Shown one piece after another: positions 1 through 64,000 of a DNA stretch of 64,000 bases. The notes under the pieces are model-generated. The model searched no databases. It was not told the DNA's origin and worked only from the letters and a program-made list of their open reading frames with translations. This stretch comes from Tubulanus polymorphus (Eukaryota > Animalia > Nemertea). Both the position numbers and the translations under genes were made by a program. Location: contig NC_134034.1 in NCBI RefSeq assembly GCF_964204645.1, forward strand, positions 6,670,914 through 6,734,913, given 5' to 3'. Within the stretch, counting starts at the first letter, position 1, and each line of letters opens with the position of its first letter.

Positions 1-1763
1 TTGAATGTCAACTTCAAGCAAACTGGCTAAAGCGGTAGCCTGTTGAAACCATAATAGGTAGTAGGAGTCGAGATTTGATCGATATTTCTCGATAGTATCA
101 CGGACAGCTTTTAAGCACAAATATGCACGATTGGAATCCTGGTTCGCGTACTGCAACTTTACGGTCAGACTAGTAGTCACACTCAGACATTCACGTGTCA
201 AGATATAAGCGGCAATGAACGGAAAATTGGTAATCGCATGGTAGAGCCCATTTGCTTTTACCACAGAATCTGGATTCCAATGCTTTTCTGCATTCATACT
301 TATCAAATCCAGGGTTTCAACGACAGCCACCACTATATCCGAAAACACCTCCATTACATCTAGGCGTTGGACCCATCTAGTTTGACAAATGTCCAACAGC
401 TTTGAGCGCTTACTTTCAGGGCACAGTACCTTGATCTTTTCAGAGAGTGCACCTTGTCGTTTTGGGGAATTTGAAAAAAATCTCGACAATTCCCCCAAAG
501 TGTCCATCATGTTTTTCACCTGTGCAACTGATCCAGTTTTCGTGACGCAGAGATTAAGATGACGAGATGCACAGTGTACATATTTCACTTTGGGATACTG
601 TGTTTTAATGCGAGTTGACGCACCCTTACATACACCAGACATATTTCCAGCCCCGTCAAAACATTGTCCTCAACAATCTTTCATGTCAAGGCCAAGGCCT
701 TCAACTGTTTCTATCAATAGTCGGGCTATTTCTTCCCCTGATGTACCAGAATCACACCAAATAAACTGCAGGAAAGATTCGTGAACTCCACCATTTGAAT
801 CAACATATCTCAGAATGAGAGGCATCTGTTCTATGTTGCTACAATCCGATGCCTCATCAGCTAAAATTGAGAAGTAACGGTTCATTTTTTTGTCATCTAT
901 AATTGTTTTTTAAATCCATTCTTTCAAACAGTCAATCAGTTCATTCTGAATGGTTTTAGAACGATATGTACTTGTTTTTGAACACTTTTTAAAATGCTCC
1001 GTCAGTGTTGCATCACCAGCATCGCATCGAAACTCCAATAACTTTTGGAAATTACCGGAATTACTTTCTAAATCCAGATGTTTCGAGTTATCACGGTGTC
1101 CACGCAATGGGATATTTTGATTCCCAAGAAATATGACAAAATATTTTCAAAATGGATTTCAGAATTTTGCGATTTTCAGCAATTCGTTTTTGATTTGTTG
1201 TACTCGTTAAATTGTTGACTCCAAGGGTTTGGGATTCCATTACACTGAGAAACATTTTCTCACAGCAAACTGTATCATGATGTACTTTAGAGTTATCCCT
1301 ATGGGATGTAAATCTAGAACTTGCGCATGTCCAGTCAATAAAGGGAGTCGAAACTAAACGTTCTAACTTGGCATCGTTTTTTTCTAATGTGCGACCAAAG
1401 AAAACACATGGTCGACAGAAAGCACCTGATAGTTCCTCGGAATATGCCAACCAATGGAATTGTTTGAGCCAATCAGCATTAAATGATCGGTTTTTTAGGC
1501 CATATATGTCCGTTTTGGGAAATTTATACTTTTCTGTCGGCACCCACAAGTTACATAAAGCATTGTACTTTTCAGCATCTTTCATTGTCCTTGTTTTGCC
1601 AATTAACAATCCAATATCTGGAAACAAAACAACAGATAAAGTCAAATTCTGTACATGCACACATTCAAACAAGCAAAACAGAACTTACAAATATTCCTGG
1701 AAAGCTCCATAACACGCAATATTTGGCAACCATTCATTGGCCTATAAAAGATATAACTTAATC

Positions 1764-1846
1764 CAGGGGCGGATTAAGGGGATACGCCGCAATCTTGCCA
1801 AAAATTTCTCCAAACGTTTCTTCAGAATAGATAATGGATCCCCCTG
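1764..1846. mobile_element. Tiny hAT-like MITE remnant inside a transposase intron
   Basis: CAGGGGCGGATT...GGATCCCCCTG inverted ends resemble the TIR at 3012. Confidence 0.35.
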
Positions 1847-2020
1847 TTGACACATGCAGAGAATTAAATAAGAAAATTATCGCATACAAACGTACCCATC
1901 ATATTATTTGATGATGATCATTCGATGAAATCTGGGGTACCGGTACACTATCAGTTGGTACAATTACTGGAGTTTCAATCATCACTGCATTAGATGGTGG
2001 TGTAATTGATTCCCTGTCCA

Positions 2021-2160
2021 TGATGTCAGAACTGGATGTCGTGGTTGTTTCGACGATATCATGTGGATGGTCACCGGCTTCAGCACTCTCTGTGATGTCA
2101 GAACTGGATGTTGTGGTTGTTTCGACGATATCATTCGGATGGTCACCAGTGGCAGCATTA
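2021..2160 (-). repeat. 72-bp (24-aa) tandem duplication in transposase exon 2
   Basis: GDHPNDIVETTTTSSSDI / GDHPHDIVETTTTSSSDI. Confidence 0.85.
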
Positions 2161-3302
2161 GAGTGATTAACTGGTTCCGCTGAACCACCACTGAAAAATA
2201 GAAAAACAAGTTGCATAAATATTCATTTAAATGTGCCCTTTTCTGACTTTACTACGCCAGGCCCAGGCTGCCCCCAGGATTAATGTTGCCTTTTTGCTGG
2301 AAAGTGCCCTTTTTATACTGAACTTGCCCCTAACAAGAGCTATGTATGTGCATATATTATCTTTGTGAATGCATGCAGGCCTAGACCTTTTAAGATGCCT
2401 CCGGGGGTGGATTCTTGAGTTTGACTCTTTGACTTTGACATTTGTTACGCTAGCCTAGAGGCCTATAAATTGCCTCTGTTTACGGCTGTTTGTTTGACCT
2501 AGAGACAGCTCATTAATCATAAACAGTGTTGTCCAACAAATGTTAAAGTTCTAACCTGAACAACGTAAATAAGGTTTTGCAGCGCTTTGCATCATCTTTT
2601 AGTAATTTTTCTCGGTCACGCTTTCTCCGTGCTGCCGATGGCATTTTTCATGTTGTGAATGATTCTCCACACAGGGCGCGATGCATTAACTATTACCGTT
2701 ACTGCGGACATCGGCAACGGAAAACTGCGGACATCGGCATCGGAAGTTTTGATAACGACTCTCAGTTCATGCGGGTTGTAATGTGCCGGCCTAGGGTTAC
2801 AGATCGTTATCTCCAGTGCCCCCCCCCCCCCCACACGAAAACTCATCGGAAAAGGTTCACTTCGAATCACGATTATAATCTATATGCTACTTTGCTATAG
2901 TAGATTTTTTTACTATCACTTAGAAATAAAAAATGCGTTCCTTTAAGAGGAGCACTCGGGATTTTTTTACTGCCTTCCGGAAGGCATGGAAGGCACCCTG
3001 GATCCGCCCCTGTTAGAAACAGACGTAAGAGTGATTGATCTCGGAATAGAAGTCGAACCTCGGGTGACATCGTTTTTAATCTATGCGCAATTTCAACATT
3101 TTGCCACCCGTTTCTACTTCCGGTTTCGCGGGAGCGCCATGCTGTTTTCTTAGCGGCTCTTCCCGCCTTATATATTTAATAATTATCATTCAACGTAATT
3201 GATTTCCGTCTCATTGTAATTTTCATTCACGAAAATTAATAATCTATACTAAAAATCGTATAAATAATTAACCCTTCATTTCAGCTTATTTTAGGGTTTA
3301 AC

Positions 3303-4990
3303 ATGTCGGATCACGACGTCTCCAGTTCCCCTAGGGGACTGAGATTTAAACGTAGGGGCAAGGTTGATACACCTACTAAGACCCCAGCGTCCTCATCGGG
3401 CAAGGTTGATACACCTGAATTCCCGGATACTCGGAAACAGTGCAATGATCCGGGACGATCGGTGTCTAGGTCCAGGTCTCGATCGAGATTTAGTCGGTCC
3501 GACTCTTCGTCTTCTACTAGACGTAGGCACCAGCGCTCTAATAAAAAACGACGTCGTTCACCGTCCGACCCCACCTCTGGGTCAAGGTCTCGTTCTAGGT
3601 CCCGTTCTAGAGTAAGTCGAACCTATTCTCCGTCACCTACCAGGCGTAGGCGCAAGCGTGCTCATAAGCAACAACGTCGTCGCTCACGTTCTAGATCACC
3701 GGCTGATAAGCCGTCTGACTAGTGACATCAAGAATATGCTAGCGATATTCTCGCAGGAGATCGCTTCCCTTAAGGAACAGCTAAAAGGTAAGGAACCCCC
3801 GGGCCCCAAGCCTCCATCAGTGCCAACAGGGCCGTCCTGCAACCCAATAGATGGGTTAGTGTTGGATGATGTCAACGATTTTTCTGACGAGGAAAAATCT
3901 CGTGATCCAGAAGATCCTGGTCTATCCAGGGACGGAGACATGCACAGATCGTGCACTCCGTCACCATCCACAATGGAAGAGACGGGAGACATTCCATTCA
4001 AGGACTTAGTAAAAGAAGTTTTCTCCCGATACGGAGGTACCAAGGCCAAACCTAAACCAACCCAGCCTAGAGTGTCGGCCGCCAAAATCTTCAGTCCATC
4101 CGATGACACCGAAGAGTTAGTTTTGGCACCACATTCTGCATATAGAGAAGAATGGCGTGAGACTTTGGACACGACACTGTGGGGTGGTAAGCGTACAGAC
4201 AATACTTGGTCTTATCCTCCATTAGAGGCAGGCATGAAGGATTCAAAATTTTTCTCTCCGTTGTACACGCCCATTTCGGGGTACAAGACTTATTATTACG
4301 CCACACCAGGTGCTGATGACCCCGGATTCAAACCACACTGCGAGTTAGACTCCGATGGGTCAACCACGATAGGACTACCCAAAAAACCACCGCCCACCTA
4401 CACTTTACCAAAACAAGCAATGGGAGCGTTGAACCAATTAGCTCGAAGCATTTGTCAAATCGCGTCTTTCCAAGACATTTCACTGGTTGCCATGCACGGC
4501 GAGTTAGAAAAAGTAAAGTCTCAACTGGTCTAGGATAATCCGGATCCAGAGACAATGTCCGAACACGTGGTGACCATAGAGAGAATTCTAGTCTATGGCC
4601 AAGGCGTTGTGTCACCAAGTACCTTTGGGTATAAGGATCCAGGCTAACCTAGCCTTGATCAATAGATATAGCTTGTTGGCCGACTCCAAACTTCCAGAAC
4701 CGGTGAAAGTAGCTCTATACCGAGCACCGCTGGGCAATTCCTCACGGGTTTTCTCTGGATGCTGCGCATCCGCCGATGCGGAGGCAACCAAGATCAGAGA
4801 ATCTCAGGCTAAGGCCGGTAGGCAGTCATGGAAGACACCAAAAGAGCCTAGTTATTACGCCGGCAACTCTACTTACAGAAACTCACCGGCAAATCAGCCC
4901 GCATACAATCAAACTCAAGTCAACAGCAAATTAAGCTACAAAAAAAGCGGGTTGGACAAACTCCAAGGGAGCTCAAAGCGACAACAATAA
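3303..4990 (+). pseudogene. DIRS gag-like ORF1 with RS-rich N-terminus, broken into three pieces
   Basis: ORFs 3303-3722, 3658-4533 and 4595-4990 lie directly upstream of RT; called from position and composition. Confidence 0.65.
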
Positions 4991-5028
4991 CAATTTTAAC
5001 TATATCAGTTATTCTCAAAGTTCTTACA

Positions 5029-7105
5029 GTGACAATCCCCAAAGGGGTAGGGCTAGATTACGTAGGGGCTTCAATCTACCCTTTCGTGGCCGCGCCAACA
5101 CAGGTACCCGTTGAAGATATCAGGCCAGTGGGCTCTTGCCTTCAAGACGCCTCTTCCCACTGGCTAGAAAAAATTGGCGACATTTGGGCTACAAAGATCG
5201 TTTCCAAAGGATACCGACTGAAATTCGTTCACAAACCGCATCTATCTCATCAGCCGGTGGAAATGAGGCCAAAGTGGGGGCAGGAGTCCCACGTTATGCC
5301 AGCGATCAACGAGATGATTTTAAAAAGATCGCTGGAAGAAATCCCTCTAGGCTCCCCGGGATGGTACTGAAGAATTTGTACCGTCCCAGAATCATCTGGG
5401 GGCTTAAGAACGGTAATAGATCTGTCAGCTCTTAATCGTTCATAGCCCCAAAATTCAAGCTAACAACACCCAAGGAGGTGATTCAGGGGCTGGAGCCAGG
5501 CCAATGGGCAGCATCCATAGATCTGAAGGATGCATACCTACAAGTACCAATACACAGGAACTCAAGAAAGTATTTAAGAGTTCATTGGAGGGGAAGAACA
5601 TACCAATTTCGGTCTCTGCCCTTCGGCCTGAGTTCAGCCCCTTGGGTCTACACCAAACTTGTCAAAAGGGTTCAGAAACACCTTCAGTCGAAGGGAGTTC
5701 GCATTTTCTGTTACCTGGACGATTGGCTGGTTGTGGCAAATTCGAAAGCAGAGTGCAAGGAAGCCTTAGACAAGACACTGGCCTTGATCCGTCAATTAGG
5801 TTTCATAGTGAATTTAGAGAAGTCCCAGTTGACCCCCTCTCAAAGGTTCACGTACCTAGGTATGCACTTCGACCTGACGCAGGCCTTAGTCAGACCAGCA
5901 CAGGCCAGAGTTCAGAAGCTGAGGGAGGCAGTTCTCGGTCTCCTAACGGGGGCGCCCAGATCGGCTCGCTCATGGTCCCAGGTTTTGGGCCAGATGAGTT
6001 CCGTTACACTCGTAGTTCCGCTCGGTCGTTTACACAGCCGTTCTCTTCAAAGATTCTGGAAGTAAGCTTGTAGATCGGCAGGGGAAGAGTGGGATGCCTT
6101 ATTGCCGGTACCACCGGTGAACCTAATCCCCGACCTCGAGTGGTGGACTCTCGCGCAGAACTTGACAAGAGGCACCTCCCTAGCACCATTGAAGGCCCCG
6201 ATTCATCTATTCACGGATGCCAGCCATCAGGGCTGGGGAGCACATGTAGAAGGTTTTCAGAAAGCCGGGAACTGGTCTCGAGCAGAAGCTCATCTCAAAA
6301 GGAGGTTAGGGGGTCATCATGTGTGGCTGTCAACGGACAGCTCCACAGTACAGGCTTATTTGCTCAAGCAGGGGGGGACCAGGTCCCCAACATTATCCAA
6401 CTTATCAGCTCAGATTCTGACCTGGGTCCAGGCTCAAGGGATGATTCTTTCGGTATCCCACCTGGCCGGCAGCCTGAATGTGGTGGCCGACGCTCTGTCT
6501 CGCCAAGACAAGCCAGTAGCCACCGAGTGGACATTGGCAGTCAGGGTAGCCAATCAAGTCCGGGCCCTGATGGGAAGTCCGAACGTGGACCTGTTTGCCA
6601 CTCGCTTCAACACGAGGTGTCCGGTGTTTGTGTCCCCATTTCAAGACGACTTGGCGTGGGGAGTGGACGCTCTATCTCTGAGTTGGGACAACCTGCTAGC
6701 TTATGCCTGTCCCTCACTCCCCTACTCAATCGAGTGTTGGAGAAGATAGAGTGGGCAGTCAACTGCCAAGTGGACTTAGTGGCTCCCTGTTGGCCGACTC
6801 AGATATGGTTCGTCAGACTCCTTCATCTACTGGTGGACTTCCCTCGCACTCTGCCCAATTACCCCGGGTTACTGTCCCAGGGACGATTCAAGTTACACCC
6901 AAATCAATTCCAATTGAATCTACACGCCTGGCCATTGTCAAGCGACAGCTTTCAAACCAAGGAATTTCTTCGGGGGCAGCCAGATTTATCGTGGAATCCA
7001 AACGTCCCTCTACCGGAGCATTGTACGATTCCAAATGGGAATGTTACTCCGATTGGTGTAATAGGAGAGCGGTGGATTCTCTCCACCCCTCTGTGTCAGA
7101 GTTAA
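5029..7105 (+). pseudogene. DIRS pol: reverse transcriptase, RNase H, methyltransferase-like domain
   Basis: IDLKDAY, LPFGLSSAP, YLDDWL; LFTDAS.GWGA, QGGTRS, NVVADALSR; VDLFATRFN, VDAL..SW, LVAPCWPTQIWF. Stops at 5368 and 6063, frameshifts near 5440 and 6712. Confidence 0.92.
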
Positions 7106-8046
7106 TAGATTTTTTCTATGTCCTTTTCGAAGAGAAGAATAGACAGGTTATAACCATTAAAGGTTACAGATCAGGAATAGGGCATACTTTTCGTTCAGCG
7201 GGCGTCCCTGTAGTGACGGAGGATGTGAAAATAGCTCAATTGATATCAGGTTTTGGGGTTAAGAGACGCAAACAGGTTTCAGATACCCCGCCATGGGACT
7301 TAACAGTGGTTCTTAGAGCACTTATGATCACTCCCTTCGAGCCTATCCGCAATACTACCCTGTCAGACTTATCTAAGAATACGTTGTTCTTACTGTTCTT
7401 AGCGATGGCCGCGAGGCGTTCAGAGGTTCATGCTTTATCGATGCGTCCGGGTCATATTTCCTTTGGTCCACAAGATAGGTTTGTCATTTTAAGGCCTGGT
7501 CTTAGTTTCATTGCCAAGAATCAAACGGCTTCCGTAGCAGCCAGATCTTGGAAGATCGAGGCTTTGACGCATAGGGTATCTCACGATCTTCCTGATAGGT
7601 CGCTCTGTCCAGTAATAGCTTTAAAGGAGTACCTAGAGAGGACACTTCCCCACAGACAAGATATGGAGAGGCTCTTTATTCCTCTCCGACAAGGGGATAA
7701 GAGAGATATCTCAAGGGACACAATCGCTAGATGGATTGTATCTTTAATTAAAGAAACTCTGCATTCTCAGGGGGCCCAGGCTCCGCTCGGGATACACTCT
7801 CATCAGGTAAGGGCATTAGCCACATCCTGGTCATTATTCACGGGGGCTTCCTTGGAACAGGTTTGTCGTTCAGCCTTCTGGACGTCTCCATCTACCTTCT
7901 CGTCATTTTATTTGAAGGACGTTTCTGGACAGTTAGGCTCACTGTCCACGTTGGGTCCAATTGTTACTGCACAACGAATAAGCCTACACAAACCCAAAAA
8001 ACATCGGGCCCAGTTAGACCTTTTTAAACCAGGTCCTGGGGATTAA
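6703..8046 (+). CDS. DIRS tyrosine recombinase, uninterrupted ORF
   Basis: RRSEVHAL (R), FIAKNQ (K), LCPV, HQVR (HxxR), W, FSSFYL (Y). Confidence 0.92.
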   Translation: MPVPHSPTQSSVGEDRVGSQLPSGLSGSLLADSDMVRQTPSSTGGLPSHSAQLPRVTVPGTIQVTPKSIPIESTRLAIVKRQLSNQGISSGAARFIVESKRPSTGALYDSKWECYSDWCNRRAVDSLHPSVSELIDFFYVLFEEKNRQVITIKGYRSGIGHTFRSAGVPVVTEDVKIAQLISGFGVKRRKQVSDTPPWDLTVVLRALMITPFEPIRNTTLSDLSKNTLFLLFLAMAARRSEVHALSMRPGHISFGPQDRFVILRPGLSFIAKNQTASVAARSWKIEALTHRVSHDLPDRSLCPVIALKEYLERTLPHRQDMERLFIPLRQGDKRDISRDTIARWIVSLIKETLHSQGAQAPLGIHSHQVRALATSWSLFTGASLEQVCRSAFWTSPSTFSSFYLKDVSGQLGSLSTLGPIVTAQRISLHKPKKHRAQLDLFKPGPGD

Positions 8047-8534
8047 AGGGTTTCTTCTGTATTCAGCTATAAGAAAGTTGATGTATATAAGTTGTGGGCC
8101 TAGGTTACCTTAAGACAGTTAGTGGTAAGGGTTCCTTTTGTTATAGGTATTAAGCTTAGACATGAATCATGATTTCATTTATATAGCCTGGGCAAGGCTG
8201 CGTCTAGAGTTTAAGTTTTTTTACCTACTGGTTTAGGTTAATATCGAGGTAATGGCAGTCATTGCCTTACTAAGGTATCCGGGAGTCAGTTGACACCGGG
8301 TTGTTTGATTTCCTTTTTTCGACTCAAACGTAACGGGGTCATAATAGGCATGTTATATCTACCAGTACAGTTAGGAACTGAAATGGAAGCAGCACGGTAG
8401 CTCCCTGATTTTTGGTTTTCCACTGGCTCACCTGGGGTTTGTTGCGGTTTTCTGCAGAGAGTTTTAGGGTGAGTGTAAGTGTAGAGAATTTAAATCGATT
8501 TTTGGTCGCCTCCCTCCTCCATTCTTTGGGATTC

Positions 8535-8841
8535 TGGCTATAGTGTATTTTCCCAGGGAATGTATTCGAATTGAATATTACAATTTTGTTCAAAAATTGG
8601 TATTTACGAGGAATACTTACCTGGGAAAATACACGGGTATTCCCACCCAGCCGTCCCCCAGGCGATTGAGGGATTATTGGCGCAAAAAGATGATGGCGTC
8701 TCGCCAGATGGCGCTATGTTACGGCGCCCCTACCAAAAGTCGATTCGGGCGTTATCTGCCTAGCCAAAAGCAATATGGCTATAGTGTATTTTCCCAGGTA
8801 AGTATTCCTCGTAAATACCAATTTTTGAACAAAATTGTAAT
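8535..8841. repeat. DIRS ICR and right terminal repeat
   Basis: 58-bp perfect inverted repeat 8577-8634 / 8784-8841; direct repeat TGGCTATAGTGTATTTTCCCAGG at 8535 and 8776. Confidence 0.9.
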
Positions 8842-8849
8842 GTTTTCCT

Positions 8850-9682
8850 AATTGTAATTGACTTGAATCATTATCAATTTGTTGAATATCTCTTCTCGAT
8901 GTTTCTGGTGTTGAAGATCTTAATTGATCTAATCGATCTCCATACTCTTCCATTTCTGGATCAACATAAGTAGGATTTGAATTTGGATTTTTAAATGGTG
9001 AATATTTGTTAATATCAATACCAACATTTGGTTCTTCTTCATTTATTCTATCGAGTGCATTCCATATAATTCTGAGAAATTCTGTGCCACCTTTTGAATG
9101 TTCAATTGTAGATATGCTAACATTTCAGGTTCAAAAATATTTTCTTCACCCATTCTAGATAATTGTATTGATGCAGTTTTGTTATTTAATTCAACATTAT
9201 ATAAACCCATGCATCATTTTTAAATTCTAAATTATTCATGAAAAATGGGTAATCTTTTAAAATTTGCATTACAACACCTTCTGAATCAATTTCATCTATT
9301 ACATCTTTTGGTAATGATTCGTTAACAATTGTATCTATTACTCTACTTTTCATTCCATAGAATTGCCTTTTCAAATAAGGATGTGGTATTTAATAATTTA
9401 TTCATTAAATCTTTTCTAAATGTTACGGGTTTAATAACTTCCCATTCGGGAGCTGCCAAATATTCTTCAAATTCTTCACGCGTTTCGTAATCAATTACAC
9501 CATCATCTTCATCAGCTAAACAAGAAGTATAAGATGGATCATCATCTTCATCATTATTTAAATTATTATTATATGGTGCTCCATCATCATTATTGATACT
9601 AGTATCAGGAAAATTAAGTTGTGGTTCATCAGTTATACCGGGGGGCGTCACCAAAATTATCCAATGGAATTTCTTCATCCAT
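8850..9682 (-). pseudogene. Acidic Polinton protein of unknown function, frameshifted and cut by the DIRS end
   Basis: Probable true start MDEEIPLDNFGD at 9682 (TAAATG); pieces 9343-9678, 9186-9374, 8850-8953. Confidence 0.5.
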
Positions 9683-9699
9683 TTATATAAATAAAAAAT

Positions 9700-11098
9700 T
9701 TAAATTGAAAATATAATATTCCTCCAATTACAATTCCTATACAAGTTATAGCTAATTTAGTATTTTCATGGGATTTATTATCATTATTAGTTTTAATTAT
9801 TTTATGTTGAATAATATCAGTTTTTATATTTTCTGATGTATTGTAATCTTTTATTTTAGAATCATTATTTAATTTAATATTCTTAGTTTTAGTTTCTGTT
9901 GATTGAATATGTTTTTTAATTTTTTTACCTTCCGTTAATTTTGGAGCAGTGATAATCTTTTAATTTATGTCATTTAATCCAAATGAATTATTTATTGTAG
10001 CAGTTTTAATTAGATTATTATAACCAATTATATTTCCCATTTTTAAAACTAAATCATTAGAAATAATTAATAAATTAGGGCCTATACAATAATATAATCT
10101 AATATGTGACTTATCTAAATAATTTTTGTACCTGACTATATTTTCTGGAATCGATCTATTTTTATCATTGTGAATGGAATCTTCAAATAATACTTTAAAT
10201 TGTTTTTGTGTATCAAATGATGTATTTAAATTTCCAATTATTGGGGACTTGTTTCAACTTGAGCACCTAGAATACATATCAAATAAGTTCTAATTGATTG
10301 ATTTATTCTTTGTATACCAGCTTTAGTAAAACCTTCACTATTTTCTAAAATAAAATTAATCCAACCATCATTATTTTGTTATTGTTTGATATAAATATAA
10401 TATTTTGGTATTTCATTCCATTTAAACGTTTTTGAGTTAATATTTTTTATTGTTTTTCTATATTCTTTAGTATAAGGGACAGCAAAACCTCCGATTTGAA
10501 ATGGTGAATTATTCATTGCATCCATAGCTTTCTCTACTTTAGATAAATCTCCCCCTGTAATTGTTCCCATTTTTGATCTAAAATCAGAATTATTTATATC
10601 CATATTAAATTCATTACATATCTTATAAAACTTTGATAAATTAATACTTTTTTCTAATTCTTTAAAATATCTAGATCCTGGTAAAGGACACTCTAATTCA
10701 TTTAATATTAATCTTATTTGAAAGTATGTATGAAATCTAAAGAGTGAAAATATTAATGGTAAACTTGGTTCATTTAAATGATTATTCCAACTTATACCAC
10801 ACCCTGTTGTTGCACAATAAACTGCAAAATTTACTTGTTTTTGCCAGAATTGCATATTTGATTTTAACATCCATAATTTGGCTTTACTTAATTCTTTTTT
10901 AAAATTAATTTCATAAACATTGAATATATTTTCCATCTTTACATTAAAATTATAACTTTCAGTAACATAAATATCTAAATTAATTAATGAATCTAAAACT
11001 TCATTTCTATATGAAATATCTTTATTAAAATCTATTGCAGGAATATTATATTTAATTGATTTATCATATTGAAAAGCTTTTGGAAAACTAATTGCCAT
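9700..11098 (-). pseudogene. Conserved Polinton-lineage protein of unknown function with a C-terminal hydrophobic tail
   Basis: WQKQVNFAVYCATTGCGIS, FRFHTYFQIRLIL; after the stop at 10379, GFTKAGIQRINQSIRTY..ILGAQ; tail LAITCIGIVIGGILYF. Family recalled from invertebrate Polintons, not searched. Confidence 0.6.
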
Positions 11099-11201
11099 TT
11101 ATATAATAAAAAAATTAATAATTAATAAATTCTTTTAATAATTTATCCTGCTCTTCAACTGTTATGTTACCATTTAAACTTATTATATAATCTAATGTAT
11201 T

Positions 11202-13198
11202 TTAGGGTTTTCTGTTACATCACAGAAAACCCTATTGAGATTCGCGTCTTTCTTCTTATTAGGGTTTTCTGTTACATCACAGAAAACCCTATTGATATCC
11301 GCGTGATTATTAGGGTTTTCTGTTATTTCACAGAAAACCCTATTGATATCCGCGTGATTATTATTATTATTATTTTCTTCCACACTATTTTTACCAAAAG
11401 AACATAGGCTTTGTTACCTTACCGCTGTTTCATATACAATCCATATAATATCGTTCAGCTCACTGAGATCTACAAATAGCCCGCGTGTTTTTTCACGAAT
11501 CATCGTTACAAAAGCGCTGTCGGGCCGTAAACATCGAAAATTTAGCCCCAATCAATGGGGCGACATGTTTTTCGAGTCGTCATCCCGAAATCAACCCGCA
11601 GGCCGACTGTCACTTCGATTAACAATTCAAGTATAAATGAACTAATTTATTGCCGCAGACTTCACATTCAGTCGCGGTCTTCAAACAGTGATTTTAATAG
11701 CCCATTTTCCTCATCAGATCATATTACCGATACACTGGAAATTTACTACTTTAGATTTTAAAAGCACTGACGAGCCGTTAACATCGACGAATCGACGTGT
11801 GTTACTACATCGTCGTTCCGGGGATCAGCTGCGAGTTTCTCCTCATCATGAGAATCAAATCGAGTACAACTTAATTTATTACTACCAGTTATTTGGCTGC
11901 GGGTTTCAAGGAGTTAGTTTAACAATACCTATTTTTCTTTACCGAATTAACCGTGTATTTACTAAGATAAATCTTTAGTGTACCGGGGAATCGTAGGCCT
12001 AAACTAAACACGCCGGAAGAGATATAGCGGAGAAAAGCTGTTATGTCGACGAGGTATCAAAATAAAAGAATATATTACTTTATTCGGCCGCGGGCTTCAA
12101 ACTCTATATCAATACCATCAATACTCTATATTTCCTACAGTACATACCGATCATTGTCAAATGCACAAGGTATTTACTAAAAACAAGTATATAACACACT
12201 CCTTTCATTATACTGGACTCACACTTGACATTCGGAGTAAACTATCGTGAAGTGAGCCTGTTATTCCAGCCTCGTATTCAGATATAGTGTGTACACACTG
12301 TACAGCTGCCTGTAGATACTGGTTGACATGAAATGTATAACTTAACACTTTGACCGGACGAAACGACGATCATTCAATAAAGTCACCGGGGCAGAAGAGT
12401 GATCAATAATTGTTTTATATAATTAAAATGTGTAGTGATTTTCGTAAATTTCATAGATTTTCATCGAAATGTATTTTACATCAATTATGCCTGTTAAAAT
12501 TCAAATATGTCTATAAAAGTAAAACAAGGCTACCTGAAAATTAATTTCTCTATTCTTCGAATTGAATTAAAGCAGATGTCTTCATTTGTTCATAGTAAAA
12601 AATACGCAATATTTCAACGCACGATTGCATCATGGCTCAACATGTTAACATTAAAATTCAAAATCAAATTTCTCTAAAACTAAAACCGCAGGGTTCCTGA
12701 AAATTAAGTATATTGTTAAGGAAACTCTATTCTTTAAGGTGATTTAAGGCAGATGTCTGTGCATTGATTTGATCATAGTAAAAAAACGCGTTATTTCAAT
12801 ACACGATTGCATCATTGCGTGATATTTAAAAAGTTAAAATTCATAATTAGATTTCTCTGAAACTCTGAAACCTGAGACTTCCTTAAAATTAAGTATATTA
12901 ATAAGCACACTCTGATGTAAAGTTGATGTAAAGCAGATGTCAGTGCACTGGTTTGATCATAGTAAAAAATGCGTCATTTCAATAGACGATTGCATCATGG
13001 CACGATTTTCAAAAGTTAAAATTCAAAATCAAATTTCTCTTAAACTAAAACCTGAGGCTTTCTGAAAATCCAGTATAATATTCAGGAAACTCTATTCTTT
13101 AAGTCGATTTAAGGCAGATGTCTGTGCATTGATTTGATCATAGTAAAAAAACGCGTCATTTCAATACACGATTGCATCATGGCGCGATATTCAGAAAT
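11202..13198 (+). mobile_element. Helentron-associated (HINE/DINE-like) non-autonomous element, copy 1, 3' truncated
   Basis: 5' hairpin TAGGGTTTTCTG-N-CAGAAAACCCTA (x3), (ATT)n, unique core, then ~183-bp tandem monomers; inverted homologue at 16-19 kb. Confidence 0.65.
12490..13198 (+). repeat. About 4 copies of a ~183-bp satellite monomer
   Basis: Recurring GCAGATGTCTGTGCATTGATTTGATCATAGTAAAAAA...CACGATTGCATCAT. Confidence 0.9.
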
Positions 13199-14917
13199 TA
13201 CGCGGACGTTCTCATAGTATGGGTCGGAACTAACGATTTAAACGAAAATGTTCAACCAAAGGATATAGTAAAGGCATACCAGGTTAGTTACTCAACAGTT
13301 TATGGCAGACAATTACAGAAAATTCAAATGACTAAATGACGAATGACTAAATTCCTCTTGATACTAGTTTTTTCTAGGTTATCTCGCGCTGATAATGCCA
13401 TCAACCAAAATCCTTCTGTTGCCGATATTTCCACGAAATGATTCAAAGGTGAAGGATCAGAAGCGGAAGAAAGTTAATAGGTTAACGAAGAAGCTTCTGC
13501 GCGAACCCAGGTTCAAAAGGGTTTCCTTCATGAAAACTGAGGTAAATATATATATTCATGAAATGTATACCGTAAACTAATACCATGTTACAGTTGCCAG
13601 CCACCATTTTGTTAGGGTACTTTCATTTATCCTCTATTGTTTGGTAATTATTTCTATTTTAAATATTATTTGTGATGTGTTTTATCATATTTCATTGGCC
13701 TGTAGGTGGATTTTGACATTTTGGCAGCATTCAAACATTTCTAGTGTTTCTCAAATTCGCAACAATGCGACATGAGAATGATAAAAAAACCCGTGGCCAG
13801 TTTTTGCCACATGCGTAGGGATTCGAAGTTCGTTATTTTTTGTATCTCAGCACGGCACCTGGACTGGCCAGACAAAAAAACTTGTTTTTTACTCCCTGTA
13901 TACTACTCGACCAATAATTCGACTAAAACGAGTAAAACGAGTAAAAATCTGTAACTGATTCACCTTTCATGATTCTGGGGATTATTTCTGATTAAAGGCA
14001 AGAACATGGGTAAAAAACGTCCTTGTTTTTATTTTAGGTCCGATTTTCTTAAAAATTTGAGGGTTAATCAATCTAGTTATAAGAAACGAATTAAAAATTT
14101 ATCATATTTCCTTTTTACCCAGTAAACAAGTTTTGCTCCGAGTAAAAACCATTGCCGATGAAGGCAATTAATTAACAACAGCTTACAAGATAAAATGCAC
14201 CCAGCTGTTATGTTTACATAATTCAGCAGGCTTGTGGTCAGTGAGTTGATAACTAAGAAGCTCCTCCTCCAAAGTCAATCAAAGTTTGAATTTGCTACGA
14301 AAATGAAGAATTCAAAATTACTCCCTATTTGCTGGTTTCTAGAGTATTTTTGACTTTTGCAATCATTTATCATCTATAATTGCTCGTAGATTTTTTAGAT
14401 AACTGAAAACAAACAAGATACGTATTCCCAAGGTTTGAATGCTCCTTACATGGCAAAATTCACCTACAAACCAATTAAATATGATAGAACACATCACAAA
14501 TAATCCTTTAAAAAGAGAAAAAAGTTATCTAACAATAGAGGACAAAGTTTAGTACCGTACGCTAACAAAAAGGCGGCTAACAACTGTAAAAATGGTATAT
14601 TTTCATAGCCTGCATTGTGATTGTGTTGTCTCATTTCAGCGTATTTTCGAAACGAGTCAGAAACGCAAAAACAAAGGAGATCAATTTCTGTCAAACAAGA
14701 ATTTTATCGTTTGGATGGGTTGCATTTAAATGATCGTGGAATAGAACGCCTGCATCGTTATATTATGCAATACATCAAGGAAAATCTGTCAGCTGACCCC
14801 AGAAGTAAGATCGCGGAACGAGTGGAGAGGGCTAATATTGCGCACGGACTATGTACCGAGGAGACACCGGGGGATCGAAGTTTTGATTTTGAAGAACCAG
14901 ATGTTTCGATAGATTAG
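13199..14917 (+). pseudogene. Intron-containing SGNH/GDSL hydrolase-like gene fragment
   Basis: Exon to 13282 YADVLIVWVGTNDL (block III); exon 13368-13541 FFLGYLALIMPSTKILLLPIFPRND; exon 14640-14917 FYRLDGLHLNDRG (block V). GT-AG phase-0 introns, one frameshift near 14685, AATAAA near 15119; block I (GDS) absent. Confidence 0.75.
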
Positions 14918-16099
14918 ACTCTAAAATCGAAGAATTCTAGTTCATTACACCTACACATCCTGACGTTTCTGATCACACTCCCGGCCCTGCGTTAATGGAT
15001 TCGGAGCCACTTTTTATCAGGATCGTGTACCTCGGATTTTGATGGCAGCGATGTACACAATATATTAAAGAACTATATATATATAACATTGCAGCTATCA
15101 TGTAATTGAATTTCCATCAATAAAGTGTTTTATCCTGGGGTCTAAAGCTCGCGTCAGGTTTTGGTGCGGGACATTCTTTTACTTCAGTGATCTCTTTTTG
15201 GAAAATTTTTTTTTTCAGCTAGATTTATGATCTTTTTTTTAGGAAAATGATTTTATTTTTTCAGCTCAATATATGTTGTATATGATGGCTATTGGCTATT
15301 ATATGAATGTCCCCAAGGACGGGAACGTAGATTGAGGGGAGGGGAATATTATGATTTGGGTTTCACTTTTTTAGAAATAAATTGAATGAATAATACAACG
15401 TATTATTATATGATACGTTAGGACATTAGACTGGGAGAACTACGATTATGGAAAATAAGAATAATAGAGTGTATATAGTATAGTTAATGAATTATTATTA
15501 TTATTATTAGACTAGAATAACTCTTGAATATTGGCCTTAAGCCTGGGGGAAAGTGCTCATCAGTGTGAACACTTAAAGACTAGTTTGGATAACAATTCAA
15601 GCAAAGCAATTATTCTGACACATTGACACTAAAACCTCTGAGCCTGTCGAAACAAAAATGTTACATTATACGGATTCTTTTATATTCAATAAAGAAAAAA
15701 CATATAACGGAACGCGAGCTTTTATTTGGATTTATTTTTGGAATTATCGGAAAGTACAATGTACTTGGTATAAGTCATTATCTACATTTGCAAGAATTGA
15801 TTTGTTCATTGCACAGCTCAATTCAAACCCCCATTTTGCGACTTAAAACGGAAAACCTAGCAACAGAACGTCATCAGAGGAGCGTATACACGTTGGCATA
15901 ACCAACATTTCACTTTCTGCACGTTTTTGTTGAGGCTGACCAGTAATATGCGCACTGCTGATTCTAAATCAAAACATAGGTGCAAAATACTAAACTAATG
16001 AAAGAGGGCGATTTTGATTAATAGACTACATCGACATAATTTCCAGTGAATATCGCTAAACCGTTTATCAATATGTTCGTATTTTCAATATTTTGATCA

Positions 16100-17580
16100 A
16101 TCATCTTGTTTTAGAGAAATTTAATTTTGAAATTTAAATTTTTGAATATTCGCGCAATGATGCTTCGAGTATTGAAATAACACCAATTCTTACTATAAAC
16201 CAATCAATGCAAAGACATCTTATTTACATCCACTTGAAGAATAGAGTCATCTTATTGATATAATCGGTTTTTCAGGAAACCCCACGTTTTAGTTTTAGAG
16301 AAATTTGAGTTTGAATTTTTAAATTTTGAATATCGCGCAATGATGCAATCGTGTGTCGCAATAACAGGCAATCTAACTATGAACAAATCAATGCACAGAC
16401 ATCCGCTTTACATCAACTCAAAGACTACAGTTTCCTTATTAATATACTTACTTTCCAGGAACCCTCAGGTTTTAGTTTTAGAGAAATTTGATTTTGAAAT
16501 TTAAATTTCTGAATATCGCGCAATGATGCAATCGTGTATTGAAATGACGCGTTTTTTTACTATGATCAAATCAATGCACAGACATCTGCCTTGAATCAAC
16601 TTAAAGAATAGAGTTTCCTTATTAATATACTTGATTTTCAGGAACCCTCACGTTTTAGTTTTAGAGAAATTTGATTTTGAAATTTAAATTTCTGAATATC
16701 GCGCCATGATGCAATCGTGTATTGAAATGACGCGTTTTTTTACTATGATCAAATCAATGCACAGACATCTGCCTTGAATCAACTTAAAGAATAGAGTTTG
16801 CTTATTAATATACTTAATTTTCAGGAACCCTCAGGTTTTATGTTTTAGAGAAATTAAATTTTGAAATTTAAATTTCTGAATATCGCGCAATGATGCAATC
16901 GTGTATTGAAATGACGCATTTTTTTACTATGATCAAATCAATGCACAGACATCCGCTTTAGATCAACTTAAAGAAAAGAGTTTCCTTAATATTATACTCG
17001 ATTTTCAGGAACCCTCACGTTTTAGTTTTAGAGAAATTTGATTTTGAAATTTAAATTTCTGAATATCGCGCCATGATGCAATCGTGTATTGAAATGACGC
17101 GTTTTTTTACTATGATCAAATCAATGCACAGACATCTGCCTTGAATCAACTTAAAGAATAGAGTTTGCTTATTAATATACTTAATTTTCAGGAACCCTCA
17201 GGTTTTATGTTTTAGAGAAATTAAATTTTGAAATTCAAATTTCTGAATATCGGGCAATGATGCAATCGTGTATTGAAATGACGCGTTTTTTTACTATGAT
17301 CAAATCAATGCACAGACATCCGCTTTACATCAACTTAAAGAAAAGAGTTTCCTTAATATTATACTCGATTTTCAGAAAGCCCCAGGTTTTAGTTTGAGAG
17401 AAATTTGAGTTTGAATTTTTAGATTTTAGATATCGCGGAATGATGCAATCGTGAGTTGAAATAATACCTGAACAAATCGATGCACAGACATTTACTTTAT
17501 ATATCTACTTGAACAATCGAGCCTACTCAGTAATATACTCAGTTTTTACGAAACCTGGAGTTTTTGTTTCAGAGAAATTT
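16100..17580 (-). repeat. About 8 copies of the 183/184-bp satellite monomer
   Basis: Unit starts at 16501, 16684, 16868, 17051, 17235. Confidence 0.95.
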
Positions 17581-18500
17581 GAGTATCAGTATCCGATGCT
17601 ATATACTAACGTTAACGTTAGTTATCATCGCTCCGTCATGCTAAGTTATACATTTCATGTCAACCAGTATCTACAGGCAGCTATACAGTGTGTACACACT
17701 ATATCTGAATACGAGGCTGGAATAACAGGCTCACTTCACGATAATCTCCTTTCCTCCACAGCGAACGCTTACTCCGAATGTCAAGTGTGAGTCCAGCATA
17801 CGGATAGGAGCGTGTTGTATACTTGTATTTAGTAAATACATTGTGGATTTGACAATGATCGGTATGTACTGTAGGAAATACAGAGTATTGATGGTATTGA
17901 TATAGAGGTTGAAGCCCGCGGCCGAATAAAGTAATATATTTCTTTATTTTGATACCTCGTCGACATAACAGCTTTTCTCCGCTATATCTCTTCGGCGTGT
18001 TTAGCTTAGGCCTACGACTCCGGTACACTTATGATTTATCTTAGTAAATACACGGTTAATTTGGTAAAGAAAAATAGGTATTGCTAAACTAACTGCTTAA
18101 AACCCGCAGCCCAATCACTGGTAGTTATAAATTAATTTGTACTCGATTTGATTCTCAGGATGAGGAGAAACTCGCAGCTGATCCCCGGAACGACGATGTA
18201 GTAACATACGTCGATTCGTCGATGTTTACGGCTCGACAGTGCTTTTAAAATCTAAAGTAGTAAATTTCCAGTGTATCGGTAATATGATTTGATGAGGAAA
18301 ATGGGCTATTGTTAAAATCACTGTTTGAAGACCGCGACTGAATGTGAAGTCTGCGGCAATAAATTAGTTCATTTATACTTGAATTGATAATCGAAGTGAC
18401 AGTCGGCCTGCGGGTTGATTTCGGGATGACGACTCGAAAAACATGTCGCCTCATTGAATGGGGCTAAATTTTCGATGTTTACGGCCCGACAGCGCTTTTG

Positions 18501-18838
18501 CATCCTCCCCGGCAGGGATTCGAACCTGATGGCATCGAGATTGCCACGGCACGAAACCCTGCCATAATCGACCGTGTGCGCAGATACATGCGCAGTTCAG
18601 ATGATGTGATTTTTAGCCAATCAGAAATCCCGTTTTATTTTAGCCCGGGTTTTCCTATTTATAGTTCTTCCTTGAAATTTGCCTCAACGATTATACAACG
18701 AGCAATCTGATTGGTGCCGCAAGTTTTCGTTCGGAAAACTGCGCATGTACCTGCGCACCCGGTCTACTGATGCAGGGGTTCGTGCCGTGGCTGAGTGTAG
18801 CGATGCCATCAGGTTCGAGTCCTTGCAGAGGGAGGATG
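18501..18838. mobile_element. MITE with long imperfect TIRs and 8-bp TSD (hAT/P-like)
   Basis: CATCCTCC...GGAGGATG; TSD CGCTTTTG at 18493-18500 and 18839-18846; empty site visible in copy 1 near 11510. Confidence 0.9.
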
Positions 18839-19049
18839 CGCTTTTGTAACGATGATTCGTGAAAAAACACGCGGGCTATTAGTAGATCGCAGTGAGCTGA
18901 ACGATATTATATGGATTGTATATGAAACAGCGGTAAGGTAACAAAGCCTATGTTCTTTTGGTAAAAATAGTGTGGAAGAAAATAATAATAATAATAATAA
19001 TCACGCGGATATCAATAGGGTTTTCTGTGAAATAACAGAAAACCCTAAT

Positions 19050-20752
19050 TATTGAAATGGAACCTTTGTGTACAGCAACGTAGCTGCTGCATACCTAATG
19101 ATAATGACATCGTTGTTACTAGAAATGCTAACTGGACAAGCAACTTGGACCACATAAAAGTTATATTAATGCGTGATTATTATTTTAGATATATTTACCT
19201 GTTTGTTTGGCCGAGTTCTTGGATTTTGCGCCAATTGGCTTGCCTCAAATGGTAGAAGCAGCCTTGGAGAACAACATCTTCACCAATATCGGCACGCGTT
19301 GCTTGTTGTACTGCAGTCTCGAAGTCAGTTACTACAATCTCTGGATCAAGGTCATTTCCAAGTTGTTCAGATTTTTGGGCGATTGCGCGAAGGAATTCTT
19401 CGTATGTCGCTTGGGTTTTTCATCCCATTAAAGCATAGATGAGCGGAACGGTCAAATTGTGGACGAGAGGTGCATGAACAACATATAGCTGCGTGAAACC
19501 AGGTGGAGCCATGGCAAAGCAACCATCCATCATCCACTGTCTCGCATCAGACAAATATCGAACATGCTCATCAGAATTCTCGAATTTGATTCCGGACCAT
19601 TATCATAAAACAGAAATTCCTGCGGGTTGGCACCACCAGTCATTGACCATGGGCCATCTTCAGGAATCACTAACTCTTGCAGTGTATTTGGTTGAGGTGG
19701 AAATTCATCAATTCTGTTGTTTCGGATTGTCCGTTTTACAGCATTGTGGTTAGGCATATGCATTTTGGTGAGGTCATCGAGTTCGTGGAGTGCTGTTGCA
19801 AAGATATTTGCAGGGCGGTCATTGCTATTCTGTGCGTTTGTTTTGAAAGTACATCTTGCTTTTGCGACAGACACTTCGATATTCGACGGGTTGTGGTTGT
19901 GTTCAGCAGTTATCTCAGGTTCAGTGTATTCGAGACTTGTACGCATTCCACCCTTGCATACATTTGATATTCTCTTTACGCAATGCCAGAAAACATAATT
20001 TTGACGTATCTTCTTGATGGTGTACATATATCCGTCAAGACACAACTTCTCTCCGCCCTTGTTCGATCGTATTATCTCCATCGTGTTTTCGTTGTTTTGC
20101 TTTCGTAGTAGTAGTCTTTTGTAAATGATATTGGCTCTGACTTATGTCCTACTTTTATACGCCTCATGTATGAATTAATTACTAATGTTATCACATAGAA
20201 GTACTCAAATTTAAATTTGGCATTAATCAATTCTGGTTACTGAGAACATGTCAACTACTCAAAATAGATCAAACCGATTATTTCATGAGACAAACTATGA
20301 TATTCAAAAGGTACGGTAATTAGTGTAAAAAGATCAAAGAAGTAACTCAACTCCTCAACCCCACAGCATGTGTTTGACTTCACATTAATTTACATTGTTT
20401 CCTTTGATTAAAGGGTGACCAGTTTGTATCAGTTAAGATATTACCATAGTTTACCATGATATCGTTAAAACTAACTTAAAGAAAAAATACTATATAATGA
20501 ATGATTTTTATAGAAACTGAAGCATAAACCACCTTTTGTACTGAATAAAATAAAATAATACACATTTCTGATTTCTGGTGCTATTTTGATGTGGAATTCA
20601 CTGAATTACCAAGTTATTAATGTAGACTGGGACATTTTTTTCTACTTTACAAATGGGACAATTTTTCCGGGGACATTTTTTCCAGGGACATTTTTTTCCC
20701 TGGGACATTTTTTCCGGGGACATTTTACCAGGGACATTTTTACCGTATACTC
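19050..20752 (-). mobile_element. Mutator (MULE) transposon, truncated
   Basis: One terminus with tandem GGGACATTTTT(T)CC subrepeats at 20629-20752, plus transposase. Confidence 0.8.
19205..20081 (-). pseudogene. FLYWCH-MULE transposase
   Basis: LDGYMY..FWHC..C..HNH; after a frameshift WMMDGCF..P..FTQLY, VVTDFE, GCFYHLRQANWRKIQELG; internal stop and C-terminal loss. Confidence 0.9.
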
Positions 20753-21296
20753 TTTTAATCATGGTGTAATATAGCTTGTGCAACAGGACGTTGCGCAGTC
20801 ATTACGTTAATTGTGAGGTGTTTATACATAATAGTTTCATGAGCAGTTCATATGGTGGGATCATAATCGGGAAAGATCTGCCTTAAACATTTAATCGCCT
20901 TAGGGAGTTTGAGCTTCTTGATAAAATTCCCCAAAAATAATTCAAAATCGCCCTATCCAATATCTAAAGGCCATTCAAAGCAATATATTTTGTCAATTCT
21001 TTTTGAATTTATTCATAATTAATAACATATTTTTAATATTAATGATTTTATTATCAGGAATCTGATCTAATATATTTCTAGTGGTAAAACGTAGCTGTCG
21101 GATTAACGAGCAATTATCTCATTAATGAGATGATTGCTCGTAGGTCGGATGGATGGACATAGGTCGGATGGATGGACATATTGGTGTGTACCGGTCTACA
21201 GTGTCTTTAATCAAAGATCCCATTTGATATCTGTCGTATTTCTATGAAAGAGTACAAACAGAAATATAAACCCCTATACAGGGTACAAATCAGAAG

Positions 21297-24283
21297 TTAA
21301 AAATGTTTAATTGTTTGATAATGCTTTGATTTATGTGATCTTAAATATTTACCTCCGCAATAACAATACACTCTTTCATTAGGATTGAATTTTCTAAATT
21401 CATTATCTAAATCACATTGGATACCAATATCTTTAAAAGATTTATTATTAACTGATTCACATTGAATTCCAATATTCGATGAATTTGCATTATAAATTAT
21501 CTGTTCATTATCAAAATTAAAATAATATAATTGTCGTTTTTCAATTCTTAAGTCTCTATCATTGTAACCTTTTGAAAGTATTAAATCATCATTTCTTTCA
21601 TTTGTATATTTTAAACCACATTGCCAGGTTAAACCAGGACTTGAAAAACAATAACAGGGATCAACATTGAAATGATTCAAATTAACTTCTTTAAATTTTT
21701 CAAATATATCAGCCAATATCATAACATCTGATTTTAAATATAAATCTACTAATTCACCATGATTTTTTATCTTAAAATGATTCCAAATATTTAATGATCT
21801 TTTAAACACTTCATCTTTCACATACTCCTCTTTTAATTGATCATAAAATTGTTCTTTTAATAATATGTTACATTAAAATCATCATGTGTTTTATAAAATG
21901 AATAAGGAATTGCACCTTTAAATCTCAATAATTTAAAATCTTGTTCATTTGGATAATAATGTCGAGTTTTACCAAAATCATTATCAACTAAACTTTTTGC
22001 TAAATTATCTAATGAACTTGCTAAAAATCTATAAGAATCTAAAAATCTCAAACAACCAAATTGAAATGAAATGTAATTTTCAGATGTCTTAGCTAATAGT
22101 TTAAAATCATATTTTCTTACATTTGTATCATTCATAGCATTATATTCTTCTATTTCTTGATTAATTGCGCCCAATCTTCCTGATAATTGTTTTATAAATA
22201 AGTGGGTATCATAGCCTGATAAATTATGAAATAATATTGTTACGAAATTAACTTTCTTAGCTTGTAAATTGCAATCTTCATGAGCAGCTCCACGATATTT
22301 TGAATTTAAATGATCATGATCTCTAACTTTTTTATCAAATGAATAAAAACGTTTTTCACAGTAACAACAAAGAGTTGCATAATTAAAATCAAATTCATCT
22401 TCTTTTGTCATAACTATTCTTTTATTTTTGTTTAATAATTTTGCAAAATCACTTTCTTATTCAATTATTTTATTTCAAAATTCATTTACTACATCTTCAC
22501 CTCTAAAAGAAATATATTGACTTTGATATAATTCAGGATAATTTGATTTTATATGAATTCCATAAACAGCAGCTCTTTGATGAACTTTCTAATTGTATTT
22601 ATGAATGGTGGGTCTTGAATTATGTCTTCATTTAATTCATTTCCTTTGTCCATTGATTTAAGAAATTGCGTTTTGTTATATATTTTTTTTCTATCTTGAT
22701 CAGTTAATTCTTTATTCAAAATCCCCATAAATTATTACAAATGGTACTATATTTTTAAATTTATGATTAATAAATTTCAACTTACAATCTTTTTCTGTTG
22801 GCATTATTAATTTGCAAAAATCTTTATTATCACATAATTCTTTATGTTTTAATAATGCATTCTCAGTCATGAATTTAGATAAACATTTTCTACATAGATA
22901 AATTTTATTATTATGATGATCACTTTCTGTTCTAAAGAATAAATCAATTTGTTTTAACCACATATAATGTTCATTTTCATCTTTTTTGTAATATAACAAA
23001 TCTCATTTTCATCATCATAATACTCTGTTAAATATAAAGCTTCTAATGTATAATCTTTAATATTTTCACCTTCTCTGGTAATTGCATTAATTCGAAAACA
23101 TTTATTTTTAAATTATTAACTTTTTCTATCTTGGTATCATTTTTATAGTTACTGGATATTGATCAATTTTATATAATGTTTCATATTTCCGGTAATCTGT
23201 TATCCTACAAACATTTCCCTGAGTTGGATGTAAGCAACTATTAATTGCCCACAGAAAACATTTGTCTTCATTTTGAACATTTAAAATTGCTATTGATAAA
23301 AATGGCAATTCAATATAAGATAATGCTTTAATATCCTTTTCTGTTGTAAAGTTTCAATCATTTTTAAACATTGTTTTACTTTTTGATGCTTTATTCCTTT
23401 TTGTATTATAAACATTTAAATCTAAAAATATTATTTCATTCAATGTTAAACCAGAACCCTCAAATATCTTTCTTCAATATGTCTTTTAAATTCGTTAAAT
23501 ATTTTTTCTAATTTCTCTTTTATTTGTGTTTTTGAAATTATTTTTTCAGAGTGTGTTTGAATATTATAATACATTTTTAATTCTGATTTGATAAAACTTA
23601 CTTTTCCAGAAATACTAATTTTTGGATATTCAACATCTGTTACAAAATCTAGTATTTTTCCATGATTTCAATAAATTTACTATAATCTTCTATTGTTGCT
23701 CCTTTAAAAAATGTAAATATAATAGCTGCAGGCCCAATTTTACTACGTAATGTTTCTAAAATTTCAATTGTATCTTTTATTGCTGGTGAATCAATATAAT
23801 TTCTAACATTTTCCATATAAGGTTTATTTGAAATAGATTTAGTTTTTGAAACTGGTTTTTGACTTGTTGAGGTTTATCATCAAAATAATCTGTTCCTAAA
23901 ACATCATAACTTAAATTTTTGTTTGTGGTTTTGTGATTCGAGATGTCTTTTATAATTCCTTTTTGCTATAAATTTATTACACTTCACATTTTATTTCATC
24001 CACAATCATATTTTCTAATTGTTCTTTTCTTTCATTGGAATTTTCTGGTGTTTCAAAATCTATAACATTTTTTGTATGATTTGCAGTTTTTTCATGTCGG
24101 GCTTTATGAGATTTATCAATGTATTTTTTACAATATGTACAATAATATTGATTTTCATTAACATCAATTTTTTCTGTATGTTGTTCACTCTCTCCCATTT
24201 ATTAGAAAAAAAAATTACTTGTGGTGATGAGTGGTGTGTCGCCCTCTCGCCCTCTGATTTGAGCCCCTGATATTCCAATTACT
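21297..24283 (-). mobile_element. Polinton remnant B: 5' part of pPolB, internally deleted
   Basis: Colinear homology with 55200-57789: N-terminal zinc fingers, NVQNEDKCFLW, CRKCL, YGDFE, RDHDHLNSKYRGAAH..CNL, FHNLSGYD, RFLDSY, YLKSDV. Confidence 0.9.
24196..24283 (-). promoter_or_regulatory. Conserved ~90-nt upstream block shared with 59636-59723 (+)
   Basis: AGTAATTGGAATATCAGGGG.TCA...ACACCACTCATCACCACAAGTAATTTTTTTT..ATAAATGG in both; 3' half also at 60048-60085. Confidence 0.65.
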
Positions 24284-24450
24284 CAAACACATTGGATCGC
24301 TAAAAATTCGGTCCAAACACATTGGACGCCCGCACACAGTGGGCTTCAAAATCCTTCCAAACACACTGGATCGCTAAAAAGTTGGCACAAACACATTGGA
24401 CGCCCGCACACAGTGGGCTTCAAAAATCTATCCAAACTCATTGATCTGAC
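24284..24450. repeat. 74-bp tandem repeat, about 2.3 copies
   Basis: CAAACACATTGGACGCCCGCACACAGTGGGCTTCAAAA occurs twice. Confidence 0.8.
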
Positions 24451-27400
24451 CACACACAGTGGACTAACCCCTATTCCACACACAGTGGAATACCCCGGAC
24501 GACAGACTCCAAACTGCACAAAAGAGGACACACAGTTCAACAAAAGTACATGCTCACAGCACAAAGCCAAGCCCACAGCACAAAGCCAAGCCGTGAACCA
24601 CCACAACCGCACAAGCATGTCCGACAGCGAGGAAAACCGAAGCTAAACTGATTTCTTCCGTCTGTCCGCAGCGCAACGTAGTGAGAATAGTGAAGCATCA
24701 CTTATACTCGTTCCTTCTAGCTGGAACCACTGGCGACTGTGCTGGAACAGTCCCTCTTTGATACTCGGAGGTTGAGGGTTTGAGGATAGCTAGAGATTGA
24801 TTTTTTTCAGAAGAAAACTTCAGTAAAACATACACTTAGGTAGGCTCAAATGTGCTCAAGTGTCATATTCAATTCATTATGATAATTCGTCAAAAGTGTA
24901 GTTGTCGTTTATTTGTTTTTATCACACACATGGACGTTGGATACGTATACGCGCGTGTGTTTTACTACATGTACTACGACTGCCGCACTCACAGGACAGG
25001 ACTCACAGTTGGCAGGAACAACCATACCTCAGATCAATCTTTTCCCTCGGTCTTATTGATTTGAATACAGAATAGAATTGAATTGGATTTCCTGAGATAG
25101 GATCAATAATACAAAATTGAATTGGATTTGATGTTTTATATGTTTAATGAAGTAAAGTTGAATTGGATTCGATATTTTTTGCTGTATGAAATTTGATTGA
25201 ATTTGCAGTTTGCGCACATGGCTAATTAGCATATCAAGGTCATCCATCCGATTGGAGAAAAAGCTATTTCAATTTTCTCGGACTTTGCATATTTGTCAAT
25301 GATATTTTCTGTATTGCAAATAAAAATATTCCATCCAAAAACCAAATCGACTAAAGATTTCACAGAAAATCCATCTTGAAATACAATTCTAAATCTTAAA
25401 AGAAAACCCGAAAGTAAAACAGTAGACGATACCGCGGGTTCGCCTGAAGACCTCGCGTGAAGAGTCTATGCTATCTGATTGGCTTTTTAAAACCGGTAAT
25501 TTGGCTTTTTAAAACCGGTAATTTTGCGTTCAGATTTTCGCGAAAAACCTCATATGAATTTCAACGAGGCCCTTTCAAAATTCAGCTCCGTTGGATTTGG
25601 AGAATGGATAGGCCTTAAATGAATGATTTGTATAAATATATGCTCAGTTGCACTTTATATAGTAATTTCACTTTATATAGTAGTTACTTTATATAGTAAT
25701 AGGCTCAGCCTAAACGGCTGGCCTAAAAATGAATGCATTATTTAGATAATACATATTGTATACGTATGTTTCCGTTGTTATGATCTGGAATATGAATATT
25801 CAGATAACGTGCATATTTCCATCTGGCATTTTTTCCTCTGGCATTTTTACCTGGCATTATCACCTATGGCATTTTTACCACTGGCATTATAACCGACCAG
25901 TGAAACCACAATAGCCCACACTATGCGATAGCAAAAATAACAGGAAACGAAATCCTCAACATGGACTTTCCTAAATGTACATGAGTGTATGTTTAATCCA
26001 GCATCAAAATTAGACATTGGTACTCTAGAGATTGAGCAGAACAAATGAAAAATAATGAAAACTCCACTGAATTGAATTCAAATGATGAGAGAGAGAGCTG
26101 ACTTTTTAGATATAAATTAAATCGAAAATAAGGACGGAAAATATCAAGAAAAAAGTTTCCTTTTTTGAATTATGAATGGAAACGCATACCTATCTTCGGC
26201 ATGAAATTTTTGCAGAGTTTCATAGAATCCGAGCTCCAAGTAATCCGTGCTCAAAAAGGTGCCCCTTGATTGAATCAAGAAGTTTTTATTGAAATCAGTC
26301 CATTGACAGGATCTCCGTGAATTGGCACTATACATGTTGCAATCACACAGCTGCATGGTGATCCATCATGAATATGCATGGTTTTCCCCACTGACTCAAA
26401 TTCATGGTTTGACGATTCGATTCATTTCACACACTGACTGTGCAAGAAGTTTGTAAGACGATTTATTTTCGTAAAATGAACAATTTCCAAGATTCCCTTC
26501 CCCCTTTCCCAATTTTACAGCCTTTCTATAAAATTCACTGCGTTTTACGGCCGGCCGCGGCGAATCCAGGCAATTGAATCGTTTTAAGTTTCCAAGAAAA
26601 GGTTAACTACCCGGTAGGTCACACGCGAGAGTAATTGGGAATATGGGGGTTCATACCAAAGGTCGAAGGGTCGAGCTCATAAAAAATAATAAATAAATTC
26701 GAGCGTGCGAGAATTTTCATATGCATGCACAGATCAATACACCACATAGCAGCGAGCGGCGAGTATATGTCACACGCACATGTATGAATCATGAATATAC
26801 GTAACAGGGCATGTGTTCTTCCGAAACGAAATGTAGTTCCAACAACAAATAATTAACTAAATTAAATATAGTACTGGGAAGCGTACAGATATTTCATCGA
26901 AATCATTCGTTAAGAGTGCCACTGAACAACATGAGGCTTCTGTTGGAATTCCCGTAAAATTGACCAATCATCGAACGTTTTACCGAACAAGAAAGTATTT
27001 TGCAAATCGATGTATGACGTCATGCGCAAAAGTGCCAGTAATGAAATCACGCGTTGTGAGGTCAGGGGGCTGGTGGAAGCGAGTTCGGGAGCGATACCGG
27101 ATCCCTGGCAACCGAGGATGGGGGTTGGATGAATATAACGTTGTGACGATATCTACCATGTCGAGAATTGCCCGCTTACAATAGATCACCCCGCTGTCAG
27201 AAAATCCCTATTAAGTGTGATTGTACGACCAACACTATTGGAAACTACAAATAAAATCTCCATTAAGCAGATACAAATCAAACAGAGATACGTACCGACT
27301 CCGATCCATGCACCTACGCAAGGCCATCGCGTTACCCGCTGCGCTATCGCGTCTATTCGATCGGGATTTTTCAATTCCGGGATCTACTTTTATCAATGGC

Positions 27401-28631
27401 TAGCGATTCTTTGCGACATTCTTGTCGCTGATTAGACCCGGTAATTACGCGGATTAATTTATAATAAATTGCCATACCCATATTCGAAACGGTCACCCGC
27501 TAAGTAATATTTCTGTCAGAAATGAAAGTTACGTTTATAAGATGTTAGTAAATGTAGTCGAATCTGAGAGGGGTTACATTTCATGAAAAAAATTTGGCTG
27601 GAACTAGTGGAAAAGTAATAATCACAAGGATTACAAGGGGCGGTTTCTGCGAAGCAGCAGAAACCCTAATAAAGAAGCAACGGATTCCTATGAAATTCAT
27701 TGAATGTTTTGAAATTTACGAATAGAAACTATAAACAGCCTCGTTTGGAAGTTATTTTTTCGCACAAATAAGATACTTAGTGCTAAATAAGATATTTAGT
27801 GCCGTAACTAATTTCTTACGTCGTAATATTGAAGTGTGCGTGGAAAAATCAAACGTCGCAAATACATTTCAGAAAGGGATTACGTCATCATACTTAACTC
27901 GAAGGGATCATTAGAAAATACGTATTTCTTATTTTGTATCGCGTTCCATAATTTTCCATAACGTTATATTTATACAATCATCAAACAGAAATTTTCCGTT
28001 ATAGTTCGTTTATCAAAAAGCTACCTGCAGGTCATTGCTATCTTCGCATGCGCGATTATAGCTTTTCGAGGAAGCCACGTGTCTAAATAGTTACAAAGAA
28101 TGTTCATGGCAATAGACTTGAACATGTAAGTCGGTTGGTCTTCGTGGGGGCCAATTCTGAGAAGAATGAATGCTATTAAATATTTGTTTTGTTTGTACTA
28201 AGGTTACGGGCCAAAAGCGTACGCAGTAAATAATATGAACGTTTGACCGCTTGTTACTGCGTTATATGATAGACCGTGGGTTACTGTATATTTGTCTTAT
28301 TTTTGTCGTGTGACTAAAAAACAGCACTGTGGAGATACTTTCGAGAATTCCTCTCTTACTACAAATACTATGTATGCAAAAATTTATCAGTATTTCACCA
28401 CCGGATCTTACCACTCGATAATGGATTATCCAATTTATTCTGTTTTATGAATCACCTATACATACATAGGATATTCGTACATTTTGTCAGTGGGATATAA
28501 TCGAATCAAACATTTCATCGGAGGCGATAGACAAAAGTGAAACATTTTGCAGATAAATTTTACAAAGAACTGTTATATTTGTTCGGATTCAACGAATAAG
28601 ATTTCGGTTTTCTCCCAGACAACCACCTAAC

Positions 28632-29297
28632 ATGGGCAATGATAAGTATTTCACAGTCCACGAAGGCCGTTTAAAAAATGTTAACAAACAGACGATGAAA
28701 ACCCGCACCAAATTACGAAAAAAGGTTATTGTCACCAACGAACATTTGCGCAATGAAAACGAACGCTTTCAACGTGAATGCGAACATCATCAAAATATGG
28801 TAAATGTGGCTAGCGTACCATTTCGTAAAACGATGACCACTTTGCGAGGTTACCAGCGTGGTTTGAGGCTTTATCACCATGACACCGAAGCAGTCAGATC
28901 ATCGGTGGGAAATTTCGGTATTTATAACGGCATTCCTCTGGAAACGTTGCGCCGCAACGGAGAAACAATACGCACAAAATTGCAACGAGAAAATTATTGG
29001 GGTCGGAAGAAAGCAAATGAATTAATCGAAGTTGGACTTAAAAGAGGGAAAATCGTCGGTTTGAATGATGCAAAAAATCGTTTTGATGATATAATGGTCC
29101 GCATGCCGAAACCAAAAGTGCGTAAAACAGAGCTCGAGCAGTTGCTGGATGAAATAAGTGGAAAAATGAATACAGCGCTGCCACCTTTACGTAACCATAC
29201 TTTTGTGCAAGCTGATACAAGACAGCGTATGATGAATCTGAGCACTAGTTTACCCAATATAAATTCTCCACATATTCGATCAAAAACATTCGCTTGA
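28632..29297 (+). CDS. Intact 221-aa basic protein of unknown function, probable host gene
   Basis: Uninterrupted non-repetitive ORF; acceptor TTTTCTCCCAG 13 nt before the ATG; candidate donor GTAAGT at 28126; no TE motifs recognised. Confidence 0.65.
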   Translation: MGNDKYFTVHEGRLKNVNKQTMKTRTKLRKKVIVTNEHLRNENERFQRECEHHQNMVNVASVPFRKTMTTLRGYQRGLRLYHHDTEAVRSSVGNFGIYNGIPLETLRRNGETIRTKLQRENYWGRKKANELIEVGLKRGKIVGLNDAKNRFDDIMVRMPKPKVRKTELEQLLDEISGKMNTALPPLRNHTFVQADTRQRMMNLSTSLPNINSPHIRSKTFA

Positions 29298-30027
29298 ATT
29301 CTGGCGGCAGACACACCGAGGCTATCCATAGTACCAGTGGAATATGGAAAATATACACATGTACAATGGAATCCCTTTGTTTGAAATCCATCGTTTACTG
29401 CTCAGTAGGACGCGATCGTACAATTCATTAAAGACTGTCTAAGGTCGAGGGGGGGGGGGGTGGTGAACTTTAAACTTATGTGGGCACGGGGTCGGTTGGA
29501 TGTGGATGTCCTTTAAGTTTTCCCTGCATAATTAGTGTAAGCCAGAACAAATCATTTAGCGCATTACACGGTGAACTACGTTGTATTTCACCTCTTATTC
29601 GAAGTTGAAGTAATCACAGTAATTATCATGTAATGCACATATGCGGACATGGTGGGAGTATTTTGTAATTTGTTGTAATTTAGTGTGGACGTGATTTACG
29701 GACAGCCCGCCTGGAATTCAATTACAAGACGTTTTTGAATATACATATTTTTAGTTGCTAGCCAAAATTTTGTTATATGTTAGCGTACTTTGTCATGCAT
29801 TGTTGGGTTATTTTTTTCCACTAAAAACTACATACGATTTGCGATTTCACCGGTGTTAAGCACAGGGGTTTGGCGATGGGCTTGGATTTTATTTCCGGGT
29901 TGTTGATAATCTCGTGAGAATGGCGCTAAATATGAACTGCAAATAAATTCAAAATATCATAGAAATACCTTGTGTTTATATTGTTTATTTATCCGCTATA
30001 AAGTTCCGATAAACAATTGGTCGTTAA

Positions 30028-30470
30028 GGATCATCATCAGACAGTCGTCACGCTTTACTATATAAAATAACAAGGGATGAAACGCAGTTCAATTCGTGCC
30101 AGCCAGTAAGTTGGGACAGTCACGTGACAGTCGCGCTTCTTATTTGACTGAATGCAAACCCGAAGCATCTAAGATGGAAACTATGATACGAAAAATATTT
30201 GAGAATAACTTACATTAAAATGCATTTTTTTCTATGAATTACATATTTGATCATAATTTATTCTATATAAATTATTAATTTCATATGAATCATAATCTGA
30301 CAATTGATACCGGTCTGTGAATATGTTAACTTTTCATGTTAAAGTTTTAAATGTGATGACATCATCAGAATGTCACGTGACTGTCCCAACTTTCTGGCTG
30401 GCACATCTCTGAAGGCGTTTCATCCCTTGTTATTTTATATAGTAGCGTGACGACCGTCTGATAATGATCC
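30028..30470. mobile_element. MITE with ~100-bp TIRs
   Basis: GGATCATCATCAGACAGTCGTCACGC... / ...GCGTGACGACCGTCTGATAATGATCC; flanks TAA/TGA. Confidence 0.85.
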
Positions 30471-30489
30471 TGAGTTATAAACATTATTA

Positions 30490-32420
30490 TTATATTATTA
30501 TTGTTACTCAACTTACTATTCTTTTTAATATTATCTTAGATAGTGGACGCTATCCCGAATCATGGAGCACTGGCTATATTGTTCCACTACACAAGGGTGG
30601 TTCAAACAATTCAGCAAATAATTACAGGGGCATAACCATCTTGTCGGTATTTGGCAAACTCTTCTCAATAATTTTGAATACTAGATTAACTTCATGGTGT
30701 GAGGCATACTCTGTTCTATCGGAGGCGCAAGCTGGCTTTAGGCCAACTTATAGTACAACGGACCAAATATTTGTAATGAATTCGGTTATAAATCACCTGT
30801 TAAACAAGAATTGCAAATTATACGCGGCCTTCATTGATTTTTCGAAGGCGTTTGATTCGGTTGACCGCTCGTTATTACTACAACAACTCTCTGTGAGTGG
30901 GATCTCGGGTAAAATATTATGTATTATCAAATCTATGTATATGTCCACAAAATCATGTGTAAGATATCAAAACCATTACTCTGATTATTTCATTTGTGAC
31001 ACAGGGGTCAGACAGGGTGAATGTCTATCACCTTTACTTTTTAGTCTCGTTATCAATGATATGGAAAGCTGTGTGAAATCCGGAAATTATGAGGGAATTT
31101 ATATGGGAACTCTGAAACTATTATTACTCTTATATGCTGATGACACGGTAGTGCTGGCAGATTCTCCTGACTCTCTTCAAGTGGCGCTCGATAATGTTTA
31201 TATCTATTGTGAAACCAAACATATTAAGATAAATTATGATAAAACAAAAATAGTTATATTTAGGAAATCTGCTAACGCTCGGTTATATAAATGGACAATT
31301 AACGGTCGAGTACTTGAATGAGTGAGTCATTTCAAATACCTAGGCTTGGTATTTCATTTTAATGGAAAATTTACTCAAACTATAGACTCGCTAGCAAATA
31401 ATGGAAAAGCAGCGTATTTCACATTTCGCAAATATCTTTTACGCTACCCAAACATAACAACACGCTTAGCACTCAAGTTCTTTAACGCCATGGTTGTACC
31501 GGTCTTAAACTATGGATGTCAAATATGGGGGTTTCAGGGAGAGAAGAAATTGGAGCGCATTGTTCTTAAATTCTATAAATCTCTACTGGGTGTAAAACAG
31601 ACCACACCGGACTTTTTTGTCTATGGGGAATTAGGTGAATATCCACTGTTTATTAACCAGCGACTACAGGTACTGAAATACTGGCTAAAGATCATTAAAA
31701 CAAAACCTGAAAAATTTTCAAAAAGAGTTTATGATTTCATGTTCACCGAATGTCAAGGTTCACTTCACATCAAAAGTTAGGGATCTGTTAAATAGCCTGG
31801 GATATGGCGAATTCTGGATTAATCAGAGGGTTGAAAACGAATTGTGGTTAATCCGTTCAGTCGAACAACGTATGAAAGATATTTATTGTCAAAATTGGTT
31901 TAATGCAATATCTACGTGTAATAAAGCGTTATACTATCGGGACTATAAAATGACTATCATGTATGAGCCATATCGGGACATGTCAAAATTTATCAGAACT
32001 ACTATAGCAAGATTTAGGTGTTCAAGTCATGATTTAAAAGTGGAGACTGGTAGATGGTCGAGACCTCCATTACCGTATGCTCACCGCACATGCTCCCGGT
32101 GTAATATTAATGCAGTTGAAGACGAATATCATATCGTTTTGATATGTCCCTTTTATGATAACCTTAGGTTAGAATATATCAACTCGAGATACTGGAACAA
32201 CCCAAATACAGCGAAATTTTCTATTCTAATGCGTAATAACAATGATTTTTCAAACCTTTCGAAATTCCTTAAGAAAGTTTATATACTCAGGCAACCTTAA
32301 CTTATTATGTAATCCACATACATGTATCATTGTTTGTTCTATGTTATATTGTTTCCCGCCATTTATGCTTGTATATCGATTTTTGTCATAAAAGTTAATA
32401 ACTTTGGCAATAAATACATA
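30490..32420 (+). mobile_element. 5'-truncated non-LTR retrotransposon (RTE-X/L2-like ORF2), disrupted
   Basis: NYRGIT, QAGFR, FIDFSKAFDSV, GVRQGECLSPLLF, LLYADD, FKYLG; C-terminal ETGRW..C..C..EDEYH...C; stop at 31319, frameshift near 31760; AATAAA then TA tail. Confidence 0.92.
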
Positions 32421-32718
32421 TATATATATATAGATAGTTCGCGAGTGTACGTTTGAAGAAGTCTCTTTCTGTTGTTTTAGTAATTCCTTCTGTGCATGAG
32501 AATACTACATGATCATTGTTGCCGCGCGTCCGCAAATTTTACAATTTGGATCAGTATTTATTTTGAAGCTAATATAGATAATAATTATCATAGAATGATG
32601 GCTCAACTAAAATTAATAAATCTACCTAAGAATTATGATGAGTTAGATATAAACAAAGATGATTTTATGAATTTATAAGAAAAAAATTAGAATAATTAAC
32701 CAAGAACAAAATCACTGA

Positions 32719-33115
<397 letters not shown>

Positions 33116-33837
33116 CTTACATAGGTAGAGTAGCGGGACGTCTATCTAAAACCGATAAATGGGGTGTAATTTTAAAACCAATAAATGGGGTGTTTATCAT
33201 ATATATATCCCATAGTGTCAAATGTCCCTCTTCATGGTTTCGTACTGACGTCCCGCAACTAGTATCATATCGCATTTACGATATATATATGTCCCAAAGT
33301 ATCAAATGTCCCTTTTCATGATTTTATACTGACGTCCCGTAACTTGAACAATGACGCATTTGAAAACCATTGCCATATGAAAATCCCGTAGTATGTAGTC
33401 ATCGACTCCACCTAAATAAGTAGGTAGAGTCGAGTTGAATATCGATAGTACAGGTATATCACTTACTATCATCTCAATTTTGCATGAAATCACTCAGAGA
33501 TATGCGCTGTGCTGCTAGGACCAATTTAGACCATCCAAAATACGACGAGCAAAAATAAGACCTCAAAAATGTTTTACGTGAAACGCTTTCAACTTTGCAG
33601 AACATTCAATCATAGCTATCTCATGCATGTAGTACGTTCTTCGGTTGTGATTGTCGTTTTACTTATTCCTTAATTCGTACACTTCTTTTCTAGACATGAC
33701 GAGGGCGGGCGAATTTTTTGGTTATGAGCTTTTTTAAAATAAAGTTGCATATCACCTTCTATATCTATTTTTAGAGTAGACCTTCATTAATAATCATGCT
33801 CAATCTAACTAAAACAAACACAAAAATTTTGATAGGT

Positions 33838-34000
33838 ATTCATTTTATTTCATTCGCAATTCATTAATGTTACTCATTTTATTTTATTAGTAATTTAACA
33901 TGTTACTCATTTTATTTCATTCGTATTTTACATGCTACTCATTCTATTTCATTCGTAATTTTACGTTACTCATTTTATTTTATTCGCAATTTTACATGTT
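33838..34000. repeat. ~30-bp AT-rich minisatellite, resuming at 35274-35300
   Basis: Repeated CATGTTACTCATTTTATTTCATTCGTAATTTT-like units. Confidence 0.7.
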
Positions 34001-34001
34001 A

Positions 34002-35273
34002 GGCCACACCAAAAGAAATCCCTGTTTCTCGGCCCAACCGACCCAATATTTCGTCGTTTCAAATAATCATTTTCAGAAAAAATGTAATTGCCTGCCGACC
34101 CTTTTTCAACATTTTGGGTGAAATAACTTTTTTCAAAAAATATATATGCAGCCGACCGACTACCAAATTCTCCATTCTTGTTAATTCTTGTAAACATTTT
34201 TTCTTTTTAATCAAATCGTGATGTCGGCACCGAGATCAACACCATAAAAATATTATATTGCATCGGATATAACAATTTGATTCTGGAAATGGTGCAGCCA
34301 TGCTCAGAGAACTTTGCTAATCGGACATCGATGGCGACCTTGGATTGTAAAATTCCAGGATTTCCGTGAAATATGTTCAAAATATATTGTATAGATTGTG
34401 CAATAGGTTTTATAGGTTGTATAATTGTACAAACACCTCAATTTCCTTTAATTATTGTAGTCTACTAGCTGTTAATCATGTTCCTGACTAAACATTTAGT
34501 CCAATAAAAATTATTTACGGCGATCTACCCCATTTTTCTATAGAAGAAAAAAGAATCCTAGAATGTCGCTGAAGACGACTGATGCCCCCACATCAGGTGA
34601 AACGCCTGAGTGTAAGATACACCCCAAGCGTATGTCGACCTATTTATACAGGCAGGAAATTTCACAAAGTTATCTTGTACCATTTATGAATAAGGAGCCC
34701 GGAAATTGAAAATACAAAACAGCTCTTCGTGACCTTGACCTTTGACCCTACAGAACACGAATGTAATCAAGTTACTCACGGTCTCTAGGAAAACCCATCC
34801 AAAAAAGTAACCAAATTAACTCAAATCGTCTAGAGATAGAGCCCGGAAATGAAAAATACATAACAGCTTCTAGTAACCATGACCTTTGACCAACAGGACC
34901 CGGAATCTATTCACTTACCCACGGTGTCTAGGATAACCAATCCATAGAATTTCATTAAGTTATCTTAAACCGTTTTTGAGTTAGAGCCCGGAAATGAAAT
35001 TTACAAAATGGCTTCCTGTGACATTGTCCTAAGACCTACATGACCCAAAATCTAATCAGTTACTAACCTCATATAGTACAACACAACTACATGTATAGAA
35101 TTGGAAGGAAATCTATCATAGGGTTAAGGTGCCAGGGCACGGAAACCACTGCGAACAGACGCCAAAGTGAATACAGTGCCACCACAACGCGTTGTGGGGC
35201 ATAAACATTCTCTACCTACCTACCCATTTTGGTGATTGCCCCGTCCGAGAAACAGGATTTCTTTGGTGTGGCC
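34002..35273. mobile_element. Non-autonomous TIR element with TTA TSD (PIF/Harbinger-like), carrying a nested HINE-like insert at about 34555-35205
   Basis: GGCCACACCAAAAGAAATCCCTGTTTCTCGG / CCGAGAAACAGGATTTCTTTGGTGTGGCC; TTA on both sides; inner ~145-bp repeats with GACCTTTGACC. Confidence 0.75.
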
Positions 35274-35767
35274 TTACTCATTTTATTCGTAATTTTACAT
35301 GTACTTCTGGGGAAGCATTTGCTTTCCAGACAAATAATTATGTGTCCGAGTTCTCAACTGATTGACGCTTCTTCCATTTAATTTTTCTTTGAGCTCATTC
35401 AAAATGCAACCTGGCGGTGCTTTCCTCTTCTTGAGGTATGGCATTACAGCTTCAAAAAAACCTAATTTTCATCATCACTCCATCTACGCTTTACTATAAA
35501 GAAATATATGTGAAATAATTCCAATCACCTAAAATGACCATGAAACTCAACACAAAGGAAACTAGGGGTCCAGATACACCATGCCTACTTGGAAAGGCTT
35601 TCAACAATCCAACCACCATTTCAATATTCAATTCCCCTGGTGACCGTATACAAAAACCAATGATCGTGAAACTCACCACAATCATAGAACATGTCAGCAG
35701 CTACAATTTTGCAATTGATCGTGATAACAATACATGCCTCAGTACCAATATAATATGGAAATACTAA

Positions 35768-36009
35768 AGGCGCTTTTATGAAATTGAATCTGATTCGGAT
35801 TAGCTAATAGATGTCTTTAGCCTGCAGTCGAAGAGGACGCCACTAATCGCCACTAACTTGCACCCCGAGCAAGTGAGTCGATTTAATAAATCAATTTACT
35901 TAACCGTTTCCATAAACGTGTTGATTTACCAAATCGGATTCACTAAACCGCGTGCCGTAAACGTGAAACTTAAATCGATTTACAAAGATTCAGTTTCGTA
36001 AAAGCGCCA
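35768..36009. mobile_element. Harbinger-like MITE with TAA TSD inside a degenerate tandem array (about 35600-36270)
   Basis: GGCGCTTTTATGAAA / TTTCGTAAAAGCGCC, with TAA at 35765 and 36010. Confidence 0.75.
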
Positions 36010-37617
36010 TAAGTTATTCTACTATTCAACGCCCCCTGGTGACCATATGCAAATCCCAATGACCTTGTAACTCACCTCTACCTCCACCTAGAACATGTCA
36101 TGAGCTACCACTTAACAATTGATTGTGGTGACAAAAAACGCTTAGATATTAATATAATATTGAAATTCTAAGTTAATGTATTATTCCAAACACCCTGGTG
36201 GCCATATACCAAAAACCAAAGACTTTGAACTCACCAAAATCATAGAACATGTCATGAGCTTCAACTTTGTAGTATTTTTGATCAGCCAATTATCACGCAA
36301 TTGGCGGCCATTTTGGTATCATCAGTACTTATTCGTAGGGGGAAAAAACGTTTTTCCACATTATGTTGATACCTAAGCATATTTGGTTACCGCAATCAAT
36401 TACAAAGTTGAAGCTCATAAGTACTGATGACACCAAAATGGCCGCCAATTGCGTGATAATTGGCTGATCAAAAATACCTGTCTCAGCTACAGAACCCTAT
36501 CCATAGAATAGCCACCCAAATTTCAATGAAAAATGGCAAACCAGTAGGAAGCTACATGACTCCGAATTCAATATAAGGGCGCCTGTGATTAGCTCCACAT
36601 CCCAACAGGTGTTGAAAAACAGATTAGGCCACACTAAGTAATAGTAATACCCTAGTTTCTCATCCGATTTTTTCTGGAAAGTGACAAGGGCGGCCAATTA
36701 TATTTCTATTGTTATTCTTAAATAAAAACGTTGAAATAGAGACTTATGGAAAAGATGCGGGAGAGAATTTCTTTTTACCAGTGCGAAACGAATAGGCAAA
36801 AAACTTTATTGAGAATCCAAAGCTCCCTAAACCTATAAAATCAAACTATATCGTCTCATTTAATCGAGACTGAGACAATCATTTTCGCTATTTGCATCCT
36901 TCCTCGAAATGAAGTAAGATGAAGCAAACCCTGCCGGTTATATAGCTGACTAACATATTATATGTCTCTACCTCCAGCATCTGTTTTAGTATATGTTGGC
37001 ACAATAACTGTAAGGAAACAATATAATTTGTCTTTTATTTTTCTAAAATGAAAAACGTTACAGGAAACCAATAGGGCCCGATAGATTTTGTATGGACTCG
37101 GCAGCATCGTTCAATTCAATCACCGTTAACATCAACGGCCTGCACTAGTCAGTTGAATACGGCGCTCGAGGCGGACGATCGCCAAATCGCTGGCGACTAA
37201 ATCAAACATGTTGTCGCCCAGTGTGCCCCCGCTTTAAAGTCTTATCTTTACCGAGCGAGGATTAGTGCACGTGTCGCTCTGATGATTTTTTCCCACTTCA
37301 TGAACTATAAATAATACATCAGCTTGAACATATAAAGCTCTAACTAAGGTTTATATTCACGCGACAGGCCGGATGTTATTTTAAAATTAAATTCACACCT
37401 GCTTTTCGAAGGGACCCTGCCAGGATTTTATTTTTACAAATTTTTAGCATGATTTTTCCGACCCGGCAGCTGCGCAGAAACAAGGTATCGATTTTTTATA
37501 GTGTAAATCATGAAAAGTGAAAGGTTACAGAAGCTCGCTGCAGTCTCCCACGTAGGCTAATCATGGTTTATTAATCTAGTCCACTCACAGAAAAGAGTAA
37601 AACAAAGAAACGCCTAC

Positions 37618-39642
37618 CGTTTAAGGTCTGGATCCTGAGTCTTTTAGTGAAGTCATCTGTCACGTACGCTTCCTCATCGACCTCTAAATTAACACAAATA
37701 CAGAACAACATTATTTAGTTGCTTGGAGGAACCAAACAAACGACATTGTTTGAACATACAAGGCCAAAGCATAGATGTTAAATTAATTTCTCGAAATTAA
37801 TTTATGAAGACTATGGGTCCAGGGACACCTTGCCCACTTGGGTCGCAGTTTGAAATGCTCAACAATCACTAAATTTGAACGCAATGGGCAAAAAAAAGAA
37901 CTAGGAAATCATTATTCAAATATCTTATATCAATATCATATTATTCACCTTCATCATCAGAGTCTAGCTCTGAACTTGAAGACTGATCTGAATGTTCCTC
38001 TGGCAAATAATCATGATCATCACCACTATCATCGTCAAGTTCGATACCAGAAAGGACATGAACACCCGATGAACCCTCAGAAAACGTCTCTGCACCATCG
38101 GATTCGCTGGGTTCTGATGTTGAATTTTCATTGTTGACGTCATTTCTGTCAGCTAACAAAACAAGGACAGGTCATGTGAAGTTCAGAAATAATTTTTGAA
38201 TAGTTAATTAAATAAATAAGCCCGAATCCTACCCGGGATTTCTTACAATAGGCATATGTTATGGCCCATAACAGGTGATTCTAGGACAATTGCCCCCGCC
38301 CTAAGTAAATTTTAACCCTAAAGTAGCACAGATACTAACTTCTGATAAATTAGACTAACCAACTTAGAACTAACTAAATTTAGACTAGCTAACTAACTTT
38401 AGCTAAACACTAAAACTGATTCCGATAATTTAGTCACTAATAATTGGACTAACTAAGTTTCCTTTGATATCGTAAGTGGATTATAATTACTTGAGGATTG
38501 ATTGTAAAGGTTTTGATCTGCTCAAGTAAACTAAAACTAATTTGAATGAATTTCTAAGTAAAGTTGTTGTTGGTTACATGAAGTATTTAGGTGATGTTAA
38601 TCCAGATTTAAAAGGATTTACTTTGGGCGGGGGCAATTGTCTGGGGACAATTGTCCTTGGGACAATTGTCCTAATAGGATAACAGGTATAGGTCCCGCCG
38701 TAGCATTATTTCTTACAATAGGCATATGTTATGGCCCATAACAGGTATATGTCCCGTAGCATATTTTACAGTGAGTAAGAAATAAAACTAGGATTCATCG
38801 TACCTGTTTCATGATCCGAACAATTAGCAGGCCTGTCGACATTACTTTCAGCTAAAAAACAAGGACAGATTACATAAAGTTGAGAAAATCGTTTTCAGAG
38901 ATTTAATATAATCTGTTTTCAATAATTTTTCAATAGTTAATTGAATAAATAAGCCCGAATCCTACCCGGCATTTCATACAATAGGCATATGTTATGGCCC
39001 ATTACAGGTATATGTCCCGTAGCATATTTTACAGTGAGTAAGAAATAAAACTAGGATATGTTGTACCTGTTCAATGATCCGAACAATTAGCAGGCCTGTC
39101 GACATTACTTTCAGCTAAATAACAAGGACAGATTACATAAAGTTGAGAAAATCGTTTTCAGAGATTTAATATAATCTGTTTTCAATAATTTTTCAATAGT
39201 TAATTGAATAAATAAGCCCGAATCCTACCCGGGATTTCATACAATAGGCATATGTTATGGCCCATTACAGGTATATGTCCCGTAGCATATTTTACAGTGA
39301 GTAAGAAATAAAACTAGGATATGTTGTACCTGTTCAATGATCCGAACAATTAGCAGGCCTGTCGACATTACTTTCAGCTAAAAAACAAGGACAGATTACA
39401 TAAAGTTGAGAAAATCGTTTTCAGAGATTTAATATAATTTGTTTTCAATAATTTTCCAATAGTTAATTGAATAAATAAGTCCGAATCCTACCCGGGATTT
39501 CTTACAATAGGCATGTTGTGGCCCATAACAGGTACAGGCCTATGTCCCGTAGCATTTTACAGTGAGTAAGAAATAAAACTAGGATATGTTGTACCTGTTT
39601 CATGGTCCAAACAATTGGCAAGGATGTCGACATCACTTTCAG
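37618..39642 (-). pseudogene. Fragment of a multi-exon gene for an acidic low-complexity protein
   Basis: Phase 1-1 AG/GT exons: 39595-39642, 39330-39377, 39067-39114, 38804-38851 (48 nt each), 37949-38152 (204 nt), 37618-37683 (66 nt). Confidence 0.6.
38277..38678. mobile_element. MULE-like MITE with 9-bp TSD
   Basis: TSD ATAACAGGT at 38268-38276 and 38679-38687; inverted GGACAATTGCCCCCGCCC / GGGCGGGGGCAATTGTC. Confidence 0.8.
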
Positions 39643-39650
39643 CTAAAATT
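38700..39650. repeat. 263-bp tandem repeat, about 3.6 near-identical copies plus a diverged partial copy at 38150-38276
   Basis: Anchor CAATT(A/G)GCA at 38821, 39084, 39347, 39612. Confidence 0.95.
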
Positions 39651-41994
39651 AAGGAAAGGTCACATGAATAATGAAAGAAATAAACATTGTTGAAGCTGAG
39701 TGTCAAAAAATACATCATGGCTATTCCATATCATAAAGTAAGAAACAAAACGCTAAATTAAAAACAGGAAATATTCAAAATTTACAACTGGTTAGGGTAA
39801 CATTAACCAGAGTTACCCAATGACGGTTGTGGTCGGGACTCTCGTCGATACTTGCGGGCCGCGTCACGTCGGATAGTTTAAATACTTAATTTTTGTTAAA
39901 TATCCAAAATAATTACAAAGAATATTCACAAAATAATGTCAAATTAAATTTTATTTTTATTTCGTATTCCTCCGTAGTAACTGATAGGAAGACTGGATTC
40001 GAATCCCACAAAAACCACAGTGGGTCCGGGTATCGCTCCCGCTACTTTGACAGGTGAAGATGCTTAGGAGTCGTGAATTTTGTAGAATAACAAGTGCGTC
40101 GGTTTTACAGCATCGCTAAGGATCGAGTCCCGGAAAATTACGCGCGCGCACCCCGCATGTTAAAGACTAGAGTTCCGCGACATGCTTCCGAAATAATTAA
40201 CTCAAAATTTTTGCCGATCCTTGGGATAAAATGCGTTTTTTAACTTAATCGTTTTACGTACGTGTCTTGAACTCCCGTTTTTCTGCGTTATTTCCTTTTC
40301 TGTGTCGTGTAAAATTCATATACGCTTGTACTATCTATAATCCGTATTTAAAGTAGTTCCATTAATTCGATACCCATGCAACCCGTGGTTGGGAACAAAT
40401 TCCTAGGGAACAAATTCCTAGCGTAAAACACATAAAACTATTGAAGAGATTTAATGTGGATATCTGATGATCTTTTATTACATATACAGACAAATTTACT
40501 TATTAAGCCTTAAATCTGACTGTGCGCTTCACCAAGTTTTGACTATGACATTTTAGGCCTGAGGCCTATAGCTATGCTTTTATATTTGCATCTCATTTCG
40601 GTTCATCTCTATAAACAGAATCGTTCTCACGGCCGAGCCACGGCACGGTAGCAAACTCAAAATATTATAGTAATTGAATACAATTCAACAAGGATTTTGA
40701 CAAACAATCTAGATATTTCCAGGAAATTTTGCAGTTTTATTTGTTTACTTTTGCTTACCGGACAAACCAGGAAGTAATTAAATGCACTAAAATGTTAGGC
40801 CTAACTCAAAAATTGGAAAGTCGAAAATCGATGCAAAACCACATGAGAAAATATTCCTATTTCAAATTTCAAATTTCATGGCAAACCGGTAAGGGTAGGG
40901 TATAGAATTTATGGGGTTCTCTTTTCAACAATCTTGAAAAATATCACAAAATAGTTAAATAAAATAACGTTCGAATTTGGAGTTCTCGAGTAGGGTCTAC
41001 TAACAAAATGTGCTGTCTAGAAACATACAGCGACGTATAGATATGCGTGTTAGCTATATTGAAGGATTGCTAAAATTAGTTTTAAGTCACACGAATCGAA
41101 GAAAAGAGACTTCATTTTATGATCTAAATCTGGACTGCAGTCTAAAATGCATTAAAAACGATGGTTAATTTGGACTGCACAGTATCCAACTGGTCGTATC
41201 ATTATGCCCAATTTGAGGTACGTATGTGTTAAACCAATTAGGAGAAATACCATAAAAGATTGATATCACACGAGTCTCGTAGGGCTTAGACCTATGTCCA
41301 TTTATTTTCGTCTATCGATCTTTTTGGGATATTTAGGCCTCATTTATCGAACACATACCGGTACCTGATTTTGGTCTTGAGGACCATTGAATCTGCACAG
41401 TCCAGATAAATCAACGTTTTTGAACTCCGCAGTAGAGAACCAGGGGAACAGAGCCAGATGAATATTTTATGAAGGAATCCTTTAGTGTACCGTAGGTCTA
41501 CCATATTTGATGAAGTTTTATACACAGACTACCCTCAGAATACCCTTTTGACCTGCTGGTTACGACTACGAAGGCTAAAAAAATGCAGGCGTAATCTTTA
41601 CTAACATCCTTTTGACTCAATTACGATAAAGTGAATGATTATTCTAAATATCTACAACTAATAAAAGAAAAACAAGCTTATCTACCTGTTATTTGAAGAT
41701 TCCAACCACCAATTACGTGCTTGGAAGAGCGCTGGTTTGAAAATACCCATAATGCAACTCATAGTACTGCATTGATCCACTGTGGCGCTAGCGTACTGTT
41801 CAAATATATATATTTGTGTGTCAGACCAATACTATGGGTAAGCAACACGGCTGACATCATCAACGTTGACGTGGCTGTTTGGCGCTAAAATAAAATGTGG
41901 GACGGTGTGGGACGGTTTGTTTATATCTAACTCATCATAATTCTTAGGTAGATTTATTAATTTTAGTTGAGCCATCATTCTATGATAATTATTA

Positions 41995-43736
41995 TCTATA
42001 TTAGCTTCAAAATAAATACTGATCCAAATTGTAAAATTTGCGGACGCGCGGCAACAAATGATCATGTAGTATTCTCATGCACAGAAGCACAGCAATTATA
42101 TTCATGGATACAACTAATCTTTCAACGCACTCTAAACACACCTATAAAAATCACTCAAGACATCTTCTACACAGGAATTACTAAAACAACAGAAAGAGAC
42201 TTCTTCAAACGCACACTTGCGAACTATCTTTTATTTCTCGAACAATCCATTTTGTACAAAAAAATTATTCCAATCTAGAACAAGGCTCTGGCCCCGTCAA
42301 CCGGTGTTGTCATATCGCGGAAAGACGGAATCGCGGAATTTTCCAAAAACGCGGAATTTCTTCATTTTTACTTTAAATAGTAAACGGGTTTTCCCACGGG
42401 GATACCCACTGTCGGACAAGGCACCGGACCGATCGATGCAACGAGTTAGGTTCGAATCCCATTATTTGCAGGCAATTTTATATGGAATTATTATATTACG
42501 ATACCGTTGACTGGATCAAATTCGGTTTTCGTATCTAGTCGACTAGTGGTCAGAACTAATAACCGAATGCGCTTGATTTTCGAACTATTTCCGGAATATA
42601 GTTCCCACTATCGGACATTCGGTTTCGTTTAGTTCGACTATACTCGACTAACTCAGATAACCGAAGGTGGCCCTGGCTGCCACCTGTAGAAGAAGTCAGA
42701 ATCAAGTGGGGTGAAAGAGACCAGGCACCTAATGTCTATTTCTACTAGGCAAACTTCGGTTATCGAAGTTCATCGACTTTTTGAGAACTTCAGAAACGAA
42801 TATTATCAGATAAATATTGGGCACGTTCGCGGTGTCGGACCGTAGTTGTAGATGGTTGCAAACATAAAATCCTACGACCAAACAAGTACCGGTTCAAATT
42901 CCTTTGAAATTATTATAATTTTACGGCCGTCCAGTACCGGTACCAATAAGATTATTTTGATCCAAATAATCAGCATAGGGACATATATGTTATAGCAGTC
43001 ACAAAGTAAACATTAAAAAAACGAAACCATTTTATAATCTTTCATATCATTTAATTCTAAAAGATAAACCACATTCGCTTATAACAACAATGTAGACACA
43101 CAACACGCATGAACAATCCTAAGCCAGAATGAAATATCCATAATGTCTATTTATTTTCGTCTGACATCGATCCAGTTCCACAGTTGTGAGTTAACTCTCA
43201 GTTTCTTAGAATCAATTCATTTCCAATGTTTTAAATCCAGAGACCAGAGTCAAATCTTAACTCGGAAATGAGTCCTGGAGAATGACCCATGGTGTCATCA
43301 CAAATCCTACGTTTACGTACCATCGATCTGTATTCCATCAGTTAATGCAGCGATACTCTGTATCACTGAATTCGCAAAGCACGTATTGCCTAGGTTCTCC
43401 ATTATTTGGAACAGTATCGTTAAGTTGTTGACTGGCGATATAATAAATTATCAAATACTAATTCCCGGTGTTGAAAACCTGGGTCCGGTGCCCTGTCCGA
43501 CAGTGGGTATCCCCGTGGGAAAACCCCGTTTACTATTTATAGTAAAAATGAAGAAATTCCGCGTTTTTGGAAAATTCCGCGATTCCGTCTTTCCGCGATA
43601 TGACAAAACCGCGCATCAACTCTATAATTTATTTCAAAAACTCACTTATAGATCGCCTAAACCAAGAAATCATGCTTCAACAAAACCTTCATATTTGGAG
43701 ACTTAACAATACACTTATACACCTGGACGCAAGCGG
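41995..43736 (+). mobile_element. 3' fragment of an L1/Tx1-like ORF2, split by a DNA transposon
   Basis: DPNCKICG...TNDHVVFSC (CCHC knuckle); resumes at 43612 as RINSIIYFKNSLIDRL..HIWR. Confidence 0.55.
42302..43611. mobile_element. Non-autonomous MULE-like element with ~130-bp TIRs
   Basis: 42302-42430 is inverted at 43482-43611; imperfect 9-bp TSD CCCGTCAAC / CGCATCAAC. Confidence 0.85.
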
Positions 43737-44777
43737 ACAGCTAGCACACAACGTTCATACAACATTCGGAAACGTTCGTGAAAGTTGTGTGATAGTTTAT
43801 AATGTAACGTTCAGGCGATAACGTTTTCTGAAGGTTTTTCTAAACGTTATCATCCAAGAGCCTGCAGCAAATTATTAGTTAAGTCAGATATCATCAATAT
43901 AGTCCGTTTTAAGCAAATCCCGACGTGGATTCCTACATTTTAATACCATTTGAAAGCAAGATTCAAACTTTCGGGAGTAAAGAAAAATATGGGATTCGAA
44001 ACCGATGGATATCGTGACATATCAAAGCAGGAAGTGTTCGCCATTGTTCATCAATCAGCTTTAAGCGGCGTGTTTAAGGGATTTAAAAATCGTTTATTTA
44101 CCAAGGTACGTTATTCAATCCACAAATTTTGATACTTTCAATATATGGAAAATCACCGATAGAATGTTTTTGAAACAATCTTTCATGTAGAAACCCACGT
44201 TAGAGACCTTTTCGTCGGGTTTTATATCAATGAAATGACCTAACTGTTGTTCTCCAATAACAAGCATAACAATCCCTGTATGTATGGATGAAATGAACTT
44301 CAAGGCTTAACACAACCATGAAAATAAAAGTTTCTGTATCATTTCCTTTTTATTTTAGGAATCACAAAGGCTGCCAGCTACGCTGTAACGACGACGACTG
44401 GTGCACTGGAGAACTAACTTACAAGTGAATAATTTCGATATTATACATGTATACATACGTAGTTACAAAATAAAAGTTAGGTAAAATAATTCAAATATTA
44501 GTTAGTTGAAAGGGATTTATTCGAGCTCGTGAAAGAGGACATCATGGTTATAATGTAACGTCATACGAACGTTATTGGAACGTTTTTATCAAGCTCAATG
44601 GTTGCAGAGAGGTTGTGAAGTAACGTTCAGTCAACGTTATCAAAAACGTTCTGTGAACCTTAAAATACATTTACAAAAAAACGTTCTACAAACGTTGCAC
44701 GAACGTTCAACATTAACGTTAAAACGTTAGTGAAAAACTTTTAGAAAACGTTCTTTGAACGTTTTATTGTTAGCTGG
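43737..44777. mobile_element. CMC/EnSpm-like non-autonomous element
   Basis: CAGCTAGCAC.. / ..TTGTTAGCTGG ends with dense subterminal AACGTT palindromes. Confidence 0.6.
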
Positions 44778-46587
44778 AAACGTAGTAAACAGAATCACAA
44801 GCGACAGCATTAGCGTAGTCTATTAATTAAAACCAACGCCATTATTTATTACTTACCCTACATATCCCGACTTCGACATTTGAGGTACGTTCTGATTTAG
44901 ATCGAACCGGGATGACGGTCTATCAATACGCATAGAACTGTATGACCACTTTTGCTTTATATAATCACATACGAATTAGTTCACTGTTTCTGATGTTTGG
45001 ACTGTAAACTCAGTCTCATTGCCGCGATAGCTGGAACGCTGCCTCCGTTTTTGGCCTCAGGATAACAAGTTCAGTCTATCTGCGCGCAATGGTGACTGGA
45101 AGGTTGTTTAGCAAAGCTATTTTCGGTCCTATTCGTGAAGAATGGTCGACGTCGGAAATCCGGAACAGAGCGAAGGGAGTGAGACGTAACTAACAGTTTG
45201 GAATACCAGAACTGGAACTGACTTTATTTTTACACATAGCTATTTATATAACACAGATTTAAGACAGGTTGAGATATGGAAAATGATACAAAAACCAAGG
45301 TGACAAGTAGGTGAAATGACAGTGAGACAAACAACAATTAACACATTCTGACACAGACAAACAGTCTCAGAGGACAATGAGTAATTAGATGGAGACATAA
45401 AACAATAAAGATTTACGAAATATAGATGAAATATGTATAACAATTATCAGTGACATTTAGCGTTGTTAAAGTTGCCTCATGACATCAGTCTCATTGAAAA
45501 CTACCAAAAACCTAATTGTGACAATGTAAATAAAACCCGATCAAGACTGTATATATATGTAAATGTACAAACATGTATTCAATATTCACGTGTCAGTGCC
45601 GCTTTCTTACTAACGGTCTATCAAAACGCATAGCACTGTACGTTTGATAGCGATACATTCACGAACCTAACTATGCACTGTATATATATAGTTTATTAAA
45701 GTGTCATCTTTAAAAGTAAAGCCAGCCTATAAAAGGCTTACAAGACACAAATTTTCATACAATTATAACTTATTCATGGCATGTTAACGTTTCGTCGTAA
45801 GGACGCCCTTTCAATATAGTTACAAACATATTCAATTATTTTGCAATTCGATAGAATTTTAATTAATACCTCGGTACTTGAAAGGGAAGTTATATCAAGA
45901 GTTAGTACATCTTCAATTTTTTGGTATAGGTCATTTCTTAAATCATGATATGCGTTATATTGTATATTAGAAACACAAAACTGCTCACAGTGTAAAACTT
46001 TTACTTTTAGGCAAATTCAGCACCAGATGTGAAGTACCAGCTGCGCACCCTTTGACGGAGAAATCCATCCTCATCGGAGCTGCACTGTCGTCATACAGCT
46101 ACACTTCGGACCCCAGGGCCATACTCTCCATCTGGAAAATGTGCGTCTTGAAATGTGCTTCCTTTCCATCTAGTCAACACGCGGGATCATCAACTTAGAG
46201 GACTTCTACATCAACATCTGCCCGAGAAAACGAAACGACAATAAACTATCGGCTATTTACTCGCTATTTCCAAAATCTCGATGTATTAAATTAGGCAGCC
46301 AAGAAAATTCACCCCAATCAGTCGCTTGCCGGTTCAGACTGGTTGGAAGATTGTTTGAATGAACCGGAACCGAATTTCCAATTATGTACTTCAATTTAAA
46401 CAAAAAATTCTGTTATCTCGATCGCCGATCACACGACTATATCCGTACTTCGATTTCCGATTTCAAAATCAAACCCCCTGTTTCGCTCCCGGCAGGTGTG
46501 GTGAGTCTGAAAGGGACACTCAATTGAAAAAGTCAAAAAAAATTTACCAGCCAAATAAATAACGGGGACAATCCCTATGTTAAGATA

Positions 46588-47929
46588 CAAAAAATCCCCT
46601 AGGTAAAAATCCCCTTGGTAAAAATCCCCAATTCTTCAAAGCAGGTAAAAACCCCCCTTCTTCTGAATGTAGTGTAAGTAGATACAATCTTGTGGTCAAT
46701 TAATTCATATCATTGATACATATATCTAATGTATTCGTATTTCACTGTGGAACACCATAAGGATATCATGTCGTGAGCATACAAACTATGGTATAAACTA
46801 TTTGAATTGAAACATACTACAAATTAACAGTTCTAAATAGCGGTACTAAATTAGTACAGTTATTATAATGCACCAGTCAATGAAAGTCCCCGCCCTACGG
46901 CGACCGGGAAACGAAAATTAGCGCAAATTAGCGCCGGCGATCGGGACTTTTTCCCGCTACCGGTAATGTTATTTTTATCGCTACCGTAGCGCTATTGACC
47001 GCCTACACATGGGGATTCCTGCGCTATGGATCGCTTAAGTATGCGGGTAATTGTGCGCTACGGATCGCCGTGGGGTACCGGGAATACACTAAAACTGGTA
47101 TTTGCAGTTTGAGAACCGTAAAAATTCTGAAATTCGATTTCTCTAAACGATATCATCAGAAAAATATTACAAACCAATGTTTAAAAAAAGTGATCCAATT
47201 GAGCTCTTAAAAACGGTAAAATACGAATTTATGGAAATAAAAAGTTCATTGTTGAAGATGGCGCTAGCTAGCGCTGTAGATCGCGATGGATCGACATTGC
47301 GGGTGAGGACGTCGGCGCTATTTGTTGCTGTGGATCGGGTCCGTACACAAGGACTAGTCGCCAAAGCTGCGCTGTTACCGGTATGCGATCCACTCATTTT
47401 TTCGCTGGATCACCTCTTTCCCGGCGCTATGGATCGCTAATTTTCGTTTCCCGGTCCACGTAGGGCGGGAACTATCATTGACTAGTGCATTAGTATGCAG
47501 TTAGTTACCGCAGTTAATGAAAGGGTTCATCTCACATTTCAAATATATTACACTAGCTTAAATCTGAAATATTTCAAATTAAAAGTTAGTTATTGCTTAT
47601 AAGTCATGGCATCGTACAGCTCAAATATACCACAAGTTAACGTATTACAAATAAAAGTTCATTATTCTTATTAATTCTAACAATTTATTTTATGCTAAGA
47701 GTTTACTTAAGAATCTATCCCAACGAAAACATTTCAGTCTCATTGCAAATGAATAAAATTGGAGAACTTTTTTGCTTTGGAATGTTATTGAACATCGATT
47801 GTAGGAAAAATGGCCATGGAAAAAATGGCCCATAGTGGGGATTTTTACCTACTTTGAATATTTGGGGATTTTTATCTAGGGAATTTTTACCCAGGGGATA
47901 TTTTACCAAGGGGATTTTTACCTAGGGGA
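46588..47929. mobile_element. MULE-like non-autonomous element
   Basis: GGTAAAAATCCCC arrays at 46590-46657 are inverted at 47836-47929. Confidence 0.65.
46866..47492. mobile_element. TA-flanked MITE with ~58-bp TIRs nested in the previous element
   Basis: TAATGCACCAGTCAATG...GGGAAACGAAAATTAGCG / CGCTAATTTTCGTTTCCC...CATTGACTAGTGCATTA. Confidence 0.85.
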
Positions 47930-49899
47930 GCGTCCAGAAATTACGTACCTCAAAATCTCCCGTTTTTCTGACCCCCTTGTACCACCTTTGTACCAAATTC
48001 ACTGACCACGCTCATAGGTACGTACCATGGTACCCATGACCTCCCCCCAAAGAACACAAATCAAAGCAAAATATAAACAAGAGGCCTACGGGCCTTGTAC
48101 CGCCATGGCGCAGTAGAAGAAGAATGATTCAGTATTCAAAGTTTTACAGAAATATTTACATTGTAACGATTTAACAAGTATTAAAATAGTTAAGATGGTA
48201 TAGGCTATGTGGCGATAATGTTCATTTTCTGTTAATATATCCTTACATGAAAAGATGGGCCCATTTTAGCTGCCCTGCAGAGATTCGAAAAAATGCAAAA
48301 AAATTCATCAAGATTTGGTGTAGGCATCGTGCTGAAAAGAAATCCAAGGTGGATGGCAACCCTGGTGACCATACTTGAACTCAATTTTCAATGAGGGGTA
48401 GACAATTCACCTACAAAAATTCTTACACCTTCGAGATGGCTTAACTGGCGGCCATATTTTAAAGCCGATGACCTCCATATACAAAAGGCATGGACAGCTT
48501 ACCTACCCCGATCCTAACACCAAATTTTGTGGAAATCCATCAACAATTGCGGGCTGCATCGTGCAAACAAGAATTTAAAATGGCCACCCCAATGACAGCC
48601 ATATTTGATCGCCAATGACATTTTTTTACAATAGGGGAGGATATCTCGCCAGACCCAATCTTCAAGCTAATTTTCAAAATGATTCATCGCAAATTACAGG
48701 CGAATAACGGTGTTGAATTCAATTCAATTCCAGAGGGCCTGGCCTTTTTGAAAAACCAGCACAGATGCCTATTTAAATCACATGAAATTAAAAAATTCAG
48801 TGCTTCGGTTGAGTATGTATTGCGACATAATGAATCATCCCTCTGATATTTACTGTTGCGCAAGTATGTATTACACATACTGGATCGCCGCTCTCTCACT
48901 GAACAGACGGCATATACAGAACGCTTAGGATTCATCTATCGAAACACAATTCGGAGTTAAGGTTTACAGTTCTAAATGTAAGTACTGTTTTTGTATTTAT
49001 TATGAAGTAGGGAAAGGGGTCTACTAAATATTTAACCTTTAAATATATTTATATTTAGTATATCTTTTAGATAGCTAGAGTTACCACTAATATCTTTAGA
49101 TTAATAAAATGTCATACGTGTCAAGAAGCGATAGAGAAACTCAAGATACTCTTTCTGAGGAATAGACAGCAATGGATTTCGAATCAATAGAAATTGGCGT
49201 AGAAGTACAAGAAACACAAAAGATCGACGAAGAAACTATATAAGAATTTCAAAAACATTTAGACTACTCCAAAAATTCCAATGTTTAAGTTTAACATTTG
49301 TTGTGCAGTTAAATATTTACCGGCAATTGAAAAAAATGTTTGTAATTATAAATTTTGTATATAGAAATCAAATGATGTATTGGATGAAACGACCGAACAT
49401 ACTTGTATATGTATTGTGTAAATCTGTAGGCGCAGCTTGGTGAATATTCTATGTTCGGTCGTTTCAATTATGATTGGCGCATGCGTATTAATCAAAAACG
49501 GGCCTGTATGCCCGGTTTTGCTCAGTACGCATACGTGTGAATATTCTATGTTCAGTCGTTTCAATTTTACAGAATAGATATATAATTATGATTGGCGCAT
49601 GCGTACTAATCAAAAACGGGCCTGTATGCCCGGTTTTGCTCAGTGCGCATGCGACACGGATATTGTAACTGGTATGATTTAGATATCAAGGAACCGAAAT
49701 GACTTATCAAAAGCAGCGAGGAATGAAAAAGGATGACGTTAGTCGAAGATGAACAGACGGAAATTATCAAATAGATTTCAAATAGAATAAAAAAATTCAT
49801 ATATTATAAATGGAAAGTAAACAGCCACAAATTATCAATATTACAAATAACGCTGGTGTTATAAATATTTATCAGAAGACATGTTGTGAATGTAAAAAA

Positions 49900-50585
49900 A
49901 GTATTGTGTTTGAATTATACTTGAAATATTTTCATCAGTTACTGTATCATATTCTAAACATATATTCGATAATTTATAACCCATATCTTTAATTATACTC
50001 GATATTAAAATTTCATCAACCGGAGCAAATGTTATCTCAAATATAATATCTTCTTGAATTGCGTATTTATATAAAGGTGCATTATTATTTATCAATTCAA
50101 AGTCTAATGGAATTTTATATTTGCTTCCATAAATCTTTTTGATCAAATTATCTACGTCATTAGTTACTACTGCATTATTAGCTTCTGATCTTAATTTATT
50201 TTGGTTTTATGATTGGATGCCTTGAAATATCATATTATTTCTATTTTCTTAACCATAAATCTTTATAGTGCGTAAATAAATTATAATCATCTAATGAGAA
50301 AACTGTTTCTTGACCAATCTTTATAGTTAATTTTTCAATCAAATATCTTCCAAAATTATCAACAACATAATTATTATTATTACCAGTTACATATATATCA
50401 GTCGATAAATAAATACTATTTGGAACATAAAAAGTATTTCGTGTTAATCTAGGGATTCTAACATATAAAGTTTAATCAGGATTAATATTAGAAGGGTTAT
50501 GAGTAATTATATGATGAGATCTTTATGTTTTAATAGCATTAGATATTCTAGGATTCTTAGAAGGATTTATATAACTCCCACTCAT
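49900..50585 (-). pseudogene. Major capsid protein (double jelly-roll type), N-terminal half
   Basis: MSGSYINPSKNPR..IITHNPSNINPD.TLYVRIPRL..VDNFGRYLIEKLTIKI..YKDLWL..IYGSKYKIPLDF..YKLSNICLEYDTV; recalled similarity to invertebrate Polinton MCPs; stops and frameshifts present. Confidence 0.7.
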
Positions 50586-50606
50586 TTATTTAACAAAAAA
50601 AATTAA

Positions 50607-51102
50607 TTATCTATTTTTTATCATATTCACTAACCCAAAAATAATAGCACTTACAACTGTAATTAAAAATAAAATAATATGTTCAGCAGCAAAGTTAAGA
50701 ATATTCCCAGCAGATTTTAAAACAAAACCAACAATCGATGCAATAACTCCGGGTAAAGCTGCAACAGATTTTTTAGATAGTTCCCATAAATATTTTGCTA
50801 ATTTTTTAAAACCATCCTTAACCTTATCTTGAATAGAGGTTTATCCGGTTTATTGGGAGTAGGTGTAGATTTCAATGAATTTGATATAGCTAAACCAATT
50901 GTTGTGAATACCTTAGTTACAGCTGTTAGAATTGAAAGAATTATTATTCCTTCTAATTTAAATAATAATTTTATTCTATCTTTTAATGATATTTCAGAAT
51001 TTGGTTTTATCAACAAATCTTTAAAAATAACTTTTAATCTATTAATATTATAATCATATGATTTTAATAATATATATCAATATTACCAACTTTATCATCA
51101 AT
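50607..51102 (-). pseudogene. Polinton hydrophobic/amphipathic putative membrane protein
   Basis: DRIKLLFKLEGIIILSILTA...LKKLAKYLWELSKKSVAALPGVIASIVGFVL; start codon decayed (TAAATT). Confidence 0.55.
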
Positions 51103-51120
51103 TTATTTAGCAAAAAAAAT

Positions 51121-51489
51121 TATTAATTAGTAAATTCATATGCTACAAATATAACAATTACAGTTCTACCTAAAATCCATATTATTTCATATTTCTGTTG
51201 TTCTTTACTTGGGGTATAATAATCTTCATAATGCATCATCAACTGATTGAAAATCTCTATGTCAAATTTTCTGATCATATAATTCTTTATTGATGTAATC
51301 CATATAGTTTTATCTCTTTTCTCTATATTCTTCTGCAGCTTTATTGTATTTCTCTAATGCTAAGTTATGTCTTTTTTGTTCTGATAATGATCCATTTTTA
51401 TCAATATGCTTAAATAAATAACCACCACCAGTAAATGCTAAAACGTTAACTATTGCTGACCCTATTATAGTTATAATTGCAGAAGCCAT
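51121..51489 (-). pseudogene. Small conserved Polinton protein, not in the ORF track
   Basis: MASAIITIIGSAIVNVLAFTGGGYLF..EQKRHNLALEKY; frameshifted; 3' boundary approximate. Confidence 0.55.
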
Positions 51490-51508
51490 TTATCTAACAA
51501 AAAAATTA
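51487..51508 (-). promoter_or_regulatory. Representative TAA-T7-N5-ATAAATG intergenic cassette (putative terminator plus initiator)
   Basis: TAATTTTTTTGTTAGATAAATG; equivalents at ATGs 9682, 11098, 24198, 50585, 51734, 52077, 62357 (-), 59721, 60083 (+), decayed at 51102. Confidence 0.7.
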
Positions 51509-51734
51509 TGCATTTATATAGGAGGAATATATTTTTGTTTTTCTAAATAATCAATAGTTAAATTAGATAAAGTAACTGCTAACGTTAATTTTAAAATATC
51601 ATTTATATCAAATCTATCAACATTAACACTTCCCATTTTAAATACTTTTTTAATACCATTGAATAACCAACAGTTCCAACTGATAGTAAGGCACTATTTT
51701 ATAAACCAGTTATTATCCACTTATTATCACTCAT
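51506..51734 (-). pseudogene. Small Polinton protein, not in the ORF track
   Basis: MSDNKVDNN...DRFDINDILKLTLAVTLSNLTIDYLEKQKYIPP; frameshifts. Confidence 0.5.
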
Positions 51735-51792
51735 TTATTTATCAAAAAAATTACTATCTTCAAAATATTTAGTTATCTTATTTATGATTATT

Positions 51793-52077
51793 TCAACATT
51801 TTATTTCATTACTACTTTTATGATTATCATATATTTTAGATAATTTATCTTTAATATCATCGATAATTCCATCTTGATTTAATTCATAATATTCTAAAGG
51901 CGTTTTAATTAAATCAATCACTTTTTCTATATTATAATTTTCTTTATTAATCATTGATGCATTGTTGAATGATTTACTTTTAATATCAGTAATTACATCA
52001 TTTAGTTTAATTCTCATTTCTTTACCATGTTTAAAATCAAACCCAAAACATATACTCGGTCCAACAGTTATATTCAT
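51793..52077 (-). CDS. Polinton hypothetical protein, 94 aa
   Basis: Open ORF starting at the T7-ATAAATG cassette. Confidence 0.5.
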   Translation of the reverse strand: MNITVGPSICFGFDFKHGKEMRIKLNDVITDIKSKSFNNASMINKENYNIEKVIDLIKTPLEYYELNQDGIIDDIKDKLSKIYDNHKSSNEIKC

Positions 52078-52094
52078 TTATACAGTGAAAAAAA

Positions 52095-52848
52095 TTACTC
52101 TCTACATCTTATAACTAATTCATAAATCACAGTGAAATTATTTAAATCAATTAAGTTACCATTATGATTGCTAATTATTAAATTACTAAATTGAGGAATG
52201 CATGGTTTGAAATCACATTCTGTTAAATTATAATCTATTTGCGTTCCAAATTCTTTAGCATTCTTCAATGGTAAAATATTCAATATACTAGAATTACAAG
52301 TTGTATCTTTAGTTGCTTCAAATGTTTTCGTTGGATCAATTAAATTGCAATAAATATAGAAGTGTGTTAAAGTTATTAAATTTTAATTACCATCTACGTT
52401 TCCTGTAACAGCATCTGGTGCAATTCCTAGCAATTTAGCTAATGGTTTTTTTTGCCATAAATGCATGTTGACTTTCATCATATATCTTTATTTTAATTTT
52501 ATTTGCGCTATCACTTTTTATAAATCTTATTAAAAATTTATCATCTCTTCTAATTTTCAACCGTGCTCTTCGATTAATTTCTTGAGCTAGTGTTTCTAAA
52601 TTATATAATCCTGGCTTTAAAATTAGATGAAACCATTTATTTATATTTCTAATATGAATTAAAAAAGTATTATCTTCAATAGTTTTATCCGTTATATTAT
52701 AAAAAGAATTACATAAACTTACGTTTACTAATTTTATATAAACACAATTCTTAAATTCTCTATCTAATTGTACTAGTAAATTATGTGATTCATAATTTGT
52801 AAGTCTTCTTGAATCAACAAATATTCTGTATTCTTTTAATTCTACCAT
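52095..52848 (-). pseudogene. Minor capsid (penton-like, single jelly-roll) protein
   Basis: IFVDSR, SFYNIT, PGLYNL, LAKLLG, FYIYCNLI, ILNILPL, NHNGNLIDLNNFTVIYELVI; frameshifts. Confidence 0.65.
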
Positions 52849-52862
52849 TTATTTTACATATT

Positions 52863-53165
52863 TTATTCGAAATCTATTTTATGGTGCCCTTTTTCATTCT
52901 TACCTTTGTATATGAAATAGAAATCTCCAGAGACATAATTCTTCTAAATCTTCACTTGATAATCTATTAAATCTATCTGGTAAATATGTTCTGAATTTAT
53001 ATGTATTTCCTTTCAATCCTTCATATTCTAAGTGGATAACTAATTTACTACCATATCTATTAGTAACTGTATCAATATTTGTAATTAGATATTTCTTATG
53101 AATTGTTTATTCTGTTAACTTCTTAAATTTATAATCTACTGATTTGACATTTGAAGTATCTTTGA
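52863..53165 (-). pseudogene. Small beta-rich Polinton protein, paralogous to 60083-60408
   Basis: FKKLTE..TNRYGSKLVIHL..FRTYLPDRFNRLSSEDL..IYKGKNEKGHHKIDFE. Confidence 0.6.
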
Positions 53166-53736
53166 AGTATCTAGATTAATATTTTAAGAGTAATAGGGAA
53201 TAAGTTGTTTCAGGTTAAAGGTTGAGAGGGATTTATAATATGAATATAATACCCTCTATGTCTTTATTGTCTTTAGTAGTTTTAGTACTTTAAGTACATA
53301 AAGAATAAATCTTTATATTATCAATACTTTAAAAATAAAATAGAACTACTATACTACTAAAGAGATAAAGACATAAATATATATATATATTACTGTTTCA
53401 ATAATAATATTTATTTATCCGATAGATTTTATATATTACTTTTTCAAAAATAATATTTTTCTTATTCCACAGATTTATTATATATATTTGATTCAGTAAT
53501 ATTTGTTTATCTCACAGATTTATTACATATTACTGTTTCAGCAATGATAAATCTGTGTCTTTATTGTCTTTAGTAGTTTAGTAGTTTTGAAAATAATTTC
53601 ATTCAGTACTTATAAAATAAAGATTTATTCTTTATGTACTACAAGTACTAAAACTACTAAAGACAATAAAGACACAACATTTGTGATATCTTTTATTCTA
53701 TCTAGAAATGATTTGCTGTTCTCACTGTTTGCTTGT

Positions 53737-56700
53737 TTACTCTCCATTTATAATAAATATTTTAATTAAAATTTGATTAACACGAATTAACACTAGAATT
53801 CTTTTCATAATCTCATTCTCTTTTGTTTCTTCTCTTTTAAATCTTAAGTGTTCATCTGAATTGCAACCATAAGCAACTGTGTGTATACCATCATCTAAAA
53901 TATATCTTTTATCATCAAATGGATTCAGACTTATCTTCTCTATCTCTTCAATAAACATTTCATGATCTTCAGATCTTAAACCTTTCATCTTATGTTTTCT
54001 AACTTGTTCATTGAATATACAATTGATGTAATCTTTGAAATGAATATTCTTTTCTACTACACTTTTGGTTATTCCTTTTAACTTTTTAGCTTCATGAGTT
54101 TTAGTTCTATAACTATACATTTTAGATCTAATACGAATGAACTCTATCATTTCTTCACCCCCTAATTCATCTTTGAATTTACCAGGCACCTTTTTACTAT
54201 CATTGTTAAACAATTCATGATCTTTAGGATAATAATACTAAAATCAAAATGATGTTTTAATGTTTTTAAATCATCTGTTATGTTATTAGTTTTTATCTTT
54301 AATATGTAACTGTCAGTATCAAAATATAAGATTTCTATATGCTTTTCTCCAAAACGAGGTTGCAATACGTTATAATAGAATTCATACATTAATAACTTTG
54401 ATATTGCTAAAACTGTAGCTCCAACATAAATTGGTTTATTAAATTGCATAGATGTTCTCCTCATTTTATCTGAAGCTAAATTTTCATCAAATATTCTGTT
54501 ACCTATGAACTTAGGATATGTTTGTAAATGTCTAATTCTTTTACCATTACTAACTAACTCAATATCATTTCTATTTCTTATATTTTCACAAGTCATTATT
54601 CATTAACTTGAAGAAGTCTTTTTCGAAATCAGTTTTAGCTTTAGTTCTCTGTTTGGTATTAAAATCTATATATTTTTCTAACCATTTAGATTGACTAAAT
54701 GAAATATATCTATTTACTTTTTTAGAACCATTCCTTGATTCAAATAAAACTTCAACATTCTATAATGTACTACATAATTATATTTATCTTCCTGAGTTAC
54801 CATTAACTTTTCTGTACGAATATGATTTTCGGGTTTAATTCTTTTTTGATAATTTGATAATTCTTCATGCGTTACAGTTTTATGTTCTGGACAGTATGCT
54901 AAATTTCTAGATTTAAAGTCTACAACAAAGAAGTTACCAGTCTCTGAATCATTTGCAATATCTAGAATTCTTTTCTTCCAATCAAATTTATCATTATTTT
55001 CATGTTGTAAAACTTCACTTATTTCAAATACTCCATAAGGCTGTGGTTCCATCATTGCCCAACCATATAGATTATTTGCATCTATATATAATAACTTATA
55101 ACCAGGGTTATAATTTACATTGAAATATCTATCACCTAATACACCTGAAACTCCTCCTCTTATAGATTTTTCAAATAATAATAATTGATCTATATTTGTT
55201 AACAAATCCATTTTTAAATCTGTAAATTTTAAACCACAATCCCAAGTTAATCCTGGTGATGAATAACAATGGCAAGGATCAATATTAAAATATTTTAGAT
55301 TTACATCTCTAAACCTTTCGAATATATCAGTTGATAATAATACGTCCGATTTTAAATATAAATCTCCTAATTTTCCATGATTTATTATTTTGAAAAAATT
55401 CCAAATATTCAATGTTCTATTATATACTTCATCTTTAACATATTCATTTTTTAATTCATCAAAAAATGGTTCTTTTAATAATTCAGTTAAATATTGAAAT
55501 CATTATGTGATTTATAAAACTATATGGAATTGCGCCTTTATATCTCATTAATTGAAAATCATCATTATTTGGATAGTGTTGCTTTAATATTCTTAATTCA
55601 TCATCAACTAATGATTTTGATAAATTATCTAATGAACTACCTAAAAATCTATATGAATCTATAAATCTTAGACACTCGAATTGGAATGATATATAATTCT
55701 CAGATGTTTTAGCTAACATTCTAAATTTATATGTTGGTATTTCATCTTTTGATCTATTTGAATTTAATCTTTCTATTTCATTATTGATTTCTTCTATTTT
55801 ATGGCGTAACTGTTTGATGAATAAATGAGCATCATACCCTGATAAATTATGAAATATTACTGGAACAAAGTTGATTTTCTTAGCTTGTAAGTTACAATTC
55901 TCATGCGCTGCGCCTCTAAACTTTCCATTCAAATGATCATGGTCTCTTATTTTTTTTTCTTTATAATTGAATATCTTTTCACAATAATAACATTTATCTG
56001 CAAACTCAAATTCTTCTTTATCTTCTTCTGTCATAATTATTTCTATACTTTCATTTAACTTTTCATAAAATTTTATTTCATACTCGATTAATAAGTCACA
56101 AAAATGATTGATAACATTTTCATTTCTGTAATTATAATATTCACTTTTAATTAGTTCTGGGTAATCAGATTTAATATATAATCCAAAACATGCTGCTGAT
56201 TGATGAATCTTTTTAATAGTATTTGCTATTGGTGGTTCTTCTGAAAAATCATTTTCATAGTTTAGTTTTTTTCTTTTATAATATATTTCTTTTCTTTCTT
56301 GATCAGTTAGTTCCTTATTTAGTAATTCAAAATCTCCATATATTACAAATGGTACTTTATTCATGTAATCATAGTTTTTGAATTCTAATATTTTATCCTT
56401 TTCATTTGGTAAAACTATTTTACAATAATCATGATTATCAGATAATTGTTTATGATTTAATAATGTACTTTCATTACTGAATCTATGTAAACATTTTCTA
56501 CATAGAAATACTTTATTGTGGTTATTTTCTGTTCTAAAAAATAAATCGATTTGTTTTATCCACAAACAATGATTTTCATAATATAATATATCTATAACAC
56601 CATTGGAGATGGAGATTTAAATACAAAGGTTCTAATGTATAATGTTCAATTTCATTACCTTTTGTTTTTGGCAATTTGATTAAATCAAATAAATTTATTC

Positions 56701-57789
56701 TTAAATTATTATCTCTTTCTATTTTTGGGATATTTCTAAAATCTGGATAACTGTCTATCTTAGACTGGATAATTGTCTATCTTATAATTATTTTCAAATT
56801 ATTTATAATTTGTTAATCTATAAGTATGTTTATTATAATCCTCAACTGGATGTAAGCAACTAATTATTGTCCATAGAAAACATTTATTATCTTCATTTTG
56901 TACATTTATAACAGCATTTGTTTTAAATGGTAATTTGATATAACTTGATCCATTTATATTATCATCTTAATAATATGATAAATTATTTTCATCAATTGGT
57001 TTTGATTTAGTTAACTTATTATATTTTGTATTGAACACATGTAAAGTCATAAATATTATTTCATCAAATATTAAACCAGATCCTTCAAAATATTTCTCTT
57101 CTATTTTAGTTTTTACTTCATTATAACATTTATCTAATTTATCATCTATATGTTTTGAAATAATTTGTTGTGAATGGGAATTTATATTATATATTGGTTT
57201 ATCTAAACTTTACTTTAGAAGATATGCTAATTTTAGGGTATTCAACATATGTAATTATTTTTATAATATTTTTCATATTTTCTAAATGTTTTTCATTTTC
57301 TTCTAATGTTTTTCCTTTATGAAATTTAAACTCAATAGCAGCTGGACCAATATCACTTATAAATGCTTCAGTTATCTCTATTTCTTCTTTATTATCTACT
57401 GAATTAATATAATTTCTTACATCTTCCATGTATGGTCTTTTATTGTTTAATTTATTTCTTATTCTTTTAATTGTCTTATGTTTCTTATCATTGTCATTAT
57501 CAAAATAATCTTCACCTAAAATATTATTATTCATATTTCTCATATGACTTTTAGATTTTAAATGTTCATTACGATATCTTTTATCACTGAATGATTGATT
57601 ACATGTATCACATTTGTATGTTTCTTTTTCATTCTTCAATTCATCTAATTTAGTTTCTAATATATCATCTTTATATTCTAACTTAAATTTATTTTCTAAA
57701 TTTGTTCTAGTTTTATTGTGTCTTGCATTTTGGGATTTATCTATATTGATTTTACATGTTGGACAGTAGTACTTCCTATTTGCTTCCAT
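53737..57789 (-). pseudogene. Protein-primed family B DNA polymerase (pPolB), near full length and fragmented
   Basis: N-terminal zinc fingers, EDNKCFLW, YGDFE, RDHDHLNGKFRGAAHENCNL, FHNLSGYD, SIRGG, YIDANNLYGWAM, KLMNN (YGK lost), KPIYVG, YFDTDS, PGKFKDE, KLKG, DDKRY. Confidence 0.95.
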
Positions 57790-57868
57790 TTTAATATCAA
57801 ATTTTTTATTAAAATTGATTTTAGAAGTTATTCATTTTTATATTATTCATATATATGAATATTTTAAG

Positions 57869-58020
57869 AGTAATAGGGATAATAGGGGTTCAGGTTAAAG
57901 GTTGAAGGGGCGAGTGATTAAAAAATGAAAAATAAATTCGAGCGTGTGAGAATTTATTTTTTATTTTTTATGAGCTCGACCCTTCGACCTTTGGCCTGAA
58001 CCCCTATTATCCCTATCACT
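57869..58020. repeat. ~150-bp imperfect palindrome upstream of pPolB
   Basis: AGTAATAGGGATAATAGGGGTTCAGG...CCTGAACCCCTATTATCCCTATCACT. Confidence 0.85.
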
Positions 58021-60082
58021 TACGCCCCTTTCTTTAAAGGTTTATTTGTTGTATGTCATTAACAATCAGTTATATAATACTTTATTCATAACTTTGAAGC
58101 GGCGCGCTGACGGCGAACGCTCAAACAAGGTCAGTCACGTAGGCCAACGATAACACGAAACAGACCACGGTTTTGCCGGTTAAGAGCGTCTCTCCACACA
58201 AATTAGAGGGGCTGTAATGGACCATTTGTTGACACTCACCTTTAATAAACTTCGTATGGATACAATCGAGATAATTCCACCCTATAGTTCCACTATTCAA
58301 CGATTGATGCGCAGCTTGAACATGGCGCCGCCATTCAATACGCTGGTCACGATGTATCTCGACACGCATCAAAATCACACTTGAATTACAAGTGTTGACT
58401 TATGGGAAACGATCGAAATCTAGCAATTTGGTTGGGAAAATATCAGCACTATAGTTGAAAAAAGTTGATAAACCTCCTCCGACTGTCTAATCATTTAAAA
58501 GCTTTGCCTTCACATGGAACTATTTCCGCCTTATAACAGGTGCACTCTGCCGCCGTGATTCGCCCATTCAACGATAAAAACTTTCCCACGGTCTTACTAT
58601 CGGCATTTTCTAATAATTTAGGGAAATGTTTAAAAAAAGCGAAATTTCACACTCTGCATTAATAAGATTAAGCTTAGAGTATTTATTCGTTTGACAAATC
58701 TTCCTCTGAACTCCCACCAACAAGTTTTAAGTAGCGACACGACCGTAGAAGTATACGGATTAAACATGAAATAGTATAAAAAGGGAGGGTCAGCACAGTA
58801 AGGGGATTGAAGAAAAGATCGAGAGTGGTGTGAAAGCCTAAGATAGGAAGCTGCAAGGTATGTAGGAGTGAGAATTGTATTATAAGCTGATGTTAGAATA
58901 AAGGAAGAAATATAGACCCACGAGAAGTCGTTAGTATTATTCTGGAGACAGTGGAATATCTCGAATCGGATTAACCCTAATACTCGGAGGAATTGAACAA
59001 CAACACGAGTGGAGAACACAAACCAACACCACAACATTGATGGAGAATACAGATTCACAACAGTAACCACACGATGATACACGAATAGAAAATGCGAAAG
59101 CGTTGTCAGAAATTGATTTGATTTGACATGTAAAATCGGAAAAAAGGTTAGCGGGTACAGCGAGTGTAGCGCAACCGTGTGGATTGTGTTTACAAACAGA
59201 ATGTCGAGCATGCGCACTGCAAACAAGATGGCGGAAATAAAATCGCTGCGACGATATCATTTATTTCATACTGATCCGCAGCTGAATTGTACTTTCAAAA
59301 AGATCAAACGATTTATATACGTAGGTTTCTTGGCATGTCCTGGGAGAACACACGCATTGTTCGTTATGTACGATAATACATTATCCGCCTTAATGGTTGT
59401 TTGTCGGAAACATTTATACTTGTACCAGACGAGCATTCTAAATCATTTGTAGGTAATCACGGCGCTGTAGTCATTAGAAAAATTCGTGGAAATGAGCAAT
59501 TATGAAATAAACTTATGAAACACTCGCTGACCCTTAGTCTGATAAATCGATTATAAGGAGTAATATTAAAGAGTAATATTAAAAAGTAATGTTAAAGAGT
59601 TTTATTATTTTTATTAATAAGAGTTTGTGTGTTTAAGTAATTGGAATATCAGGGGTTCATACCAGAGTACTAGAGTACTAAACACCACTCATCACCACAA
59701 GTAATTTTTTTTCCTTATAAATGGAAAGGAATGATGAATATAATAAAAAACTTATGTGGGGTTGGAAAAATTTACGGCCTTTAGACAAGAAAGAAAATCA
59801 AATCAAATCTAATAAACTAATAATAAATAATAATTTACAGATATATTTAGAATAGTTAACAAAGGCAAAGAAATTTATTGATCAATGGAACAATGATCCA
59901 AATAATGAACAATACGTTGAGGAATTTGATATCAAGGAACCGAAATGACTTATCTAGACAGTTATAATTACTGCTCCTAATAGATGCTGTGAGGCTTGGG
60001 TGAGAACGGTTAATAGCGTGTTTGTTATATACAAGGGGAAGTAATCCCACTCATCGCCACAAGTAATTTTTTTTCCTAATAA

Positions 60083-60408
60083 ATGGGAGATAGAAAAGTA
60101 TTCTTAGCAACAATAAATAACAGAATAAAACCAGCAAAAAACAATTTGAAATAAAAAAGTTAATTGATGTAACAAAAGAAATTGAACATAAGATATTGAA
60201 ATTAGAAAAGATAAAAACTAAATATGGAGAGAAAGTATCAGCTAATTTAAGCTACTGTAATGTTAGTACATCGCGAGAATTTAAAGTATTTTTACCTGAT
60301 AAATGGGTTTCATTGAGTACAGAGGAATTAAAATATTTAAAAGGATTTAAAATAATCTATCATGGAAAAAATGAAGACGGTCATCATGATTTAGAAATTG
60401 TTGATTAA
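60083..60408 (+). pseudogene. Small beta-rich Polinton protein (possible OB-fold)
   Basis: TAAATG start at 60083; KTKYGEKV..FKVFLPDKWVSLSTEEL..IIYHGKNEDGHHDLEI. Confidence 0.55.
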
Positions 60409-61751
60409 ATAAAAAATAAAAATAATGAATATCTAGAATCCAAAATGACCTTAGTCGTTTTATAAACAACTACAATCATACAGTCAAACATCTGTTACAT
60501 TTTATTATAAGAGAGTGCTTCATTTGAATATTGATCAATCAAACAGGTGTTGCACAACGTTGTTATATTGGATAGCTAGCAGTTATATAATAAGCACGCA
60601 GTACATACAACACACACAGGATACATTCTCTCTCTCTCGTTCTCTCTCTCGTGATTAAAAGGAATATTTCAATGTTTTTACGGTAAGTTTTAGCAAAACC
60701 ACCCGACTTGACTCACAGAGTTTTTAGGGGATAAGCATTCCGTTATTGAGAGGCGCCACGAGATACCTATCCCCAAGCATTTCTACTTACACCTCTGTGA
60801 CCCACACCTCACCAATTCTCCTTCAATGGTTGACAGGAAACACGTTATATTAAAGGCGCCTAATGCATTTCCTATCAACCCCTTACCCCCGAAAGGAGGA
60901 TCGAAAGTCGAAACTGAAGGAGAACCACGGAGGGTGGACAAAGGTGCATTTTCGAAATGCCCCTGCAAGCCAAGCCCGGCGGCACTCCAGTGGTTGAATG
61001 AATTGCCTTATATACTTAGCTAAAACACCTAAGTAAATGTTGCTGGTGCTAAAAAAATATGTGAAATTTGAAATTATAAATTATTCCGAATGAAAAGAAT
61101 ATAAGAATGAAAACTGATAAATGAATTATGGATTTTTAACTTAATTATGATATAATTTTTAATCAAATTAGTAATTAATTACTATGTTAATTGATTAACA
61201 AATTCAAATACAAATATTCATTTTAGCATCACACCCAGTGCTGCCATCTTTCAATTCAAGAAAAAACTAATAATAAGAAACGACTGTAATACAATATTCA
61301 AGTAAAAACAAAATAAATTAATAAAAATAATGAATATCTAGAATCCGAAATGACTTATCTGGACAATTTAATTGCTCCGCGTAGATAGACAAAAGTAGTG
61401 AGATATTCAATTAATTAAAAAAAATTATTTTTTTTGCTTTTTTTCTAAAATATTAATCCATTTTTTTTATTATCAATTTTGAATTTCAGAAGTATTTTCA
61501 TTTTTGATAGCAGTTGTTTCAGAATTATTTATATCATGAATTTTATTTGATTTCTTATACAAACTTCACCCAATCAAAATGAATACAATTACAAATCCAA
61601 CTGTAAAATATAGATATTTATCAAATATTCTATCATTAGAAAGGGTTGAAATAACAATATTTTCACTATTTTTATTAACATTTTTATTACTTATTTTTCT
61701 TTTACAGCTTTTTTATATTCTTGTGATTTAATTCCTAATTGCCGAGACCAT

Positions 61752-62357
61752 TCAATTTGTTTCTGTGATCTCGGTTTTTTCTTCACAGTTAATTCCTTCA
61801 CTTCTTTCACTTCGCTCATTTATTATAGAAATATTTTTACTTTCAATATTTGAAAATGTTATAACCCCGGTTGATAATAATGTCATAAATCCGCCTAATT
61901 GAAACGATAAATATCCAATCCATTTATTTAATTCAGTCATAACTAAATAGTCATTTTTTAAATCGGAATATAATCTATTTTCATCTTCAATTGGTAGTAT
62001 ATAATTACATAATTTACTATAACCTTTTACTACATTTTCTGATATCGCGTCATTAATTCTAGCTGTTCTCGCGGCTTCATAAATCTTAAATAATCTAATA
62101 ATTTCATCTGATTTCATTGTATCTAATTCATTATAAGTTAAATTTTTACCGACAAAATTTTTACATTTTCCAGATGCTATTAATATTTCTAATTGATGTT
62201 TTCAATAAAGATAATATTCATAATTATTATTTGTTGTAACATTATTTAAAGCACCATCATCTGGAGTTAATTTTGTTTCTGTTATTCCTAAATCATCTAA
62301 AGTTTTTTCAATTGGAACATCACCATTTTTAGATTTTATTTTCTTTTCACCTACCAT
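61752..62357 (-). pseudogene. Polinton hypothetical protein downstream of the ATPase
   Basis: Starts MVGEKKIKSK at a T7-ATAAATG cassette; frameshifts into ORF 61752-62117. Confidence 0.55.
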
Positions 62358-62387
62358 TTATATAACAAAAAAATTAGTTGTGATGTT

Positions 62388-62657
62388 GCAACTAGAATTC
62401 AACTAGAATGTAACTAGAATTCAACTAGATTAACAAGCTAGTTGAAATATTGTTTTTATTTGTTTCTTGTTAAATCTAGTTGATTTTTGTTCCAACTACT
62501 AATAACTAGAATTCAACTAGAACGTAACTAGAATTAAACTAGATTAACAAGCTAGTTAAAATATTGTTAAATCTAATTGATTTTTTGTTACAACTACCAA
62601 TAACTAGAATTCAACTAGAATGTAACTAGAATTCAACTAGATTAACAAGCTAGTTGA
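62388..62657. repeat. Intergenic array: three ~100-115-bp units built from 11-bp AACTAGAAT subrepeats
   Basis: AACTAGAATTCAACTAGAA(T/C)GTAACTAGAATT(C/A)AACTAGATTAACAAGCTAGTT x3. Confidence 0.9.
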
Positions 62658-62659
62658 AT

Positions 62660-63272
62660 TTAAATAAATTCATATTTAAATGGGTGTTGTAATCTAAATA
62701 GTAATTTTGATCTTTTAATATTTTTCAATTTATCCATATATTCATTATCTAAATCATGTGGAATAATATCATTTTCCTCAAGTGCATTTTTCATCGATTT
62801 TCTATCTTAATTGTATGTAGAATAAAACTAGAAATCTTATATTCTCCCTAAAGTCTTTAACAATTGAATTATATTTTTGATTTAAAACCCATGTTGTTAT
62901 CCCGAAATGTCTTCCAGAGAAAGCTAGATAACATAACTCGCTTTCTCTAACTTTTGAATCATGTAGATTTGCACAATCATCTATAATGAATAATGTATTT
63001 GATCCTTTATAAATATCAATTGCTATTTCAATACAATTATCTAAATTTTCTTTTACTGTTTTAGGATCTAATATAATAAATTTATTATTTCTAGTAATAT
63101 TTCTATCATAAGTTTGATTAAATTCGTACGTTGGGCAAAATAATACTATATTATCAAAATAGTTTTCATAAACAGTTTCTAATAAATTTAATATAAAATA
63201 AGTTTTTCCACAATTTGTTACGCCAGATATTAACATATTATGAGGCTCAAATATAAATAATTCCTTATTCAT
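62660..63272 (-). pseudogene. A32/FtsK-like DNA packaging ATPase
   Basis: Walker A ISGVTNCGKT, Walker B LFIIDD, SGRHFGITTWVLNQ, REN; frameshift near 62810. Confidence 0.92.
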
Positions 63273-64000
63273 TCATATATTTTTAATTTTACTTGATAAT
63301 ATCCATTCATTGAATTTATCTGGCCATCCAACCCATTTTACTAAAGAATATTTTTTTCTTTTAACAGTTTTTGTTTTTTATACTTTTTCAATTTTATATT
63401 CTTGTTCTAGATTTTTCAGTAGTTAGACTCAATTCTTCTTCATAAAAATACCCATAAACTTCTTCACCATCTAAATCTTCTAATTTATAGACATATGGTT
63501 TTGTTGTTATTACCTTTTTTATTTTATATATTTCTCTAGTAAAATTACGATCGTATCCTTTGTCAAATATCTTTTTATACTTAGAAATTCTAACATTTTG
63601 ACCAACTTTAAATTTAGGTTCACCAAAATCATCTACAAGAAATGCTCCATATAAATTATTCCAAACAATTTCAGCATTTTCAGGTTTTCTAGCATCAATA
63701 GGTCTCATTCCAATACAAGAATGATAAGAATTATTATATCCTTCTATCAATTTTGGTAAAACATCAATCCATTTTAAAGTATTATTTGCTGTAAAATATT
63801 TCCACATTCTTGTTCTTAATGTTCTATTAAATCGTTCAACAACTGCTGCTTTTTTATCCGATTTTGTTGAAAAATATTCAATATTATGATTATCTAAGAG
63901 TTCATGAACAAGTGAATTATCAAATTCTTTTCCATCATCAAATTGTATTTTTTCTGGTTTTAGTTTATCATCCGAAAGAAATTTTCTTAAAACATTTGAT
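63273..64000 (-). pseudogene. Retroviral-like (rve) integrase with C-terminal chromodomain, 5' part outside the window
   Basis: IQFDDGKEF, KAAVVERFNRTL, YNNSYH..IGMRP, FKVGQNVRISK, GYFYEEEL; after a frameshift LVKWVGWPDKFNEWI. Confidence 0.95.

Follow-up and report, generated by a model that had tools for sequence, protein, structure and literature searches.

A cassette resembling poxvirus late promoters at the gene starts of one clade of animal Polintons

Introduction

Some small dsDNA viruses that integrate into genomes or live as satellites carry the promoter of their helper on their own genes. Promoter borrowing of this kind has been described for Mavirus and Sputnik, with the late promoter of CroV reported at all Mavirus genes (PMC6723459), and for PgVV Gezel-14T, which uses the early motif of its giant-virus helper (10.1101/2022.07.28.501842). 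These systems have protist hosts, Imitervirales-type motifs and a demonstrated helper, whereas the Polinton clade considered here has an animal host, a pox-type motif and a hypothetical helper. Among animals, the Polinton-like viruses (PLVs) AHEV_PLV1 and AHEV_PLV2, together with CBEV_PLV1, were proposed as hyperparasites of poxviruses on the basis of their co-occurrence with entomopoxviruses in occlusion bodies (Barth et al. 2024, PMC11296320). The main text of that study does not mention promoters, and its supplement holds just two unrelated TAAATG matches. As judged from their published description, these PLVs differ from the elements reported here in lacking an rve integrase.

A second group of related systems is represented by pGKL1 and pGKL2, cytoplasmic virus-like elements of yeast that are linear and protein-primed and whose TAAAN initiator leads to 5′ poly(A) leaders (PMC6211774). 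There, pGKL2 encodes the polymerase and the capping enzyme and the upstream element resembles pox early promoters, whereas capsid and integrase genes are found on the Polinton side. A third group comprises the animal Polintons or Mavericks (Polintoviricetes, adintoviruses), with which our elements share a family B DNA polymerase of the protein-primed type (pPolB), an rve integrase, an A32-like packaging ATPase and a double jelly-roll major capsid protein. Our literature searches found no paper reporting pox-type late promoters in animal Polintons.

Polinton remnants in a nemertean genome

The DNA analysed (hereafter the window) is a stretch of 64,000 nucleotides from the nemertean Tubulanus polymorphus (NC_134034.1, positions 6,670,914 to 6,734,913). 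It contains four Polinton remnants with approximate borders: R1 (8845..11200, minus strand), R2 with the 5′ part of a pPolB gene (20900..24260, minus), R3 (49700..57860, minus) and R4 (59660..64000), which may be more than one remnant and comprises a plus-strand piece (59660-60450) and a minus-strand piece (61030-64000). The pPolB gene of R3 (53740..57789, minus) is split into several broken frames, whose sequence is 74% identical to that of an intact relative of 1,363 aa, while the R2 piece matches PF03175; overall, the window polymerases show 72-74% identity to intact relatives of 1,319-1,365 aa. The major capsid gene (49862..50585, minus) is also broken, and its fold was taken from an intact relative 75% identical to the window piece: in a fold search, the model of this natural protein, P0298 (pLDDT 66), hit the capsids of iridovirus and PBCV-1 (E 3e-13), with the capsids of Mavirus and Sputnik ranking below those of NCLDVs. 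R4 carries a broken A32-like ATPase gene (62663..63272, minus; PF04665, E 4e-13) and an rve integrase gene (63397..64000, minus) cut by the window end, the visible piece being 69% identical to the integrase of the relative L023, which itself matches PF00665. With these four genes the window elements are Polintons/Mavericks, and the copies present are broken relics. A putative minor capsid (penton) gene starting at 52848 gave a weak DUF5901 match. No maturation protease was recognised among the proteins scanned from the window and its relatives, and self-comparison of the window, which bears on the terminal inverted repeats and 6-bp target duplication of Polintons, yielded no paired element ends, the remnants being truncated.

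A fixed-register cassette at gene starts

A strict pattern joining a T-run to TAAATG occurs 10 times in the 17,640 bp of Polinton DNA, against an average of 0.10 and never more than 2 in 1,000 dinucleotide shuffles, and is absent from the remaining 46,360 bp of the window, both the pattern and the element borders having been chosen after the sequence had been seen. AATTTTTT by itself is not enriched (18 against 21.9), so the signal lies in the fixed-distance pairing of its parts. The preliminary description of this DNA had reported about ten gene starts with such a cassette, and all ten are present where it placed them. Coordinates quoted for cassettes are those of the A of the ATG, followed by the span of the motif.

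Eight of the cassettes are on the minus strand. Four lie in R3: at 50585 (50583..50604), before the major capsid gene; at 51489 (51487..51507), before a small gene whose product has a hydrophobic N-terminus; at 51734 (51732..51752), before a small broken gene; and at 52077 (52075..52097), before a 94-aa ORF. Two others belong to R1, at 9682 (9680..9700) and at 11098 (11096..11116), the latter heading a conserved Polinton gene whose product has about 400 aa in relatives; one precedes the pPolB gene of R2 at 24198 (24196..24216), and one stands in R4 at 62357 (62355..62375), before a conserved gene of the 211-aa type. The two plus-strand cassettes are found at 59721 (59703..59723), before an HNH/endonuclease VII-like gene remnant, and at 60083 (60065..60085), before a remnant with homology to the gene L025:5551. 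The cassettes at 24198, 59721 and 60083 have about 35 nt of upstream sequence in common. A decayed copy noticed earlier at 51102 (51098..51121, minus) does retain a T-run and TAAAT, with no ATG after them.

The T-runs measure 6-9 nt, as first proposed, while the spacers extend over 4-7 nt rather than the 4-6 nt given originally; T-run and spacer add up to 13 nt in eight of the ten cassettes and to 14 nt in the other two. A variant with an A-run in place of the T-run is found at 49810 (49790..49812, plus) and 52848 (52846..52868, minus), two sites previously taken for bare TAAATG, and at two sites absent from the preliminary description: 53747 (53745..53767, minus), downstream of pPolB, and 61819 (61817..61839, minus), inside the upstream ORF. 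Overall, TAAATG is present at 14 of 16 gene starts in the window, 11 of these 14 with a T at position -10 of TAAAT. The exceptions are the ATPase gene and the pPolB gene of R3, before which an A-run core is visible (57787..57810, minus) with the initiator off by one base. An A at -30, seen at 13 of 15 window starts, was dropped as a part of the signal, as it recurs at just 7 of 18 starts in relatives.

Chance or AT bias as the origin of the cassette is ruled out by the shuffles (10 against 0.10) and by AT-rich control elements, where TAAATG opens 10 of 129 genes. A comparison with Rfam gave no matches. In sequencing reads over three cassettes, the 40 differences listed out of 73 include none in TAAATG, no base substitution in a T-run and three in spacers, numbers too weak to count.

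A further idea is that the cassette acts on RNA, through stop-start reinitiation, as a trans-splice acceptor, or as the poly(A) signal of the upstream gene. A TAA does abut the ATG, 13 of 33 starts have an overlapping AATAAA, and the T-run looks like a polypyrimidine tract. Stop-start coupling is nonetheless rejected, as the TAA of TAAATG serves as the upstream stop in 0 of 13 tandem gene pairs, and so is a splice acceptor: an AG lies within 12 nt of the ATG at just 3 of 33 starts, and the sole window case differs in 1,000 of 1,026 reads. Moreover, TATAAA is as frequent as AATAAA, and divergent and first genes carry the cassette without any upstream gene on their strand, all of which makes a role at the RNA level very unlikely. 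The leading AA of the cassette had been described as part of the upstream TAA stop in several cases; it is the clear stop of a long upstream frame at 52077, the only such case in the window. In relatives, the leading TAA ends the upstream frame at two A-run sites, with gaps of 16 and 17 nt.

Conservation in relatives and control elements

In metagenomic relatives that group with the window elements by pPolB, TAAATG was found at 17 of 18 curated gene starts, the integrase of L023 being the exception, and at 17 of 19 starts called mechanically in six close loci. The proportion falls to 10 of 129 starts in the 13 loci of AT-rich control elements and to 36 of 595 for internal ATGs. The A-run variant dominates in the relatives, where a T at -10 occurs at just 8 of 17 starts. 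Unlike the clade, 35 of 36 more distant pPolB-related loci are without systematic TAAATG starts (15 of 324 starts); the remaining one, L011, has TAAATG at 7 of 7. What emerges is a conserved signal in a fixed register, joined to the ATG of nearly all genes of a single animal Polinton clade and absent from most other Polinton-type elements sampled. No close relative turned up in IMG/VR with the ATPase, the 11098 protein, its alignment, a capsid alignment or a pPolB pattern specific to the clade as query, and the pPolB pattern had no match in GTDB.

One possible reader of such a signal is the host RNA polymerase II, acting in the nucleus on a compact promoter, perhaps with a factor encoded by an unassigned gene of the element, in which case the likeness to poxviruses would reflect convergence or inheritance. 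Integration of the elements takes place in the nucleus, host DNA carries them in abundance, and a high-copy germline family is easier to explain by nuclear autonomy, which counts against dependence on a helper. Two control Mavericks, L041 and L042, encode TBP and TFIIB, so some Polintons bring general transcription factors with them. Transcripts of other animal Polintons have also been reported from coral colonies (PMC11131425) and from Sf-RVN cells screened for viruses (PMC5803895), promoters being outside the scope of both studies. Against this, the elements encoding TBP and TFIIB have no TAAATG starts. With the established Pol II spacing, transcription would begin downstream of the ATG if the TATA box lay at -6 to -1 or at -18 to -10. 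In the clade, 31 of 33 starts have a T at -3, whereas the AT-rich control loci favour a purine there (98 of 129). Finally, divergent gene pairs in L027 and L030 leave only 26 and 28 nt between their ATGs, both of which carry TAAATG around one shared A/T tract. On these grounds we consider transcription by Pol II unlikely, although it is the strongest of the competing readings.

Resemblance to poxvirus late promoters

Published vaccinia late promoters consist of a T-rich core, a spacer of 5-7 bp and TAAAT(G) (PMC5294985), with a T at position -10 of TAAAT (PMC11980589). The T-run, fixed spacer and TAAATG of our elements match this layout at the level of sequence: the T-run occupies the position of the late-promoter core described in those two sources, most T-run cassettes of the window have the T at -10, and TAAAT with its G overlaps the start codon in 14 of 16 cases in the window and 17 of 18 in the relatives. 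The likeness to the poxvirus post-replicative initiator suggested earlier holds across the clade. The A-run variant resembles the vaccinia intermediate promoter layout (PMC11980589, PMC5294985). In L094, the exact cassette pattern opens an orthopoxvirus A-type inclusion gene, and all four poxvirus starts there are TAAATG, a sample of just four from a locus retrieved by the pattern itself. Unlike in vaccinia, the cassette belongs here to a Polinton inserted into an animal genome, no RNA polymerase having come to light among the proteins scanned, and it also precedes pPolB. The poxvirus counterpart of pPolB is an early gene.

The T-run had also been read as a vaccinia early terminator, TTTTTNT, an interpretation now rejected: this motif is common on the sense strand inside intact relative genes (23 in 24 kb, against 30.2), occurs five and seven times within two pPolB genes, and T-runs are found as well before genes that lack an upstream neighbour on the same strand. 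A milder version, compatible with the other readings, is that the T-run additionally ends the upstream transcript in the manner of the asfarvirus poly(T) signal. Over half of ASFV mRNAs end at about seven T (PMC7163114), and runs of at least 7 T are rare in intact coding strands (1 against 7.6 expected). However, runs of at least 7 A are depleted as well (17 against 34.7), A-run junctions, the zero-gap convergent pair of L028 and many gene ends have no T-run, and 182 of 554 reads show the run at 52088 with one base fewer. We find this additional function doubtful; a promoter core is probably a better description of the T-run than a terminator. The proposed likeness to asfarviruses does not extend to the initiator, the late Inr of ASFV being TATA (PMC7163114) against TAAAT here.

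Which machinery could read the cassette

A near-universal poxvirus-type late signal at gene starts suggests that these elements are transcribed by machinery taken from a large virus of the cytoplasm, and from the motif we infer that they depend on a helper. In the explanation that we favour, with slightly better than an even chance in our estimation, each gene would have the cassette as its own promoter, recognised by the RNA polymerase and the post-replicative factors of a large DNA virus of the cytoplasm, with a poxvirus-like helper as the likeliest candidate; the position of the 61819 cassette inside an upstream ORF is among the points in favour. The A/T tract at about -18 to -10 would act as the core element and transcription would start within TAAAT, where a 5′ poly(A) leader would arise by slippage of the polymerase, so the poor context given by T at -3 would not matter. 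Integrated copies would stay silent until the helper enters the cell, as for Mavirus, and the pPolB, integrase, ATPase and capsids of the element would take charge of replication, integration and packaging.

TAAATG is not specific to poxviruses, and a helper of another kind, an invertebrate iridovirus or other non-pox NCLDV, is a sub-case of the favoured explanation; iridovirus-like helpers were not considered in the preliminary description. Iridovirus hosts include aquatic invertebrates. ATAAATG opens 7 of 15 genes in the iridovirus-like locus L165, TAAATG is found at 36 of 125 starts in eight iridovirus-like loci and at 80 of 316 in other NCLDV-like loci, and a cytoplasmic late phase has been proposed for iridoviruses (PMC5294985). 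The register differs, however: in the iridovirus-like loci TAAA floats (directly at the ATG in 36 starts, 1-10 nt away in 62, missing in 27), whereas in the Polinton clade it is locked to the ATG in 31 of 34. The iridovirus-like motif is preceded by AA in 34 of 36 cases, against TA in 13 of 31 clade starts, and the T-rich block at -12 to -10 appears in 9 of 36 against 28 of 31. We regard such a helper as unlikely, its probability being included in that of the broader explanation.

In agreement with the earlier remark that no RNA polymerase is visible, the clade proteins scanned, among which there is no complete element, gave no match to an RNA polymerase, a capping enzyme, VLTF, TBP or TFIIB. 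The conserved 211-aa gene, considered as a hidden transcription factor, had no atlas match; its model was poor (pLDDT 46) and the fold search returned nothing. Several clade genes are without an assigned function, and one of them could encode such a factor. The cassette might also be read without any giant virus, by the poxvirus-like RNA polymerase of an intact or partner element, just as pGKL2 serves pGKL1. The sequences examined, with a longest relative contig of 7.2 kb, include no complete family member, which leaves room for such a gene; the scan itself speaks against it, and the capsid, ATPase and integrase genes present here have, to our knowledge, not been described for pGKL elements. 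The pGKL plasmids do combine a pPolB, a pox-related RNA polymerase, a TAAAN initiator and poly(A) leaders, yet polymerase and capping genes are unreported in Polintoviruses according to the same source (PMC6211774), and we consider a polymerase of this origin quite improbable.

The poxvirus-like helper also admits a wider reading, which is possible but on balance improbable: the whole animal Polinton clade would be endogenous virophages of an undiscovered invertebrate poxvirus-like lineage, with A-run intermediate-like and T-run late-like promoters switched on only by the helper and preserved as its fossil record, L011 having adopted the initiator independently.

Implications

These observations touch the question of how animal Polintons live, be it as autonomous viruses of the nucleus, as transposons or as virophages, for which our literature searches found no sequence-level evidence in print of a helper. 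The contrast between a clade with pox-type promoters and clades with TBP/TFIIB or a purine context suggests that lifestyle varies by clade and may be readable from 20 bases. The helper reading predicts infection-dependent transcripts with 5′ poly(A) leaders, and it raises the possibility of an as yet undescribed large DNA virus of invertebrates and of a Mavirus-like antiviral role of Polintons in animals.

The elements and their host DNA

The window holds four broken Polinton/Maverick remnants (R1–R4), whose contents are pPolB, an A32 ATPase, an rve integrase and a capsid gene; a predicted model of an intact natural relative of the capsid, 75% identical to the window piece, has a double jelly roll fold. 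An animal host is indicated both by the other elements around the remnants and by the pPolB tree, in which the nearest named protein comes from Mytilus edulis (support 1.0). In a same-species DNA run (1.9 Gb read), R3 reaches a depth of ~100–1,500-fold and 52,879 of 61,341 reads are <95% alike to it, which suggests many old copies of this family in the host DNA. Palindromic MITE-like insertions (53169–53674 and 57849–58020) interrupt or flank R3, and have sequence in common with 26628–26716. Elsewhere lie a GC-richer retroelement-like block (3303–8046), ending in a 447-aa ORF without Pfam match that we take by eye to resemble a DIRS-type tyrosine recombinase, an approximately 183-bp tandem repeat in two inverted arrays (12493–13200 and 16107–17586), and a 221-aa ORF (28632–29297) without Pfam match, possibly a host exon.

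A paired signal at gene starts

The ten cassettes of the preliminary description, each composed of AA, a T-run, a short spacer and TAAATG, were all found where it had placed them. A strict pattern, AA-T(6-10)-N(3-7)-TAAATG, occurs 10 times in the 17,640 bp of element DNA and never in the remaining 46,360 bp of the window, against a mean of 0.10 and a maximum of 2 in 1,000 dinucleotide shuffles, a gap that is large even though pattern and element borders were chosen after viewing the sequence. TAAATG alone is only mildly enriched (54 vs 38.0 expected) and AATTTTTT by itself shows no enrichment (18 vs 21.9); the signal is therefore the pairing of the two. T-run and spacer together measure 13 nt in 8 of the 10 cassettes and 14 nt in the other 2.

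At two starts previously regarded as bare TAAATG (49810 and 52848), and at two overlooked ones (53747 and 61819), an A-run in fact replaces the T-run's 5′ half; counted from the ATG, both variants have A at position -18 and T at positions -12 to -10. With the decayed copy at 51102 excluded, TAAATG stands at 14 of 16 curated window starts, the exceptions being the ATPase gene and the R3 pPolB gene. Within R3, pPolB, the gene following it and a putative penton gene have the A-run form upstream, and the gene block that ends with the capsid gene has the T-run form. Two temporal classes of gene are offered here only as a suggestion, because the pPolB genes of R2 and of a metagenomic relative (L028) have the T-run form upstream. 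A ~35-nt upstream block common to three different genes (24198–24290, 59630–59721 and 60045–60083), two of which have ~90 nt in common, suggests that a promoter unit may have been copied between genes.

Relatives and control elements

A clade-specific pPolB pattern retrieved nine metagenome loci. Two of them (L027 and L030) and both window pPolB pieces cluster with L023–L026, L028 and L029 (support 0.90, 173 columns); without L027 and L030, the support is 0.96 (696 columns), and L031, a 1.1-kb fragment, was left out of the placement. L023, L025 and L026, from three separate metagenome records, are a near-identical element whose pPolB frames are long and open, and which may be recently active or a free virus. 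Another pPolB relative (P0182, 1,693 aa) contains an intein and LAGLIDADG domains (PF14890, PF14528).

Across six clade loci, TAAATG is found at 17/18 curated starts, an integrase being the exception, and at 17/19 mechanically called ones. It is present at 14/238 starts of 21 more distant IMG/VR controls, at 1/86 starts of 14 GTDB Maverick-like contigs and at 36/595 internal ATGs. Thirteen AT-rich controls (upstream AT content 0.84 vs 0.91) have TAAATG at 10/129 starts and a purine at -3 in 98/129. A comparison with AT-rich background had been named beforehand, and it favours the cassette start: 14/16 in the window vs 10/129 (Fisher p 2e-11, uncorrected for relatedness). Since TAAATG is scarce in distant loci, AT-rich controls and internal ATGs, the start signal is specific to the clade, and an AT effect is ruled out. 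A distant Polinton (L011, 1–9034; pPolB identity 29%), whose integrase gene carries a chromodomain, uses TAAATG at 7/7 starts; the pPolB tree, weakly supported at its deep nodes, places it outside the clade.

Promoter or RNA signal

In two divergent gene pairs (L027 and L030), ATG-to-ATG gaps are just 26 and 28 nt, and all four starts are TAAATG flanking one common A/T tract; no gene lies upstream on either strand, so a role as poly(A) signal or in reinitiation is ruled out there. Stop-start coupling was likewise rejected (the TAA is the upstream stop in 0/13 tandem pairs), as was a splice acceptor (just 3/33 starts have an AG at most 12 nt from the ATG). The cassette at 61819 sits within the upstream gene's ORF. 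From its placement, the cassette appears to be a promoter, not an RNA signal.

The preliminary description had also read the T-run as a vaccinia early terminator. This rule is ruled out because TTTTTNT occurs inside intact relative genes (23 in 24 kb, where synonymous shuffles predict 30.2; two pPolB genes have 5 and 7). The T-run may double as an ASFV-like poly(T) terminator: runs of at least 7 T are depleted within genes (1 vs 7.6 expected), but so are runs of at least 7 A (17 vs 34.7).

Which viruses share the layout

We compared 8 non-redundant iridovirus-like loci (among L165–L177 and L183; a label assumed from gene content and genome sizes) and 18 other NCLDV-like loci, of 41 retrieved. 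TAAATG is not pox-specific: it begins 36/125 and 80/316 genes, respectively. In the iridovirus-like loci, however, TAAA floats: it lies at most 10 nt from the ATG in 98/125 genes, with an offset of 1–10 in 62/125. Of the Polinton clade starts, 31/34 have it locked to the ATG; the T-rich -12 to -10 block occurs in 28/31 clade starts vs 9/36 iridovirus-like ones. AA precedes the abutting TAAA in 34 of these 36, giving AATAAA, a habit for which the portions of a promoter review available to us held no description.

The poxvirus layout fits best, with a non-pox NCLDV helper as the runner-up. Vaccinia late promoters have a T-containing core, then 5–7 bp, then TAAAT(G) (PMC5294985, section 6); a T is conserved ten bases before TAAAT, and the intermediate class instead has an AT-rich block at 15–19 nt (PMC11980589). 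That T is found in 11/14 window and 8/17 relative TAAATG starts. An orthopoxvirus A-type inclusion gene in L094 starts with the exact pattern, and TAAATG is at 4/4 starts of this locus, which was picked up using the cassette pattern itself. The proposed asfarvirus likeness fails for the start signal because the ASFV late initiator is described as TATA (PMC7163114). Four IMG/VR Polinton-like contigs (L003, L005, L009 and L018) do have TATATA-rich stretches directly upstream of ATG that resemble this initiator.

Which polymerase reads the cassette

Promoter borrowing is documented for Mavirus and Sputnik (PMC6723459) and for Gezel-14T (10.1101/2022.07.28.501842), and PLVs associated with poxviruses are already known (PMC11296320), the accessible text of the latter lacking the word “promoter”. 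Our search, mostly of listings and with most subscription literature outside it, found no publication on animal Polinton promoters; the word is absent from the available parts of PMC8502044, 10.64898/2026.06.19.733378, 10.1101/2024.03.23.586382 and 10.64898/2026.10.13.758929, and in those of PMC4542343 its sole match is in the reference list.

As the preliminary description held, no RNA polymerase was matched among the clade proteins, nor a capping enzyme, VLTF, TBP or TFIIB (17, 31 and 18 proteins scanned, in overlapping sets from incomplete elements in which several genes lack an assigned function). Two control Mavericks inside bacterial MAGs (L041, 13597–14797, and L042, 8684–9906) have adjacent TBP (PF00352) and TFIIB (PF00382) genes, and no TAAATG starts. 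Reading by an own or partner-element polymerase is judged improbable. With a start inside TAAAT, the transcript would have no 5′ UTR other than a leader added by the polymerase, as poxvirus and pGKL polymerases are reported to do (PMC6211774), and mainly for this reason we infer a viral polymerase; host Pol II is a rather unlikely reader. The argument from short spacers against Pol II carries little weight on its own, because promoters can lie within upstream genes. Reported expression of Polinton genes of unspecified clade and promoter in coral colonies (PMC11131425) and Sf-RVN cells (PMC5803895) counts against a helper. Transcription by a helper virus nevertheless appears the likeliest mechanism, at a little better than an even chance, with a pox-like helper holding the larger share of it. 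The cassette itself is real and clade-wide in these animal Polintons, and its layout is that of a poxvirus-type promoter.
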